Origin: Ignavibacteriota bacterium
GTDB taxonomy: Bacteria > Bacteroidota > Ignavibacteria > UBA10030 > CAVZMI01
Assembly: GCA_963776275.1 (NCBI GenBank)
Contig: CAVZMI010000029.1
Span: 29,355-93,354 of the forward strand
DNA: 64,000 nt
Direction of reading: 5' to 3'
Under the pieces are notes generated by a model, which worked only from the letters and a program-made list of their open reading frames with translations, did not search any database and was not told where the DNA came from. Position numbers and translations under genes: made by a program. Position 1 is the stretch's first letter. Every line of letters begins with the position of its first letter. Of this stretch, positions 1 through 64,000 are shown piece by piece.

Positions 1-93
1 CAACGTGGGCTGATGTAAGGCCGTGCGTTGCCTGAGAATCTCGGCGTTTTTAAAAGCATGGGAATGTCAAAGCCTCTCATATTTCATAGCCGA

Positions 94-927
94 TCATAAA
101 TCGTTGTCCAAGAATCTGTCGTTCGTTTCAAATACATCTTGTTTGGTGTCTACTGTGTCGATCGGATTTGTCAACTTATTGAAAAATGCACGCTTCACCG
201 TCATAACCATTTTCGGAAGATCATTTTCTTCCGTAGCCCGGGCTTTCGCCAGTTCTTCCCAAACGATGTAGTTTGGTGAGCACAAAAATTCGACGGCATA
301 ATCTGCACCCACGGCCGGCGCCTTACTGTCCTCTGTCTCTAACCATTCGACTTCTATATCCGAGACCACAGGCATATCCGCCGACGCCGAAATCTGTACT
401 GTCCCATCCGACAATATTACGGTAGTAGGTTCGGTTCCATTGACCTTAATTTTATAGTCAGTCCCATATATGTATCGGAGTTCGAATTTCTCGGCGTTCA
501 CACTCACGAGAGACAAAATGCTCTTTACGTCAAAGGCAAAGATCACATCTTTTTTCCCTCTGGTAAGAACATCGAAATCTCTGATGGGCTTGTTCTTGAT
601 AACAATAATATCGCCTTTGAATATGCGATCGTAAATTGTCAGCCGCTTAAATTCACCTTCGACCCATTCCACTGGAGGTATCGAGAACCGCGCACCACCC
701 TCATAAATCTTCCCCGCTGGCCGCGTAATGATATGATAGCTTACAGAAGTTCGGATCAATCTTACCTGGACCGGGTCATCATATTTGTATCCATGAATTG
801 CATCGGCATCCGCCATAGTTAATCCATGCCTGAGTTCAGGCGACAATTTGGATTGATACCATAGGCATTCGACTCCGAATTGTCGGATCAATTTCTGTAC
901 TTTGCTATTCGATAATATTTTTCTCAT
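94..927 (-). CDS. Putative neck/head-closure virion protein
   Basis: 277 aa, after the head-tail adaptor in a Twort/SPO1-like gene order; mainly positional. Confidence 0.5.
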   Translation of the reverse strand: MRKILSNSKVQKLIRQFGVECLWYQSKLSPELRHGLTMADADAIHGYKYDDPVQVRLIRTSVSYHIITRPAGKIYEGGARFSIPPVEWVEGEFKRLTIYDRIFKGDIIVIKNKPIRDFDVLTRGKKDVIFAFDVKSILSLVSVNAEKFELRYIYGTDYKIKVNGTEPTTVILSDGTVQISASADMPVVSDIEVEWLETEDSKAPAVGADYAVEFLCSPNYIVWEELAKARATEENDLPKMVMTVKRAFFNKLTNPIDTVDTKQDVFETNDRFLDNDL

Positions 928-935
928 CGCCGGTC

Positions 936-2036
936 CTATACTACAGTTATTTCGTAACCGATACCATATTCCCTCTTCATTTCCTCAGTCCACTTCGTTT
1001 CATCCTCGCGCAAATCTTTGAGCAGTCGATCAATACCCGATGACTCCGAACTGCTCACTCCATCCATCGACAAACTCTGAGAAATCAAGCGTACCTTCGC
1101 ATCAATCTTAGGCAATATTTCAATAAGTGCGTTCCGGCCGATTGCTCTGCGAATTGCTTCTTTCTTTGCATCATCTAATGTCGGGAAATCCAGACCATGC
1201 GTATACTCGATCCGGAATAGTTGCGGGACACGACTGTATATCCCTCCCTGCATAATTGTTAGCCCGAGACCATTCATCGCACCAATCAGTATTGAATACA
1301 GGGAGCCGGACATGGCTGTCGGCAAGAATTCTATTATACCCATCTTCTTGTCTATTACCAGCTGGTCAGCAATATTCGGGATAAGCTCAGCTTGCTGACT
1401 GCCGTATACCAACTTGAAGGAATCAACACTAATGAGCGGCCGGCAATCTACCTGCTGCAGCCAGAATTCTGTCTTGAAATCCTGCAAATAGTAATCGCGT
1501 TTTATTGAGTCTTTGGACTTAAAAAATTTCATCTTTATTCTATTTTCAAGCTCTCCCTGTGAAGCGAGAAGCGTATTTCTCATACTATCCCGATCTTCTT
1601 TTACATATGATTCGACGGCATCCTTATAATCGTCATCCAACTTCGCATCTGCGGCTATGTATTGACTTAGGAATATCGATACCGGCATAATTTCTGCCCG
1701 AACGCCATTTGTATCTCCAACAGTAATTAATCTGATATCCTGAGGCACATTCGATTGATCAATAAGAACGTTGATTTCTTCGTTTTGGACATTCCAGTAA
1801 ATGCGATAATAACCAGGTCTCGTATTTTGAGAGAATATTACATCGATGTAGTATTGATTTTTATCTTCTGCATCATCGAATGTAGCTTCCTTGTCTTTGA
1901 TCTCTTCACTCTGATCATCGAGGGCCACGGCTCCATCCTCGCCGTAAATGCTTGCGGTGACAGTAAGGTCTGCCACCGCCGCATTCGCATCTTCGAGATA
2001 GAATCTATTCGTACCTTGAAGAGCCAATGTTTTCAT
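936..2036 (-). CDS. Putative head-tail adaptor with N-terminal beta-rich domain
   Basis: 366 aa; C-terminal 'SQSLSMDGVSSS' resembles the S.SiDG.S.S motif of large-myophage head-completion proteins; position after capsid. Confidence 0.6.
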   Translation of the reverse strand: MKTLALQGTNRFYLEDANAAVADLTVTASIYGEDGAVALDDQSEEIKDKEATFDDAEDKNQYYIDVIFSQNTRPGYYRIYWNVQNEEINVLIDQSNVPQDIRLITVGDTNGVRAEIMPVSIFLSQYIAADAKLDDDYKDAVESYVKEDRDSMRNTLLASQGELENRIKMKFFKSKDSIKRDYYLQDFKTEFWLQQVDCRPLISVDSFKLVYGSQQAELIPNIADQLVIDKKMGIIEFLPTAMSGSLYSILIGAMNGLGLTIMQGGIYSRVPQLFRIEYTHGLDFPTLDDAKKEAIRRAIGRNALIEILPKIDAKVRLISQSLSMDGVSSSESSGIDRLLKDLREDETKWTEEMKREYGIGYEITVV

Positions 2037-2039
2037 CTA

Positions 2040-2267
2040 TTATGATCCTTTATTTTTCTCGTCAATATACCGATTTGCGATATCCATGGTATCTTGGTCT
2101 GTGCAGATAATCTGATGCTTTGACCAATCCAGCTTCGGGCCGGCAAAATATACTTCTTTCAATTTCAATTTTCTCAATTCGGCCAAATCGAACGAAGTGT
2201 ATGGTGCATCATAGAAATACAAATTGAAAGATTGACCTTCGAATTTTATAGCTTCTTTGTTTTTCAT
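2040..2267 (-). CDS. Hypothetical protein
   Basis: 75-aa ORF tightly packed in the head operon. Confidence 0.6.
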   Translation of the reverse strand: MKNKEAIKFEGQSFNLYFYDAPYTSFDLAELRKLKLKEVYFAGPKLDWSKHQIICTDQDTMDIANRYIDEKNKGS

Positions 2268-2280
2268 ATCCTAATCCTTA

Positions 2281-4392
2281 TTATGATGTCGGAGCTTTTA
2301 TCAATCCGTGGGCTCCACCTAATGCATGGAGATCGTTGATTAAGGCCATAAGCGCTTGATTGAATTCTGTCTGTGTAGATTCATCGGTCAATACGTCTCT
2401 ATTGAGTGTCCCGGTCGGTAATCCCCAGCCAGCCTTTGATGCGCCAATCAGTTTGTCCCAGTTTGCAGTAAATATACCTCCCGTATTGGCAAGCATTATA
2501 TAGCTGGCATATATTTCTCCCCATGAAGCACCACTTCCAGCTACACACAATCCAGTACCACTCGCCTTTCCAATCCGAGGATATGAGCTCGAACGATCAA
2601 AAAACAATTGATCTGGTACAAACATTGAATTTCCATTATTAGTATCAATGCCAAAAATCTTGTTGCCGTCCATATCCGTCACATCAAACCATCTCTTAAC
2701 CATTAAAGAAACCGCAGATCCGACAGCTTTCAAATATACTACTGGATCCGCCATATCTGAACCCAAAAGAGCGATGAAATTCTTAAATATTGCTTGGTCG
2801 GACCTAATGTTTTTTGATAGAATCTCAAACACGTTATTCCATACTCCCATTTTTTGCATGAGAATTGAAGCTCTCCATGTATCTGCCGCTGCGGCAAGAT
2901 GCGTCCCGTCTCCATTCCAGCCGAGTCGAACAAGTTCCTCATAACTCTTACATGAAGGGAAACTATCATGGTAAAACAAATCATGAGTATCCGCATGCGC
3001 TTTAAGAATAGCATTGGATTCTTTTGTCACGGCATTATTATCTTCTGACCAAACCGGAGAAGTACCTATCAAACACCAATCCATATTGGGACAGGCAGTC
3101 AAAAATTTCTGATAAGTACTTTCGAGGGCATCTGCCCATCCCTCGATAGGATCCTTCCACTCCATATACATGAGATCAAAATTCATTTCAGAAAAATAAG
3201 TCTGGAAGAAATCAGGATCTATTGCGTCCCATTGAGTAAGATCAGCACCCGAGCCAGCCGAAATGCTTAATTCTACTCCGGAATTTTTTGTAGATCTGAT
3301 GTAACCACGTAACGATCTCACTATACCGGTGAGACCTACAATTCTTACTTGATGCTGACCTGTCTCTTCGTATGGTATTGTAATAGTTTTGAGTTCTATG
3401 TCACCGTCTGCATCCACATTCGTGTAATCCTCGATATCTTCCCATGTTCCTTGACCTTGACCCGAAACAGTTTTGGTTTGCAGTTTAAACGTACCGGCAT
3501 CGGGTTCTTGTATGTAAAATATTACAATTTCATCAGCATATTCCCCCCCACCATCGATGACAGTTCCTCCTTCGGGAATATAATAATATCCTCCAGACGA
3601 AGGATCGTCCGTCTTCCATTCAGCTCCATTTTCTGCACAATTTTGTGGAGTGGCTCCTTCCAACTTACCATAGGCCTTTTGAACTAAATTATTTATGTAA
3701 TTCGGAAGACGATTTCCTATTGAATCTCCCCAGACTGCTACTCTCAGCTGAGATGGAACCGGCGGATCTTCCGGATCTCCTGCTGCTTCCTTTTCACGTG
3801 CTATTTCCATCGCATGCAATTTTTGCCAGACGTTTCTGAATTGCGGGATCGGTGGAGTAGATACATTGGCCACTTCATCTTCCAGTGTTCCTATGTCTGT
3901 AGTGTGCTCGCCGACTGTTGTCTGTAAGCTTCCTATATCTGTAGTATGTCCACCGACTGTACTCTGCAAAGTTCCTATATCCTCACCCTGTGCGGCAACC
4001 GTCTCTTCTATGCCTTCTAACTCTACGCCTCCCAGATTTTCAATCTGGCTGGTATGTGTGTCGACTGTCTCCTGCAAAGTTTTAAGCGCTGCTATGGATG
4101 GCGATGAAATAAGTAAGTATCTTTTGCCCTTCGTGCGGTGTGGGCTGGCGGTTGTAATATCACTTCCTCGTTGCCCGAAAGTTAAAACTTTCCCGACTTT
4201 CACCGATATCACCCCATCCTCAATCTCAGGATCAAGAAAGGGAGAATGGATATACTCTTCATTGATGATCCAGTACGGAAAAGGCGCCGCCGGCAGCCCT
4301 GATGCATCGAGCACCTCGCATATAGTAGCACTCTGAGTAATCCCGCTCTTCAAATATGCGGCCGCTAATTCCTTTTTATTTTTAAGTGCCAT
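2281..4392 (-). CDS. Virion fibre-like protein with coiled-coil repeats and SGNH/GDSL esterase domain
   Basis: Start moved to ATG 4392 (SD GAGGTG); 14-aa repeats (TLQSTVGGHTTDIG); SGNH blocks 'VWGDSIG' and 'DGTH'. Confidence 0.7.
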   Translation of the reverse strand: MALKNKKELAAAYLKSGITQSATICEVLDASGLPAAPFPYWIINEEYIHSPFLDPEIEDGVISVKVGKVLTFGQRGSDITTASPHRTKGKRYLLISSPSIAALKTLQETVDTHTSQIENLGGVELEGIEETVAAQGEDIGTLQSTVGGHTTDIGSLQTTVGEHTTDIGTLEDEVANVSTPPIPQFRNVWQKLHAMEIAREKEAAGDPEDPPVPSQLRVAVWGDSIGNRLPNYINNLVQKAYGKLEGATPQNCAENGAEWKTDDPSSGGYYYIPEGGTVIDGGGEYADEIVIFYIQEPDAGTFKLQTKTVSGQGQGTWEDIEDYTNVDADGDIELKTITIPYEETGQHQVRIVGLTGIVRSLRGYIRSTKNSGVELSISAGSGADLTQWDAIDPDFFQTYFSEMNFDLMYMEWKDPIEGWADALESTYQKFLTACPNMDWCLIGTSPVWSEDNNAVTKESNAILKAHADTHDLFYHDSFPSCKSYEELVRLGWNGDGTHLAAAADTWRASILMQKMGVWNNVFEILSKNIRSDQAIFKNFIALLGSDMADPVVYLKAVGSAVSLMVKRWFDVTDMDGNKIFGIDTNNGNSMFVPDQLFFDRSSSYPRIGKASGTGLCVAGSGASWGEIYASYIMLANTGGIFTANWDKLIGASKAGWGLPTGTLNRDVLTDESTQTEFNQALMALINDLHALGGAHGLIKAPTS

Positions 4393-4430
4393 CTCACACC
4401 TCGTCTCAACAATAGTTAAAAAAATAAACT

Positions 4431-4497
4431 GAAAAATTAGAAACAGGCGACTTCTCCTCCCCCACAACCAACTCTCTAAAAGAAACCGCCTGTTCCA
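4431..4497 (-). terminator. Long hairpin followed by T-run (terminator-like)
   Basis: Minus strand GGAACAGGCGG...TCGCCTGTTTC then TAATTTTT; unusually large purine-rich loop. Confidence 0.45.
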
Positions 4498-4508
4498 GCA
4501 CTGATGAT

Positions 4509-4997
4509 TTATTTCCGGCTTCTTCGTGCCATTTTTCCGTGTTCCTTAAGCTCCGATTTTTTCACATAGTTTTCAGCAAGATTCAATTTTAACTCTCCGA
4601 TTTCTTTCATAATCTCTTCCTTGCTATCGATCATCACCGTCTTCACTTCGTCGAAGCGGTTCACATAATTTTTTTCTATATTGTCTACTATCCCCGAGAC
4701 AATATTAACTCTATCAGTGAGTTCTTTAAATCTATCCCTCTCGAATTGGCATCCTGCCGATATTGTTGCGACCAGTTTTTCACATTCCCTCATCCTATCC
4801 CAGAGTCCTTGAGCATCGCCCAAAGTCTTCTTTAAATTTTCCAATTCAGTATTGATTGAAGCAACTGAGGTTACCGCAGTTTCGAGATCGGAAATTTTCT
4901 TGAGTGTTATTTTCGCAGCAAGAACAAATACTGCCGACATTAGCAGCATAAATATTCCAAGAATGACACTAAATGCATTCATCTCCATCGGATCCAC
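4509..4997 (-). CDS. Membrane-anchored coiled-coil protein (possibly holin-like)
   Basis: One N-terminal TM helix, long coiled coil, basic C-terminus. Confidence 0.5.
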   Translation of the reverse strand: MDPMEMNAFSVILGIFMLLMSAVFVLAAKITLKKISDLETAVTSVASINTELENLKKTLGDAQGLWDRMRECEKLVATISAGCQFERDRFKELTDRVNIVSGIVDNIEKNYVNRFDEVKTVMIDSKEEIMKEIGELKLNLAENYVKKSELKEHGKMARRSRK

Positions 4998-5016
4998 CTT
5001 TCTCTACTTATTGGGT

Positions 5017-5448
5017 TTATGCTGATGGTTGAGGGAATTTTCCGCTGTCTACAATTATGCGGACAATATCTTCCTTCTTCTTAATCTTGGGTGGAAGTAC
5101 GATATCGAGACTTGTCGCGAGCTGTTTGAGTTCATCGACTTCCTTGCTCCCCAATTCTGATATCTGCCGCTGTTTGATTTCTTCTGCGGTGATATCGGTC
5201 GTCTGTGGGATATCATCAGGTTCACCATGTTCCTGAGTTAAATTGGTGTCTATCGTACCACCTTCGATGCCCGTCGGCGCCACTATTTCACCCTTCGCCA
5301 CGACTTCAGTATAACCTTTCACCCTGAGTAATTTCTCGGCCATTTTGTCGCTAACTTCGGCATTTCCCAGTGCATCGAACGTCACCGGTCCAAGCGATGT
5401 TCTGGTTGTCGATTTTTTCTGAAAACTGCAATGTATGATGCGTCCCAT
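5017..5448 (-). CDS. Small head-associated protein with C-terminal Rho-N/HeH-like motif
   Basis: 'VDELKQLATSLDI...KKEDIVRII' motif; directly after the capsid gene. Confidence 0.55.
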   Translation of the reverse strand: MGRIIHCSFQKKSTTRTSLGPVTFDALGNAEVSDKMAEKLLRVKGYTEVVAKGEIVAPTGIEGGTIDTNLTQEHGEPDDIPQTTDITAEEIKQRQISELGSKEVDELKQLATSLDIVLPPKIKKKEDIVRIIVDSGKFPQPSA

Positions 5449-5465
5449 GTTCTATCCTTTCATTA

Positions 5466-5505
5466 AAAAGGGGTGAATGGGATTCCTTATCACCCACTCA
5501 CCCCT
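5466..5505 (-). terminator. Intrinsic terminator after major capsid gene
   Basis: AGGGGTGAGTGGG / CCCATTCACCCCT stem followed by T-run on the minus strand. Confidence 0.75.
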
Positions 5506-5536
5506 CTCCCAATTAAGAAAAGTTTATTTGTTATGG

Positions 5537-7051
5537 TTAGCTGCGGACAATGCTTCCGACATTCCTTAATACAACAATCTTCTTCGGATTGTACACGAGC
5601 AGCGCACCATACACACGCTGAATCCATCGGATTGCATCAGCTGTCGGGCCGAGGGGGAATAATGCGGCATCGAGCAGCTGGTGATATGCCAGTACCTGAT
5701 CCGTATCCCAATCGACCAGGAACATATAACCAGTATCCGGAATATACGTTCCATCATCATAGAATGCGGAGCCTGCCGGCGCAGTGAATAGATAGCGATA
5801 TGCTGTCGGACTGGAATCCGTATGCAACCGTCGATATACTTCGAAGGCCGTAGCCGTCAATCCCGATCCGGATCCGCCATCGACGACCGTGAACTTCATT
5901 TTTTCACCGTCTTCGACCGTGATGTTTTGAATATGAGCATCTTCCGATGGCGTTGACTTATGGCCGAACCTGTTTACAGCCACAATGCACCAATCATAGA
6001 CTCCACCATCCAACCGCGAAGATGCATCGGAAACGGGCTCCGTATTTATTACCGGTGTTTCACCTCCAACACTTGGCGTGATTGTCGGGACTGCGGGTGG
6101 TGTCGAACCCAGGGCCACAAAAGCATTATTATCACGATTCCGTCGCGGATATTTCCGTGGATTTAAGAAAATATCTTTACGAATTGGAGCTTCACCATCG
6201 TCATGAATAATGAGATTTGCTTTCAGTCCTTCGATCTCTGCATCGCGTTCACTTTTTATGCCGCCACCGACAACATAACGTTTGTCCTTCAGCAAAGTTG
6301 CTTTGTACTGATTCTTCGCAAACGGTGAAAGATAACAACGAACATTGCCCGTAAAACCTGTGATGTTTTCCAGGACCTGAATACCCTGGTTGAAATCTTC
6401 CAGCCGTGGCTGATAACCACGCAGATCTTGGATATGACCTGTCGATTCACTCAATCCGGCCTGAATGACAGCTGACAGCAATCCATTGTATTCTGTGGAA
6501 ACCAATGTCTTGTCCCCGAAATAAGAAAGGATATCGAGCTTTCGTTTGATGGCCAACATTTTTGATCTGATTTCACGTTCACGCGCCGGCGCCAGCGGTC
6601 GAACTGCGAGCATTGGATTCGAAACCTGACCTACAGAACCGACGTACTTGATCAATTCATATCGCCGGCTGTAGTAATCGTCTTCCGACGCCGGAAGTCC
6701 ACCTTCACCAAACGTAAATGCTTCCCCGATCCCATCGACCGTGGAATACTCTTCGACCGTGGATTCGGCTTTCTTTTTGTCCTTCAGTAGATCATTGATT
6801 AGTGTGGTTGATTCCTCGGTGTACGTTAGATTCTTGAGGTTCGGCTCAAGACTCTCGATACGCAGCGCCCCACCACCCGTCTGCGTGTCGGGACCGGTAC
6901 CATAACCGGCTTCTAACGCTTTACGAAGTTCGGCCAGTGGATTTTGAGCCTTAATGATGTCGGCAAAACCGACAACCTCGCCTAAACCCTCCGCGCCTCT
7001 CCCGGATCCTGCGACATCTTCAATATCACCAGGATAAAATAATTCGTCCAT
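5537..7051 (-). CDS. Major capsid protein, Twort/SPO1 (Herelleviridae)-like
   Basis: 504 aa; 'KALEAGYG..PDTQTGGGALRIESLE..LKNLT', 'STVEEY', 'YGALLVYNPKK' and an inserted FN3/Ig-like segment. Confidence 0.92.
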   Translation of the reverse strand: MDELFYPGDIEDVAGSGRGAEGLGEVVGFADIIKAQNPLAELRKALEAGYGTGPDTQTGGGALRIESLEPNLKNLTYTEESTTLINDLLKDKKKAESTVEEYSTVDGIGEAFTFGEGGLPASEDDYYSRRYELIKYVGSVGQVSNPMLAVRPLAPAREREIRSKMLAIKRKLDILSYFGDKTLVSTEYNGLLSAVIQAGLSESTGHIQDLRGYQPRLEDFNQGIQVLENITGFTGNVRCYLSPFAKNQYKATLLKDKRYVVGGGIKSERDAEIEGLKANLIIHDDGEAPIRKDIFLNPRKYPRRNRDNNAFVALGSTPPAVPTITPSVGGETPVINTEPVSDASSRLDGGVYDWCIVAVNRFGHKSTPSEDAHIQNITVEDGEKMKFTVVDGGSGSGLTATAFEVYRRLHTDSSPTAYRYLFTAPAGSAFYDDGTYIPDTGYMFLVDWDTDQVLAYHQLLDAALFPLGPTADAIRWIQRVYGALLVYNPKKIVVLRNVGSIVRS

Positions 7052-7123
7052 AACTACTCCCCTGACTTATGTGATAGAAAAAGTTAATTCGTCTCCACCC
7101 GCCCCTCGCGGGATATGAAATAC

Positions 7124-8620
7124 TTAGCTCGTTGTGAGGTGTGCTACCAGCTCATCCTGAATCGATTTCGATAACGCAACGATCCCCCTCTCCCGCATCA
7201 TTGTCTGTGCAGCGAAATATTCGCGGCTCTTTTGTATATCTTTCTCCGCAGCACCACGATCCACCAAATAATTCTCAACCCGGATCGATGACAATGATTT
7301 CAGAAGCGCAATACCTTTCGGTGCACCATCATCGGTGTCCGCGCCTTCTGTATTCACCGAGCCTTTGTCAATGAGGCTGATCCCAGCCTGGCTCTTTTTC
7401 AAGCCGACTTCAACCCGCGCTACCTGCTCATTGGTTGCATCAATCCCTTCTTCGAGCGTCGATACGCGGATATCTATACTCTTGAGAATATTCGTAATCT
7501 CCGAGAGCCCCACGGCAATCGAGCCGATTGATTTCGCAAGTTCCATCTGTCCTTCCCGGACCATAGCTGCCACCGATGATGTGACCTTACCCACTATGCC
7601 GATGAACTTCGCGGCATCGATCTCTTTGCTCTCGTCCATTATCGCGATCGATTTCTTGATCTCGGCATCGGCCGACGCCACTTCGACCGAACGTTGTTCC
7701 AGGTTCGTCACGAAAATCGTGAGACCATCAACCGATTTTTTAAAATTCTCGATGGCCGCTCCCAGACTCTTCTCGACGGCCGTGTTGCAATCGGCACGTG
7801 CCTGGGACTTTTCTGCGAAATGCTCTTCCACTGCCTTCAGAGCATCGGCATGATTCTTCCCTTGCTTACGGAAGGCTTCATATGCTTCTTGGCGTGAACT
7901 AAATTTTCCCATTTTAGATTTCTCCCCTGACTTTGAATGTTTATTTGAATTTGCACCTTCTAAACTTTCTTTTCGAAGAGCCCCACCCCCTGTTTGTGAA
8001 TCCGGATTAGTTCCGTACCCGGCTTCCATCGATTTCACGAGAGCCAAATTCGATTTTTGCGCTTGCTCCATATATGTGGTTACTTCCTGCGGATTCGGTG
8101 TTACGACAACATTGATGACCTTACCCGCATAATCCCCATTTTTTAATCTCTTTGTATATTTTCCCTCAATGGAAAAACCAATGGTGCGTTGATTGTTTGG
8201 GAATTTTGTATTGTGCTCTCGGAGGGCTTTGATCAACTTGACAACTTTCTGGGCATTGTCCATCTGCGGGAAGAGAGCCCCAATAAGATGCTCTTCACTG
8301 TCATTGATGCGATAACGTTTTAAAGGAGCTCCGATGATATTGTCGGGATCCGGACGAACGACGGTCGTTACTGTTCCGGATTTTGTAATCGTAGTCTCGA
8401 TCGGATCATGTTCATATTTCACAAAACCATTCTTGTCAAAATAGGACCAGTCCATTTCTGGGATGATGGGTCTTTCACCCGATACATCTCTCACACGATT
8501 GAGCATCCGACCTTTGATGATATAATCATCATCCGGTACATGAATGCCCAGCTCTGACTTTTGCAGAGGCATATCGAAATCGAAAAATGCAGCTATTTTG
8601 AAGCTGTCACCTATTTTCAT
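7124..8620 (-). CDS. Prohead protease fused to scaffold; probable nested in-frame scaffold start at 7912
   Basis: 'KYEHDP', 'GFSIEG', 'NVVVTPNP' protease motifs; helical C-half; in-frame ATG 7912 with SD GGGGAG. Confidence 0.85.
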   Translation of the reverse strand: MKIGDSFKIAAFFDFDMPLQKSELGIHVPDDDYIIKGRMLNRVRDVSGERPIIPEMDWSYFDKNGFVKYEHDPIETTITKSGTVTTVVRPDPDNIIGAPLKRYRINDSEEHLIGALFPQMDNAQKVVKLIKALREHNTKFPNNQRTIGFSIEGKYTKRLKNGDYAGKVINVVVTPNPQEVTTYMEQAQKSNLALVKSMEAGYGTNPDSQTGGGALRKESLEGANSNKHSKSGEKSKMGKFSSRQEAYEAFRKQGKNHADALKAVEEHFAEKSQARADCNTAVEKSLGAAIENFKKSVDGLTIFVTNLEQRSVEVASADAEIKKSIAIMDESKEIDAAKFIGIVGKVTSSVAAMVREGQMELAKSIGSIAVGLSEITNILKSIDIRVSTLEEGIDATNEQVARVEVGLKKSQAGISLIDKGSVNTEGADTDDGAPKGIALLKSLSSIRVENYLVDRGAAEKDIQKSREYFAAQTMMRERGIVALSKSIQDELVAHLTTS

Positions 8621-8644
8621 CCGAAAATCTGCTCCATTTATGAA

Positions 8645-8688
8645 ATTGTGTAATCGAAATGTATTTATTTGTCCGGTAATTATTACCG
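8645..8688 (-). promoter_or_regulatory. Candidate Mor-type late promoter (dyad CGGTAAT-T-ATTACCG plus CACAAT -10)
   Basis: Perfect dyad at 8674-8688, ~31 nt upstream of a -10-like hexamer; no -35; next to a Mor-like gene. Confidence 0.45.
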
Positions 8689-9009
8689 CGATAATGGCTT
8701 TTTTGAAGATATCACTCTTCGGGGATGATGATCGTAATAATGCTTGATATCATTGGCGATGGTCTTCGTCGATACTCCCAGACGGTGTGCTATCTCATTC
8801 TGATTCTCACCGTTGAAGAGTTCTTGAACCACACGCCGGCGATGATGGAGGATATATGGCCTGAAACAAACTACTCCTTTCCGAATGTTAAGAACCTTCG
8901 AGAGTCTTACTAAGAAATGGTATCTTTTCTCTGGATCGGTGATTATTGTACTAATCACTTCTTCGACACTCTCGCACGATTCCAGCGTATCATCGGAGTA
9001 CTTCGGCAT
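8683..9009 (-). CDS. Mor/C-family transcription activator
   Basis: 'ELFNGENQNEIAHRLGVSTKTI' HTH pattern typical of the Mu Mor/C family. Confidence 0.7.
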   Translation of the reverse strand: MPKYSDDTLESCESVEEVISTIITDPEKRYHFLVRLSKVLNIRKGVVCFRPYILHHRRRVVQELFNGENQNEIAHRLGVSTKTIANDIKHYYDHHPRRVISSKKPLSR

Positions 9010-9023
9010 ATCTTCCTTTCAAG

Positions 9024-9073
9024 AAATAAAAATACCTCGCCGCGAATATCTGTTCTATTATTCGCAACGAGGT
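9024..9073 (-). terminator. Intrinsic terminator after the Dar-like locus
   Basis: ACCTCGTTGCGAATA / TATTCGCGGCGAGGT stem followed by ATTTTTATTT. Confidence 0.7.
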
Positions 9074-9164
9074 TCACTCGTTGACTCCGTTGAAGCTGTT
9101 CAGTATTTGATTACTATTGGATCAATCCATTCTTATCCATTCTGTTGATTGCTGTTGACTTTTT

Positions 9165-9590
9165 TCAATCGAGATATCCGATACCTGGGATATATAATCG
9201 ATCTTCTCCCTTTTCATCCTGTATCTGGTGCGGATTATCGGCACCAAGCCCATATTCATTTGATCGTATATCTAAATACATTTGTGCCGCTGCCCAATTC
9301 AAAAGATCTGTCCCATAATCATAACGCTTCTTTATTTCTTCATCAGCTCCGAACACATCTTCCCCACCGCACATATCGACATATTCACGATATGGACGTG
9401 GTGCGTGTACTTTAAGTACTGATGCCAAATTCCACCAATAAGGACCGTAATTTTTCCAGAAATCGGGTAACTGTTTTTTAAGAGTCTCGATCAGTTTCGG
9501 TGTAACACGCTGTAAAAATCCTGATTCCGTATCATTCTTCAATACTTCCAGGGCCTCTTCCTCTACAACTTGTTTTTCGAACATGCTCAC
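9165..9590 (-). CDS. Ulx-like protein (P1 Dar accessory factor)
   Basis: 'NYGPYW' and 'KRYDY...AAAQMY..R' match my recollection of P1 Ulx; directly downstream of a darB-like gene as in P1. Confidence 0.7.
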   Translation of the reverse strand: MSMFEKQVVEEEALEVLKNDTESGFLQRVTPKLIETLKKQLPDFWKNYGPYWWNLASVLKVHAPRPYREYVDMCGGEDVFGADEEIKKRYDYGTDLLNWAAAQMYLDIRSNEYGLGADNPHQIQDEKGEDRLYIPGIGYLD

Positions 9591-9609
9591 CTCAATGTTA
9601 TTTCAATTG

Positions 9610-12600
9610 TCATTCCTGGTCTTCTGTATTCTCTTCTTCTGGAACTTCTTCTTCCGTTGATGGCCATTGCCACCCGAATACCTCGTTCGCAAAATTAACT
9701 TCTTTTGGCATGGGTGGTTTATAATGACGATTTCTCCCTGCCCATATCTTTCTATATTCTGTCCGCTCTTTCTGAGCAATGTCCAAAATATCCTTCATCC
9801 ATCGCCTAATATCTAATGGCCAATAAATATCATCCTTCGAGTATGTCGGTGGAAGATTTTCTGTTTGCCCTGTTCTACGATTATACTCCTCTTTTGGTTC
9901 AAAATCACTCCTTGCAGCAATTTTTACTCCTCCGGTTTTATGATCAATGACCGGTATGTCATCAACATCATTTTCTTCAAGTATTTTGAATATATTTTCT
10001 TTCTTATTCGTGATCGTATCAGGTTGAAGTAATCTAACCTGCCTCCAATTTTTTATGCTGTCGTAAAGCTTCCTCTCAACTTCATCACTATGCACCGCTG
10101 GAGTTGATATCCCACTCTTGAAGAATGATTTGAATTCATTAAAACCAACATTGCTTATCTCTCCGGGTGATGGATTGGCATGATCGTATTCTCTTTGCTC
10201 GCCCTCAATAATTTTTTCTATTTTCACACGCCGATTGACCGGATCAACAGAAACGAATCGATATAATCCATGCTTCTCCCAATTACCTCCGTTTCGAGTA
10301 AAATATCTACCTACTGGTACTACAATTCGCCGATCGGCGTCGACATATGCCGGTTCATCCGATTCCAGAAGGCCTTTATATTCAAATTGCTCATTGTTCT
10401 GTAGTAGTTGTCTTGTATAGGTTATACGTTCCTGTAGCTGCTTGCCGAGTTCATCAGACTTTTCTTCCGGCTTCATCTTTTTATACTGGATCAAGAGATT
10501 CTGATATTGATTGAATGCAGACAATCCTCTCTTTTGCATTTCCTCTCGGTTCTTCTCAATCTGTGTTTTATTCTCTGCATCTACTTTTAGGCGCTCGGCT
10601 TCGGGATCATCGGAAAGCATCACCTGTAGTTCCTGCGGTGAAAAGCTTCTTCCGGAATTCTCATTCTTCGCTTCATCTGCTGTACCATTCCACAGATCCC
10701 ATTGCCAGCCTTTCTTTCGATTGATCGCGTCAAAGAAAAATCCGTCAAATGTCCCATGTGTCATATAATAATTTATATCGACCATTTCCCTCTTGTTCCC
10801 TTGCCGAACTCCTCGACCGTTGCGCTGTTCGATCGCTGCCGGCGTCCATGGTAAGGTAAGATGATTAACGGCGCTTGTTTCTACCTGGAAATTCATACCT
10901 TCGGCCATTGTACTGTTGCCAATAACAACTTTGTATTTTCCACTGTTGTATTCTTCCGACATATGCTGTCTGTTCGATGAACTCCCGGCGGTATCAGCGT
11001 TGATTATGAGGATATCTTTCTCTGGAATACCGGCCTTAATTAATTCATTTTTGAGTTCTTTTTGTATCGCCTTAAATTCCGCAAATATCAATTGCTTTTC
11101 ACCCGTCTTATAAATTCTTAAAGTATCTTCCACGCTTTCTTTCATCTTCGGACTTACACCCTCTTCTTCTACCTCTTTGCTGGTCAATTCTGGACGGTGT
11201 TCGCTTCCTTCCTCCATCAACAGTTTAATAGAAATTGCTGCCTTCTGCATATCTGAGAGAATCGAAAAAATATGATCACCACTTTCCTTCCGTTCTTCTT
11301 CGGTCATTGCCAACAACTCTCGAGCACGTTCTCTAAGATCATTATATACTCTTTTTTGTAATGTTGTCATGTTGCTTGTGTTAAAATGCGGATCCGGTTG
11401 AGGGACCTTCAATCCTACATCCTGAGCTCGGCGCATGTCGGTATATCGCATGAAGATTGTTCGTAATTCTGGTAAGGCTTTGAAACCGGTCAAAGCTGGC
11501 CGCGGTTTTATCTCTCCACTGATATCTGCAATATCCAGAGTCTCTACATTACCGAAAGTATCGAAGAAGTCTTGCATGTTAAAAATATTTCGGCGATCGT
11601 ATTCTTCAGGAGCAATATATTGAAGCATGTTATATGCTTCCAATGGATTATTCACTGTCGGTGTTGCCGTCAAGAAAAATACATTCTTTCCATTATTCTT
11701 TTCTCGAATGAACTGCGACGCAACATACATTCGCATCGATCGCTGTACGTCCGGCTGTGTCATTGCCCATTTAATCGGCCGCCCGACAAGGCCAAAAAGA
11801 TTCCGATAACTATGAGCTTCATCGGCGAACAACGCATCCACACCCAACTGGTCAAAATATATGGTTTCTACTTTCTCGTGGCCGGCTTTTACTCGACCCA
11901 TGATTGCCCGTTCTATATTAGCTTTGGCGACTTCCACATCCCGGGCTGTGGCTTCCGCATTTGAACGTATGATGTGTCGATGCACTACATCGTCCAGAGT
12001 CCGTTGCAATATCTCCGGACTGAATGACATCATGTCAAATTTATCCCGAGTAATCAGAACAATATCATAATCATTCTGAGCGACCTGTTGTAATTTTCGT
12101 TGAACTTCCTCAAATGTATCTTCATTCCATTGGATTTTGCCTTTTACATCAAGTTGTAATGTTTCATTTTTATCCTTTTTCTCATGCATCCCTATGATCA
12201 TGATCTTCCGTTTTTTATTTCCGGAAAAGACATTGATCTCACTCACCCAATTCGCCAGGACGCTTTTCGGTACTACGATCATCGGTTTCTTCGCTATTCC
12301 CCTTTCCTTCAAAAGATAGGCCGTGGCAATCGCGGCAAAAGTCTTGCCCAATCCGGTCCCATAAGCCAGGATGCCTCGTCCCACATCAAGCATTCTCCGG
12401 ATAGCTGAATAATGGTATCGATTCAATGAAAATCCATCGTCCATTTTATCGATCGGGATGGGAGTATCGTCATACTCCTCTTTCACATAGTTGTTAAACT
12501 TTCGATTATAGGTATTCTCGAACTCTTGCCTTTTCGGATGAACTGCTAACCAGCTCCGGAAACGTTCTTTGAATTCTTCGATCGCTTCCTCACGGTCTTT

Positions 12601-13077
12601 ATTCTGGACTCCGTGCTCCAATCCTAAATTATTGAGATGCCGGATTAAATCACCGTAGAAATTGTATTCACTTGGAACAGTGCCTTTCGAATGAGTTAGA
12701 TCTACTTCGTAAATGTTCGTCGTTTCATCATACAATAAGGGTTTATTCCCCCGACTGATCATAAACTCATTCAGTACTTCAAGGGGGATCCATCGCGAAC
12801 GGAGATTGAGCGGCATCTCCTCAATCGTCCGGAATTTTACCTTTGATTGCATTGTTGTTATTTGATTTTCGAGTTTCTGAATTTTGAGTTCATTCTCTCG
12901 ATCGTCACCTCCCATCAATCGACCTATTTCATTTTTCCATCGGTCGATTTTATCATACACCGTTCCGGAAAGCAGCCTTTCCATTGGCATGTCGTAATAT
13001 AGCGGGATCAACAGCTCTTTTCGATCTTTCAGATCTATTATGTGCTCGCATGAGTGCGGTATCATAATCTGCGTCAA
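9610..13077 (-). CDS. DarB-like SNF2 helicase (N-terminal part apparently missing)
   Basis: 'LSGTVYDK', 'LRSRWIP', 'YGTGLGKT', 'DEAHSYRN', 'LTATP', 'EQRNGRGVRQGN'; no methyltransferase domain and no convincing start. Confidence 0.85.
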   Translation of the reverse strand: MTQIMIPHSCEHIIDLKDRKELLIPLYYDMPMERLLSGTVYDKIDRWKNEIGRLMGGDDRENELKIQKLENQITTMQSKVKFRTIEEMPLNLRSRWIPLEVLNEFMISRGNKPLLYDETTNIYEVDLTHSKGTVPSEYNFYGDLIRHLNNLGLEHGVQNKDREEAIEEFKERFRSWLAVHPKRQEFENTYNRKFNNYVKEEYDDTPIPIDKMDDGFSLNRYHYSAIRRMLDVGRGILAYGTGLGKTFAAIATAYLLKERGIAKKPMIVVPKSVLANWVSEINVFSGNKKRKIMIIGMHEKKDKNETLQLDVKGKIQWNEDTFEEVQRKLQQVAQNDYDIVLITRDKFDMMSFSPEILQRTLDDVVHRHIIRSNAEATARDVEVAKANIERAIMGRVKAGHEKVETIYFDQLGVDALFADEAHSYRNLFGLVGRPIKWAMTQPDVQRSMRMYVASQFIREKNNGKNVFFLTATPTVNNPLEAYNMLQYIAPEEYDRRNIFNMQDFFDTFGNVETLDIADISGEIKPRPALTGFKALPELRTIFMRYTDMRRAQDVGLKVPQPDPHFNTSNMTTLQKRVYNDLRERARELLAMTEEERKESGDHIFSILSDMQKAAISIKLLMEEGSEHRPELTSKEVEEEGVSPKMKESVEDTLRIYKTGEKQLIFAEFKAIQKELKNELIKAGIPEKDILIINADTAGSSSNRQHMSEEYNSGKYKVVIGNSTMAEGMNFQVETSAVNHLTLPWTPAAIEQRNGRGVRQGNKREMVDINYYMTHGTFDGFFFDAINRKKGWQWDLWNGTADEAKNENSGRSFSPQELQVMLSDDPEAERLKVDAENKTQIEKNREEMQKRGLSAFNQYQNLLIQYKKMKPEEKSDELGKQLQERITYTRQLLQNNEQFEYKGLLESDEPAYVDADRRIVVPVGRYFTRNGGNWEKHGLYRFVSVDPVNRRVKIEKIIEGEQREYDHANPSPGEISNVGFNEFKSFFKSGISTPAVHSDEVERKLYDSIKNWRQVRLLQPDTITNKKENIFKILEENDVDDIPVIDHKTGGVKIAARSDFEPKEEYNRRTGQTENLPPTYSKDDIYWPLDIRRWMKDILDIAQKERTEYRKIWAGRNRHYKPPMPKEVNFANEVFGWQWPSTEEEVPEEENTEDQE

Positions 13078-14002
13078 CCAGTACCAATCTTACTTTATAT
13101 CCATTCTGTTTCAATTCATGATATAATTTTTCAGCCTTCCCGGGATTCGATAGCGCTCCATCGATCACCACATTCTGTTTATTTTTTATTGCTTCTGAAA
13201 TGAGCTGCTTACTCATATGCGAACTTTCTTCATGGGCAATACTGGCCGCTTCATAATCATCGGCTGCACGGAGAATTTGGTATTCTGGTATAAATTCCTT
13301 TGCCTCATCGGCATCGACCCATACATGAGATCGATTCGATTTCAAATCACCGTACAATGTTCTAAGGATCGTACTCTTTCCGGTCCCGCCTCCACCTGCC
13401 AGAACGATCGCCTCACGCTTTCCTTCAGGCAAATCTTTCGGCACCTCTGCTGTTTGTATATTGAGAAATGCTGAATGTAGTTCGCTTCGTTCTGGTTCCC
13501 ATTGTCCATCATGGAAATATCGCCGCTCAGTGCTTATATCCTTAACCTGCGATAGAAACTCCTCATCGAGATCCTCCGGCGTAATAGTCTCAAAATCACG
13601 ATAGATATATTGCTTTAATCGATCAACATATTTCCTATTCTCTTCTTCTTCCGGTACCGGAGCTTCGCTGGCCGACGTTCTGGATATCGCGAAATGTTTT
13701 CCAAGTCTCGATTTAACAGCCAACATATGATCGGCTATGTCTGTAACCTTTACCCTCAAACCACGATATTTGACTTCATCACCAACCTTTATATCCTTCT
13801 GCCACTGTTCAAGCTTGTGGGATTGAAGCTCTTGTTTCTGAGACTGATGTTGGTCGGTCGGTTTTTGATTTCCTTTCTTCTGTTTCTCATAATCGTCATC
13901 GTTCAACCAACGTCCCTGATCTGTGGAGAACCTGCGTCGATCAGTGGGGCCAAACATCCGGACCTCGCCTTCTGTCGGCTTTTCCACTGACTTCCTAAAC
14001 AT
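12953..14002 (-). CDS. Zeta-toxin-family P-loop kinase protein (C-terminally truncated)
   Basis: 'LAGGGGTGKST', 'DADEAKEFIPEY', 'HEESS', 'NVVIDG'; ends abruptly overlapping the helicase ORF. Confidence 0.85.
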   Translation of the reverse strand: MFRKSVEKPTEGEVRMFGPTDRRRFSTDQGRWLNDDDYEKQKKGNQKPTDQHQSQKQELQSHKLEQWQKDIKVGDEVKYRGLRVKVTDIADHMLAVKSRLGKHFAISRTSASEAPVPEEEENRKYVDRLKQYIYRDFETITPEDLDEEFLSQVKDISTERRYFHDGQWEPERSELHSAFLNIQTAEVPKDLPEGKREAIVLAGGGGTGKSTILRTLYGDLKSNRSHVWVDADEAKEFIPEYQILRAADDYEAASIAHEESSHMSKQLISEAIKNKQNVVIDGALSNPGKAEKLYHELKQNGYKVRLVLVDADYDTALMRAHNRSERSKRAVDPAILRHANGKAAFRNGV

Positions 14003-17000
14003 AACGATCGCCTTTTTCCCGATCGCTCTTGAAAAACCGTATCAGTTGGCGTATGCTTTTTTTTAAGCCGCCCTTTTCATTCGCTAATTCAAAACCATAC
14101 TGCCTTGCAATATTTTCCATTTTACGATATACATCAAACGCCCCGAATTGTTCTTTTGCCGATTCCTGCTCATCGGCTGTCAGCTGCTCCTCTCCGGACC
14201 GATAGGGCTTATTCTCAAGCAGAGTTCGTTCAGCGATTGCCACCACATCCTGATACTGTTCTGCCTTCTTCTGTTCTTCAGATTTGATTGATCCGAAAAT
14301 ATCATCCTGATTCTGATCAAGTGTTTTAAGCGCATCAGAGAATCGGCGTATTTTTAGTGCGAATTGGTTTATCGATTTATTCCGGTTTTCTTCATCAAAC
14401 CGTGGATTCATTGCTTGATGATATGCTATCATGCCGACAACAGTTAACGGATCCCGGAAAAGGTTCTCTTCTTTCTTCTCTGTGGAAAGTAGATCTTCCT
14501 GCCTCATTCGATGGATGAGTGTGTCAGGATTCATCGCTTGAGGATCGTCATTTAAGAATTCCACGTTTCCGGCCCGGATATTCATCAATGATTTCGTCCC
14601 AGAACCGAGGTTGTCATAGGATTTTACCACACGGCCGAGGAAGGATTGAATATCCGCATATCCGGGGACCCGGCCTTCCGCCACTGCTCGCTGATTGTCT
14701 GCCAGGACCGAAGCCAACTTTCGTACCAATCTATGTGTTTTGTCATCCCGACCAGCAATATCCTCAATGAAGTCTTTCTTTAGTTGCGCCAGCATCGCGA
14801 TATTGACAAGTCTTGCTTGTACCGATGGATGGCTCTCAACTGCTTCACGGGCTAATCCGGAATCCTTCAAAATCTCTTGATAGAGTTGTGGATTGTTTCT
14901 GACAAACGTTCCCACGTTATTTTCATCGATCGACCGGTTACCTATACCTTCAAGATTAATACGAAAATCATATGGCGTGCGTTGTGCATTTTGGAATGCC
15001 CGGGCTTCCTCGACCTCGGTCTGCGGTAGAGCTGCACTCTTCTGACCAAATGCCGCAAGTCGACGTGCATCTTCATACGTATGCATCGGCGTCAATATCC
15101 GAACCAGCATATCGTTTTCTGTTAGTTTTTCTGTCGGAGTACCAAGTTTCTTCGCCTTATCGAGTATCATCCCGAAATACTTTTCACGCTGCACGCCTTG
15201 TGTACCTTTAATGCCGGCACTGCGGCCATTTCCTTGGATGATATAGACTTTCCCATCTCTGGAAAATGCCACTGGTGCACCGCGGGTAGCATCCGCATTG
15301 TCCGTTACCACGTCGTCGTTAATATCGGAAGCAATCTTTTGCATTTGAGTTACCGCGTGCACGTCACTCCTTTTTCTTGCCTGCAGTTCAACGGGATGCT
15401 CTGCGTTCTCTTGACCTTCGACATTATGAGATTCAACTACCGAATCCATAGGTACAAAAGCATATACCACATGATAACTATTCCCACTGCTATCTCTAAT
15501 CTTGAATGGCTCTTCGACCACAGCTTTTGCGTTCTCGGGAATTTCCGAGGTATCTCCCCATTCAAATTTACCTTTGGCCCCGCTTGTACGCGCTTCACCT
15601 ATTTTTTCTCTGAGCTTTTCGCGTAAATAATCATTCCGGCGCTGACGGATGAAGCTCTCTGCTGTATCCATGTAATCGGATATCTGTCTGGCTGCTGGCT
15701 TTTCCTTCAGAACGCCGCTTTGCGATAGAGTATTGAAAGCATCGATCTCTCGCCCTCGCTGATCATCCGCTACTTTCATTCGCTCAGCCAAGGATTGTAT
15801 GGTTGCTTTCCATTCCGGTCGACCATATGCTTCTGCGAGCTGTTCGTCAATCCCCTCTCCACTATTATCTATGAAAGAATCGAAAACATCTTTATACATG
15901 CCAGCATCAATCGGCTTACGTCCTGTTTTTTCTTTTTCGATCCTGGCTTTCGCCGTATCGACGTCCATATTCCTGATCTGCTCTTCCCTTAGTTTTCCTG
16001 TAAGTCCGACGACCAACCTCTTCATTTTCTTTGAACCATCATCGAGCTTACTATCATCGACGTTACGGCGTGTATTCTTTTTTAGGATTATATTCGTTCT
16101 CCGGTTTCCATCTATTACACCGATTTCATGACCATGCTTATAAACCGTAATGCCAGTAGCAATTTTACCGAGACGTATATCTGTATATCGGGCACCCACT
16201 GCCGGCTCCAATCTCTTCCATACTTCATCATTGATTATCCGGATGGTCCCGGGCTTCAAGAGATCTGCTTGAGTAATACCTTCTTCCATTCTGATGGCAC
16301 CAAGTTCTTTCTCGCCCTTTTGTACCGTAGCATTTCCATCTTCATCCAGGATTAAGTTTCCCTGATATTTATCGAGATCGTACTGATTGATTTTAACTTC
16401 ATCATTTCCCTTCCTCAGGACAATATCATCGCCATCGATGTCAACCAACTCCTGTGTTTCGCCTTTGTATATCAAATGAATAGGCCGGTCATTAGCCGAA
16501 ACTGTATACGTCTTTTTCTCCGGAAGCCATGTTCGGTTTAAAGTATAATGAATCTTAAACCAACCTTCTTGTTCCCATTCAACATCCTTTTGAAAATTGA
16601 AATCGTCAAGCTGATTCCAGTCTTTGGAGAGATGCTCTTTGAATTCCTTATATTCCGGTGTTTCTATCTGTTCATTGTGTATCCGGGTCACTTCTTCCTG
16701 ATATTTTTCCCCGACTGATTTTGGATGGGGTTCGAATTGCAATACTCTCTCCTGCTGCCGCTTTTTCTTTTCATCAAGAGCATTCTGTTGATAAATCTCC
16801 GTCATTTTTCCATGTTGTATATCTCCAGTTTCTTGTGAAATAGTTTTTTCCGATTGCTTCTTGGCTGCGACCTTACTTTCTGCGTCATGATTGTACTCGG
16901 TTGTCTTCAATGTACCTGTCGATCCATCTTCTTTTTTGAAAGCAACAATATCATCTGCATAATTTACAACCTGCACCTTTTCACCCTTCCATGGTATTTC

Positions 17001-17780
17001 CTGTCCGACTCGAAATTCTCGAGCTGCAGGCTTTGGAGTTCCTTCGTTTTGAACTTTATCCGTCTTCTTTTGCTGACGGCGTTCAAGCTCTTTCTTTTCC
17101 TCGTCCGCGTTCATCCACCTCATCGCACCATCCGGAGTCCGCATGAGCTTACGAATATCATTCGGCCCAAATTGCTTCGTCGTGCCCTCGGTGGGTTGCG
17201 ATTCCGGATTGAGGTTTAACTTAAATTTTCCAGCATTGAAACTGATACCGACCTTATTCGGTCTTTGGGTGATAGATCTCGGGGTATTGGTTTGAATACG
17301 CTTCCGAAGTTCTATAAAGAAATTACCTACTTCCTCGATGGCCCGGGTTTCCCGCTGATAATCAATTGCTGGCCGCAATAGACTCTTCCGGCATACCTTT
17401 CTCCCAGCACCGTTTTCAATTAAGGCCATTTGATCACCGCATTCGATCACCGTGCCCTCTGTTGTCTTCGCTCCCTTTTGTAACCAGCTTCCCGATATTT
17501 CCAGAATCTTTCCCTGTATATCACTCATGATAATACAATCATTCTCACTCTTGAAAAAGTAAACTTTTCCATGTTCGCGAGATGGAGCCGACCCCAGAAA
17601 ATTATCTATAGTCTTATCCACAAGTAAATAAGGTTTCCCATTGATAACACCGACTTCATAACTCTTAAGTATCAATGGAATTGAATTCTCTATCGGCTCG
17701 ATCAAGAGCTCAATCCCGCGTGATAGGGTATAACCTTGCACCGTCTCGGCAAAATATTTCTTTGTGTCACTCTCCATCAT
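13995..17780 (-). CDS. Large polyvalent protein with ddrB-like ParB domain
   Basis: 1261 aa; 'VESHN...ELQARKRS...QMQKIA...RGAPV...QGNGRS' matches the ddrB-ParB domain pattern. Confidence 0.8.
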   Translation of the reverse strand: MMESDTKKYFAETVQGYTLSRGIELLIEPIENSIPLILKSYEVGVINGKPYLLVDKTIDNFLGSAPSREHGKVYFFKSENDCIIMSDIQGKILEISGSWLQKGAKTTEGTVIECGDQMALIENGAGRKVCRKSLLRPAIDYQRETRAIEEVGNFFIELRKRIQTNTPRSITQRPNKVGISFNAGKFKLNLNPESQPTEGTTKQFGPNDIRKLMRTPDGAMRWMNADEEKKELERRQQKKTDKVQNEGTPKPAAREFRVGQEIPWKGEKVQVVNYADDIVAFKKEDGSTGTLKTTEYNHDAESKVAAKKQSEKTISQETGDIQHGKMTEIYQQNALDEKKKRQQERVLQFEPHPKSVGEKYQEEVTRIHNEQIETPEYKEFKEHLSKDWNQLDDFNFQKDVEWEQEGWFKIHYTLNRTWLPEKKTYTVSANDRPIHLIYKGETQELVDIDGDDIVLRKGNDEVKINQYDLDKYQGNLILDEDGNATVQKGEKELGAIRMEEGITQADLLKPGTIRIINDEVWKRLEPAVGARYTDIRLGKIATGITVYKHGHEIGVIDGNRRTNIILKKNTRRNVDDSKLDDGSKKMKRLVVGLTGKLREEQIRNMDVDTAKARIEKEKTGRKPIDAGMYKDVFDSFIDNSGEGIDEQLAEAYGRPEWKATIQSLAERMKVADDQRGREIDAFNTLSQSGVLKEKPAARQISDYMDTAESFIRQRRNDYLREKLREKIGEARTSGAKGKFEWGDTSEIPENAKAVVEEPFKIRDSSGNSYHVVYAFVPMDSVVESHNVEGQENAEHPVELQARKRSDVHAVTQMQKIASDINDDVVTDNADATRGAPVAFSRDGKVYIIQGNGRSAGIKGTQGVQREKYFGMILDKAKKLGTPTEKLTENDMLVRILTPMHTYEDARRLAAFGQKSAALPQTEVEEARAFQNAQRTPYDFRINLEGIGNRSIDENNVGTFVRNNPQLYQEILKDSGLAREAVESHPSVQARLVNIAMLAQLKKDFIEDIAGRDDKTHRLVRKLASVLADNQRAVAEGRVPGYADIQSFLGRVVKSYDNLGSGTKSLMNIRAGNVEFLNDDPQAMNPDTLIHRMRQEDLLSTEKKEENLFRDPLTVVGMIAYHQAMNPRFDEENRNKSINQFALKIRRFSDALKTLDQNQDDIFGSIKSEEQKKAEQYQDVVAIAERTLLENKPYRSGEEQLTADEQESAKEQFGAFDVYRKMENIARQYGFELANEKGGLKKSIRQLIRFFKSDREKGDRYV

Positions 17781-17949
17781 ACCTTCTTCACCTCTCGCGG
17801 TTTCTTCTTGAGTATTGCATACCCGTAAATTGTTTTTTTATTTCTAATACGACAACACAGCCATCTCACCTGTTGACTCTCCCGAACATCTACATATTGA
17901 AAAAACGAATCAATATCTTTTGGAGGATATATTCTTCGTGTATTGTCCA

Positions 17950-18210
17950 TCACCGCCTCATAAATCTCCTCAATTCTTCCTCTTGTCGTACCATTATTAA
18001 CTGGAGGGAATCAACTTGTTCCGGTTTGATATCTACTTTACTTTCCAGCCCCTTCCCCGACAATATTCTATATTTTCCAGTAAGGCTGACAAACCTGTAT
18101 ACCACTTTTGGTTCTGCCGACAACTCCCGTAATTTATAACCGAAAACTACACCTATGGCGAATAAGACAATCGCTGAGATTACGATCAGTAATCCCCGCT
18201 TTGTTGTCAT
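17950..18210 (-). CDS. Small membrane protein
   Basis: ATG 18210 overlaps the upstream stop (ATGA); one TM helix. Confidence 0.55.
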   Translation of the reverse strand: MTTKRGLLIVISAIVLFAIGVVFGYKLRELSAEPKVVYRFVSLTGKYRILSGKGLESKVDIKPEQVDSLQLIMVRQEEELRRFMRR

Positions 18211-18512
18211 AATTCTATACCGTGTTGTTTTAGCGCGGTGAGTTTTGTGATGATGTCGCTGTTGTACCATTTCTCCCATGCTTTCTCGTCCATGGCCTTC
18301 ATCCGGATGTTGCCGTTTTCAATATATTGATTCAGAGGATTCAGTCGAACATAACGACAACGGCAATTTTTCACTACTAATCCATCTACCAAATAAGAAT
18401 GATCGTTGGCAACCTCTATGTTGTAAACAAGATTATTGTCTTCAAAACATTTGTTTTCTACTATCCTGAGAAGCTTATATTTACACTTTGGATTGAAATT
18501 GACCTTTTTCAT
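18207..18512 (-). CDS. MuF head morphogenesis protein, C-terminal fragment: C-intein plus C-extein
   Basis: 'VYNIEVANDHSYLVDGLVVKN/CRCRY' = intein blocks F/G then Cys+1; different frame from the N-part; candidate ATG 18512. Confidence 0.8.
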   Translation of the reverse strand: MKKVNFNPKCKYKLLRIVENKCFEDNNLVYNIEVANDHSYLVDGLVVKNCRCRYVRLNPLNQYIENGNIRMKAMDEKAWEKWYNSDIITKLTALKQHGIEL

Positions 18513-20352
18513 TACGGAGTTTTTCCCCTTTCTCTGAAGCATGCTCATCATCATGGCATTCGCGGCATAGTACTTCCAAATTGTCCATCTCATTATTATG
18601 TCGATCCCTATCTTTATGATGGACATGTAAACTAAATACTGAGCCACAACGTTCACATTCCTTTTTCTTTCCATAAATGCCAAAAGCATATTTCCGGTAT
18701 GATTTACGTCCGTCTTTAAATCTCGGTGCCTGAATTTTCACCTTCCCATAATTAGGATTCAAAGAGCCTATTTTTGAATCTGATATTTTTTTAATCGAAG
18801 GATTAGAACCTTTATTTTTACCGCTATTCCACGAAGGCTTGCCTTTTAACCATTGACCCCAAGAACCATCCTGCACCTTCTTTTTGATAGCGAGATGTGC
18901 TTTTTCAATTATTCGTTTTCTTTCTTCGGGATCTTTGTATCTCTCGTAGAGTGCTTCACTTTTATTTCTCCATTTCAAGCCGTAATTATTCATCCATCGT
19001 CTCACTGTGTCAGGACTCACGCCATATTGTTTTGACATTTGCAAAATTGACATGTGATGGATATTATGTTTCTCAGATAATTCTTCCGCGGTAGGTTTAT
19101 ATTTTGCTTCTAATTCAACAACCATATCGCCTGGAATAATTTCATCTATTTTCGCCCAATAAAATTTTTCATTCCGTTTTATTAATATTTCGTGTTTAGA
19201 GGTCGATTTTAATTCAATTCCATTATCCGTCGTGAGCCGATTAAACTTTCCAATATATTCACGCACATTCTTTCCAATTACTTTTTGATGCTTTCCTCGA
19301 TGCGTAAAAACTTCATCGCCCTCTTGGATATCTTTTATTTTCTTCCTCTCTCCATTTGATAGGCTAATTATTGCATCTCCATAAAAACAATATGGGTGAA
19401 GAGGTATGACAGGCATTGACAGTTCGTGATGTGCTCTTTGAACTAATCCCGGATTTCCGTTTTCATCGATTACTTTTTTATACGGTGATGAACTCCGGCC
19501 AATATTGTCCTTCCCCGTCCACACGACGTTAGTCCATAGCCATGATCGCCGTTGATATTCCTTGCTCTCTGGATCAAAGTTGCCATAAGTCATATCCTCG
19601 GCAGGCTCTATCACTGGAAATATTTTGCCATCAATAAGCCGACTACATTGTGGACAGCAATTGATCAGAGACATTCCTATTACCCAATCACTGGGTGGTA
19701 CCTGTGCCAGATATCCATTGTTGAAAGCAGCATTCGTTTCGGTGATCGCGACTCTCTTCCAATCCCTGTTCAGTTCGTGCTCATCATCAAAGAATTCTGT
19801 TTCCAATGCCCGTCGAAAATCCCGGACACTGCCACGATTCTTAAGATTATCATATAAGAGTTCTTGTATCCTACTCACGGTCCGACCGGTAGCGTTTGTC
19901 AAATTCTTCGCACCGTTCGAAACGCTCCATTCCAAAGCTTTTGTCTCGCGGACTGTTAGTTTGTAATCTCTTGCTGCATCCCGAATTCGTGCTGGAAGTT
20001 TTTCTATATCGAGTATTTTTCGAGGCGGTACTGGCGGAAGAGTCTCACTCTTCTCAATCAATTTGCCGATGATGAATCCCCTTACTAACCATGTCTCTAT
20101 CTCCGGCATTTTCCCATAAAAATATTTCCGGATGAATGAATCGATATCCTGAAGATCTTGAAGTGTGGGTATCGCACCCTCCTTCAATCTTCCTGCCAGA
20201 TATTTATTCAGCGATTCATAGAATTTCTCAATTTCGAAAGAAGAATGGAATTGCTTCTCAAGTATTCCTAATTCTTCAAGGTGTTGTATGCCTCCTGGCT
20301 GAGTTTGAAGCTTCTGGAATACATCTCTTGATATTTTAAGAGGTGCTGTCAT
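18481..20352 (-). CDS. MuF/SPP1-gp7-like head protein N-part plus N-intein plus HTH-HNH homing endonuclease
   Basis: 'RDWKRVAITE', 'CCPQC', 'PLHPY|CFYGDAII' (intein Cys1 at 19387-19389), 'STSKHEI' block B, 'HHKDRDRHNN..NLEVLCRECH' HNH. Confidence 0.88.
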   Translation of the reverse strand: MTAPLKISRDVFQKLQTQPGGIQHLEELGILEKQFHSSFEIEKFYESLNKYLAGRLKEGAIPTLQDLQDIDSFIRKYFYGKMPEIETWLVRGFIIGKLIEKSETLPPVPPRKILDIEKLPARIRDAARDYKLTVRETKALEWSVSNGAKNLTNATGRTVSRIQELLYDNLKNRGSVRDFRRALETEFFDDEHELNRDWKRVAITETNAAFNNGYLAQVPPSDWVIGMSLINCCPQCSRLIDGKIFPVIEPAEDMTYGNFDPESKEYQRRSWLWTNVVWTGKDNIGRSSSPYKKVIDENGNPGLVQRAHHELSMPVIPLHPYCFYGDAIISLSNGERKKIKDIQEGDEVFTHRGKHQKVIGKNVREYIGKFNRLTTDNGIELKSTSKHEILIKRNEKFYWAKIDEIIPGDMVVELEAKYKPTAEELSEKHNIHHMSILQMSKQYGVSPDTVRRWMNNYGLKWRNKSEALYERYKDPEERKRIIEKAHLAIKKKVQDGSWGQWLKGKPSWNSGKNKGSNPSIKKISDSKIGSLNPNYGKVKIQAPRFKDGRKSYRKYAFGIYGKKKECERCGSVFSLHVHHKDRDRHNNEMDNLEVLCRECHDDEHASEKGEKLRNEKGQFQSKV

Positions 20353-20702
20353 TCGACGGAACCATGATTCTTGTCATTCCAATATTGCATCCATGCTTCA
20401 ACCATCCGTTCCACCATTTCTTTTGGTAGGCCTGTTGAGTTTGTCACCCTATCGATCGCCTCGTCTTTGGTACCATTGATCGTCTGTGGTGCTATAGGTA
20501 CATTGATACGGAAGGGTTGTCCAAAAACACAGCTGTTATAGACATTACCAGCTATGCCCCGCTGCCCGGATTTATGCATTTTGAGAATCTGCATTTCCTG
20601 CGAGAATATATCTTTCTTTTTCTGTCGATCCTGTGCGTGAATAGACTGCTCTGATTCGATGCCGAATACGCTTTTGCCGAATGCTTCGATCTTCAATTTC
20701 AT
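20349..20702 (-). CDS. Hypothetical protein
   Basis: 117 aa, ATGA-coupled at both ends. Confidence 0.6.
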   Translation of the reverse strand: MKLKIEAFGKSVFGIESEQSIHAQDRQKKKDIFSQEMQILKMHKSGQRGIAGNVYNSCVFGQPFRINVPIAPQTINGTKDEAIDRVTNSTGLPKEMVERMVEAWMQYWNDKNHGSVE

Positions 20703-21118
20703 AAACCTTCTCCTGTTATTTGTCCTTCAAAATTCTTCTTTATTTTTTGTGCTTCTATGAGTTGAATCCTCAAATATTTATTTACTTCTTCAAGATCGAG
20801 TTCTACTGCCAGCTGATTCTTCAGTTCCTGCAGGTATTGCCATCGCTCCGGGTGTTCTTTTCTGACCCATACTTGGTACTCTATCTCCGTCATGCTTGAT
20901 AAGTGTTTGTACTTATGACAACAGATGCACAAACATATTCCGTTCAGTAAGTTCCATCGTAGTCTCAGATTCCCCCGGGTGACAATGTGATCTGCTTCAA
21001 AATCCTTTTCCTCTCCTTCTTGACCGCAGCGTTCACAAACGCACGGTGCGCGAATGATTCTCCGCCATAGATCGTCGTTCGATTCATGAAGCTTATCACG
21101 ATCGTACTCCGTCGTCAC
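20699..21118 (-). CDS. HNH endonuclease (NinG-like)
   Basis: 'CERCG..EADHIVTRG..LRWNLLNGICLCICCH'. Confidence 0.8.
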   Translation of the reverse strand: MTTEYDRDKLHESNDDLWRRIIRAPCVCERCGQEGEEKDFEADHIVTRGNLRLRWNLLNGICLCICCHKYKHLSSMTEIEYQVWVRKEHPERWQYLQELKNQLAVELDLEEVNKYLRIQLIEAQKIKKNFEGQITGEGL

Positions 21119-21672
21119 TTACTCAATCCTCTGTAAATCAATGTGGCTGCCACAACACCAGCACCAAACCAAATTTCTTTCTTCTCATACCAGGGTATCT
21201 CCTGCAGCAATGGTATGATCTCTTTGATTTGGACCTGCTTCAATCGTATTTCACAGCTATCTCGCGTATGCATCATTAACTTCGTGATAGGATCGGCTTT
21301 TATACTCCAATGTGTGATGATCCTGGCACCTTCGGTCTCCGCCGTATCGATGTAATGCTCTTCAAATGGCTGAGCCAGATCTCGGATAATCATTTTTAGA
21401 CTGTCAAGGTTATCTTTAAGGCTACCGGCTGCCGTCATCAAACTATCTATCCTTGCCTGCTCTACTTTTGTCGCTTTTACCGGTTGTGCTTTCTTAGTTT
21501 CGGACTTCGGTGGAAGCTGAATCGGTGGCAAATTTATTCTCAGAGTATCCATCTGATGTGGTAACATAGCAATACGATTTCGCTCATGACTTACACCTGT
21601 AAAAAACCCTCCACCAAATAATAATGCGATTATTATTATTGCCAACAAAAACCATTTAATCGTGTCCTTCAT
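21115..21672 (-). CDS. Membrane protein with N- and C-terminal hydrophobic segments (possibly spanin-like)
   Basis: N-terminal TM; C-terminal 'PWYEKKEIWFGAGVVAA'; function inferred only. Confidence 0.45.
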   Translation of the reverse strand: MKDTIKWFLLAIIIIALLFGGGFFTGVSHERNRIAMLPHQMDTLRINLPPIQLPPKSETKKAQPVKATKVEQARIDSLMTAAGSLKDNLDSLKMIIRDLAQPFEEHYIDTAETEGARIITHWSIKADPITKLMMHTRDSCEIRLKQVQIKEIIPLLQEIPWYEKKEIWFGAGVVAATLIYRGLSK

Positions 21673-21943
21673 TGTTAACTCTCCTTATGATATTCACCAT
21701 GGATGGCGGTGGGTAAACAAAATCGTGTCGTCTGCAAGTGACCAATATCTGTGATTGATTCTTTCTTCTTTCAAGCCGTAGGTCATAGAATATTTCACCT
21801 TCCGTCTCATAGATGCTTTCGATTATCGCATGACAATTAAACTCCAAACAAAACACCCTGTCCCTGCTCTGCGGTGACTCCTGTTCTTTGTATATCACCG
21901 TTGTCCCCCTCCATTGAATTCCCCTGCTCCCGCTTACACTCAA
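21656..21943 (-). CDS. Hypothetical protein
   Basis: Co-oriented 95-aa ORF; start uncertain. Confidence 0.4.
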   Translation of the reverse strand: MSVSGSRGIQWRGTTVIYKEQESPQSRDRVFCLEFNCHAIIESIYETEGEIFYDLRLERRKNQSQILVTCRRHDFVYPPPSMVNIIRRVNNEGHD

Positions 21944-22136
21944 TACTTGCTGCCAGTTTCCTGTTTATACATCGTGTTCGGTGATGTATGTAGCAATGAG
22001 CAAGCCGCATTCCATCAACCGCTAAATTTTCAAATCCATCTATAGTCTTGAAAAAGTTCAAGGATTCTATTGGACAGCTGCATTCCGATTCTGAAGTTGA
22101 TATCTTGCGACTTTTTCTGTGATAAATTCTTTCCAT

Positions 22137-23846
22137 TTATTCCGGCTCTCCATACTGCTCGATGAGCTGACGATCCTTTTCACTCAGTTCATTTCCTCCC
22201 TGTCCCTCTCCTGGACCGGCTGGCTGCTGCTGCATTGCCTGTTGCTGCTGCGCTGCTTCTTCCTGTTGCTTCTGCTGTGCTATCATCCGGATAAATGATT
22301 GTACTGCTGTGCTATCGATTGCCGGCATGTCATAAATATTCATATCTCCGAGCATCAGCCTCGCCGGTTCTTCCCCGTTCTCCTTCCGGATGCTGTTGAT
22401 CGATGTATCGATCGATATCCGCTGTTTATTAACACTCATCTTCGCCTTCATATCCTCATCGGCAAGGCCTTTAAAATCGATCTTCACTGGTAATCTGGTG
22501 ATTTCTTCAAATACTGTCACTCCCGATGTGGTAAGGGTGTTCAAAGTGTTTTCAGCGTGGTTTAAGAAAGTTTTCAATCCGTTGTCTCTGGATTCTTTCC
22601 ATACGCCATCTTTATTCTCTTCATTGAGCCTGCTGCCCTTCATCGCATCCTGAAAACTTGCAATCCCCAGTTCGTTAGGGTTCGTTCCGGAGAGAGCGCA
22701 TACAATGCTGACAAAGAGTGTAAGTCCGGTATAGAATTCCAGTTCCTTCGGTGATGAATGGATGTTCACCCATTTCACATCACCCTTCTCCGGAACTCCA
22801 ATGATAGGTAGACGCCGCTGGTTCCCTACACCTGTCATTGTCGCCCATAGAATCTTCTTGAGTTTTTCCAGCTGCAGTGGATTCGACATTCCCCCGGTCA
22901 TCGCCAGCACCCCCATCGGTGTTCTGTTCGTAGAGAAGTTCGAAGCATTATATACGATCGCATTCAAGATAATCGTCGCAATCCGGATTGACTGTTCCAT
23001 GACCGAATATCCTCGGCGCCATTTTGTATATTCGGTACGTAAGAAGAAATGAGATTTTATAAGATGATCACGTGTCACAGCCTGCCACCTTTCATCCCCT
23101 CTGATCATCACGTATTCTTTATCCGGTAGCTCGATATCTTTATTATCTTTCCTGTCGACCAAATCCAATAGATCTTCGTCAACACGCGGCAAGGGGTAAT
23201 GTCTGACTTTCGGTATGATCGGTCTCCATAGGGATGGATCTTCGAGCTGCAAACCGATTGGATTATTTAGCGCATCACGGTGGATCCGGATAGTAATATC
23301 ATCTACGTCAAAAAAATCGTTGTACATCTGACCTAAAAACTTCGCCAAACTCGGCCTGGTCTCGCCGGCAGGGAAGAATAGTTTCTGCTGGAATCTTGAT
23401 TCCCATTGCTCTAATTCCTTCTTCTGATCTTCAGTGGGATCAAAGCTTGGATTCTTCCATATTAGGCTAAAGCCTGTATCCCTACCGTATTTCCGTGAAC
23501 TTGATAGCTCAGCAAAATCTGTCAGCTGCAGCCGTCGCAGGTTTTTAATCATTGCAGGTATTTCCGTCTCCCCTGCCCTACGGAGATAGCGATATGGAAT
23601 GTCACGGCCGGTAGCGATGTCAATCCATTTGTACTTTTCATCTTCGCTTGTCGTCAGTAGAAGGCTTTCATAGAGCAACGCCGTCAATTTTTCGCCTTCT
23701 TTTTTTACCATCTGTAGTTCCGACATATCCTTCTCATACTGCTCTCTGAGTTTAGGATCCTTGTCGATTTCTTCGACAATCGCCGGATTTGATTTTACCA
23801 GGCTGTCTACTAAATTCCCCGCTACTTGGTCATCGAGTTCCAACAT
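22137..23846 (-). CDS. Portal protein (Twort/SPO1-like)
   Basis: Start at MLELDD (23846); 'RGYSVME', 'YNASNFS..TPMGVL', 'SPKELEF', 'NPNELG'; Q-rich tail. Confidence 0.88.
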   Translation of the reverse strand: MLELDDQVAGNLVDSLVKSNPAIVEEIDKDPKLREQYEKDMSELQMVKKEGEKLTALLYESLLLTTSEDEKYKWIDIATGRDIPYRYLRRAGETEIPAMIKNLRRLQLTDFAELSSSRKYGRDTGFSLIWKNPSFDPTEDQKKELEQWESRFQQKLFFPAGETRPSLAKFLGQMYNDFFDVDDITIRIHRDALNNPIGLQLEDPSLWRPIIPKVRHYPLPRVDEDLLDLVDRKDNKDIELPDKEYVMIRGDERWQAVTRDHLIKSHFFLRTEYTKWRRGYSVMEQSIRIATIILNAIVYNASNFSTNRTPMGVLAMTGGMSNPLQLEKLKKILWATMTGVGNQRRLPIIGVPEKGDVKWVNIHSSPKELEFYTGLTLFVSIVCALSGTNPNELGIASFQDAMKGSRLNEENKDGVWKESRDNGLKTFLNHAENTLNTLTTSGVTVFEEITRLPVKIDFKGLADEDMKAKMSVNKQRISIDTSINSIRKENGEEPARLMLGDMNIYDMPAIDSTAVQSFIRMIAQQKQQEEAAQQQQAMQQQPAGPGEGQGGNELSEKDRQLIEQYGEPE

Positions 23847-23906
23847 AGCCCACATCCCCCCTTTACAACTCTGAAAATTCAAATTTACATTGTGACACAA
23901 AGTCTT

Positions 23907-24422
23907 TTATGCTGTTAAATATTTTCTTCTGCGGCCAAGTTGTATATTGCTGATTGCTGTCGGCGATATCATGAATCTATCCGCAATTTCGCGCTGGGTT
24001 ATTTTCCCTCTCAAGTTTCTTATCTCCAGCACTTGCTCGTCTGTCAGTTTAGCTTCGGGATGTTTTTCACCTTCCAAAAATGTTCCATCCCTAATTCGAT
24101 CCTCTTTCTGATTTTTCGATTTCGTGCCCCACGATAAATTAGCAATAGAATTATCATTTTTGCCGTTTGGTCCATGACAGCCCTCCATTCCGGGAGGACA
24201 TGAACCAACAAATGTGAGAAGCACAAGCCGATGGACTCGTAAATTTGGCTTATTCAAACCAAAATGTGCTATATTATATCCACGGCGATCTTTCCGTGGT
24301 TTCAGCTTTCTAATTCCGCGTTTATTTACTTTCGCGCCACCTATCGGCCTATTACTCCAAATATTTCCATCTGTATCGGCATAGTAATTTGGGTATCCGG
24401 GTATCGGTCTCATCTCAGCCAT
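23907..24422 (-). CDS. NUMOD4-HNH homing endonuclease
   Basis: 'RPIPGYPNY..DGNIWS', 'VHRLVLLTFVG', 'CHGPNGKNDN..NLSW', C-terminal HTH. Confidence 0.9.
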   Translation of the reverse strand: MAEMRPIPGYPNYYADTDGNIWSNRPIGGAKVNKRGIRKLKPRKDRRGYNIAHFGLNKPNLRVHRLVLLTFVGSCPPGMEGCHGPNGKNDNSIANLSWGTKSKNQKEDRIRDGTFLEGEKHPEAKLTDEQVLEIRNLRGKITQREIADRFMISPTAISNIQLGRRRKYLTA

Positions 24423-25090
24423 TATAAATCCACTCTCTCGCCCAGATCAACACCCGTTTCATCCGGGGCGGCTTTCGTTTCATCCGGCTGCGTCTCACGC
24501 AATATTCTTTGTTTCTGCTCATCCACTGTCAATTCAGATTTCGATAAATGTGTGGGAGGTTTTCCAATTGGTGCTGGTCGAGTATGTGTAAATCTCCGCT
24601 GGTGATCATAAGCAGCAGGTGTTGTTGGTGTCTCTTCCTGGACACCATTCTTTTCTTTCTCCTCCATGATCTCTTTCAGGATGTCCTCAATCACAGCCAC
24701 CGGGACTTCCAATTTACCCGACATCTCTTCTACAGAATAAGTTTTTGCATCTCCGAGCAATCGCTGCACTTGCCATCGTTGGAACTGCGCTGTGTACACG
24801 CTCGTTTCCAGCCAAATGTTCTTTTTGTTGAATAATTTCATCAGTTTTTCCGCGGAACGGGCAATCCATTTCCACGGACAGATCCCAAGCCATTCCCCGA
24901 ATGTTAGTCTATTGCTGTCTGCCATCTGCAACACTCCGAGGCATTGCTTCATTATCTTCTCGGATAGTGCATTTGTCCGGCTCCACCAGTTTAGTGCTTC
25001 CGATGCAGACTGATACATCTTCTCTTTTCTATTTCGTTCACGTTCTACCCTCCGATGAAGCTCTGCAATTTTCTTTTTCTGTGTGCTCAT
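24422..25090 (-). CDS. Hypothetical protein
   Basis: 222 aa, coupled to the next gene. Confidence 0.6.
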   Translation of the reverse strand: MSTQKKKIAELHRRVERERNRKEKMYQSASEALNWWSRTNALSEKIMKQCLGVLQMADSNRLTFGEWLGICPWKWIARSAEKLMKLFNKKNIWLETSVYTAQFQRWQVQRLLGDAKTYSVEEMSGKLEVPVAVIEDILKEIMEEKEKNGVQEETPTTPAAYDHQRRFTHTRPAPIGKPPTHLSKSELTVDEQKQRILRETQPDETKAAPDETGVDLGERVDL

Positions 25091-25129
25091 CTTTGCTATT
25101 CTCCCCTGGGAAATAAGACTGTAGTTTCC

Positions 25130-25381
25130 TCAATCTACTATTGTCGAATTGAAATGTTCGTCTGGATTGCTTACAACAAAAGCCCGATCAATCCAGTATT
25201 TTTCATCCAGCAAAAAATCACCCATTTTTTGTTCACTCGTTTTATCCCTAAATGCTGTATCAGAAAATCCAAGCTTACCACATAATTCTGTCACGGTTTT
25301 CTCGTCGTATCCTCCTGATTCAATTATTCTCCTTGCTTCCCGAACATTTGCAAGTATCTGTGAAAGCTTTTTAGTCTCCAC
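25130..25381 (-). CDS. Hypothetical protein
   Basis: 83 aa with SD AAGGAG. Confidence 0.55.
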   Translation of the reverse strand: METKKLSQILANVREARRIIESGGYDEKTVTELCGKLGFSDTAFRDKTSEQKMGDFLLDEKYWIDRAFVVSNPDEHFNSTIVD

Positions 25382-25416
25382 TATGTTGCTCCTTTCATCA
25401 CATGAGAAATAAAGTT

Positions 25417-25653
25417 TTAACTGATTGGTCTTAGTGGTGTGTAGTTCCCGAAATGTGATGCATGCAACGGATGCACTCCGCGATGTGCATGGCTACGGCG
25501 TATTCGATTACCGCGACGTAGAGCATTCTTCTTGCGATAATTTTGTTTCGGCTGTAGTCCCGGGTTCATTGACTTTACAATCCCACCGACAAAACCGGCC
25601 ATCACTTTCATTGGGCCTGGCTTCGCATGAATCGATTCGGATTTCTCTGCCAT
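25417..25653 (-). CDS. Basic hypothetical protein
   Basis: 78 aa, co-oriented. Confidence 0.45.
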   Translation of the reverse strand: MAEKSESIHAKPGPMKVMAGFVGGIVKSMNPGLQPKQNYRKKNALRRGNRIRRSHAHRGVHPLHASHFGNYTPLRPIS

Positions 25654-25675
25654 GTTTTGCCTTTCATTATGTTTA

Positions 25676-25972
25676 TTAAATGTGTGATTCTTTAATCTTT
25701 CCAGTATCTATGTCCAACGATAATCTTTGTTGTTGTTCGAGTATTGCCATTTCGAAATCGCCTAAATAATGCATCGCGAAATCACCCAACTCTACAACTT
25801 GGTCAATTGGTAAATTCAATTCTTTTGATATGATCTGTAGGAAAGCTGCTTTGGTAGGATCCTTTTTCTTCTCTTCTTCGAGGCGCTGTCGAATCAAAAT
25901 ATATCGTCTTGATAACTCTATGAGTTTGTCATCATCCTCGAAAATATTTTCGGGGCCGGTTATCGACGGCAT
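25676..25972 (-). CDS. Hypothetical protein
   Basis: 98 aa, co-oriented. Confidence 0.55.
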   Translation of the reverse strand: MPSITGPENIFEDDDKLIELSRRYILIRQRLEEEKKKDPTKAAFLQIISKELNLPIDQVVELGDFAMHYLGDFEMAILEQQQRLSLDIDTGKIKESHI

Positions 25973-26000
25973 ATGGACGGCTCGCTGAATGGATAGACAT

Positions 26001-26030
26001 AAAAAAAGGCATACACTTTTTGTGCTGCCT
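26001..26030 (-). terminator. Intrinsic terminator
   Basis: AGGCAGCAC-AAAAA-GTGTATGCCT followed by T-run. Confidence 0.75.
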
Positions 26031-26111
26031 CATTCAGTTTGGTTCGTTTCCACCATTCACTATACGAACCGATTCCGTTTCGTCTATTGTTGTGTTATCT
26101 CTTCTGGTCTA

Positions 26112-26531
26112 TTATTCTCCGTTAGTGTTAGACTGTTTTACTTCACATTCTTTGTTACATAAAGTTGTACAAATATATGAAATCTGATCTCCCATGTCAA
26201 GTGGTTTTTTGTCTTTTATCACTTCACCTGTATAAATTCCACCCTCCTCTTTGATCAGCTGCTCCTTCTCCGGATCGAAGCCCGATTCGATCAGTTCCTT
26301 AAACAGCCGGCAATCAATCCTTTCCAGTTCCTCCTGCAACTTCTGGATGTTCTGGGGCGTCGGTTCGCATCCGAATTGTTCTAAAATCACCCTACATTTT
26401 CGAGGTCTATTCTTCAATTCTGCTGGCGCTCTCCAAGCAAGATATTTCGCAATCTGCGCCGCTCTTCTATGTCTTACTATCTGATCCATTCCCTCATCCT
26501 TCAAATGGTCAATAAAAGTAAATTCCCTCAA
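26112..26531 (-). CDS. Hypothetical protein
   Basis: 139 aa, co-oriented; start uncertain. Confidence 0.5.
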   Translation of the reverse strand: MREFTFIDHLKDEGMDQIVRHRRAAQIAKYLAWRAPAELKNRPRKCRVILEQFGCEPTPQNIQKLQEELERIDCRLFKELIESGFDPEKEQLIKEEGGIYTGEVIKDKKPLDMGDQISYICTTLCNKECEVKQSNTNGE

Positions 26532-26602
26532 TAATTGACGAATCTCTTTTTTTATTACCCAGCATACAACCGCCCTGGAATCTCCTGACTAACTCCATGT
26601 TA

Positions 26603-26842
26603 TCAAACCAGCACCATTGAAGAAGTAGACAGAACCCCTCCTGCCAACTTCCAACTCCCTTGCTCCCATGTAGGTATGAAACCGGCCGAGATTGCCTTCT
26701 GAATAATTAGATCCCTTTTCTCTTTCAAGATTCGCACCTCGAACTCGGCTTCAATCCCCGGTTTGAGATCATCGAGCACGATGTCTTTGATCTGATTATC
26801 GATGTGATTCAACTGGTTTTCTATTTCTCTCACCCTATCCAT
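26603..26842 (-). CDS. Small protein with its own promoter
   Basis: ATG 26842 with SD GGGGAG. Confidence 0.55.
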   Translation of the reverse strand: MDRVREIENQLNHIDNQIKDIVLDDLKPGIEAEFEVRILKEKRDLIIQKAISAGFIPTWEQGSWKLAGGVLSTSSMVLV

Positions 26843-26866
26843 TGGCTCCCCCTCTTGTGCCAATAG

Positions 26867-26895
26867 ATAATATCACATAATATGATAAATGTCAA
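26867..26895 (-). promoter_or_regulatory. Sigma70-type promoter
   Basis: TTGACA-N17-TATTAT. Confidence 0.75.
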
Positions 26896-27173
26896 GTATT
26901 ATCTGACATTAGTTTCGTTCTATCGAGAATATTAAATACCTCTTCATTAAGTGGAGATACCTCATCAAACGTAACAGTTCTCTTTTCGTTGTATTTTTCA
27001 TAGGACGGACAACCTGACCAGCCTTTGATGGTTAATCGCCGTTGCCCATTGGGTTTAGCAATTCCTCTCTCATCGGTAAACGAATAGTGCTCAATTTCAA
27101 ATACTATTGGTTTCTTTACTGTTGTCTGTCCTTCCTCTTGTATCTCCTCAATCGTTATTCGACATTTAGGCAT
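26892..27173 (-). CDS. Hypothetical protein
   Basis: 93 aa, SD GAGGAG. Confidence 0.55.
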   Translation of the reverse strand: MPKCRITIEEIQEEGQTTVKKPIVFEIEHYSFTDERGIAKPNGQRRLTIKGWSGCPSYEKYNEKRTVTFDEVSPLNEEVFNILDRTKLMSDNT

Positions 27174-27357
27174 TTTTCTTTTCCTCCTCGTACTTCTGAC
27201 ACATCCACATTCTCAGGTATGGCGATAGTTTAAGGTGTAAGCCTGCTGCCCTCTGTTCGAACTCCGTCACCATTTCCTCTGGTAGCCCTATCTGTACCAT
27301 TTGTAACTTCTTCCCTGCATCATCTTCCCCGGTCTTTTTACGCTGTTTGGTCGCCAT
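27166..27357 (-). CDS. Ribbon-helix-helix (CopG-like) DNA-binding protein
   Basis: 'MVQIGLPEEMVTEFEQRAAGLHLKLSPYLR' RHH pattern. Confidence 0.55.
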   Translation of the reverse strand: MATKQRKKTGEDDAGKKLQMVQIGLPEEMVTEFEQRAAGLHLKLSPYLRMWMCQKYEEEKKNA

Positions 27358-27547
27358 GGTTTATCTCTTCGTCTTTTATTAGTGGATTCGGTACAGTCCA
27401 TCTGTTTGAGTAATTTGGACATTGTAGCGTCACTGTATCATTATTGTTAATTGAAATCACTTCGCCTTCACCATCACATTCTAAACAATACTTCTCTTCA
27501 CCTAAATGCTCCAGAATATCACGTTGATTTATTGTACTTGTACTCAT
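27338..27547 (-). CDS. Small Cys-containing protein
   Basis: 'CLECDGEG' DnaJ-type Zn knuckle. Confidence 0.5.
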   Translation of the reverse strand: MSTSTINQRDILEHLGEEKYCLECDGEGEVISINNNDTVTLQCPNYSNRWTVPNPLIKDEEINHGDQTA

Positions 27548-27747
27548 TCGGATATTGACCTCTGAACTGTTGTTTCCATCGATTCATCGAGCTCAAACGT
27601 ATGTGTATTAATACAACCCATTCCTCCAATGTTTCTCTTTACTTTTTCTTCTTCTTTCTCGGTAGGTTTTGTGCTGAACATCCTCACACCTATTATATCG
27701 CACTCTGCACATGAAACGGCAACCGTCACCCATTTCTTTTCACTCAT
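27544..27747 (-). CDS. Hypothetical protein
   Basis: 67 aa, SD GGGGG, downstream of a promoter. Confidence 0.55.
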   Translation of the reverse strand: MSEKKWVTVAVSCAECDIIGVRMFSTKPTEKEEEKVKRNIGGMGCINTHTFELDESMETTVQRSISE

Positions 27748-27774
27748 TTCTCGATCCCCCGGTTATTGCTTTCC

Positions 27775-27803
27775 AATGTAAGACAATACAATATAATACT
27801 CAA
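27775..27803 (-). promoter_or_regulatory. Sigma70-type promoter
   Basis: TTGAGT-N17-TACATT. Confidence 0.55.
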
Positions 27804-27997
27804 GTCAAGTTATCAGCTCTTCCCGGGCTGCCTGCCGACGTGCAAGAATCTTGCTGAATTTCTGGTTTTCCTGCTCTGTTTCCTCAATCGCCGAGTTAAT
27901 GGCACTCACTACTCTCTCGATCAGGATCCCGGGTTCCTGTGTAGGGGCTTTTTGAATAGCACCTTCGGCCAGTAAGTATACACGGTTCTTATCCATA

Positions 27998-28240
27998 TTA
28001 TTCCTCTTGCTGCTTTCGACCCTGTTCTTCCCGTTCACGTTGTTGTCGTCTTATCTCACGCGCTGGTTCCTCTTGTGGAAGTTTCTCCCTATCCCTTGTG
28101 GAGAGTTTTTCCTTAATGGTTTTCATCCAAATCCTATATATCAATGATCCCGCCTTCCTTATAATACGGGCATCAATCTTCTTTTCTTCTCTATTTGTTA
28201 GTTCAATTCGTTCTATTATCGCATCCTTCTTCTTGTTCAT
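27998..28240 (-). CDS. Hypothetical protein
   Basis: 80 aa, SD GGAG. Confidence 0.5.
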   Translation of the reverse strand: MNKKKDAIIERIELTNREEKKIDARIIRKAGSLIYRIWMKTIKEKLSTRDREKLPQEEPAREIRRQQREREEQGRKQQEE

Positions 28241-28273
28241 GCTTTCTTCTCCACCTGCTCAACTTGACTCTTT

Positions 28274-28507
28274 TTATCTATGTGTTGATAACAATCTATA
28301 TTTTTGTGATAAGATGACCTTATCACTCTGGACTATTATCTCCATTGGTGAAAATTCAAGTACTGGAATTCCATTGCGTATAAAAATTCCTCGCCCATCT
28401 GGATATAAGAATAATAGGTCATCTCCTCTGAGATCTTTTGAGGTAAGAATATTTATACCAAAGATCATCATACTTTCTGTTCTATTTTCCCTTCTTAGGT
28501 TAACCAT
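28274..28507 (-). CDS. Hypothetical protein
   Basis: 77 aa, co-oriented. Confidence 0.45.
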   Translation of the reverse strand: MVNLRRENRTESMMIFGINILTSKDLRGDDLLFLYPDGRGIFIRNGIPVLEFSPMEIIVQSDKVILSQKYRLLSTHR

Positions 28508-29256
28508 ATCGGATCAGTCTCAACTTCCTTTTCGATCTCTCTTACAATTTGACAATCACCCAGTAGCGGTTCTCCGTCACTTCCGGTCCCGATCCTATTT
28601 CCCGATACCTCATATATTGGTCTCTGAAAACAACCTGATAACGTTACACAAGCTGACCCGGTATGACTTGGCATTATAACTCGCACCTTTCTCCCTCTCT
28701 CGATCGCTTCATACACCGATATTCCTTCTTCGTCTTTTTTGAAAAGATAGTTATGAGAACGACCGGATTCTGGTGGTAATCCAAATCGTATGTAAATTAT
28801 ATTACCGTTTGTCCCGTTTCGATTCCAATATTTGAATTCCAAGCTGCTCGCTATCTGATACAACTGTTTCGGTTCAATACGTTTATTGTGCAGCAATGGC
28901 GCCTTCTTCAATATATTCATGGATTTATAATCATTCTCTTCTTTTATTTCGATCAGTCCACAGTACTTGGGGACATCTGGGATTATGCCTGCTGGGGCCA
29001 CAAAAAAATATCTGTTCGGCCTTCTATTATCCACTGGGAAAACTTTCTCTCCCTGCAGCACTGAATGTTTCCACGCCTTCTGTTTGAATTCACGAAGATA
29101 GTCGGCCTTCGAAATCTTTATCTCAAATTCCCATACAATCAGATTGGGCCGTATAAGCAATAGATCTGCTTCCCATCCATAGAGTAAACTATTGGGTGTG
29201 ATGATCCCTGCTGATAGCCGGTTCCTGAGTATCTGTTGGATGTCAGCTTCCCTCAT
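28495..29256 (-). CDS. MmcB-like PD-(D/E)xK nuclease-fold protein fused to a second phage domain
   Basis: 'EADLLL..WEFEIKISKADY..PNRYFFVAP', then 'YIRFGLPPESGRSHN..EEGISVY'. Confidence 0.65.
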   Translation of the reverse strand: MREADIQQILRNRLSAGIITPNSLLYGWEADLLLIRPNLIVWEFEIKISKADYLREFKQKAWKHSVLQGEKVFPVDNRRPNRYFFVAPAGIIPDVPKYCGLIEIKEENDYKSMNILKKAPLLHNKRIEPKQLYQIASSLEFKYWNRNGTNGNIIYIRFGLPPESGRSHNYLFKKDEEGISVYEAIERGRKVRVIMPSHTGSACVTLSGCFQRPIYEVSGNRIGTGSDGEPLLGDCQIVREIEKEVETDPIWLT

Positions 29257-29564
29257 TCCTGATTTGTCCCCTCGATTATTATACTGTCTACAGTTCGAGT
29301 GGCTAATGCATCCAATGCCGCGTACAAACGTTCAATAGCCTTTCCAATATCCTCGCAGGCGAATTTTGATCTTTGGAAAAACTCGAGCCGATCGATGGCA
29401 GCTTCTATTACGTTCTCTACCAGTGCACCATTCGGCTCTTTCCAGTCTCCTCCGCGGCCGAGCGGACCATCTTGCCAAATGATGGCATATCCTGTCCCGT
29501 AAGTTAAACCTCCGGCCGGATTACCGGCTTCATCGATCCGATGTTCTGACTTCATCTTGTTCAT
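29253..29564 (-). CDS. Tad1/Acb2-like nucleotide-signal sponge (anti-defence)
   Basis: 'IWQDGP..PNGALVE.VI..AIDRLEFFQRSKFAC..AL.AL..RT..EGT' follows the Tad1 family pattern. Confidence 0.75.
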   Translation of the reverse strand: MNKMKSEHRIDEAGNPAGGLTYGTGYAIIWQDGPLGRGGDWKEPNGALVENVIEAAIDRLEFFQRSKFACEDIGKAIERLYAALDALATRTVDSIIIEGTNQE

Positions 29565-29686
29565 CTTTCTTTTTCCCTTTTTTCTTATCGAACGTGATAT
29601 CTCGCCATGGCCATGGATTACAGTGCCGATCCATATTCTCCCAAATCTTTTCTATTGTATATTCTTCCATAACTCCTTCTTAAATA

Positions 29687-29977
29687 TTAATTATCCTTTT
29701 TACCTATTTTAACAAGTTCGATACGATGTGCGAAGAAATCCACTTTAATAATTTTAGGGATAAGACGAACTATACAATATCGCTTCTTTCCTTCTTGTTG
29801 TGTTCTATCCATCCATCTAACACGATATTTTTTCCCATTGATTAACCAAAACCCTTTGTCATGAATATCTCTCTTACCTATGGAAAGTGGATCGTCAAAT
29901 TGAAATACAAGTTCATCTCCATCTTTCTTAAGTATCTCAAAGTTTTTCATACGCATTGCTTCGCGTATCCTTTCCAT
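29687..29977 (-). CDS. Hypothetical protein
   Basis: Likely start MERIRE with SD GAGGAG. Confidence 0.5.
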   Translation of the reverse strand: MERIREAMRMKNFEILKKDGDELVFQFDDPLSIGKRDIHDKGFWLINGKKYRVRWMDRTQQEGKKRYCIVRLIPKIIKVDFFAHRIELVKIGKKDN

Positions 29978-30251
29978 CACTCCTCCTCTGCTTTTACCGC
30001 CCACCCTTCGTTCATCCATTTCGAAGCTGCTTCATCTCCCATGATACCAAATAGATGCGAAACCAAACGATCCTGTAATTCCTGATAACCGATTGCATCT
30101 TCATCACCATAAAATAATTTCCGGAGAGTAAGTTTTATCAGCTCTTCACTCTCTTTACTGATCTCTGCATTCTTCTTATTGCACCATAGTGCCGCAGTAC
30201 GGACAGACTTTTATTGTCCCGTCACAAATGTGTTCTAACATGTTTCTGTTG

Positions 30252-30557
30252 TCATTTAACTTTTTTAAGAGGCTCACTCACTCTCGCTATAAAAAACTCT
30301 ACGCTGATTTTATTCTTGTTGAAAGTGCAATTTTCAACAAACACTTCTACTTTTTGGTTAATGCTTTTCGCGCTTGCTTTTAATGCGATAGACATATTTG
30401 TAATACTTTTCCCCAGTGTTTCTGCTCCTATATATCCACCGCCCTCTTTCAGTGTTATTGCCATATTCAATTTTTGTGTCTCTGGAATAATCGCCGTTGC
30501 TTCAACTTGTATTTCCTCTTTACACTTAGGACATTTCATCGTTCGTTCGCCTTTCAA
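30252..30557 (-). CDS. Cassette-borne small protein with CxxC
   Basis: 'MKCPKC'; stop codon lies within the cassette left-end repeat. Confidence 0.6.
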   Translation of the reverse strand: MKGERTMKCPKCKEEIQVEATAIIPETQKLNMAITLKEGGGYIGAETLGKSITNMSIALKASAKSINQKVEVFVENCTFNKNKISVEFFIARVSEPLKKVK

Positions 30558-30571
30558 ATTAGATTAAATGC

Positions 30572-30848
30572 AACAGAACCAAGCAATCAAACTGACCGAA
30601 TCAGTTAAGTGCAAAATTCATTGTCAAATGCAACACCGGTAATACCATAATATATCTCTCCGGCGTTCAATCGTTACCAACCAAATCATTTTATCTTCGT
30701 TGTCCAGTTTTACGGGATACCAAGCAAACCATCTATGCCAAGGTAATTCTTCTCTATATTTCCATTCCATAAATCCTCCGCGTTGCATTTGTTTGTTAAA
30801 ATTATTTTGAAAGTTTATCTATCGGCAGTTTAGTGCCATTCGTTATAT
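30572..30848 (+). other. attC-like recombination site with ~220-nt variable terminal structure
   Basis: AAC-5nt-AATCAAACTGACCGA ... TCGGCAGTTTAGT-7nt-GTTATAT with two unpaired bases (C, A on top strand) at canonical positions. Confidence 0.75.
30624..30770 (-). CDS. 48-aa Trp-rich phage protein inside the attC loop (absent from ORF track)
   Basis: SD GGAGG at 30775-30779; MEWKYREELPWHRWFAWYPVKLDNEDKMIWLVTIERRRDILWYYRCCI; WHRWFAWYPV is a recurrent small phage-protein motif. Confidence 0.75.
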   Translation of the reverse strand: MEWKYREELPWHRWFAWYPVKLDNEDKMIWLVTIERRRDILWYYRCCI

Positions 30849-31106
30849 CCCTTTCTTTTCTCTGGCTTGTCGGATTTTCTCTCCTTCTTCCCTGAGACTC
30901 ATTACGATCGCACCTTTTTTAACGGCTACAATTCGCTTATTTTCCGTCACATCATAGTGCGGCATGAATCGATGATCCTGAAACCAATTTATCTTTAATC
31001 CGATTGACTGTGCGAATTCATGCAATTCTTCTATGGTATCTGCTATAAGATGATACCAGATCTTTCCTCTCCACATAACTTTTTTACTACCAATGAATAC
31101 GCTCAT
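30843..31106 (-). CDS. DUF4031 family protein
   Basis: 'WYHLIADTIEELHEFAQSIGLK..WFQ...HYDVT..KR..AVKKGA'. Confidence 0.85.
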   Translation of the reverse strand: MSVFIGSKKVMWRGKIWYHLIADTIEELHEFAQSIGLKINWFQDHRFMPHYDVTENKRIVAVKKGAIVMSLREEGEKIRQAREKKGI

Positions 31107-31378
31107 TTCTTTTGTTTTGTATCAACGTATGTAGAAGAAATCCCCTTCGGATAGTCTCCATGTATGTGTGCCTTCTTTTCTATCTGTCTTATAAATAAAA
31201 ACAAAGTATCAATCCTCTTATTTATATGATCGATCCGCCACATTGCTAATCCACCAAAGAAAACGATCAGAGATATGCCAAATATGATAAAACCATTGGT
31301 CAAATCTTCAGCTATTATTACTTCGATCAGACCGATAATGACGCCGATCATTCCGATTAAAATGAAAATCGCTGGCAT
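31103..31378 (-). CDS. Small two-TM membrane protein
   Basis: Two hydrophobic helices. Confidence 0.6.
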   Translation of the reverse strand: MPAIFILIGMIGVIIGLIEVIIAEDLTNGFIIFGISLIVFFGGLAMWRIDHINKRIDTLFLFIRQIEKKAHIHGDYPKGISSTYVDTKQKK

Positions 31379-31679
31379 GTTCTTTTCTCCCCTGAATATG
31401 TGATTGTGAATTTATTCCTTGTTGATCCTTTCCCCGTACATTCAATCCCCCGATGAACCCCTCATTCTCATAAAACTTTTTCGATTTCGCTCTTACTACC
31501 AAATGCAGTACTTTTTTGAGCTGACTTATCTGAAGCCCACACTTATTTCGTTGCGTCGGGTTCAGTTGCTCCAATAGGTCGATCTCATACTCGATATTCC
31601 GGATGAGCCACTCGAATCGTCCGGAAATCAGATTGTACTCAACTTCTTTCCTCGAAAAATTTATTTCCTTGAAAGACAT
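31308..31679 (-). CDS. Hypothetical protein
   Basis: 123 aa, abuts the upstream stop. Confidence 0.5.
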   Translation of the reverse strand: MSFKEINFSRKEVEYNLISGRFEWLIRNIEYEIDLLEQLNPTQRNKCGLQISQLKKVLHLVVRAKSKKFYENEGFIGGLNVRGKDQQGINSQSHIQGRKEHASDFHFNRNDRRHYRSDRSNNS

Positions 31680-32072
31680 TTATGATAAATCCTTTATCGT
31701 TCTTACCAGATCCACCTGTACACGCTGCATCTCGATCAGATTCTTTGCCGTCTCATTGATCGCCTTGGCTTGATCGATGTATTTGGGGTCCTCCTGAATC
31801 TTCTTTATAGTATCCATGAGCGTTGTTCCCAAACCCTTCATTGGAAGATTGTCTTCCATGGCATTGTAAAGTGCCAGAGCATTTTTCTTATCCGGCCTCG
31901 GCTCTACAGGTAAAAATTCTCGCCGTAAGTCCTCACCATTGACTCGAATCACTCGCTTGTCCGTTGTAATTTTGAAAAGATTCCTCTCCTCCTGCTCGAT
32001 GCTCTGGATGATGTAATTAATTCCCTTGTAGAGATATGTACCACCGATCATTTTATAGAATGCCCTATTCAT
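31680..32072 (-). CDS. Phage protein usually adjacent to HNH genes
   Basis: 'YIDQAKAINETAKNLIE..VQVD' motif; ATGA-coupled. Confidence 0.55.
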   Translation of the reverse strand: MNRAFYKMIGGTYLYKGINYIIQSIEQEERNLFKITTDKRVIRVNGEDLRREFLPVEPRPDKKNALALYNAMEDNLPMKGLGTTLMDTIKKIQEDPKYIDQAKAINETAKNLIEMQRVQVDLVRTIKDLS

Positions 32073-32788
32073 GCCGATTCTTTTAATAATTGATTGAGTT
32101 GTAATTGCTTTCGTTTCGCATCCAGAAGATCTGGCTTTTTCAACAATCTCTCATAGAGCTTCTTATCATAACTGCCTTTACCACCTCTATTGCTGGCTAA
32201 ACATTTCGCGATAAATCCATCCGTCATCCTTGTATTGGCCGCGTGCTGTATATGTGTGATACATTCCAGATTGCTCGGTCTACAGTTCATCGTATTCCCA
32301 TCGCGAAATACTATGATGTGGTCTTTGGGTATACGACCATATGTTTTCTTCCAGACATAAACATGATACATGATCCATTTTGCTTTTTTGATCCGAATCC
32401 ATTTATATTCCCGGATCTTTCCCGTTTTTTTATCTGTGTCTATTCGTATCCTGATGCATCCATTGTATTTCGTGTTCGCCGGCTGGTGACCTTTCTTGAA
32501 CTCTGTTGCCCGACTGTAATGGACACCCTTACGACTCTTGTTCCATGTTTTATGTCCCTTTTGGAATTCCGTTGACGGAGATCTACGAACACCTTTTGTA
32601 AATTGACTCATATTAAACTTTTTCTTTATGCAGAGGAGATGCTGCATGCGATATATTGCTCTCGGGTGTCTCCCCAAGACAGCGGCAATTTCTGCCGCTG
32701 TCTTCTTACTGTGAAGATAGAGGTATCGAAATCTTTTTATTTCGGTTGCAGTCCATGGTCTCCTGAATCCCGGTGGTCTCTTCTTCAT
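32069..32788 (-). CDS. HNH endonuclease with NUMOD3-like repeats
   Basis: 'TEFQKGH..WNK', 'TEFKKGHQPAN', 'HVYVW..IVFRDGN.MNC..NLECIT'. Confidence 0.85.
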   Translation of the reverse strand: MKKRPPGFRRPWTATEIKRFRYLYLHSKKTAAEIAAVLGRHPRAIYRMQHLLCIKKKFNMSQFTKGVRRSPSTEFQKGHKTWNKSRKGVHYSRATEFKKGHQPANTKYNGCIRIRIDTDKKTGKIREYKWIRIKKAKWIMYHVYVWKKTYGRIPKDHIIVFRDGNTMNCRPSNLECITHIQHAANTRMTDGFIAKCLASNRGGKGSYDKKLYERLLKKPDLLDAKRKQLQLNQLLKESA

Positions 32789-32879
32789 TTCTTCGCTTTC
32801 TTCAATACATCATGCCGAATAAACGCCTGCAGGGAACTGTGCTCCTCCAGGCGCTGACGGTCATTCGTTGATGGTGCGG

Positions 32880-33137
32880 TTAACCGATGTGGGCAACCTG
32901 GTTTGAAGGATTATCCTGTATATAAGCCTCCAATTTCGCCGGATCCGTGAATACAAAGATCGACGTAAGATCAAAAGGCTCGCCCATATCCGGAAATACC
33001 TTCACATTGACAGTTGCCTGTCCTTCATTGATTGGAGTCCATACATACGTCACGATAGCTGGTTGCTCGTCGTGACCGTTGAAGTTGACTCCTTTGACGG
33101 TAACGATTGTACCGCATTTGATTGATTCCTCGCCCAT
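32880..33137 (-). CDS. Conserved small phage protein
   Basis: 'PAIVTYVW...VNVKVF' recurrent phage motif. Confidence 0.6.
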   Translation of the reverse strand: MGEESIKCGTIVTVKGVNFNGHDEQPAIVTYVWTPINEGQATVNVKVFPDMGEPFDLTSIFVFTDPAKLEAYIQDNPSNQVAHIG

Positions 33138-33198
33138 AGCTTATCCTTTCTTTTCTGAGTTATTGGAATCCGATCCGTTATTCGGTTCGGTATAATAA

Positions 33199-34699
33199 TC
33201 ACTTCTTCTTTGTGGGTTTACTCTTCCGCGCCGGCTTTTTCGTAACGACCTTTTTCTTCTTCGCAGTAAGCGCTAAACGGATCTTGCCTACGTCAATTCT
33301 CTTCTCCTTTGCTACTTTGAGAAGATTGTTGAAATCTCCTATTTCACAACATCCCACATTCAGAGCCTCGGTATAAATCACCATGATCATCGTCTTTCTC
33401 TTATTCTCCTTATAATGCTTCATGAGGGCTTTACGGTAATCACGGCCGCCATATTTTGCTTTCGGCGCTTCTATCCCGATCGCATCGCACATCCGCTTGG
33501 CTGAGTCGAAACTCAGTGCATCGACCATATGCTCACCGATCGCATCGAGCATGGTCTGATCGATTTTGAGATTTGAATCATAAACCGCTTTGAAAATTGC
33601 ATTCCGGACTTTTAACTCCTGTAGAGTTTTCTTTCTCTCTGCAGCCTGCTTCTTCCGCCAACCTCCATCATCACTGCTGCGTTGAAATGGCCGGCAAGTT
33701 TTGCATTTGGAATCGGTGCATATTCTCTTTAAATGCCCGATACCATCTCCTTCGACGATGAGTCCGGTTATTGCATTTTCGCAACCCTTTAATGGATTGC
33801 GATATCCTGAAGCCTCGATCACTCCCTTGCCTCTACTGGAATAATTCGTCGAGATCTCGACGAATATTTCATTGCGGCGCTTGAGCTCTTCGCGCTTGAT
33901 ATCCCAGATAGGCTCCCATCTTCGCATGGTAGCATGGGGCATCGAGACAGCGATCGTTTTTCGAGTCTCCAAAAAGGTCCGGATCGGCGCCAGTACGCTT
34001 TGGACAAACGGCACAGGCCACGGATTCTACTTTCGTTTTGAACTCACCTTTCTTTGACCATGGGGCAGCCGACAGCGAAAGCATGATATTATTTTCGATC
34101 CATCTGGCGAGTTCCCGTTCATCACTGATATAATCATCGAAACATGCTTTCAATGTGGTCTTTTGATCCCTTTCATTAAGCGGAGCAATCAACATAGCTT
34201 GACCGAGATTGATTTTTTGGGATCGTAATGCGTTCTTTCCCGAATCGATCAATGAGTTCAATTTCATGCGTTTTGCAACATAAGATTTCTGTTTCCCGAT
34301 CTGGCCGGCGATTTTTTCAATGGTGATGCCTTTGGATAACTTCATGAGTTTGGCATATTCCGCGGCCTCATCGAGCGGATCCAAACCCTCCCGCTGAGTA
34401 TTGTCGATCAGTGAATATTCAACAGCTTCCTCATCGTTCATTACTTTCACGATTGCCGGCATCTCAGTCAATCCGCAGCGTTGCGCAGCCATGAAACGGC
34501 GCTGTCCGGTTATGATCTCGAAGATATCTTCTCCATTTTTCGCCGGACGCACTGTGATTGGATGCTGTATTCCTTTCGCCTCTATTGAGGCTGTCAATTC
34601 CAACAATTTTACTTCATCGATTTCCTTCCGACCATTCAGCGGTGAGATCGAGAGCTTACTGATTGGAATCATTGCGATTTGAGGTGTGGTAGCAATCAT
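33199..34699 (-). pseudogene. ParB/Srx-domain protein, split by a +1 frameshift (possibly a sequencing error)
   Basis: 'ELTASIEAKGIQHPITVRP..ITGQRRF..NTQRE'; removing one base at 33903-33905 joins 'AYL-DIKREELK' into one ~500-aa ORF. Confidence 0.75.
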
Positions 34700-34722
34700 G
34701 GATGTTTCTCCTTTTCTTCTTT

Positions 34723-36483
34723 TTATTGAAATAGTGTTTTTGTCGCACAAATTGAGCCAGAATCATCTTCGATGAGTCGGCGACCTTTTAATCTCGCAAG
34801 ATAAGTATCCCTACTTGATCTCTTGTATGTGGTTAAATCACTGATTTCATCTCTTGTTAGAGAGTTTGGATATCTCTTTATGAGCAACTCGAAAATTGTT
34901 CTTTCGCCAGGAGGCAGTTTATGCAACCAATGTTCTATAAGTTTTTCGCCTGATGGAAGAGGTTCAAAATTATTTCCAAGAGCGGTCAATCCTTCATTTG
35001 TTACAACTATTCTTGCACCCGTTTTGACATAACCTCTCGTTGCTAATCGAGCGATGTAAGTATCACGACTTGATCTCCGATATTTAGCTATGACACTGAT
35101 TTCATCTCTCGTCAAACCATCATCATATTGAGCGACAGAATTCAGAATCATGGCTTCACCAGGAGGAAGCTTTACTACTTCGCTGTCACCTGAGTCCGAC
35201 ATCTTATTTTGCTTAGAATAATCAAATTTCCTCTCCATATTTTTGTGTAGGATTTCACCTCCTGTTGGGGCTTTTTGTATTTTATAGATTGGAACCTTAA
35301 TGGGCTCTGGTAATACAGCCGTTGAGCTGGCCAGCATTTCAGCAGCTTTTTTCATCTTCTCATTCTGTTTGATAATGATATTTTCAAGCGATCGCATCCT
35401 CGCATTCGATTCACGTTGTACTTCCTGTTTTGCTTTCTCAACCGCACGTCCAATTATCGATTCATCTACCTTTTGTGGAACAAGAGAATCGACATTGGCA
35501 ATCTGGATCTGAAGCTTATGTTCAAGTTCTCGAACTCTTTTTTTGAGCTCTATGGGATCGTTTTCTTTCGCTCTTTCGATAGTCGAGGCCATTTGTCTCC
35601 GAAGAGCATTAAGGTCGATTTCTGCAGGTTTTTTGGGCTCAATTCTTTTCTCTCCGGGCTTTGGCGTAGCACCTGAATCGAATGTTTCGATCGGCAATAC
35701 ATGAACTCTTTGAAATATACCTTCCGCTTCAGGCCAACCTGGAGACCAGAACCATGCGTCACCAATGGGCAACGAAGGTAATGACTCCATAAGAGTTTTC
35801 TGCTGTTCAATCGTTCCATGAACGTCAATCCAAGCCTTCATAGCATCGAGGTCTTGCGGAGCTATTGTACGCAGTGCGATAAGAATCTGTACCTGTGTCA
35901 GTACGTTCTTATTTAGCACCGCCGCTCTCTGTGTTACAAGAATACATCCAATACCACGCTGTCCGCCTCGACGCACTATATCCTCGGCAGCACCGAGCAT
36001 CCGTTCCTCTCCCTTCTGTGGTTTCTGGGGAGCAATGGCATCGGCTTCGTCAATAACAAGCATCATTGGAGTTCGATATATTTCCTTCGCCTTCAATCGA
36101 TATAGGTTTTCTAAGAATGCTGTCATGAATGTTGCGACTTCGTGCTTTCTGAAAAGCGAGAGGTCGATCAGAATGCTTACCCTTTCTTCAACAACGAGTT
36201 TTGCCACAATTTCACCGGAATTCACTTCCAAAGGTACGTCTGCTCGTTCCCCGCCAAGAATAATAATCGGATAGCCGGGCGATTTCCCATCCGAGGCAGA
36301 TCGAATTCCCCACTGATCCCCCTTGGGATCAACAAGTACGACTTGTTGACCGATCTTCAAGAGTTGCTCTGCCATCCGTCGCATTGTGTAACTTTTCCCT
36401 GCTCTACGCTTTGCAAGTAGACCGAAGGTCTGCGTAACACTTTCAATCGGCAATGATAATTCTTTTGATATGTGTAGTTTCAT
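34723..36483 (-). CDS. HerA/DUF87-like ATPase with two C-terminal winged-helix repeats
   Basis: Walker A 'AKRRAGKS', Walker B 'VIDEAD', 'VTQR'; duplicated 'LPPGE..LTRDEIS..SSRDTY.ARL'. Confidence 0.8.
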   Translation of the reverse strand: MKLHISKELSLPIESVTQTFGLLAKRRAGKSYTMRRMAEQLLKIGQQVVLVDPKGDQWGIRSASDGKSPGYPIIILGGERADVPLEVNSGEIVAKLVVEERVSILIDLSLFRKHEVATFMTAFLENLYRLKAKEIYRTPMMLVIDEADAIAPQKPQKGEERMLGAAEDIVRRGGQRGIGCILVTQRAAVLNKNVLTQVQILIALRTIAPQDLDAMKAWIDVHGTIEQQKTLMESLPSLPIGDAWFWSPGWPEAEGIFQRVHVLPIETFDSGATPKPGEKRIEPKKPAEIDLNALRRQMASTIERAKENDPIELKKRVRELEHKLQIQIANVDSLVPQKVDESIIGRAVEKAKQEVQRESNARMRSLENIIIKQNEKMKKAAEMLASSTAVLPEPIKVPIYKIQKAPTGGEILHKNMERKFDYSKQNKMSDSGDSEVVKLPPGEAMILNSVAQYDDGLTRDEISVIAKYRRSSRDTYIARLATRGYVKTGARIVVTNEGLTALGNNFEPLPSGEKLIEHWLHKLPPGERTIFELLIKRYPNSLTRDEISDLTTYKRSSRDTYLARLKGRRLIEDDSGSICATKTLFQ

Positions 36484-36725
36484 GTTTTCTCTTTCATTGC
36501 TACATATTCACGAAGCCAGGGCAACTTACTTTTGAGAATATCAATCCTTTCTTTTAATTCGGGAATTTTCTCGCCCGTTCTCAAATTAAATCTTTGATAA
36601 ATATATAATAACCAACAAGCTTTCGTGTATGCATTCTTTCTATTTTCAATTGGCATTCTAAAGCTTTTCCCGCTTTCCACGATCTGTACCGATTGATCAA
36701 TAATTTCTTCCAGTGATGTGAACAT
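36480..36725 (-). CDS. Hypothetical protein
   Basis: 81 aa, coupled. Confidence 0.55.
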   Translation of the reverse strand: MFTSLEEIIDQSVQIVESGKSFRMPIENRKNAYTKACWLLYIYQRFNLRTGEKIPELKERIDILKSKLPWLREYVAMKEKT

Positions 36726-36726
36726 T

Positions 36727-38502
36727 TTATTTGTTTCTCAGTTTGTTAATGAGTTCATTGAGAATACTTGTCTGTGCTTCCGCCGATTGTCCATCTATCA
36801 CTGCATCAATAATTTTCCGTTTTTTCTCGATCAGTTCGGCTATTTCTTCATCAATGGTATTAATGGCATTCAAATACCAGGCTGTGACACAATCTGTCTG
36901 ACCAATTCGATGAAGGCGGTCCTCGGCCTGCTGCATTATACTTGGAGTCCATCCCTGTTCAACAAATGCCACGTTGCTCGCAGCGGTCAGCGTGATTCCC
37001 ATTCCTCCAGCCTGCAAACTGCATACGATAATCCGACATTCCGGATCACTCTGGAATCGATCGATATTCGATTGACGGGTTTGGCCATCGTCTTCACCAA
37101 AAACATGCGCCGAGCCGTACCATGATGCTATTTTCTTTTGAATCGCGATATGTGAGGCAAATACTACCAACTTTTCACCGTTCTCTAAAAAATCGTCTAT
37201 CCACTCCTTTACAGCTTCCATCTTGCCGCCAGCTGCCAATTGCTTTAAGGCCTCTATCCGGACAAGTTCCTCTGCCTTCCTGGCTCGCTCCTCTGTTGTA
37301 TCACCACGTTCTTTAATTGCCAGTATTTTTTCTTCCACCGGCAGATCTTTAATAATTTCCAGGAAAGATTCATCTTTCATTGCCCGATCTTTGAGCCAAG
37401 TAACTACCTCACTTTCAGCTCTTTCGTATTCCGTTCTATTTGTGATTTCAATCGGTACGATCGCCACTCTCTTTGGTGGAAGCTCTTTCAATACGTCTTC
37501 TTTCTTCCGACGAATCATACATTTTTCTCTGAGCTTCGAATTCAATTCACCAAGATTCTCAGCTCCTTCCATCCATAAACCGAATCGGCCGCGGAAAGCT
37601 GCACAATATTTTGTCGCGAATTTCCACCATCCACCGAAATCATCAAGCCGATCGATAATTTGAAGCTGACTGATAAGTTCTTTGGGCTTGTTCAGTATTG
37701 GTGTACCTGTGAGAAGCAACCTGACTGGAATATTTTTTGATAATTCTCTACAAGCTTTTGTGCGTTGCGTTTTGATTGCTTTGACATAATGGCTTTCATC
37801 GAGGACAATCGCCTTGAAATCTATATTCTTCAACGCTTCAATATGCTTCATGAGAATGTCGTAATTGATTATCACGATATCGGTCTTATAATATCCGGCA
37901 CCATATCCATTGACAACGGATGTAGTTTTCCCGATCAACCATTTCCTTGCTTCCCGTTGCCAATTCAATTTTAATGATGCAGGACATACGATAAGTGATG
38001 GAAATGCTGAAATATTCTTTATGGTTGCCAATGCGGTGATCGTCTTCCCTAAACCCATTTGATCCGCAATCAAACATCGTTTGACTCTCGATGCATACAC
38101 CACACCAACCTTCTGAAACGTCATGAGTTCTCCACCCAATCCCTCGATCTGAATGTCCGTCCTGCTGGCTTCGGATAATTCAAGATTCCGCTGCAGGGTG
38201 GCATTGATATTGGCTATCTTTTCTTCTATACCCGCCTCCAGAGTGAAACCATTTGAATCGGCAAATTCTAACATCTGTTGAATGTCAACAATGTTCTCGG
38301 GCACTTTCCATGTCTTTGTCTTGCTGTCATATCGTGCACCTTCAATTTTCTTCACCGCTGCAACTAAGAACGCATCGTAGGAGAAGGATACGATGAATCC
38401 ACCAGCAGATGATATCGATATCTTCTTATCCCGAAGAGATCGTCTCTGAAATTCTTGAGCCGGCTTCTTCCGGACAAGAAATTGTAATTCGCCAGCTCTC
38501 AC
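36727..38502 (-). CDS. SNF2-family helicase (HARP/SMARCAL1-like)
   Basis: N-terminal HARP-like segment; 'ADQMGLGKT', 'DESH', 'LTGTP', 'QAEDRLHRIGQ'. Confidence 0.9.
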   Translation of the reverse strand: MRAGELQFLVRKKPAQEFQRRSLRDKKISISSAGGFIVSFSYDAFLVAAVKKIEGARYDSKTKTWKVPENIVDIQQMLEFADSNGFTLEAGIEEKIANINATLQRNLELSEASRTDIQIEGLGGELMTFQKVGVVYASRVKRCLIADQMGLGKTITALATIKNISAFPSLIVCPASLKLNWQREARKWLIGKTTSVVNGYGAGYYKTDIVIINYDILMKHIEALKNIDFKAIVLDESHYVKAIKTQRTKACRELSKNIPVRLLLTGTPILNKPKELISQLQIIDRLDDFGGWWKFATKYCAAFRGRFGLWMEGAENLGELNSKLREKCMIRRKKEDVLKELPPKRVAIVPIEITNRTEYERAESEVVTWLKDRAMKDESFLEIIKDLPVEEKILAIKERGDTTEERARKAEELVRIEALKQLAAGGKMEAVKEWIDDFLENGEKLVVFASHIAIQKKIASWYGSAHVFGEDDGQTRQSNIDRFQSDPECRIIVCSLQAGGMGITLTAASNVAFVEQGWTPSIMQQAEDRLHRIGQTDCVTAWYLNAINTIDEEIAELIEKKRKIIDAVIDGQSAEAQTSILNELINKLRNK

Positions 38503-38669
38503 TTATCGTTTCCTGTGTTAGACGGTGATGCGTCATGTTGTGTAGAGATCTTCCTACAATCAGCGCATTTACTCAGATAGGATTCTGTATATGAAACATC
38601 GCTATGACCCCAGGTATTCCCACAACTCTCACAATAATGCGTATGCTCTCCATTATTAATGTCGCTCAT
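38499..38669 (-). CDS. Small Zn-finger protein
   Basis: 'CESCG...CADC'; SD AGAGGAG. Confidence 0.55.
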   Translation of the reverse strand: MSDINNGEHTHYCESCGNTWGHSDVSYTESYLSKCADCRKISTQHDASPSNTGNDK

Positions 38670-38734
38670 GATTTCTCCTCTTTGGAAATAGAACGATCCC
38701 GCCAACCTCCCCTCAGCTGGCGGGACCCATGCGA

Positions 38735-39865
38735 TCAATTATTTCGCAACATCAATTCACCCGCTATTTCCTGCAACTCACGCTGCCGGCGCTGCTCGAC
38801 GTCCCGGGCAACCGCCGATACCGCCTGTGAAAGTTTCCAGAGTGTCGGTTCACCGGTGACACCATCATCCAGATTGCTTTCAAGAAGTTTCTTCTGTATG
38901 GCCTGTACTTCTATCGGAACTAAGCCGATTCGCGGAAGTCTTTTAATCTCTTGTTCGAGATCTACCACCATTTCACTCGCTCCTTGGATTATCTTCCCGC
39001 GATGCACAAGTTCTTCTTTAGATAACAACTGGCGCACGATATCGCGGAGAACGCTCGCTTGGGTCTGAGTATCAAGGCGGTATGTTTCATCGCTAAGCCT
39101 GAAATCATCCGGGATCCGACCACCGAGATGAACCCTTCGCATTACGCTTTCCAATACGGAGCCATTCAAACATCGTCCCTGTAAAAAGAAGAATCTTACT
39201 TCAAGTGCCCCATCGCCAAAGTCACTGTTGGCCAACCTCAGACCGAATGCAAGGTGCACGATCCCGTTTCGCTGTGTCTTGATCGGGATGATAGTCGGTA
39301 AGAGTACTTCCAACCAAAATCGAAGATCGTCGGCGTATGCGTCGAATACCCGGGCTCCAGCTGAATGAATCTCCGTTATAAAAGCCTTTGTGATTTCCGG
39401 GCTTGAAAGTCTGCGGTACTGATCACTCAGCACACCACGTATCTGGTTTCCTACCGATCGGACCAGAACTCGCTGTCGCAACGAATGAGCGCAATGATCA
39501 TTGAGTGTCCGTGCGGCAAGTCTCCGCTGCCAATCCTCATTGCCCAATGCCAAATTCCGGATATAGGCCGATGGGATGCCAAGCTTTTCTCCGGCCTGTT
39601 CAGCTGCATGGGGGTGGAGTGTAAATTTCTGTGAATTGCCGTTTCCTCCGAACTCCATGAAAAGGGAGCCGTTCGAATCAAAATACACCGGGGCATCTTG
39701 ACCAAGCGGAGCGATGAAATCTTCCAGCATTGATCCATCTCGTTCTATCCGGTCGAGAATGTCCTTCGACCTTCGTTGACCTTCTTCGATCTTCTCATCA
39801 ATTTTATGTTGAAGAACTTCCCTGAGTCCTTCTTCTGTGTCTGTAAGCACTTCTGTCGTAGCCAT
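38735..39865 (-). CDS. DUF932-family protein
   Basis: Start MATTEVL (SD AGGAG); 'IRGVLSDQYRR', 'NSDFGDGAL', 'CLNG', 'HLG'. Confidence 0.75.
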   Translation of the reverse strand: MATTEVLTDTEEGLREVLQHKIDEKIEEGQRRSKDILDRIERDGSMLEDFIAPLGQDAPVYFDSNGSLFMEFGGNGNSQKFTLHPHAAEQAGEKLGIPSAYIRNLALGNEDWQRRLAARTLNDHCAHSLRQRVLVRSVGNQIRGVLSDQYRRLSSPEITKAFITEIHSAGARVFDAYADDLRFWLEVLLPTIIPIKTQRNGIVHLAFGLRLANSDFGDGALEVRFFFLQGRCLNGSVLESVMRRVHLGGRIPDDFRLSDETYRLDTQTQASVLRDIVRQLLSKEELVHRGKIIQGASEMVVDLEQEIKRLPRIGLVPIEVQAIQKKLLESNLDDGVTGEPTLWKLSQAVSAVARDVEQRRQRELQEIAGELMLRNN

Positions 39866-39884
39866 TGCCGTATCTCCTATTTTG

Positions 39885-40178
39885 TTATTCCTGTTGTTGG
39901 AGTTCTTTTTCTGCTTTTTTCTGTTTCCATGCTTGGAGTTTTTGGAGACCAATCTCTTTCTTTGTTATAAATCTCTTCCCCGCTTCCTCCTTTGATAATT
40001 CCTCCAGCTCTGAAGCCTGTGAGATCTGAATCAGTCCATAACTTTCTACCTCTGCCAACGCATTCGGAATTAATTCGCCATTCTCATCACGGTTTTTGAT
40101 TATCTTTACTCTTTTTGCATTATCTTCCGGGCCGAGCTTATAAATGATTCCTGGCTTTGCATCACGAGCGCATATCAT
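39885..40178 (-). CDS. Hypothetical protein
   Basis: 97 aa. Confidence 0.5.
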   Translation of the reverse strand: MICARDAKPGIIYKLGPEDNAKRVKIIKNRDENGELIPNALAEVESYGLIQISQASELEELSKEEAGKRFITKKEIGLQKLQAWKQKKAEKELQQQE

Positions 40179-40190
40179 GACAATTCCCTT

Positions 40191-40400
40191 TCAATTCAGT
40201 CGGTGAGTTGTAAGAACATCTATCAATTGTTTTTTCTCGATGAGGCCAAGAAGTGTTTTACTATTATTGTTGAGGATGTAATTCAGATAATTGGGGATGC
40301 CGAGACGATGAGCAAGAGCGCATAGAATCTTTTCTTCCGCCGTAAAATAATGGAACATTCTGACGGTTGATTGGGCCTTATTTTGTTGATCCTGCGGCAT
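40191..40400 (-). CDS. Hypothetical protein (first gene after promoter)
   Basis: 69 aa. Confidence 0.45.
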   Translation of the reverse strand: MPQDQQNKAQSTVRMFHYFTAEEKILCALAHRLGIPNYLNYILNNNSKTLLGLIEKKQLIDVLTTHRLN

Positions 40401-40435
40401 GGTGTGATCTCTGTTTATTGTAAAACCCTATATGT

Positions 40436-40490
40436 AATATAATATAATATATGATAATGTCAAGTAATATCATATAGTATCAAGTAATAT
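40436..40490 (-). promoter_or_regulatory. Sigma70-type promoter with 11-bp direct repeat
   Basis: TTGACA-N16-TATATT; TCAAGTAATAT at 40460 and 40480. Confidence 0.65.
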
Positions 40491-40498
40491 GCCATATT

Positions 40499-42574
40499 TT
40501 ATAGCTTATCGAGTGTGTTTTCAACAAAGGTTTTGATCTTTTCAGCCTCTGATTTATCGATTCCCAAGGCCTTCGCAATGATCGCCAGATGTTTGGCTGG
40601 TGGTTCTCCTCTGTTTATTAATGTCTGTCGCTCGATCATGAATCTCTCGGCCAGAGCCAACATCTTCGTGTCACTCAATGCAGCACCCTCCTGATATGGT
40701 ATGCTTACTTCGAGCTGAGTCAGTGCATCGCATAGTATCGCATCCACATCCGCAAAATCTTTCGAGCCATCATTCGCGTGATCGACACGATTATTTATTT
40801 TCAACAACCGCTCATGCTCCATCAAATTCCATTCACCAACGGTTCGCCTGATACCACGTCGCGTCAGTTCGTGTTTGTCGTCAAATAGTATGTGAGGAAT
40901 ATTATTCCAGAACATCCACCTCAGCTTCGTATAGATCTTCATCTGCTGCGGATTACTGAATCCGAGTGTCTTGCTATAAACTCCTCTTGCAATAATCTCA
41001 TGGGACAATTTCTCAGAATTGTATTTATCGCTTAGTGCAAACCGGCTTCCCGGGAATTTATCCAATAGGATCCCGAGTACTTCTCCAAAATTCAAGTAAT
41101 CTACGGTCAGCTCCTCTTTCGGCTGCCATACAATTACGATGTCCAGTATCGGTCTTTTATTTATTGTCACTAACTCTGCCCGATTCTCGATAAATAATTC
41201 ATCGCGCATCTCATTCATCGTTTCGATATAGCCACCTTTGAATACAAATGCGTCATAGTTCGTGGCCGCATCAAACGCCCATCCCCGCGGCCTGCTGTCA
41301 CCTTTTATTCTTGTTAATTCAATTCCAATGTATCTTTTTATCTCTCTTTTCATGGTCATCGGATTTTCTATCACTCGTTCGGTTACTTTATATTGATAAT
41401 CTACAGGGGATTCTGATGGTGTGAAACACTCCCGGACCTTATCAACGTGAGGTTGATAGAATCCTTCCCTTGAACTTCCCTTGATACATTCGTATCGGGC
41501 TTTGGCGTCGGATGGATCATTTCTGTAAGCTGACGCAATATCTTTATCTTCTTTTTTGGCATTTGGATTCATATCGAATGTAGAGCTTACGAATGCAAAT
41601 ATTGTTCGTGGTAGATTGTTTTTTTTCTCCTCTTCGGCTCTTTGAACCAATGTCCAGGTAAAATCCCACTCGGAATTATTCAGATATGAAAAGGTTATTG
41701 ATTTACCTACACTGTGACCGAATCGCGTATTAAGATTCCCTGTAACACCTTTATGTAAAAGTTCAACATCACGGTATCCGGTCGCTGAATCGGCTCGCGA
41801 TGGTTCATCGATGACGTCGATGATAAGATTCAATCCTTCAAACCCGGTAGGAGTCGAATCAAGAGAATGATGTATTATAGGACCATGACCAAGCATTGTG
41901 GGTACTGTTATCTCTTTCTTTTTTAAGTCTCCAAACTGTGATCGCAGATCAAGTCCCACATATCGTTCGAACCAGTTTTCGTTGCCTTCTGCTGTCTTAC
42001 ATCGTCTGATTAATCCATCTATTTTCGAAAAATGTACGTCACGTGCCTGCTTTTCTGTTACCATTGAATGATTTGCGATTTCGAAGGGCATTGCCTTGTC
42101 GATCGGCTTATCATAAAAACGTGAAAAGTATAGATGCGGATTGACCATGTTCGCTATTTTATAAGTGCAATAAATTACAAATGGTGCAATGATATATGTA
42201 TTCTTTCCGCCGCCCTGACCGATCGCAAATACATACTGTTGATATGTTGTGTCCCATTCATACGGATCCCGCCCGGCTAATTCCCACAAAACTTTATACT
42301 GATTTTCTGAAGGATGCATATCCAGGCGTTGTTCAATAAACTCCTGAATGTCGACAACCCCACCCTCTTTCCAGAAACTCTTTTCTCTCCAGAATGGCTT
42401 GGTCTTCGATTCAGTCAGTAGTAATGGCGCCGGACTTTGGCCCTTGATCTGATTCAGTTGGTCCTGGTTCTCCTTGTTCTTTTTCTGGAACTGTTCGTCC
42501 TTGACCTGGCGCTCCAATCCTCCCAAGAGGAAGAGGAGGGAGTCCGTTATCCCTAAATGATTCTCTGAAGGCAT
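40499..42574 (-). CDS. terL: Terminase large subunit
   Basis: Walker A 'GQGGGKN', Walker B 'DVIDEPSR', nuclease 'AFDAA', 'SDKYNS', 'RVDH..GSKDFAD'. Confidence 0.85.
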   Translation of the reverse strand: MPSENHLGITDSLLFLLGGLERQVKDEQFQKKNKENQDQLNQIKGQSPAPLLLTESKTKPFWREKSFWKEGGVVDIQEFIEQRLDMHPSENQYKVLWELAGRDPYEWDTTYQQYVFAIGQGGGKNTYIIAPFVIYCTYKIANMVNPHLYFSRFYDKPIDKAMPFEIANHSMVTEKQARDVHFSKIDGLIRRCKTAEGNENWFERYVGLDLRSQFGDLKKKEITVPTMLGHGPIIHHSLDSTPTGFEGLNLIIDVIDEPSRADSATGYRDVELLHKGVTGNLNTRFGHSVGKSITFSYLNNSEWDFTWTLVQRAEEEKKNNLPRTIFAFVSSTFDMNPNAKKEDKDIASAYRNDPSDAKARYECIKGSSREGFYQPHVDKVRECFTPSESPVDYQYKVTERVIENPMTMKREIKRYIGIELTRIKGDSRPRGWAFDAATNYDAFVFKGGYIETMNEMRDELFIENRAELVTINKRPILDIVIVWQPKEELTVDYLNFGEVLGILLDKFPGSRFALSDKYNSEKLSHEIIARGVYSKTLGFSNPQQMKIYTKLRWMFWNNIPHILFDDKHELTRRGIRRTVGEWNLMEHERLLKINNRVDHANDGSKDFADVDAILCDALTQLEVSIPYQEGAALSDTKMLALAERFMIERQTLINRGEPPAKHLAIIAKALGIDKSEAEKIKTFVENTLDKL

Positions 42575-43067
42575 TGATAGCTCTTAATTTGACTTCCGGT
42601 TCTAATCCTTCAATGGTTTTTGTTATTGCATCATAAATTGCTTCTACTAATCTTACGAATTGAAACTCTTTCATGAATTCTATATATCGTTCGAGTTGTT
42701 TACCTAACGATTCTGCCGATTGTAAAATGAGTTCCAGATATTTTCTTTTTTCTCTTTCATTAATCTTTTCTAAACTCTTTTTTGCAATCTCCAATACCAC
42801 CCGTGTATCGGTTATACAGCTTTGTACTTCATTGATTATGTTAATTCCACGTTCATAATGTTCTTGGCTATCGCGTATAAATTTTTTTACTATTCCAGCC
42901 TTTATACCGGCACGCGATTGTTTCTGTTTATCTCTGACCGATACCCCTGCTCGCTTCTTGTGATAATTGACAAGTCGAACTTTTATTCCCAGTATTTTAG
43001 CAATTTCCTTGGCTGATAAACCCTTTTTGTTCAGTTTGAGTATATTTTCACGAAGATTTTTTTTCAA
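42411..43067 (-). CDS. Putative terminase small subunit (N-terminal HTH)
   Basis: HTH plus helical body, directly upstream of and overlapping terL. Confidence 0.65.
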   Translation of the reverse strand: MKKNLRENILKLNKKGLSAKEIAKILGIKVRLVNYHKKRAGVSVRDKQKQSRAGIKAGIVKKFIRDSQEHYERGINIINEVQSCITDTRVVLEIAKKSLEKINEREKRKYLELILQSAESLGKQLERYIEFMKEFQFVRLVEAIYDAITKTIEGLEPEVKLRAINAFRESFRDNGLPPLPLGRIGAPGQGRTVPEKEQGEPGPTESDQGPKSGAITTD

Positions 43068-43336
43068 TCTTCAACCTCAACAATCATCCGAAATTGGTTC
43101 TTCGCTGCAACTGCATAGCACAACTTTCTGATACACTCAATTGTCTGCCCACCCCTCCCGAGCACTTTCCCAACTTCTGAGGCGGTCACTTCGATGTATA
43201 GGGCATACATCTTATCACGCTCTCCTTCTTTTATTTCCACACTGTCGGGTGTGTTGACGAGATTTTTGACAATGTTTTCAACCATCTCCCTTATTTGTCG
43301 TGCAACTTGTTGTTGCTTCGGATTGAGTGATTTCAT
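43064..43336 (-). CDS. KhpA-like single KH-domain RNA-binding protein
   Basis: 'IVKNLVNTPDSV..EVGKVLGRGGQTIECIR'; size and GxxG loop match KhpA/UPF0109. Confidence 0.85.
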   Translation of the reverse strand: MKSLNPKQQQVARQIREMVENIVKNLVNTPDSVEIKEGERDKMYALYIEVTASEVGKVLGRGGQTIECIRKLCYAVAAKNQFRMIVEVED

Positions 43337-43372
43337 AGAATTCTCCCCTGAAAATGATTTACTAATGATGGG

Positions 43373-43878
43373 CTACTGCAATGCATTAAGAAAATCCAAC
43401 CATACCCCTTGAACTCTTTTTACTTCCATCCAGACCTCGGCCAATCTTTCGGAAATATTATTCCTACGGACGGATTCAATTCGCGTATGGCCATGGCACG
43501 CGCCACATATACAGCTTCTTTATTCTTGAATATGATATAGCTTTCAGCACCGAGTCTTTCGAGATCGCATAATGCTTCGAACTGATGATATTTCACACCG
43601 AATTGATCTGGATCTGTCGGTAATAAAAAAGGTAAACCGAGTTTCGTTCTGTGACTCTTCGCCTCGATGAATAGTGATCGGGCATATTGATTGTTTGAAC
43701 CATAAAATCGTGAACCTATAAAGTCATATCCTGTCCTTCGCTTAAAAAATACTACATCTCCATTCGGCGTCTTTCTGTATCCTTTTGGAACCTCGAACTT
43801 TTGCAAATAGGCTATTCTCCGCCTCCAATATTCCTTCGCCACAAGCATTATCTCCTTCTCAAAATCCATACCCCTCAT
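43373..43878 (-). CDS. RecU-like Holliday junction resolvase (probable 1-nt deletion near 43443)
   Basis: 'RGMDFE', 'YDFIG', 'FIEAKS', 'VKYHQ'; alternative frame gives the expected end 'LAEVW..WLDFLNALQ'. Confidence 0.75.
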
Positions 43879-43960
43879 TGACATTCCTACGTTTAAAGAC
43901 GTTGAGATTTTCAGGCTACACATGAGTTTACCTCACTCTTCGTTGACGCCTGAAGGGTCT
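43858..43960 (-). ncRNA. Putative TnpB omegaRNA 3' part, right end (TCAA at 43881-43878) and guide
   Basis: IS200/IS605-type hairpin (ACGT-CTTTAA-ACGT) followed by TCAA; 5' boundary unknown. Confidence 0.5.
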
Positions 43961-45038
43961 GCCCGACCCTTAAAATGTTATGTGCCGCGTTCAAATCCCG
44001 ATTCATCTTCAAACCGCATGCGGGACATTTATGAATACGACGGTGAATTGTTTTTGGTACCAACTCTCCACATTGAGAACAAGTTTCACTCGTGCCTTTG
44101 GGATCAACCTTCACCACCGTCCTACCAGCTTCCTCCGCTTTGTAGGATAGCATTGTAAAGAAATCACCCCATCCGGCATCGGCCACAGATTTACCTGCAT
44201 ATTTGTTTTCACTGACCATTGCTGGTATATCCAGATCCTCGATGTGAATGATTTTGTAATTTCTGATGTAATGATTCGCTGTCTTATGAAGAAAATCTTT
44301 GCGCTGATTCGCTATTCTCTCATGGACCTTGGCTACAAACATCCGTGCTTTCTTCCTGCGTTGCGAACCTCTGACTTTCCGTGCAAGTCTTCGTTGACGG
44401 CGACGGAGATCTGCCTGTCCCTGCTTTAAGTATTTTGGATTGGGAATACTGAATCCATCGGAGTCTGTACAGAATGTACGGCTGCCAACATCGATACCGA
44501 CCTCGGCCGTCGTTACCGGAAAACTCCGAACCGGAACTTCGTCACAGGAAAAGCAAGCGAACCATTTGTCGGTTGAGGTGCGACGGATTGTAATGGTTTT
44601 GATCTTACCCTCAATCGGTCGGGAGAGATAAAGTTTCAATCGTCCAATCTTCGAAAGATGCAAATATTGTCCTTCAATTTTCCAGCCATGTTGTGTCAAG
44701 GTGAAGGAATCATAGCGACCAACGGATTTGAAACGTGGGAATCCGGCTTTGCCTTGCTTAACTCTCCGGAAGAATCCTTTGTATGATTTATCGAGTCGCT
44801 GAAGAACATCACATAGGCAGTGAGAATCAATCTGTATAAAGTCAGGAAATGCTTTTTTGAGTTCCGGAAGTTGATTCTGTTGATCGTAATAAGAGAGAGA
44901 TTTTTTACACTGCCGATAAACCATTATGCGTTGCTCGAGGGCGAGGTTGTAAAGAACTCGGCACTGTTCCAACCAACGGAGGCAATTCACCTCAGTTGTC
45001 TTCGAAAGTTGAACTCGATATTGAAATGCGCGTCTCAT
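43911..45038 (-). CDS. tnpB: TnpB RNA-guided nuclease (IS200/IS605 family), no tnpA
   Basis: 'LYNLAL', 'GFPRFKS', RuvC 'GIDVG', 'IEDL', 'RDLNAAHNI', Zn finger CSQC/CPAC. Confidence 0.95.
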   Translation of the reverse strand: MRRAFQYRVQLSKTTEVNCLRWLEQCRVLYNLALEQRIMVYRQCKKSLSYYDQQNQLPELKKAFPDFIQIDSHCLCDVLQRLDKSYKGFFRRVKQGKAGFPRFKSVGRYDSFTLTQHGWKIEGQYLHLSKIGRLKLYLSRPIEGKIKTITIRRTSTDKWFACFSCDEVPVRSFPVTTAEVGIDVGSRTFCTDSDGFSIPNPKYLKQGQADLRRRQRRLARKVRGSQRRKKARMFVAKVHERIANQRKDFLHKTANHYIRNYKIIHIEDLDIPAMVSENKYAGKSVADAGWGDFFTMLSYKAEEAGRTVVKVDPKGTSETCSQCGELVPKTIHRRIHKCPACGLKMNRDLNAAHNILRVGQTLQASTKSEVNSCVA

Positions 45039-45241
45039 CGCGTCTCTATTCCCCGGCGTTTTATCATTTGTGCATTTCTCAATTCCGCGCTGATTTCTTT
45101 CCAGACATTCCCGCGCCGCTCTGGGAATATGCTTTGAGGATCATTGACGGGACCAGGCCGACTTTTGTATAACTCAAGAGCGATCGACAGGAAGACACTG
45201 CTCGACTTATTATCCGCCTTTTGCATTATTTGGTTTCGCAT
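45035..45241 (-). CDS. Hypothetical protein
   Basis: 68 aa, ATGA-coupled to tnpB. Confidence 0.45.
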   Translation of the reverse strand: MRNQIMQKADNKSSSVFLSIALELYKSRPGPVNDPQSIFPERRGNVWKEISAELRNAQMIKRRGIETR

Positions 45242-46176
45242 ATCGTCCTCTCTGGCATCTCATTCCAGATTCTACAATCAAGCTCTCGACCTGCTTTATT
45301 CTTCCCTATTCCATCAAACCACCACCGTTCCTTTGTCACGGGATCCTCAAAGAGTTGATAATGCAGCATTGTTTTTCTTTCTTCATATGTCTCGGCATCT
45401 CTCATCTCACTCTCCGGACATATTGGTTTCCATCGTCCCCATTGTTTAAAGAAAAACGGGATGGATGCTGCCTCGCATTGATCGCGAATCTCACGTACCC
45501 AATTGGGAAATAGTGGTCTTGCTTCCGGACCAGATTCGCCTCCACATATCACCCAGGTAAGTTTTGATTTATTTCCCCACCATTTTGCTGGGTCTTTCCG
45601 ACCATTGACACAAAACAATTTTATAGGTCCGAGCATTGGCTCTATACTTAAGAATCTGACCGCAGCCGGCGTTTCATACAGATCTGATACACGTAGATCA
45701 TATGTCTCTTGGTTCTCTGCTGATATCCCCAGCCAAACGTTCGGTTTTGGCCAATGACAACCTATAATGATTCCGGTCCCATCGTATGCTTTCTCCGGAG
45801 CCGTTCCATTGTGAGTCCAAATTCCCTCCCAAGACCCTACCTTAGAAAACCATTCTTTCATTCGCCCAGGACGTTTCGTCAATATCTGATAAATATGTTT
45901 TTCAGACATTGCGCCAAATACTCTCGCAATAAAATCATCAGGCACCTGTTCATGGAATAGATCACTCATCGAACACAAAAAAATCTTCCTCGGCTTTCGC
46001 CAGTGAAGAGGCTGATCTAACTTCTCCGGATGAAGTTCAATTTTTGAGAAATCGACATCTATCCTCGGTGCGATCCGTTCTGCATAACAATTTTTACATC
46101 CGGCCGATATTTTTGTGCAACCAGAGATAACGTTCCAGGTTGAATCCGTCCATTCTATTTTTGAGTTTATTCCCAC
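45226..46176 (-). CDS. DUF5131 (phage Gp37/Gp68) family protein
   Basis: 'SKIEWTDSTWN..GCTKISAGCKNCYA', 'SMSDLFHE', 'LTKRP', 'WVICGGESG', 'FFFKQWG'. Confidence 0.92.
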   Translation of the reverse strand: MGINSKIEWTDSTWNVISGCTKISAGCKNCYAERIAPRIDVDFSKIELHPEKLDQPLHWRKPRKIFLCSMSDLFHEQVPDDFIARVFGAMSEKHIYQILTKRPGRMKEWFSKVGSWEGIWTHNGTAPEKAYDGTGIIIGCHWPKPNVWLGISAENQETYDLRVSDLYETPAAVRFLSIEPMLGPIKLFCVNGRKDPAKWWGNKSKLTWVICGGESGPEARPLFPNWVREIRDQCEAASIPFFFKQWGRWKPICPESEMRDAETYEERKTMLHYQLFEDPVTKERWWFDGIGKNKAGRELDCRIWNEMPERTICETK

Positions 46177-46200
46177 TTTAATTTCCTTCCGAATAAAAAC

Positions 46201-46278
46201 CTCTCGCGTGCTATTCTTCTAATAAGGGCGGAGGCGGCCCCCGATCGTCCCCCGATAAGACGATCATACACGCGAGAG
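46201..46278 (-). ncRNA. Candidate structured RNA (three-way junction)
   Basis: 10-bp closing stem CTCTCGCGTG/CACGCGAGAG enclosing two further hairpins. Confidence 0.4.
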
Positions 46279-46282
46279 AGTC

Positions 46283-46990
46283 TTATGGTTGTGAATTGTT
46301 CCTTATAATTTCATCAAACTCTACCATCATTTGTGGAACCAGCATCGGTAGAATTAATTCCCAGTGAGGATCTTCATTTTGGACAATTCCCTTTGCAACT
46401 GCTTTCTGCCAGAGGTCAAGTTTTGCCTGATCTGGAAGTAAGTAAAATTGCGCCTGGAGGCGCTTACATTTTTTATCGATTCGTTCTGCATGTTTGCGGA
46501 TTTGTTCTCTTATTTTACCACTCCACCAGATTTGTACATCAATTAGACCCTGCCTTGCGAATTCTTCCTCATTCATCGATCCAATTTTAAGTCGAATATA
46601 TTCATCTCTTCTTTTTTGGATCCGATGTTCAAAAATCATTTCAATCTCTGCCGAGCTATAAAGGGTTTCAGAGTTAAGAAACATATCAAGAGTAATTGCC
46701 CGAAAATCCTTCGTTTTGACTACGTTCTTTGCCCATTCTAAAATTTTTTCGATGGGTTCCGGTTGATTATTCAGAGACACTGCCAATGCTCGTCGTTCAT
46801 CGTCGGAAAGATGAATTTGCTTCATGTTTTCGACCCATTGAACAATTTTAACAATCCTGGCATATCGTGCAGCATCACTCTCTGCGACGGACTGGAGTTT
46901 GTTCAAAAGTGCGTCGAGCGTCTTCGTTTGTTGTAGATCCACCTGCTCTCGCAGATCGACCTTCTTGATTACTTCTTGAATGCTTTCCAT
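46283..46990 (-). CDS. Hypothetical protein after the replication initiator (possible helicase loader)
   Basis: Positional only. Confidence 0.45.
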   Translation of the reverse strand: MESIQEVIKKVDLREQVDLQQTKTLDALLNKLQSVAESDAARYARIVKIVQWVENMKQIHLSDDERRALAVSLNNQPEPIEKILEWAKNVVKTKDFRAITLDMFLNSETLYSSAEIEMIFEHRIQKRRDEYIRLKIGSMNEEEFARQGLIDVQIWWSGKIREQIRKHAERIDKKCKRLQAQFYLLPDQAKLDLWQKAVAKGIVQNEDPHWELILPMLVPQMMVEFDEIIRNNSQP

Positions 46991-47759
46991 TTTTCACCGT
47001 TAAAAATAGTCTTGTGAATTGTTTCCGTAATGCTGACACCGAGAGAATATTTATTTTCCAAAATGGATCATGTTGACAAAATTCGATTATTATTCTTATC
47101 TCATTTGGATTGCGTTTGTCAAGGCGTATTAGCCTATCCATTTCCATTGCCCATTCTTCAAAATTTGGTCTTTTCACTTTGGGATCGTTTTTAAGCATTC
47201 TCGCGTATAGGAGTCTTGATAATTTCATCGGAGGTAATTCTTTTGGGAATCGTTCCGACGCTCTTTTTCTTTTGTCCTTGTCCTTGTCCTTGTCCTTGTC
47301 CTTGTCCTTAACCCCTTCTATGCCCTCAATTTGATCTCTATTTGAGATCAAATTGGAGTCAAGTTGACCTCCATTTGAGGTCAAGTTGAGGTCAAGTTGA
47401 GTTCTTAAATAGGGTGTTGGATCAATCCCATTTTGAATAAGTAAATTGATTGCTGAATTATGCATCCGATTCTTATCGTTCAAAATTCCACCGTATTGGA
47501 ACTCTATGAATCCCGTTAAAAACCACCTCCCATTATCCAGAACCTTTATTCGTTCTTTGTCCACATTAACTGTTTCAATAAACTCTTGAAGATTGACTTT
47601 CGCCCCAATCAATCTGTTAAATGTCGTACTATTCGGCCGCCATATTCCCGCATGATCACATGTATCTTTTATGAATCCCCATAGGAGTTTGTAATTCTTT
47701 GACAATCCAATAAACCAGTCTTCTTTCCATATTTCTGTATCTGTGTATCTTTTTGCCAT
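46875..47759 (-). CDS. Phage replication initiator
   Basis: 'KRYTDTEIWKEDWF..CDHAGIW', KD-repeat linker, C-terminal 'DPFWKINILS..LRKQF'. Confidence 0.8.
   Translation of the reverse strand: MAKRYTDTEIWKEDWFIGLSKNYKLLWGFIKDTCDHAGIWRPNSTTFNRLIGAKVNLQEFIETVNVDKERIKVLDNGRWFLTGFIEFQYGGILNDKNRMHNSAINLLIQNGIDPTPYLRTQLDLNLTSNGGQLDSNLISNRDQIEGIEGVKDKDKDKDKDKDKRKRASERFPKELPPMKLSRLLYARMLKNDPKVKRPNFEEWAMEMDRLIRLDKRNPNEIRIIIEFCQHDPFWKINILSVSALRKQFTRLFLTVKNGKHSRSNQEGRSARAGGSTTNEDARRTFEQTPVRRRE
47272..47307. repeat. (TTGTCC)6 microsatellite encoding a KD linker
   Basis: Six exact hexamers. Confidence 0.95.
47331..47403. repeat. Iteron-like repeats (putative phage origin)
   Basis: TTGAGGTCAAG-like unit repeated ~4 times inside the initiator gene. 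Confidence 0.6.
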
Positions 47760-47765
47760 AAGGAC

Positions 47766-48266
47766 CTATGCCGGTATGCATTCAAGTTGATTGTAGAGCG
47801 CTGATACTATTGGATCTTCTTTTTTTGATTTTTTTGTTTCATTTATCGTTGCCGGTTTTTGTACCAGAACCGGCGCCATTACAGATTGAAATTGAGCCGC
47901 ATCAAGTCCCATCAATGACCAATCTATTGCATTTCTCCTACGTTTAAGACTTTTACGAGCGCAAACAAGCTCCTCATGATTTAGCGCCCAAAAATATCCT
48001 CTACCACGATGACCGATGGCTATCGGATTATGATTGCCCCTTAACCAATTGATCATTTTTCGTAATTGAATATCATTGATTGTTATTCCGTCCGATGCTT
48101 TCAGCCGCTCACATATTTCTCGGCCGAGAATAGGTTTAAGAGGTGTAACACTTCCGGATGCTCGGGATGATTTAAGCTTCCTCGCAATCTTTATGGCGAT
48201 GGCTTTCAGATCATCCTTAATGTTAAAATCATCAATCTCTTCTTCGAGCTCATTCATAATAGACAC
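47766..48266 (-). CDS. Winged-HTH-like phage protein
   Basis: 'PILGREI...LRKMINWLR..PI...RGYF'. Confidence 0.55.
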   Translation of the reverse strand: MSIMNELEEEIDDFNIKDDLKAIAIKIARKLKSSRASGSVTPLKPILGREICERLKASDGITINDIQLRKMINWLRGNHNPIAIGHRGRGYFWALNHEELVCARKSLKRRRNAIDWSLMGLDAAQFQSVMAPVLVQKPATINETKKSKKEDPIVSALYNQLECIPA

Positions 48267-48517
48267 AGCTGATTCGGATCGTCTGTCAAATAATATTTTC
48301 TCAAATTTTCTATAACCGATCTATTCTTGGGCGTATCTCTGAAACTCCACTGTTTATCATTCTCATTGTAAGTGAATCCATCGGGATTCTTCTCCGTCAG
48401 AACCCCAATGGAAGTTTTGATCCCGCTTATAACTGCTCGCGCCCCGCCAGCGCTATGATTCCAATCCTCGGAATCAAACAGCAGATATATGTATCCCGCT
48501 TGAGTAGATATTTTCAT
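48254..48517 (-). CDS. Hypothetical protein
   Basis: 87 aa. Confidence 0.55.
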   Translation of the reverse strand: MKISTQAGYIYLLFDSEDWNHSAGGARAVISGIKTSIGVLTEKNPDGFTYNENDKQWSFRDTPKNRSVIENLRKYYLTDDPNQLCLL

Positions 48518-48570
48518 TTGGTTCTGTTATTAAAAAAGGAAAGAGCAATTACCGCTTAAAGCTTTTTATA

Positions 48571-49107
48571 CTATTCAGTTGTTACACCCTCGGTGAGTTG
48601 TTTGGGTTTTCCCCCCGATTCCAGTACTTCATACTCAGCAGCTACCGCTCCCGCCGCACCATGCTCTTCAAATGGAAGCTCCTGCTGTGGCTTTACTATG
48701 ATTATTGTTATTACATTTTTGAGATTAGAAACAATTTCACCGGCCGTATCTGCATCGATATCACTGCATTTTATTTTGATCTTTGCTACCAGATTACCAC
48801 CAGCATCAAGCGCACCAGTTTCGATGTCTGTGAGCTCACAACCGATCTTATCAAAACCCGGAAAATCCAACAACAATCCGTCGTGTTTCAGAAAAGCAAT
48901 AGGAATGTGACCTTCAATCGGTAATTCGCCAGTGAGGATTCTTCTCAATCCATCACTTTTTTCTTTAGCTATAACGTCATCGAGAAAGTTTATGTCCTGA
49001 GTGCGAACCATCCCGACAATTGTAATTCCGATGATATTTCCACCCTCTTTTTCATATGCAAACGGAGATGTTGCCGAAATATCGAGGCTGAATGGTTTGT
49101 CATACAT
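48571..49107 (-). CDS. Hypothetical protein
   Basis: 178 aa, SD AAGGA. Confidence 0.6.
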   Translation of the reverse strand: MYDKPFSLDISATSPFAYEKEGGNIIGITIVGMVRTQDINFLDDVIAKEKSDGLRRILTGELPIEGHIPIAFLKHDGLLLDFPGFDKIGCELTDIETGALDAGGNLVAKIKIKCSDIDADTAGEIVSNLKNVITIIIVKPQQELPFEEHGAAGAVAAEYEVLESGGKPKQLTEGVTTE

Positions 49108-49119
49108 GATTTCGATTCC

Positions 49120-49494
49120 TTATTTTTGGTCTTTGGAGTGTTTCCGGTCCGATTGCATTTCAATGAGTTCAATTTTTAGGTTTTCACATTGTAGCTCGAT
49201 CGTATCGCTTAACCGCCGGCGTAACGCATTCAACCTACCTTCAATTGTTTTTCCTATCTCGATTTTAAATTTCCATTCCGGTATCTGTGCATTCGCCGCG
49301 GTTATTTCTGCCGCTTTGTTGTTGTACCAACGGTCAATCTTTTCACCCAAAAAACATAACCGTCCCATATTGCTGCTACGAATTCTTAAAATCTGTAATG
49401 CATTTGCTGCTGAATATCCAATCGTCAGGCTTGTTGCCATTCCGCTCATTTCTTTTAAAACATTTTCCATTTCAGTGATTGTGGATTCGTCCAT
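49120..49494 (-). CDS. Hypothetical helical protein
   Basis: 124 aa. Confidence 0.55.
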   Translation of the reverse strand: MDESTITEMENVLKEMSGMATSLTIGYSAANALQILRIRSSNMGRLCFLGEKIDRWYNNKAAEITAANAQIPEWKFKIEIGKTIEGRLNALRRRLSDTIELQCENLKIELIEMQSDRKHSKDQK

Positions 49495-49502
49495 GCATCA
49501 TC

Positions 49503-49913
49503 TCAAAATGGAAGGTCTGATTCGTTTTGAACTGTACCAGTTGCAGCTGCTGATGATTGGTTTTCCGCAGCTTCGCTCGACGATGTTTGCCTTGGAGCTC
49601 CATCGAGCATGATTAAACTCTCAGCCAAGATTTCAGTGATATAACGTTTCACACCATTTTTATCGTCGTAGCTTCGTGTTTGAATCCGTCCTTCGATATA
49701 AACTCTTTTCCCCTTCTTCAGCCACTCGCCGCATATTTCTGCAAGTTTTCTCCAGGCAACAATATTGTGCCACTCGGTGCGTTCCTGCAGATTTCCATCC
49801 TGATCCTTCCAGCTCTCGCTTGTCGCGATGGCAACTCCGCTTGTGGTATATCGGAGCTCAGGGTCCTTCCCGAGATTTCCGATGAGCATCGCTTTATTCA
49901 GACTTTTCGCCAT
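49503..49913 (-). CDS. ssb: Single-stranded DNA-binding protein
   Basis: '[19 protein letters not shown]', 'TEWHNIVAW', 'EGRIQTRSY', tail 'DLPF'. Confidence 0.95.
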
Positions 49914-50874
49914 CTGAAGTCTCCGATGATGTGACGGTTGTGGTTTCAGTAAATATTCTCTTACTCACGTATCTCAGCGCGTCGCCGTTATGCTTCACCG
50001 CCTCCAGACATACCTCAACCGTCTGTTCCTTCACGTATCTCAGCGCGTAGCCGTCCCGACGCACCGCCTCCAGACATACCTCAACCGTCTGTTCCTTCAC
50101 GTATCTCAGCGCGTCGCCGTTATGCTTCACCGCCTCCAGACATACCTCAACCGTCTGTTCCTTCACGTACTGAAGCGCGTAGCCGTCCTGACGCACCGCC
50201 TCCAGACATACCTCAACCGTCTGTTCCTTCACGTACTGAAGCGCGTCGCCGTTATGCTTCACCGCCTCCAGACATACCTCAACCGTCTGTTCCTTCACGT
50301 ACTGAAGCGCGTCGCCGTCCCGACGCACCGCCTCCAGACATACCTCAACCGTCTGTTCCTTCACGTATCTCAGCGCGTAGCCGTCCTGACGCACCGCCTC
50401 CAGACATACCTCAACCGTCTGTTCCTTCACGTACTGAAGCGCGTCGCCGTCCTGACGCACCGCCTCCAGACATACCTCAACCGTCTGTTCCTTCACGTAT
50501 CTCAGCGCGTAGCCGTTATGCTTCACCGCCTCCAGACATACCTCAACCGTCTGTTCCTTCACGTACTGAAGCGCGTCGCCGTTATGCTTCACCGCCTCCA
50601 GACATACCTCAACCGTCTGTTCCTTCACGTACTGAAGCGCGTCGCCGTTATGCTTCACCGCCTCCAGACATACCTCAACCGTCTGTTCCTTCACGTACTG
50701 AAGCGCGTCGCCGTCCTGACGCACCGCCTCCAGACATACCTCAACCGTCTGTTCCTTCACGTACTGAAGCGCGTCGCCGTCCTGACGCACCGCCTCCAGA
50801 GCTTTTTCGCCTATTAGTTCGATGATTTCTGATTCTCGGCGATTGATCGATACCAAAAATAACTTGAGATCCAT
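49894..50874 (-). CDS. DUF4116-like 22-aa tandem repeat protein
   Basis: 13 units of VEVCLEAV(RQD/KHN/RRD)G(D/Y)AL(Q/R)YVKEQT. Confidence 0.85.
49965..50800. repeat. 66-bp tandem repeat, ~12.7 copies
   Basis: 42-bp invariant block plus 24 bp containing three variable sub-blocks. Confidence 0.97.
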
Positions 50875-50904
50875 AATCCTCTCCTTTTTTCTCTTCTGAG
50901 TAAT

Positions 50905-53316
50905 TCAGTTTATGATTTGTATGCCCGTTTTCTTATCAAGATGGATCCTTTGCGGTATCTGCTGCCACAGTTCTGGCGTCTGCGATATGATCATCCCGTA
51001 ATACCGCTTTCCGAGTGTGAATGATTCTCGCATCATCTTTAGAAATTTGTCCTTGTTATCAGGATCCAAAGGACCGTCTGCTTCATCGGAGTAAGATGTT
51101 AAATATTCCTTTCCGGATTTCTGAGAAAGATAGATCGATATCCCTTCGCTGATTGCTCTGTCAACCCATACAGCCTCGCCTCCGGAGAGCATCTCCAGTT
51201 TCTTCTCTGTTCCGTTTCCAAAAACCTTAATTTCGAATGTCTCTTTTTGTTTGCCTTCTGTTGTTATTCGTGTCGTCTCAAATTGTATTTGAAATCTGGA
51301 CCCGAAAGTGTTCGCCAGTAATTCGTTTGTTATTGAGGTCACTGCGACACCGGCGTAATCTAATTCAATGGCCGGGATACCATCCCTGGAGAATGCTTTC
51401 TGTAGAAGGAGCCAGTACTCAATTTCTTTTCCCAGCTTCTGGAGTTCGCCCGATTTCAGCTTTTTCAGTTCGGCTTCCAGTTTATCCAATCGCTCCAATT
51501 CATTCCTCACTGATATCAGCTCACCCTGCAACTCTGCATCCCGAGCAGCGATGATCATAAGTTCGTTTTCGTTACTCGCTATCTTCTTTATCAACTCGGT
51601 CCGCTGACCTCGTAATTCGTCCAGTTTTCTTGCAACCTCTGACAACCTCTGCCATTCATTGTTCTTCTCTTCCAATTGCCCTTTATATTCCTTAAGGCTC
51701 TGCTCTTTGCGGATCTCGAGACTTCGGATCTGCTCATCGATTGAGCTTAAGACTTCATTTTTAGCTTTGATGATGGTCTCTGCTTCGCGCAATTCGACCT
51801 GTATTTCTTCCCACCGTTTTGCTTCGATCTCCTTGATTTGTACCTTTACCGTCGCATGATGCTTTGCATCATAACCGATCGCCGCTTTCTGCTTCTCAAA
51901 TTCAACTGCCTGTCCGTTGGGTGGAGGATTTTGTATCAACATAGCGAGCTGCTGCTGTGCTTCAACTTTTTTCTCGTTCCCCTTTTCGGCGAAAGATTCA
52001 TAGATTAGTTCGATCTCCTTAATTTCCGATCGAACTGCATCGATTTCCTTTCCTGACTCTATAGCACCCTGTAAGAATTGACATGATTTTTGCATCGTTT
52101 CATGTCCATTACATGGTACACTACCAATCAATGCAGCTCTTTTCTCAAGTTCCGATAATCGCTGCTTTGTATGCCCGATCTTTGTCTCACCTTCACGTTT
52201 ATGTTGATCGATCTGTAATTCGGTCCTCGATAAGATATTCCGAGCATCCTGGACAGCCATATTATGAGCACTCTGTTGCCGGCTGAATTCCAATTGATAG
52301 TTGTTGAACTCAGAATCTATGATATGAAACCGACTTTCCTTTTCAGATAATGTTTTCTCCTCGATTCTTAAGGCTTGGAGTTGAGAAACTTGAGTATCTA
52401 TTTCCGTCTTGTGGCTGACTATTGTTGATTTTCGTTCGATCTCTTTGACGATGAGTATTCTTTTCTGCTGCAAATCCGCTGCTTCTTTGTTAGATTCGAT
52501 TTCCAATCCGGAAATCCGCGATAGCAGTACCTTTATATCTTCATTGATTTTTCCGATTCCTTGTATCAGGCCTTCATTCTCGCCGATCTGCCGATCGTAA
52601 TCCTCTCTCGTTTTCTGCAACCGAAACCGTTCGATGTTCTTGGCTTCTTTTTGTATCCTCATCTCATCCAGGTCTTTGAGTAGAATCTGATATTGTTCTG
52701 TCAATTGCGGCTTCCGCAATAGTTCAAGAGATTGACTGTCGATCGCGTTTTTCTTCTCCTCATATCGGATATCGAGTTCCTTCGCCCTTTGCTTTGTGTA
52801 TTCCTCATAATATTGATATCGATCAAGAGCGAGAAGCTCAAAAAACAAGGCCTTCCTTTCAGTCACATCCAATCTTGCAAAACTTTCATGCCGTTGTGAA
52901 TTAAAGATCGATCGGAAAAATAACTCTGGAGTACCTAACAATTTCTCGATCACCACATCATAGGTCATGTTCTTTCCATCATTCTGCGGTTCACCGTTTT
53001 TCCATATATAGGCTTCCGATTTGCCGGTTTCGGCATCGATCGATATGAGTGTTCGAAATTCATCCGTACCGATCGCAAAACAGAGTTCACGATATGAATC
53101 CTTTAACCGGAAATGATCCTGAAGCTTTCCTTTTCGAGATGCTAACATACGATAGGGGTGAAGATTTTCAAGTATTGTTGTCTTACCCGCTCCATTGCTG
53201 CCTACTAAAGCGACTATCCCGGGGCTGAAATTCGTGAATTCAATTTTTACCTCGTCCAGTCCTATCCCCTCATATATTCCTATCGCTCCCCGTAATTTTA
53301 GTGATATAAGTCTCAC
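50905..53316 (-). CDS. sbcC: SbcC/Rad50-like SMC ATPase
   Basis: 'GSNGAGKT', long coiled coil with central Cys, 'LSGGE', 'DEADGPLD'. Confidence 0.9.
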   Translation of the reverse strand: MRLISLKLRGAIGIYEGIGLDEVKIEFTNFSPGIVALVGSNGAGKTTILENLHPYRMLASRKGKLQDHFRLKDSYRELCFAIGTDEFRTLISIDAETGKSEAYIWKNGEPQNDGKNMTYDVVIEKLLGTPELFFRSIFNSQRHESFARLDVTERKALFFELLALDRYQYYEEYTKQRAKELDIRYEEKKNAIDSQSLELLRKPQLTEQYQILLKDLDEMRIQKEAKNIERFRLQKTREDYDRQIGENEGLIQGIGKINEDIKVLLSRISGLEIESNKEAADLQQKRILIVKEIERKSTIVSHKTEIDTQVSQLQALRIEEKTLSEKESRFHIIDSEFNNYQLEFSRQQSAHNMAVQDARNILSRTELQIDQHKREGETKIGHTKQRLSELEKRAALIGSVPCNGHETMQKSCQFLQGAIESGKEIDAVRSEIKEIELIYESFAEKGNEKKVEAQQQLAMLIQNPPPNGQAVEFEKQKAAIGYDAKHHATVKVQIKEIEAKRWEEIQVELREAETIIKAKNEVLSSIDEQIRSLEIRKEQSLKEYKGQLEEKNNEWQRLSEVARKLDELRGQRTELIKKIASNENELMIIAARDAELQGELISVRNELERLDKLEAELKKLKSGELQKLGKEIEYWLLLQKAFSRDGIPAIELDYAGVAVTSITNELLANTFGSRFQIQFETTRITTEGKQKETFEIKVFGNGTEKKLEMLSGGEAVWVDRAISEGISIYLSQKSGKEYLTSYSDEADGPLDPDNKDKFLKMMRESFTLGKRYYGMIISQTPELWQQIPQRIHLDKKTGIQIIN

Positions 53317-53335
53317 GGTCTTTCCCTTTCAGTTT

Positions 53336-54004
53336 TCAACTGTTGAATTGTAGTTTGTCTCGCCAGATCTTGAATAATTCAGATGTCGCCCTTACATCTC
53401 CGAGACAATAGGTCGCGATCTCCCGGTACCTACCTTCAATGAATAGTTTGTGCACATCACTGCCGACGACGTTTTGAGTTTTCGGGCTTTGAATCCCGAA
53501 TGCCTTACAATAAAAATCCAGATTGAATTTACGGACTGATCCATAGAATGTGAGTTGATCGAGTAAATCGCAGTGTAGTTTCGAGTCGTATCGATAAGGC
53601 ATCAAATTCCTTTGCGGCTTCAGCTGCAGTATTGCCGATCGCAACATCAAGAATGGACAATCAAAACCACGGCCGTTGAATGTCACTATCTGATTGAAAT
53701 TCTTTAGGATCTTCCAGAACGCTTCGATGCATGCAAGTTCGGTACCAGGGATCAATTTTGAACCATCAATTTCGGTTTCTGTTGTCTCATCCGATATATA
53801 GTATACACACCCTCCACCGGCGTCTGGGTTCATCATGCCGATCGCCACAATCCTGGCTGTGAGCGGATATAGAGCCATTTTTTCAATAGTCTCCTGAGCT
53901 TCTTTTTCCCCTTCTGCAAATTTGAGCAGATATTCCTGCCGCACTGGGTCAAAACTTTCCCATGGAAAAGCTACTGTTTCGATATCGACCACGATAGAGC
54001 TCAT
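53336..54004 (-). CDS. 3'-5' exonuclease (PolB-related RNase H-like domain)
   Basis: 'VDIET', 'TFNGRGFD', 'YCLGDV' Exo I-III motifs. Confidence 0.9.
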   Translation of the reverse strand: MSSIVVDIETVAFPWESFDPVRQEYLLKFAEGEKEAQETIEKMALYPLTARIVAIGMMNPDAGGGCVYYISDETTETEIDGSKLIPGTELACIEAFWKILKNFNQIVTFNGRGFDCPFLMLRSAILQLKPQRNLMPYRYDSKLHCDLLDQLTFYGSVRKFNLDFYCKAFGIQSPKTQNVVGSDVHKLFIEGRYREIATYCLGDVRATSELFKIWRDKLQFNS

Positions 54005-55194
54005 GCCGAGACCTGCCTTTCTACCTCAGCTGCAAGTTCCAGCAATTCTGGTTCGATGTTGATGTTATTTACCCTTCCCCATTCCGCTACCTTCTCCGGA
54101 AGCGTTTGAACCTTAGCCATTGCCTCACTCCGGATCCGCTCGTCCGGGACAACTACCCATTCTATTTGGTGTGAATACGCTCCTGGATAGCATCGCTTCA
54201 CATCTTCTTCAGTGATGAGTTTTCGCTGCTCGGCTCGAACCGTCACCCTCACGCGAAGCTCAGCATCGATCCAATCTCTCTCAATCGACAGATCGTCCAA
54301 TATTCCACCATACATGTATTTCGCTTCGTGTTTCGCCATCGGCCTTGACGGGATCTGTATTTTCCTAACTTCTGCACTACCCTTTTGCATTTCCACGATA
54401 TTGAAAAATTTCGATTCGGTCTCCCCCCAATTGATATGATATGTCGCACCAGAATAAAAACTATGTGTGCTAATCTGTTGGGCTTTATGGATATGACCCA
54501 ACGCATTGTAATCAGCACATGCAAGTTCCAGATCATTGGCAGTGATTATAATATCCTGACTGAAAATTGTCTGGCCATTGGAAAGTTTCGAATCGGCTAC
54601 ATTACAGTGCCCAACCAAGATAGTCGGACATTGGACCTGCTGTGTCAATACTCCCCATCCCAGGAATATCTGTTGAAGTTTCTGGATTATCTCGAAATTA
54701 GACTCGTCAACCGACATTGTCTTATCTCGCATGAACCAGGCTTTTATCGGATATGGCAGCATGTGCAATAAGGCCACCATCTCTTCCGAGACAGAAAACC
54801 ATTGATCTTCCTGGATCGTTCTAAATGTATATTCACCGATCGGATTTTTATAGAGACCTATGGTCTCCGCGATATTGGAAAGATGAATAGGATGATATGT
54901 TTCGAGTTTTCTGAGTACTTCAAGGCTGCCAGCTGGATCATGATCTTCATTTCCGTACACGATCGCCACAGGAGCAATATTGGCAAGTCTTTCTATATGT
55001 CCGATCATCGGGTTGACCGCCGAATTACCGTCCAGCATCTGTCTCTTATTTTGCAGATCGCCGGCCACAACTATCAGCTGGGGCTTTTCGATCTGCGCTT
55101 GTTCTTCAATAAATCGAGAACTTATCAGACACTTCTCAAGCTTTTCGGTATCCCAATGCTCGTCGGCAATATGAAGTAACTTTAATGTTGACAT
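54001..55194 (-). CDS. sbcD: SbcD/Mre11-like metallophosphoesterase nuclease
   Basis: 'HIADEH', 'AGD', 'GNEDHD', 'ALGHIH'. Confidence 0.88.
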   Translation of the reverse strand: MSTLKLLHIADEHWDTEKLEKCLISSRFIEEQAQIEKPQLIVVAGDLQNKRQMLDGNSAVNPMIGHIERLANIAPVAIVYGNEDHDPAGSLEVLRKLETYHPIHLSNIAETIGLYKNPIGEYTFRTIQEDQWFSVSEEMVALLHMLPYPIKAWFMRDKTMSVDESNFEIIQKLQQIFLGWGVLTQQVQCPTILVGHCNVADSKLSNGQTIFSQDIIITANDLELACADYNALGHIHKAQQISTHSFYSGATYHINWGETESKFFNIVEMQKGSAEVRKIQIPSRPMAKHEAKYMYGGILDDLSIERDWIDAELRVRVTVRAEQRKLITEEDVKRCYPGAYSHQIEWVVVPDERIRSEAMAKVQTLPEKVAEWGRVNNINIEPELLELAAEVERQVSA

Positions 55195-55234
55195 GCTTCA
55201 CCTCTGTTGTTGTCGGTCGTGGTGAATAGTTCAG

Positions 55235-56395
55235 TTATTCAAATGGCAGTATCGGTTCGTCTTTCTTTTCCGGATCAGGTAGATTGATTAAGAACCAAAG
55301 ATATTTGACCTGGTTCTCCGGAGAAAGAGAAGATGGTCCAATCGATCCTTCCTTCGGAGAATAATTTTTTAATTTGATAAGCTCATCGATCTTAACTAAA
55401 CGCTCAGCCGGCGTCGACTGCATCCAGCTTTCTTTGAATTCCTTTTCTGTCACCTGGCTCTTCACAACTATCGCCTCTTGAATAGAGGCCACTGTTGCCT
55501 TCTCTATTGTTTCTGTAACCAGGTGGCCGACCAATTCATTTTCTTCTTCAACCGAATTATCAGTCGGAATTTGCTCGATGTTCGAAGAGGTAGGTAATTG
55601 TGGCCGGCCAAAAATGTCATTGATGTTTGTAGTCAGAGCCGACCTCATAAATTCACGCTTCAAATTCGGATCTGAAAGAATGAATTTTGGATTGACGGTC
55701 ACCCGTGGGACAACGAACAGTTTATCCAATTCCTGTGCTGTATAGGTTGGTTTGATCGCCAGGATCGCCCTGATCACGCGGTTGTAGGCGCCGGTCTCGG
55801 CCAATGCATGCTTGTGCTTCTCCACCTGCAGCATGCAGCTTTTGAATTCGCGTTCAATTTTAGTTGTGCATTCCCGGGTCCCGTATTTGTAGTAATTTTT
55901 CTCTCCCTGTTTGTGGGGATCCCAATCAAAAAGCTTACCCGCCATACCCTCCTCTTCGAGTCTGGCTCGGGTCTCCTTCTCTATCACAAGCAAGTCGACT
56001 TCCTTTGATGCGGTCATCGTGATCCACGAACCATCAGGTTTCCGTAGGGCACCTGTCGCACTGAATACTAAACTTTTCGGATTACGTCCATCATCCGTGC
56101 GTCGAGACCTCTCCGGATCGAAGATGATGCCGGCTGTGTGTGCCAATTTCTGTAAAGCTACTTTTGTTAATCCGAACTGATTCTTTGTAACCTTAAATAC
56201 CTCCTTGTTGTCCGGATTAGGGTCGATCTTCACCATTTCGATACTGACCTGCTGAAGGGGCGATATTTCAAATTGTTGCACAGATGGGTAAAGTACGTTG
56301 CATCCTTGCTTTTGCGCATCCGCCAGGGTGGCGATTGCCGTAGTCTTGTCATTTTGTTGTGATGTTGCTACCATTGTGGTCTCCGTTATGTTCAA
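55235..56395 (-). CDS. Putative recombination/annealing protein
   Basis: 'LTKVALQKL', 'LAETGAYNRVIR..L.IKPTY'; heads the sbcDC block; function inferred from context. Confidence 0.5.
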   Translation of the reverse strand: MNITETTMVATSQQNDKTTAIATLADAQKQGCNVLYPSVQQFEISPLQQVSIEMVKIDPNPDNKEVFKVTKNQFGLTKVALQKLAHTAGIIFDPERSRRTDDGRNPKSLVFSATGALRKPDGSWITMTASKEVDLLVIEKETRARLEEEGMAGKLFDWDPHKQGEKNYYKYGTRECTTKIEREFKSCMLQVEKHKHALAETGAYNRVIRAILAIKPTYTAQELDKLFVVPRVTVNPKFILSDPNLKREFMRSALTTNINDIFGRPQLPTSSNIEQIPTDNSVEEENELVGHLVTETIEKATVASIQEAIVVKSQVTEKEFKESWMQSTPAERLVKIDELIKLKNYSPKEGSIGPSSLSPENQVKYLWFLINLPDPEKKDEPILPFE

Positions 56396-56400
56396 TTCTA

Positions 56401-56691
56401 TTAATTAGGTTCTGATTGATTGAGTTCTGCTTGCCATTTCTTCAATGCTGCGAGATCGTTTTTGCGTTTCTGATCTTTTCTCCGTTTCCGCCGTGCCTTT
56501 TTATCCTCATGAAAAATAAAATGGTAGATGATAACTCCCATTTTCGATACAGATGATCTCGACTTCTTCCAACCGATAAATAATTTCTCTTTCACACTAT
56601 CAATGGCACAATCGATACGTACAATTGTATCGAGCATTCGTAATGCCCTCGGCCATTCAATTTCTGTTATGCGTTTTCCTTTTAGCGGCAT
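56401..56691 (-). CDS. Hypothetical basic protein
   Basis: 96 aa. Confidence 0.45.
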   Translation of the reverse strand: MPLKGKRITEIEWPRALRMLDTIVRIDCAIDSVKEKLFIGWKKSRSSVSKMGVIIYHFIFHEDKKARRKRRKDQKRKNDLAALKKWQAELNQSEPN

Positions 56692-57028
56692 CTGTATCCC
56701 TCACCGTATTTAAATAATTTTGTACCAGCTGTTGATCGTGATTGATTTCGTTATATTGCCAATCAAATATTACCCATAAGGGAATGAACGGACGTGTACC
56801 GATCTTTATGGTCTGCAATTTTTTATCTTTGAGATACCGCAGAAATGTATTTCGAGATAATCCAATAAGTTTCACGACTTTCGTAAGTGATAGAAGACTA
56901 AAGGGTGTATACTTCGAATTGCTCGATTCCAATATCTGTTCGAGCTTTGCATATTTATTTGAGTCTAAGCCGGGCTTAGGCTCGTATGCTGGATCGAGAA
57001 TCGCTGTACCTTTTTCCTGATCACTCAT
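56657..57028 (-). CDS. Excisionase-like HTH protein
   Basis: 'LLSLTKVVKLIGLSRNTF..L.TIKIGTR..IP' Xis-type pattern. Confidence 0.65.
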   Translation of the reverse strand: MSDQEKGTAILDPAYEPKPGLDSNKYAKLEQILESSNSKYTPFSLLSLTKVVKLIGLSRNTFLRYLKDKKLQTIKIGTRPFIPLWVIFDWQYNEINHDQQLVQNYLNTVRDTDAAKRKTHNRN

Positions 57029-57045
57029 TTATATTCTGTCACAAA

Positions 57046-57246
57046 TTATTGTTTCACAGCGGTTATAGGATTAGAGAGCTTGCCTTTGCGTTTGAGATCG
57101 CGCTTGAGAGCCTGATTTACCTCATGCTGAATATCACTACCCTTTGCGGCTGCGATATCTCCATAGATTGAATAGAGTTCTCGCATAATCCTGACCGGCA
57201 TTGGTTTGGTAGATGTGACAGATTCGTTTGACTTTTTAGATTTCAT
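57046..57246 (-). CDS. Cro-equivalent small RHH/Arc-like regulator
   Basis: First gene of the leftward operon; 'PMPVRIMRELY..VNQALK'. Confidence 0.55.
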   Translation of the reverse strand: MKSKKSNESVTSTKPMPVRIMRELYSIYGDIAAAKGSDIQHEVNQALKRDLKRKGKLSNPITAVKQ

Positions 57247-57288
57247 TGCTTATAGTGGATTTGTTAACGTGTGTTAGCTGATGTGAAC

Positions 57289-57317
57289 AATATACACTTA
57301 TATACTATTGTTGTCAA
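57289..57317 (-). promoter_or_regulatory. Leftward (lytic) promoter
   Basis: TTGACA-N17-TATATT in the divergent intergenic region. Confidence 0.75.
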
Positions 57318-57359
57318 GTTAATATTCACTCTTATACAATATTACAAATATCAGTAATC

Positions 57360-57791
57360 ATGCCAAAAATTGACCTTAATATTACTAAGCGATTCATTGA
57401 ATTTGGACAATCGAAATTTGGCAATGATTTTGGTTGGCAGGCAACTTATGCGAGAAAACTTGGTATATCACCACAACAAATGAGCAATATAATCGCGGGC
57501 AGATCAATTGTTGGTGAGCCGATACAATTAAGATTAATAAGAATAATGGGTTGTGATATCGAATGGCTTATGACTGGTAAAAAGGCGAACAATCCACATA
57601 ACCTATCCGTAAGGGAATCGGCATCATCCTATGGAATAGATGAAAAAGATAAACGGATCAAGGAGCTGGAGTTGCTTTTGAAGGAAAAAGATGAGACTAT
57701 TGAAAAACTCTTGCGCGAGAGCGTTCCTGATATTGTTAAATTGTTACTGGAAAAGATAAAAATAACTGGGGGAGTTCGACCAAAAAACTGA
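57360..57791 (+). CDS. CI-like XRE repressor
   Basis: 'YARKLGISPQQMSNIIAGR..CDIEWLMTG'; coiled-coil C-terminus, no peptidase domain. Confidence 0.85.
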   Translation: MPKIDLNITKRFIEFGQSKFGNDFGWQATYARKLGISPQQMSNIIAGRSIVGEPIQLRLIRIMGCDIEWLMTGKKANNPHNLSVRESASSYGIDEKDKRIKELELLLKEKDETIEKLLRESVPDIVKLLLEKIKITGGVRPKN

Positions 57792-57872
57792 CAGATATCA
57801 ACCCCCATCCGCATGTTCATTCAGGTTTGTCCGTTTTCGCGGAATTTGATCCATTTTCCAAAGGACATCCAA

Positions 57873-58562
57873 ATGAAAACCTTCATCCTCATTTTACTTT
57901 TAATATTCCCCATTCTCAGTTTTGCCCAGGGAAAGGATTCTCCTATTATTATCTCTGGAACAGAAATCAATAATATTACTCATATTCTTAGAGGTGATTT
58001 GTTCGAAGTATTTAAACTCGAAGATATATATGACACAGAATTGAAAAGAAAAATATTTTTGAAAACATCGGAAGCAAAAAAGCTTAGAGATTCAATCACT
58101 ATTCTTCGGAAAAATATCATTGTTCAAGCCTATACAATTAAGATCAATCAAAATGCTGGTGAATATGATTTAAATAAAAAAGGTTTTTTATTTGAACTGA
58201 ATAGAATTACTCTTGATTCTTATGAGCCTTTGGAAAATGAAATTGCGTTTAGATCATTTAAGGCAGAAGAGAGTATCATAGAAAATATTTCTTTCCCTTC
58301 TCTACCTTTAAAAGCCAAAAAAACATTCTATGGTGCTCAAACATCAAAGTTATTGTTTATCTCTTGCAATGAAAATATTGCTAAAAGTATAGAAAAAAGG
58401 GATATTATTCTTCATCTTATTTTTAATTTTACTGGAGATATGAGGAAAGTCGTCGAAAATGATGCACTCGGAACTTGGGTAAAATATTATCCTTTAACAA
58501 AAAATATATTATTGGAATTGGAATATAATGATGAAATTCTCATAGAAAAAAAATATCGATAA
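57873..58562 (+). CDS. Secreted protein (lysogen-expressed accessory gene)
   Basis: Signal peptide 'MKTFILILLLIFPILSFAQ'; AT-rich. Confidence 0.65.
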   Translation: MKTFILILLLIFPILSFAQGKDSPIIISGTEINNITHILRGDLFEVFKLEDIYDTELKRKIFLKTSEAKKLRDSITILRKNIIVQAYTIKINQNAGEYDLNKKGFLFELNRITLDSYEPLENEIAFRSFKAEESIIENISFPSLPLKAKKTFYGAQTSKLLFISCNENIAKSIEKRDIILHLIFNFTGDMRKVVENDALGTWVKYYPLTKNILLELEYNDEILIEKKYR

Positions 58563-58564
58563 TC

Positions 58565-58813
58565 ATGCCCTTCGTCAAATGTGAAAAGTGTGGACGATAC
58601 TACAGTATAGCTGAATCGAAATGTCCTCAATGCGGGAATGAGACTCCATCCAATGTCGTACCTTTCACTCCTCCAGATCCTACATTTGAATCTGAGATCA
58701 TCAAGGATAAGCATATCGGGTTCGGTCTATCATTCCAAATCCGGAAGGAAGAACGGCATCCGCGTCATCCGATCGATCAACAACCAAAAGACGACAAAAA
58801 AGAATCTGAATAA
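58565..58813 (+). CDS. Small zinc-ribbon protein
   Basis: 'CEKCG...CPQCG'; coupled to the integrase. Confidence 0.6.
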   Translation: MPFVKCEKCGRYYSIAESKCPQCGNETPSNVVPFTPPDPTFESEIIKDKHIGFGLSFQIRKEERHPRHPIDQQPKDDKKESE

Positions 58814-59892
58814 TGGCATCAATCTGGGTTCGTGGCAATAAGAATAGAGTTTACATAAAGTATAAAAATGCCGATGGCATCGAGCATCAAAAGCCAACTC
58901 CTTTTTGCCTCGAAAAAATCACAAAAAGAGATGGCAAAATCATCTATCCGCCCGAGGTCGTCCAATTCAAAAAGAAAATTGAAGCACAGATCCGACTTGG
59001 TCTCTGGGAATTGGTCCCTCAGCTCGTAAAAAAAATAAAGATATCTCAGGCGATCGATGAGTTTCTGCTAACATATGGCGCCAATTTAAAGCCTCGGACT
59101 CAAAAGCTCTATCGGCTTGCCGCGAAGAAATTGATATCGGTGATCGATGACTGTTATCTTTCATCAATCAATGAATCAAAAATGATAGAATTCCGTAATT
59201 CATTGCTGAAAGAGTACAATGAACAAACCGCGGCTATGTTCATGCGGAATGTATCACCGCTGATTACTTGGGGGGTGCGCGAAGGCTATATACAAAATTC
59301 ACCAGTTTCTAAACAGACCAGAATGAATCCGGCCATCCCACCCCCTATTATTTACTCTGACGAGGAACTCGATAAAATAATTGCCCACCTGAAAAAGAAT
59401 AATAAATCGCTCGCCAATCAGCTTATTTTCCTCCTGTTGACCGGTTTCCGGGCCGGTGAGTCCTGTTCCCTCACCTGGGACCGGATAGACCAAGAGAAGG
59501 GCATCATAAGGCACTACAACGAGAAAGAAAGCCGCTGGGATCACTATCCCATGGATCGAGCGCTTCTTAAGCTATTCTTCCACCTTCCACACGCTGATGA
59601 TCCTTACGTATTCAAATATAGAGATCCCTCCACATTGCATCATTACCTTCGAAAACACCTTGATTTACTGCAGATTTCTAAGAAAAAGATTGTTCATGCC
59701 CTTAAAAAAACCTATGTTTCCCGAATCATTGAATCCGGAGCATCTGAAGCCGAAGCGCATAGCCTGAGTCATCATAAATCATTTCAGACAACCCTGCGTT
59801 ATTATACTTTCTTTAAACTCGATAATAAACGGGCAGTTTTAGAACGAAGTAGGAGGAAAAGAAAGAAGATAGCCAAAGGGGCAAATCGATGA
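58813..59892 (+). CDS. int: Tyrosine integrase
   Basis: 'LLTGFRAGE', 'HALKKT', 'SHHKS..TTLRYY'; adjacent to the tRNA. Confidence 0.92.
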   Translation: MASIWVRGNKNRVYIKYKNADGIEHQKPTPFCLEKITKRDGKIIYPPEVVQFKKKIEAQIRLGLWELVPQLVKKIKISQAIDEFLLTYGANLKPRTQKLYRLAAKKLISVIDDCYLSSINESKMIEFRNSLLKEYNEQTAAMFMRNVSPLITWGVREGYIQNSPVSKQTRMNPAIPPPIIYSDEELDKIIAHLKKNNKSLANQLIFLLLTGFRAGESCSLTWDRIDQEKGIIRHYNEKESRWDHYPMDRALLKLFFHLPHADDPYVFKYRDPSTLHHYLRKHLDLLQISKKKIVHALKKTYVSRIIESGASEAEAHSLSHHKSFQTTLRYYTFFKLDNKRAVLERSRRKRKKIAKGANR

Positions 59893-59898
59893 TCTACT

Positions 59899-59917
59899 TG
59901 CTACAAATCTGCTACAA
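59899..59917. other. Putative integrase arm-type sites
   Basis: TGCTACAA twice, 11-bp period, between int and tRNA. Confidence 0.5.
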
Positions 59918-59950
59918 TTACATTTCGAGCGATAATCCCAGGATGGAGAA

Positions 59951-59980
59951 ATAAAAAACCCCTTATAAATTAAGGGGTTT
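59951..59980 (-). terminator. Terminator downstream of the tRNA
   Basis: AAACCCCTTA/TAAGGGGTTT stem plus T-run. Confidence 0.8.
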
Positions 59981-59983
59981 ATG

Positions 59984-60057
59984 TGGGCCCTGTAGGGCTC
60001 GAACCTACGACCCGCAGATTATGAGTCTGCTGCTCTAACCAACTGAGCTAAGGGCCC
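59984..60057 (-). tRNA. tRNA-Ile2 (anticodon CAT); integration site
   Basis: GGGCCCTTAGCTCAGTTGGTTAGAGCAGCAGACT-CAT-AATCTGCGGGTCGTAGGTTCGAGCCCTACAGGGCCCA; resembles Ile2 rather than Met; CCA not encoded. Confidence 0.93.
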
Positions 60058-60092
60058 AAGATACCTTATTTTTCTTTAAAAAAACCATATTT

Positions 60093-60121
60093 AAGATACT
60101 TAACCAGAGTCGAAAAGTCAA
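60093..60121 (-). promoter_or_regulatory. tRNA promoter
   Basis: TTGACT-N17-TATCTT. Confidence 0.65.
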
Positions 60122-60139
60122 GGAATAACGGAATACTTC

Positions 60140-60168
60140 TTGACTTCGAAGCAAAATCTCGGTACATT
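60140..60168 (+). promoter_or_regulatory. Promoter of the hypothetical-rpsU operon
   Basis: TTGACT-N17-TACATT. Confidence 0.65.
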
Positions 60169-60193
60169 TTTACTATATTCATGTCATTCATAA

Positions 60194-60616
60194 ATGAGAG
60201 GCAGTGGGATGGCTAGGACAAAATCGCTTATGCACCATTGCAGTTATTGTGATAAACAAACTAAGATGGAATTAGTAGGAATGGTTGAGGGCACAACCAA
60301 TAAAGTATGGTATCACTGCCCAAAATGCCGGCACGCGATGCTCCTCAACCTTGACGATCTCCAGAAAGAAGCCGAACAAAGAGCAATTCCGCTCGATCCA
60401 CAGTCGTGTATTACATACTCTCCAGCGCGTCTTTATACAATTGGTGACGCAATTTTTCATTCTGAATTGAATGATGTGGGAAAAGTGACACGAAAAGTGC
60501 GGACATCAGACGGCGGTCAGGCGATAATCGTGACTTTCGAAAAAATCGGGGAACGTCGGCTTATCGAGAATCTTCTTCCCGAAGAAGATTTCCAGCCGGG
60601 TGCATCGATTCAATAA
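60194..60616 (+). CDS. Host Zn-finger hypothetical protein
   Basis: 'CSYC...CPKC' plus a small beta domain. Confidence 0.7.
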   Translation: MRGSGMARTKSLMHHCSYCDKQTKMELVGMVEGTTNKVWYHCPKCRHAMLLNLDDLQKEAEQRAIPLDPQSCITYSPARLYTIGDAIFHSELNDVGKVTRKVRTSDGGQAIIVTFEKIGERRLIENLLPEEDFQPGASIQ

Positions 60617-60658
60617 GAAATCAGCAAGCATTAAATTCGTTACAAGGAGGTGATTTCG

Positions 60659-60853
60659 TTGGTCGGAATTGTGGTTCAGGAAAACGAACCGATTGATCGC
60701 GCTATAAAACGATTTAAAAAGAAATACGAACGGTCCGGCGTCCTGAAAGAGTTTAAAAAGCGGACGTACTTCACAAAGCCTTCAGTCAAGAAACGCATGA
60801 AGAAAGTGAAAGCCATCCGCCGTGCCCAACGCACAATGGCTGAACAGCAATAA
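60659..60853 (+). CDS. rpsU: 30S ribosomal protein S21
   Basis: 'ENEPIDRAIKRFKKK..GVLKEFKKRTYFTKPS'; TTG start after AAGGAGG. Confidence 0.97.
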   Translation: MVGIVVQENEPIDRAIKRFKKKYERSGVLKEFKKRTYFTKPSVKKRMKKVKAIRRAQRTMAEQQ

Positions 60854-60888
60854 ATCTGCAATTGCATCATCTTCGGTAAATATTTAAG

Positions 60889-60927
60889 AAAGGTAGCCTC
60901 AGATTATAGGGCTACCTTTTGCTTTTT
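60889..60927 (+). terminator. Terminator after rpsU
   Basis: AAAGGTAGCC/GGCTACCTTT plus T-run. Confidence 0.8.
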
Positions 60928-61013
60928 CATAGGATATTTAATTCATTCTCACTGAAGAAGTCAAGAATTATTTCCCTTCGGATTTATTCATACAATTTAT
61001 TTTTGCCCGATTA

Positions 61014-62492
61014 TCAATCAAGCGGTTCATTCCCCAGACCTCTCTTCTTCATCAAGCGCTCAATTTCCTGAACGTTCCGCGGAACTCCTGCACTGAGATT
61101 CTCGGCTCCATCTTTCGTCACAAGAATCGTGTCCTCAATTCTCACACCGATGTTGCAGTACTTGGGATCAATTCCTTGCATGCCCTGCTTAATGTAAATC
61201 CCCGGCTCGACAGTGATTACCATTCCCGGCTTCGAAGCGGCCTGATTTCGGCTCTGCATCGTGAACAGCAGAGTCCGACCGGATGACCCATTTCATGGTA
61301 CGTAAATTTATGATATGCCCCTGCCGTAATAAGTGAATCAACATTCCCCTGAAGGATTCCGAGCCGGACCAATCCGCGGGTGATAATCTCAACCGCTTTC
61401 GTCTCAAAGTCTTTAATCGGTGTTCCCGGCTTGATTGACCGGATCGCTTCTTCTTCTGCCTGAAGGACTATTTCATAAATTTCCTTCTGCGGGTCTGAGA
61501 AGCGCCCGTTCACCGGAAGAGTCCTGCGTTACATCTGCTGCATACCCATGGTACTCGGCTCCAGCATCGATCACAACCACTTCTCCGTCATTCATCAAAC
61601 GACGGTTCTGCATCGAATGAAAAACAAGTGCATTTTCTCCAGATCCCACAATACTTGGATAGGCAAAATACTCAGCACCCATCCGGGCAAAAACATATTC
61701 AAGAAGTGCCTGAATTTCAAATTCGTACATTCCCGGTTCGGCACTCATAATTACCTGCGTCTGAGCAATAACGGTGATCTCGACTGCTTTCCGGATCAAT
61801 GCAATTTCTTCAGGAGATTTTATTGCCCGCATCGCAATGATTGCGGAAGTCGGATCTTTCACAACGACTGTCTGATTAATCAGCGGGAGAAGGTTTCGTA
61901 ATGGGCGGATGTACTCGGCGATATCGCCTGTGAAATCGTTCGGGAACGTCGGAACATACAGAACTTCTGCTTTGGCAACAAGGGAGTGGAGCATTCGGCC
62001 GAAATCTGAAATTGGAAAAACATTATCCATACCGTAGCGCGTCTTCAGAATATCCTCTGTCAAACCCGGACCATCAAAAACGATATGCCATCCCGTAATC
62101 GATTCATAAAATAGAAGCTCTTTTATTATCGCTGGAGATACGGTGTCTTTTCTGGAAGGGATCGTATATCCGCCAGGGAGGAGAACCAGAATGCAATTCG
62201 GTTCATCAATACCGGTAAGGTAAAAGAAATTATCGTCTTGCCGATACCGGTATTCTGTGTCATTATTGCGAATTCGAACCGGACTGCTGTAGAAAATCAC
62301 GACTGATGCCGGCTCGATATTTCTTAGAAATTTTTCACGTCGGGCTTTGAAGACATTCGGCGGAAGAACGGCTTCATCCCCTTTTCCCCCGCCTTTTACT
62401 CCAGCGACAGCGGGGTAATCGCCTGAGAGGCATCCGATAAATAGAATCCATATCATATAATGCATCATACGAGACATACAGCACTCCTTCAC
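61014..62492 (-). pseudogene. pepP: Xaa-Pro aminopeptidase (M24B) broken by ~3 single-base frameshifts
   Basis: 'YRQDDNFFYLTG', 'RAIKSPEEI', 'DAGAEYHGYAADVT', 'GHPVGL', 'TVEPGIY', 'GVRIED' are spread over several frames. Confidence 0.85.
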
Positions 62493-62657
62493 ATAGGCTT
62501 GGTAATCTCTTCATATCCATCGACACATTCACGGAAGACCTGCACGACTCGGTGACGATACTGTTTTAGGCAATAGCGCACAATGAAATTCGATGCTACG
62601 TGACAACCGCCGCAGCTTAGTCCCGCTACAACAGATGTAAAGCTGCAATGTGGATCG

Positions 62658-62867
62658 TTATAGGTTTTCGGTTGGTGTTCCTGGAGTATCGTCGGGTTTT
62701 GCTTTAATCTCCTGAACTTCTTTCCGGATCTCCTGTGCCTTTCTTTTCAATTCATTCATCTCTTTCCGCACACGCGTTCCGGCTGACTTGTTTCCTTTAT
62801 CATAGAATTTTACAAAATCCTTCTCAAAACTCTGTACCAGCGCAACAAGTTCTTGAAATCGATTCAT
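62658..62867 (-). CDS. Hc1-like histone H1 family protein
   Basis: 'KFYDKGNKSAGTRVRK..ELK..AQEIRKEV'. Confidence 0.85.
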   Translation of the reverse strand: MNRFQELVALVQSFEKDFVKFYDKGNKSAGTRVRKEMNELKRKAQEIRKEVQEIKAKPDDTPGTPTENL

Positions 62868-62983
62868 GGATTTCTCCTCTATGTGATGTTGGATGAACCA
62901 TCATAATATAGAAAAAATAGTTAATTTCGCAACAAAAAACTTCAAAAGCAGACTGTTGTACTGCACTTCAGTTTTTCGTCAAC

Positions 62984-63981
62984 TCATCCCGCTGTCGACA
63001 GACCCCAATAACGGGCCTCCTCAAGCCCGTGAAACCTCTTAAGCTCGGCGAATTTCCGCTCTATCTTCGGCCTCTCCCTCCGGGCTGCAATTATCTCTGG
63101 CTTCATCTGCTGTTTCCTTAAACGGGGACTCTTTCTGTTCTTTTTAATAATGATGGCTGAGGTTGTCCTTTTCCTCCTGAGCAGGCAGTGGTTCTTGTTG
63201 CTATCATAAGCTTTGTCGGCAGTGGTCATCCTCGATTGGGTATCCACCACCTTGGGGAATTCCTTACCATCATCGGTATTCCCCGGGGTGGTATCCAGTT
63301 TGGTGATGAGCTCACTATCAGAGTCCATGCTGGCGTGGGCTTTGTAGCCGAAGAAGGGTTTCTTCTCACTCTTATAGCCATGGCGGGCATCTTTATCTGG
63401 TGAGGCATCAGGGTTGTCCTTTATCTTGAAGGTGTCTACCTTGGCCTTCACATCGGTGCTATCCACGATAGAGAGCCGGTCTGAAACAAGACCCTTCTCT
63501 CTGGTAATCTCCACGATTTGATTGAAGATGTTGGTGAAGAGTTCCTCACCCAGGCGATCACGAAAGCGGGTGAGACTGGAAGAGTCGGGAGGTGACTCAT
63601 CTATAGCAAGTCCCACAAACCACTTTATAACCAGGTTGAAGTTGACCTCTTCCTCTATACGACGGTCGGACACATCGTAGAGAAACTGGAGGAAGATGAT
63701 CTTGAACATCATCTCTGGTTCGTAAGCAGGTCTACCGAAATCGGGGGTATATGCATCCCGGCAAAGCTCGTTGACGAAGGAGAAGTCGACCACTTTATCC
63801 AGTAGCTTGAGGAAGTGATCCTTGGGGATTAATCGATCGTAGATATGATTACCGTAGAAGGAAACCTGGCTTGATTTGGCTCTCAGCATCAGATATACTC
63901 CTCACTAGATTTGCTGAGTGAATGATAACTTAGAATGGGGGTTAGCTCAAGGGCAAATCTATTGACTTTTTCAGCATTCTC
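62984..63981 (-). mobile_element. IS1182/IS5-type insertion sequence, 3'-truncated (transposase 62984-63889)
   Basis: DUF772-type N-terminus ('GRPAYEP', 'SDRRIEE'), DDE motifs 'VDST', 'ADKAY', 'IERKF'; stops after 'ARYWGL'; candidate left IR GAGAATGCTGAAAAAGTC at 63981-63964; no right IR seen. Confidence 0.85.
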
Positions 63982-64000
63982 TTATAGGGAGTTGTCGCAG

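Follow-up and report, generated by a model that had tools for sequence, protein, structure and literature searches.

How did a segment with the anatomy of a single integron cassette come to be lodged between adjacent temperate-phage genes, and is it still mobile there? Integron cassettes are usually regarded as bacterial cargo. The segment is found in DNA of an Ignavibacteriota bacterium (assembly GCA_963776275.1, contig CAVZMI010000029.1, positions 29,355–93,354 of the forward strand); this whole stretch of 64,000 nt is referred to here as the window, and coordinates are positions within it. Tail, head, portal, terminase and integrase genes are present, and the contig represents a temperate phage (prophage). 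The original prediction placed a cassette at 30243–30842, closed by a long attC site with an entire gene nested in its loop, and all the sequence features on which it drew were found in place to within 1 nt.

The attC site occupies 276 nt of the top (+) strand, 30573–30848. On its left side the R′′ box ACAGAAC (30573–30579) is followed by CAAGC and then by AATCAAACTGACCGA, which ends at 30599; the L′′ arm covers 30582–30598 and contains two unpaired bases, C30588 and A30595. On the right side TCGGCAGTTTAGT (30822–30834) is followed by GCCATTC and by GTTATAT (30842–30848). Alignment to the covariance model described below sets the L′ arm at 30823–30837, a spacer at 30838–30841 and the R′ box GTTATAT at 30842–30848, with the crossover expected between G30842 and T30843. 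The two sides enclose a loop (VTS) of 222 nt at 30600–30821. Within it lies a 10-bp perfect inverted repeat, whose left arm CAAATGCAAC (30625–30634, +) is a further copy of the distal portion of the extended R′′ arm and whose right arm is GTTGCATTTG (30782–30791, +).

When the repeats of this locus were taken singly, they were within shuffle expectation. AAATGCAAC has three copies in the 64-kb window, all of them within 225 nt at the cassette locus, and 51 of 200 dinucleotide shuffles also contained some 9-mer in three copies within 250 nt. The repeat at 30241/30549 is the top-scoring inverted repeat of the window (score 31), and the same score was reached in 9 of 30 shuffles. The L stem scores 18, with 613 pairs in the window at 18 or above; for the inner stem (score 20) there are 225 real pairs against a shuffle mean of 194. 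Folding z-scores were −0.70 and −0.62, and the 16-mer is present as a single copy in 64 kb at up to three mismatches. Such values would be expected of a chance look-alike, or of a repeat acting in regulation or at the RNA level within an ordinary phage moron region unrelated to integrons. A hand-made feature scan of the host genome, in which three other places scored equally (one being a long inverted repeat of a different type), points the same way, as does the coding strand of the spacers, where no sigma-70-like promoter or terminator was found. An Rfam scan of 29500–31500 gave no family above noise.

The comparison that revealed the site was with the attC family of the host's own lineage. 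Positions 30566–30622 share 77–82% identity over 45–56 nt with a repeated element in three genomes (G047, G111 and G112) from another genus of the host's order, and the homology extends into both ends of the loop. The element comprises 46 sites of 80–196 nt at nine loci, in a single orientation on each contig. At one of these loci (L203) the array begins about 1.6 kb from intI, and IntI is encoded in all three genomes (427.7–454.3 bits, cut-off 265). Since the repeats form one-directional arrays, one of them adjoining intI, and IntI lies above the cut-off, they are identified as attC sites. An alignment of 40 of these sites shows no variation in the AAC and GTT triplets or in the two unpaired bases; the 7-nt boxes are mostly (G/A)CCTAAC and GTTAGGC, and compensatory changes are seen in 6 of the 20 pairs.

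A covariance model (R1) was built from these 40 reference sites only, with the window left out. Its single match in the window was 30573–30848 (+), aligned over the full length of the site (model positions 1–157) at 36.3 bits with an E-value of 2.3e-9; R1 E-values are rough because calibration of the model was shortened. With filters off the site scored 36.4 bits, and the next best match in 9 kb 9.8 bits. The controls were clean, with no match at E≤1 in 543,697 nt from 56 phage loci and one match of 12.7 bits in 1,106,776 nt from 100 other phage loci. In the alignment AAC (30577–30579) and GTT (30842–30844) fall on the invariant columns of the 40 reference sites. C30588 and A30595, which are G and T on the bottom strand, are extrahelical and flank a 6-bp stem (30589–30594/30826–30831), in columns that are likewise invariant and unpaired in all 40. 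Standard pairs are formed at 17 of the 20 model pairs and three are broken. At model positions 3, 13 and 19 both sides differ from the consensus with pairing kept, and the window has AAACTG/CAGTTT for the reference AAGCTG/CAGCTT, a double-sided change. R′′ fits two of the four degenerate positions of RYYYAAC, and R′ three of the four of GTTRRRY, the bases after its G being target DNA.

Taken whole, the site is far beyond chance, and 30573–30848 can be recognised, from its sequence and predicted structure, as an attC homologous in both respects to those of the chromosomal integrons common in the host's order. The proposed attC and the scoring of its arms with an attC model were both borne out, on exactly the predicted interval. 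A chance or regulatory origin deserves hardly any weight in view of this match, of the identity to bona fide attC arms and of its continuation into the loop; a phage-wide signal is further opposed by the confinement of all three motif copies to the cassette locus. Individual-repeat shuffles had pointed to chance, and the site was revealed only because it was compared with the attC family of its own lineage; single-repeat shuffle statistics can mislead, and a lineage-specific comparison was needed here.

The architecture is that of sedentary chromosomal integron attC sites as described in the accessible parts of two accounts (PMC5027507, PMC4889954): R and L boxes, AAC and GTT, G and T extrahelical 6 bp apart, a spacer that stays unpaired and sites that closely resemble one another in any one lineage. 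In the first of these, extrahelical G and T of the bottom strand are separated by a 6-bp stem and only a triplet is conserved across all attC sites; the second reports VTS lengths of 20–100 nt. The size is different. Usual attC sites are 57–141 bp in these descriptions, whereas the reference family measures 150–196 nt and the window site 276 nt, with a loop that is above the usual VTS length and coding. The usual size is to be read as a typical range and not as a defining limit, because the reference family itself exceeds it. With its 276 nt and the complete gene in its loop, the site of the window widens the range of forms that an attC can take.

Where does the cassette begin and end? G^TT was found at each end of the 600-base segment 30243–30842, which is exactly one cassette long. 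At the left junction (30242–30259, +) G30242 belongs to the phage target and the cassette probably starts at T30243. The following stretch, 30243–30259 (+), would be the remainder of R′ together with an extended stem arm, and it is complementary to the extended R′′ stem arm at 30564–30579 (+), which ends in R′′ itself. Between 30242–30259 and 30564–30579 there are 16 complementary matches with two 1-nt indels, and a gapped alignment lengthens the pair to 30241–30273/30549–30581. Complementarity between the 5′ end of a cassette and its own R′′ arm is the rule in the reference cassettes (n=38; 5–17 contiguous bp, median 14), and 30243–30842 follows it. The boundaries predicted for the cassette agree with this.

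The cassette fits exactly between the stop codon of one phage gene and the C-ATG opening the following one, and the junctions leave both flanking genes undamaged. On the right, the TAA (30843–30845) of a DUF4031 phage gene (30843–31106, − strand; Pfam PF13223, E 3.7e-21; phrog_4887) abuts the junction. On the left, the phage gene downstream occupies 29980–30241 (− strand, ATG at 30241) in two frames: a zinc-ribbon-like frame of 21 codons, with its stop at 30176–30178, and a +1 frame that lacks a start codon and runs open between 30210 and 29980, for which a homologue search found none. This gene is either frameshifted or mis-assembled. It had been argued that deletion of the cassette would return a ribosome-binding site to the orphaned start of this gene; the argument is only suggestive, because the gene itself is broken by the frameshift. 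Adjacent phage genes overlap or abut one another; the cassette itself has spacers of 72 and 84 nt, and it is lower in GC (0.362) than its two flanks (0.407 and 0.412).

Together these features make it very probable that 30243–30842 is a lone integron gene cassette in a temperate phage genome, most likely placed there by IntI at G^TT. In such an event the integron integrase would bind the folded bottom strand of the attC on a free circular cassette, and this attC would be recombined with G^TT in the double-stranded phage DNA, the 'attG' or secondary-site route. The products would be two hybrid junctions, the left one joining phage G30242 to cassette TT(T)CTGT and the right one joining cassette G30842 to phage TTATAT. 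Both the insertion and its enzyme are inferred from the anatomy of the locus. A blastn search of 50,697 phage records for relatives of the phage gave no match, nor did queries with DUF4031 and p253 in viral, metagenome or genome contig collections. The terminase query retrieved 31 + 6 + 80 loci at 44–59% full-length identity, none of them with p48, p95, the zinc-ribbon gene, p96, p103 or p253. DUF4031 is present in four terminase loci, which represent two distinct places. The terminase-matched loci are too distant for an empty-site comparison.

Candidates of other kinds were also considered for the locus. A MITE or mobile insertion cassette with terminal inverted repeats was rejected, there being no target duplication and only two genome copies of the 11-mer TTAAATGCAAC. 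An invertible segment, operator or 'stoperator' sites and a PeSL were rejected as well, the motif not being repeated elsewhere in the phage. PeSL cassettes in the hyperplastic regions of T4-type phages, as far as the available text of PMC2839356 and PMC4122927 describes them, resemble the present locus in their small ORFans, variable region, bounding by short repeated stem-loops and proposed shuffling; they differ in being promoter-terminator motifs present many times per genome, whereas here there is one locus with homology to bacterial attC sites.

What surrounds the cassette was searched for integron parts. The window contains no complete integron (no intI with attI next to a cassette) and no CALIN, but a single attC only. 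The combination of one attC, no intI, no second attC nearby and a G^TT core in the flanks is that of a SALIN or attG insertion. In the host assembly no TIGR02249 match passed the cut-off; the best reached 137.6 bits against 265 and was without model positions 182–234. A tblastn search of the host with the IntI of a genome of the same family (G002) gave only matches of 35–36% identity that are without the same middle part, which we read as probable Xer-like recombinases. No intI fragment was found in the host assembly, and no intI in its genus mate. The window had been noted to be free of intI, and the same is now seen for the host, where the search had been proposed. In the integron of G002 itself, the 20 kb adjoining intI gave no R1-type site, and the contig ends 160 nt past the gene. 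In the host's order, IntI above the cut-off is present in 98 of 277 genomes and R1-type sites at E≤1e-6 in 74 of 151.

The host nevertheless has attC sites of the R1 family (19 matches at E≤1, best 109 bits), with clusters of the CALIN type (at least two attC without intI) on three contigs (C30, C4 and C23); many of these sites are truncated or decayed, and an Rfam scan of the host array loci gave no match. Such integrase-free clusters could have supplied the segment without IntI, a piece of array being gained by illegitimate or short-homology recombination during lysogeny and its G^TT ends being coincidental. Routes of this sort have been raised for phage-borne attC clusters in the portion of Qi et al. 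(PMC9892861) available, and both strands of the target, a small palindrome, contain AAC and GTT. We regard this origin as improbable: an arbitrary exchange would have to yield a segment exactly one cassette long, with a left end complementary to its own R′′ arm as in the 38 reference cassettes, a right end at the canonical G^TT of R′ and intact genes on either side. The contents speak against it too, since homologues of p95 or p48 were found neither in the host arrays nor in the nine reference array loci. Insertion by IntI remains the preferred account of how the cassette arrived.

The attC loop reaches 222 nt because a complete gene of 48 codons lies inside it, with the 10-bp inverted repeat at its flanks. 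This gene, p48 (30624–30770, − strand), has a GGAGG at 30775–30779, 4 nt before its ATG; use of an upstream ATG at 30788 would give 54 aa. The covariance model treats the p48 stretch as a loop insertion, so that the open reading frame and its GGAGG fall inside the model-defined loop, in accordance with the gene-in-loop arrangement originally proposed. The protein matches 112 cluster representatives at E≤1e-3, its own cluster included, and has homologues in 56 IMG/VR loci; the family shows an invariant F-A-W-x-P core inside a wider W-x-x-W-F-A-W-Y-P-V motif. Judged by these matches, p48 is a genuine gene, a member of a widespread family of small phage proteins. A match to VCH_CASS14 in one of 76 family members (E 0.045) was taken as noise. 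A variant of the loop protein with two substitutions occurs in other assemblies (two JGI contigs of at most 9,228 nt and one ENA contig of 1,475 nt), while clustering at 90% identity leaves DUF4031, p95, p96, p253 and p130 without mates; the loop gene thus seems to occur without the rest of the locus.

Whether the 276-nt attC can still recombine is, in our estimate, about an even call. In the opposing view, the cassette was captured as proposed above, its attC no longer works, and p48 was put into the loop later or replaced its middle by ordinary phage recombination. The p48 insert and the mismatches would then have fixed the cassette in place, and this account differs from the main reading only in the present activity of the site and in the order of events. 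It is consistent with the three broken pairs, the score of 36 bits against 150–175 for intact or good family members, the two 1-nt bulges in the extended R stem, the host without intI and the decay of many host sites of the family. It is also consistent with the phage family of the loop gene, which is accompanied by an attC of this family in none of the 56 other loci. The long loop can be read either way. Under replicative conditions long loops lower recombination by up to 4 logs, yet attC sites delivered as single strands recombine at similar rates at any loop length (both from the accessible text of PMC8946536). Against complete decay, AAC and GTT are both retained in the site, as are the two extrahelical bases and 17 of the 20 pairs, some of these by double-sided changes, and loops of the family tolerate other inserts, such as the extra 38-nt GC hairpin in the loop of the 193–194-nt reference sites. 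On balance the chance that the site is a dead relic falls just short of one half.

The original prediction went further and held that the phage gains or swaps accessory genes through such gene-containing hairpins. No support for so general a role was found: the window has one attC, and the 56 other phage loci with a p48 homologue show neither an attC of the window's family nor a conserved enclosing hairpin. It is doubtful that the attC arms with p48 in their loop form a working minimal cassette that would let IntI move the phage gene between phages and arrays, missed by length-limited attC finders; the lead for this reading is the variant of the loop protein in other assemblies, apart from the rest of the locus. 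If the site still recombines, the terminal loop would be usable coding space and size-limited searches would under-count such sites.

Isolated cassettes are already known; here one is found in a phage, with a gene-bearing attC loop. IntI-driven insertion at 5′-GWT-3′ sites of genomes, with single cassettes termed SALIN, has been described (bioRxiv 10.1101/2022.09.11.507474). Like these, as far as the available portion of that report characterises them, the present segment is a single cassette with its attC and no integrase nearby, intergenic, outside arrays and with a presumed target core of 5′-G^WT-3′ (G^TT). It is unlike them in its recipient, a phage genome in place of a bacterial chromosome, in the length of its attC (276 nt) and the gene that the loop contains, in the bottom-strand position of the likelier cargo gene and in that the insertion is deduced. 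Phage-borne integron parts were first reported in 2023, as clusters (Qi et al. 2023, PMC9892861). Those phage integrons and CALINs share with the present locus that integron recombination sites and cassettes are carried by a phage, a route by which cassettes can travel. The present locus differs from the clusters in having a single site, in belonging to a family of long attCs and in having been found by homology. The cassette is set cleanly between two phage genes and about one-third of the genomes of the lineage have an integrase; because of this, IntI insertion at G^TT may be a route by which phages gain small accessory genes.

Coding inserts within attC sites also have parallels. Group IIC-attC introns and IS, as presented in the consulted portion of PMC3001079, lie inside attC on the bottom strand and against the usual direction of cassette genes, as p48 does; p48 differs in being a phage-family gene without intron or transposase features, located in the terminal loop. 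In a literal and incomplete literature search, covering the accessible parts of the papers retrieved, the genes inside attC sites were those of IS and group IIC-attC introns, in attCs of up to 132 bp, and a small non-mobile loop gene was unreported.

The body of the cassette has an open frame on each strand. On the − strand, which is the bottom strand of the attC, p95 (30252–30539) would encode a 95-aa ORFan with an N-terminal CPKC motif; because of this position it reads with the phage operon. A homologue search with p95 gave none, it matched no Pfam or PHROG family, and no credible Pfam match at E≤1 came up for p95, for the frame on the opposite strand or for the p48 family. The top strand has a frame (30214–30567) that stays open across the entire cassette body and stops 6 nt before R′′. 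All 38 reference cassettes have their longest ORF on the top strand, so that p95 runs opposite to every one of them, and the reversed orientation that had been predicted would hold with p95 as the cargo gene. Of nine attC intervals of the host, seven have the longest ORF on the top strand and one has it on the bottom, and one has no ORF. The codon score (0.157 for p95, −0.02 to 0.10 for the opposite-strand frame) and Atlas recognition (2101 against 1226) both favour p95, each short of decisive. It is the likelier cargo gene, and the coding strand of the cassette body is presumably its strand. Long-range pairing in the mRNA around p95 was set aside as an explanation of the repeats: its stem is predicted in both the MFE and the centroid structures, at a z-score of only −1.05, and such pairing may be a side effect.

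When window positions 28495-31400 were compared by blastn with 277 genomes from the host's order, short matches fell on exactly 30566-30622, the stretch predicted to form the R''-spacer-L'' arm of an attC site. These matches (77-82% identical, several copies per genome) were confined to three genomes of one other genus, where the matched loci are arrays of 150-196-nt elements in one orientation; 46 sites were counted in nine fetched stretches. An element starts with (G/A)CCTAAC, CAGGC, 3 nt, C, AAGCTG, A and CGG, and ends with CCG, CAGCTT, AGC, GCC and 5 nt more before GTTAGGC. An integron integrase is present in each of the three genomes (427.7-454.3 bits, above the curated cut-off), and one array starts ~1.6 kb away from intI, with the two on opposite strands as in the classic integron layout. 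When 40 sites are aligned, neither the AAC and GTT triplets nor two unpaired bases vary. For this alignment RNAalifold predicted 20 pairs, 6 of them with compensatory changes (in 16, 16, 7 and 15 sequences at four pairs, in 1 and 2 at the remaining two). Because of the integrases, the array layout, the invariant bases and the compensatory pairs, these repeats are genuine attC sites of a long-loop family. Most of them carry in the loop a conserved ATG or GTG with AACT after it (columns ~133-200 of the attC alignment A1; loci L198-L206), which opens a top-strand frame of ~21 codons through L' to a TAG in R' (GTTAGG). In a subset, the loop also has a GC-rich hairpin of 38 nt inserted.

Using the 40 reference sites alone, a covariance model, R1, with 157 positions and 20 pairs was constructed; its shortened calibration makes the E-values rough and leaves the gap in bit scores unaffected. 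R1 matched the 64-kb window once, at 30573-30848 (+), with 36.3 bits (E 2.3e-9), and the alignment spans model positions 1-157. The original prediction had placed an attC here, and the independently built model recovered its exact span. Run unfiltered over 26000-35000, R1 gave 36.4 bits at the site and 9.8 bits at the second best. In the controls, 100 terminase-related loci (1,106,776 nt) gave a single 12.7-bit match, and 56 loci with homologues of p48, the gene inside the loop (543,697 nt), gave none at E<=1. Standard pairs occupy 17 of the 20 R1 pairs. C30588 and A30595, to which G and T correspond on the bottom strand, are unpaired and 6 bp apart, and fall in the two invariant unpaired columns of the family; extrahelical G...T bases with 6-bp spacing are described as features of attC sites (PMC5027507). 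Between them the stem reads AAACTG/CAGTTT versus AAGCTG/CAGCTT in the family, both sides being changed. Homology to the family reaches into the loop, ~23 nt from the left and ~33 nt from the right. The segment 30243-30842 is thus very probably an integron cassette with a true attC.

Each repeat listed in the original prediction was found, displaced by at most 1 nt. Taken on their own, the individual repeats look like chance. AAATGCAAC has three copies in 64 kb, all inside 225 nt; of 200 dinucleotide shuffles, 51 also contain some 9-mer in triplicate within 250 nt. The likelier cargo gene, p95, is bracketed by an inverted repeat (30241-30273/30549-30581) that ranks first in the window among those with arms 40-800 nt apart; its score of 31 was reached in 9 of 30 shuffles. 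The 'L' stem scores 18, as do or exceed 613 pairs in the window; for the 10-bp inner stem, with a score of 20, there are 225 real pairs against a shuffle mean of 194. A hand-made layout scan (AAC, spacer, 3 bp, C, 6 bp, A, 4 bp, a loop of <=400 nt and the mirror arm to GTT) of the host genome returned the site and three other places, the mean for 12 simulated genomes being 0.83. An inverted repeat flanks the p48 homologue at p<=0.05 in 4 of 56 IMG/VR phage loci; for p48 in the window p = 0.12. DNA folding of the attC region, proposed as a check, did not set it apart (30560-30860, z = -0.70 and -0.62 for the two strands).

In 38 reference cassettes, the DNA after the preceding G^TT can pair with the R'' end of the attC that belongs to that cassette (median 14 contiguous bp, range 5-17), as would be expected if cassettes circularise. 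The left end proposed for the window cassette agrees with this: between 30242-30259 and 30564-30579 there are 16 complementary matches, interrupted by two single-base bulges, which puts the crossover on the left at G30242^T30243. On the right, the R1 alignment puts it within R', at G30842^T30843. The cassette so bounded is 600 bp long with a GC content of 0.362, its flanks having 0.407 and 0.412. The target core, G^TT, is compatible with 5'-GWT-3', the core reported for IntI-driven insertion at genome 'attG' sites (bioRxiv 10.1101/2022.09.11.507474).

All genes around the cassette lie on the minus strand. The DUF4031 gene (31106-30843; Pfam PF13223, E 3.7e-21) is followed by a 72-nt spacer, p48 (48 codons, 30770-30624, with GGAGG 4 nt ahead of its ATG; 54 codons from the ATG at 30788), an 84-nt spacer and p95, a 95-codon ORFan (30539-30252). 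Neighbouring phage genes overlap or abut, and the two spacers stand out against such packing. On its two sides the cassette borders the TAA of DUF4031 and the C-ATG of the following gene; its removal would leave these two genes as closely packed as their neighbours. Beyond p95 by 10 nt, a zinc-ribbon-like frame of 21 codons opens (ATG 30241, stop 30176-30178). A +1 frame with no start codon is open from 30210 to 29980, where it overlaps the next gene at TGATG; no homologue of it was found. The gene at 29980-30241 may be split by a frameshift, be a pseudogene or result from misassembly, and the frameshift could reflect decay after insertion. It had been argued that removal of the cassette returns an RBS to the downstream start. 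This has some weight, since in the phage 41 of 85 long ORFs have SD-like 4-mers ahead of them and in the host 601 of 1,766 ORFs, versus 535 of 5,000 random places, but the gene concerned is frameshifted.

The attC loop measures 222 nt because p48 lies inside it. No comparable loop was found among the 46 reference sites or the host sites, of which the longest are 196 nt and 220 nt. p48 belongs to a small phage protein family: as query it matched 112 cluster representatives at E<=1e-3 (its own cluster included), and the core F-A-W-x-P, within a wider W-x-x-W-F-A-W-Y-P-V, is invariant. Its homologues occur in 56 IMG/VR phage loci, and around these no attC of the R1 family was found. A perfect 10-bp inverted repeat flanks p48; its sequence is also that of the distal part of the extended R stem of the cassette. 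JGI (2 contigs, the longest 9,228 nt) and ENA (1,475 nt) assemblies contain a p48 variant that differs by two substitutions (R to K, C to R), and the neighbouring phage proteins have no cluster mates at 90% identity, so that the loop gene seems to occur in another context too. The protein read from the upstream ATG (p54) forms a cluster of P0001, P0003, P0004 and P0005.

The cargo is probably inverted, as in the original prediction: the bottom strand of the attC carries both p95 and p48, co-directional with the phage operon, whereas all 38 reference cassettes and 7 of 9 host intervals have their longest ORF on the top strand. A top-strand frame is open here as well (30214-30567), its stop lying 6 nt short of R''. 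Codon scores (0.157 for p95 versus -0.02 to 0.10) and Atlas recognition (2101 versus 1226) lean towards p95 as the coding frame; no homologue of p95 was found. Compared with the family, three pairs of this attC are broken, its extended R stem has two bulges and its loop is long. Loop length is reported to have little effect if the attC arrives single-stranded, with up to 4 logs lost in replicative conditions (PMC8946536).

In the order, 98 of 277 genomes have IntI above the cut-off, including the host family's one other genus (484.5 bits), and R1-type sites turned up at E<=1e-6 in 74 of the 151 genomes sampled. A search of the host genome for intI, proposed earlier, came out negative (best TIGR02249 match 137.6 bits versus a cut-off of 265). 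The genus mate has no IntI over the cut-off, and a search with the IntI of the family's other genus detected no integrase fragment in the host assembly. R1 has 19 matches at E<=1 in the host, strong ones being C23:148816-149012 (109 bits), C30:4353-4502 (97 bits) and C4:2985-3137 (78 bits). They cluster unidirectionally on contigs C30 (141-11821), C4 (20-3137) and C23 (334214-339684), with single copies at C23:148816 and 297711; several are truncated or decayed. The host cassette genes are large and ordinary, encoding glycoside hydrolases, a beta-lactamase-fold protein and type IX secretion sorting-domain proteins. The phage lives amid a cassette-rich lineage, and the inserting enzyme is absent from the present assembly. 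Four host sites (C30:141, 4353 and 6458, and C4:2985) diverge at one shared 3'-arm point into a common GC-rich sequence, in which Rfam detected no family. A long near-perfect inverted repeat around ~300 nt at C5:115654-116006 was scored as an attC candidate in the feature scan on both strands, but is an element of a different kind.

Integrons or attC clusters are reported in 21 phages, some of these attCs having recombined with IntI1 (PMC9892861). Isolated cassettes at attG sites are described from bacterial genomes under the name 'SALIN' (bioRxiv 10.1101/2022.09.11.507474). Insertion sequences and group IIC-attC introns are reported inside attC sites, on the bottom strand (PMC3001079). Literal searches of the literature returned no small non-mobile gene in an attC loop and no attC this long. 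The longest attC named in one source is 141 bp (PMC5027507), the longest given for Treponema is 132 bp, and VTS lengths are put at 20-100 nt (PMC4889954). The locus, an isolated single cassette, is filed as SALIN-type; what differs is its place in a prophage, the coding attC loop and the inverted cargo.

The contig (C29:29355-93354 for the window; assembly of 3.70 Mb in 38 contigs, 96.4% complete, 5.3% contamination) is a temperate phage: major head protein, portal, terminase and helicase genes lie in the window, a tyrosine integrase gene at 58813-59892, and tail genes on the 29 kb of C29 to its left. The large terminase (34723-36483, -) is mosaic: many relatives match the first ~320 residues only, at 73-84% identity (L027, L031, L036, L041, L049, L075 and other loci), and full-length relatives show 44-59%. 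A transposase gene (phrog_506, E 1.5e-105; C29:28250-29389, +; L216 8250-9389) overlaps the window start, between the tail and head modules and on the strand opposite the phage structural genes. The palindromic 9-mer TCAACTTGA has three copies in 43 nt (47357-47399). Where a 326-aa ORF (49894-50874, -) and a 275-aa ORF (49990-50817, +) overlap, 22-codon repeats form a tandem array of 66-nt period (49960-50660). HNH endonuclease genes lie at 32069-32788 (-), 1.2 kb upstream of the cassette, and at 18481-20352 (-), where HNH is the C-terminal domain of a 623-aa protein.
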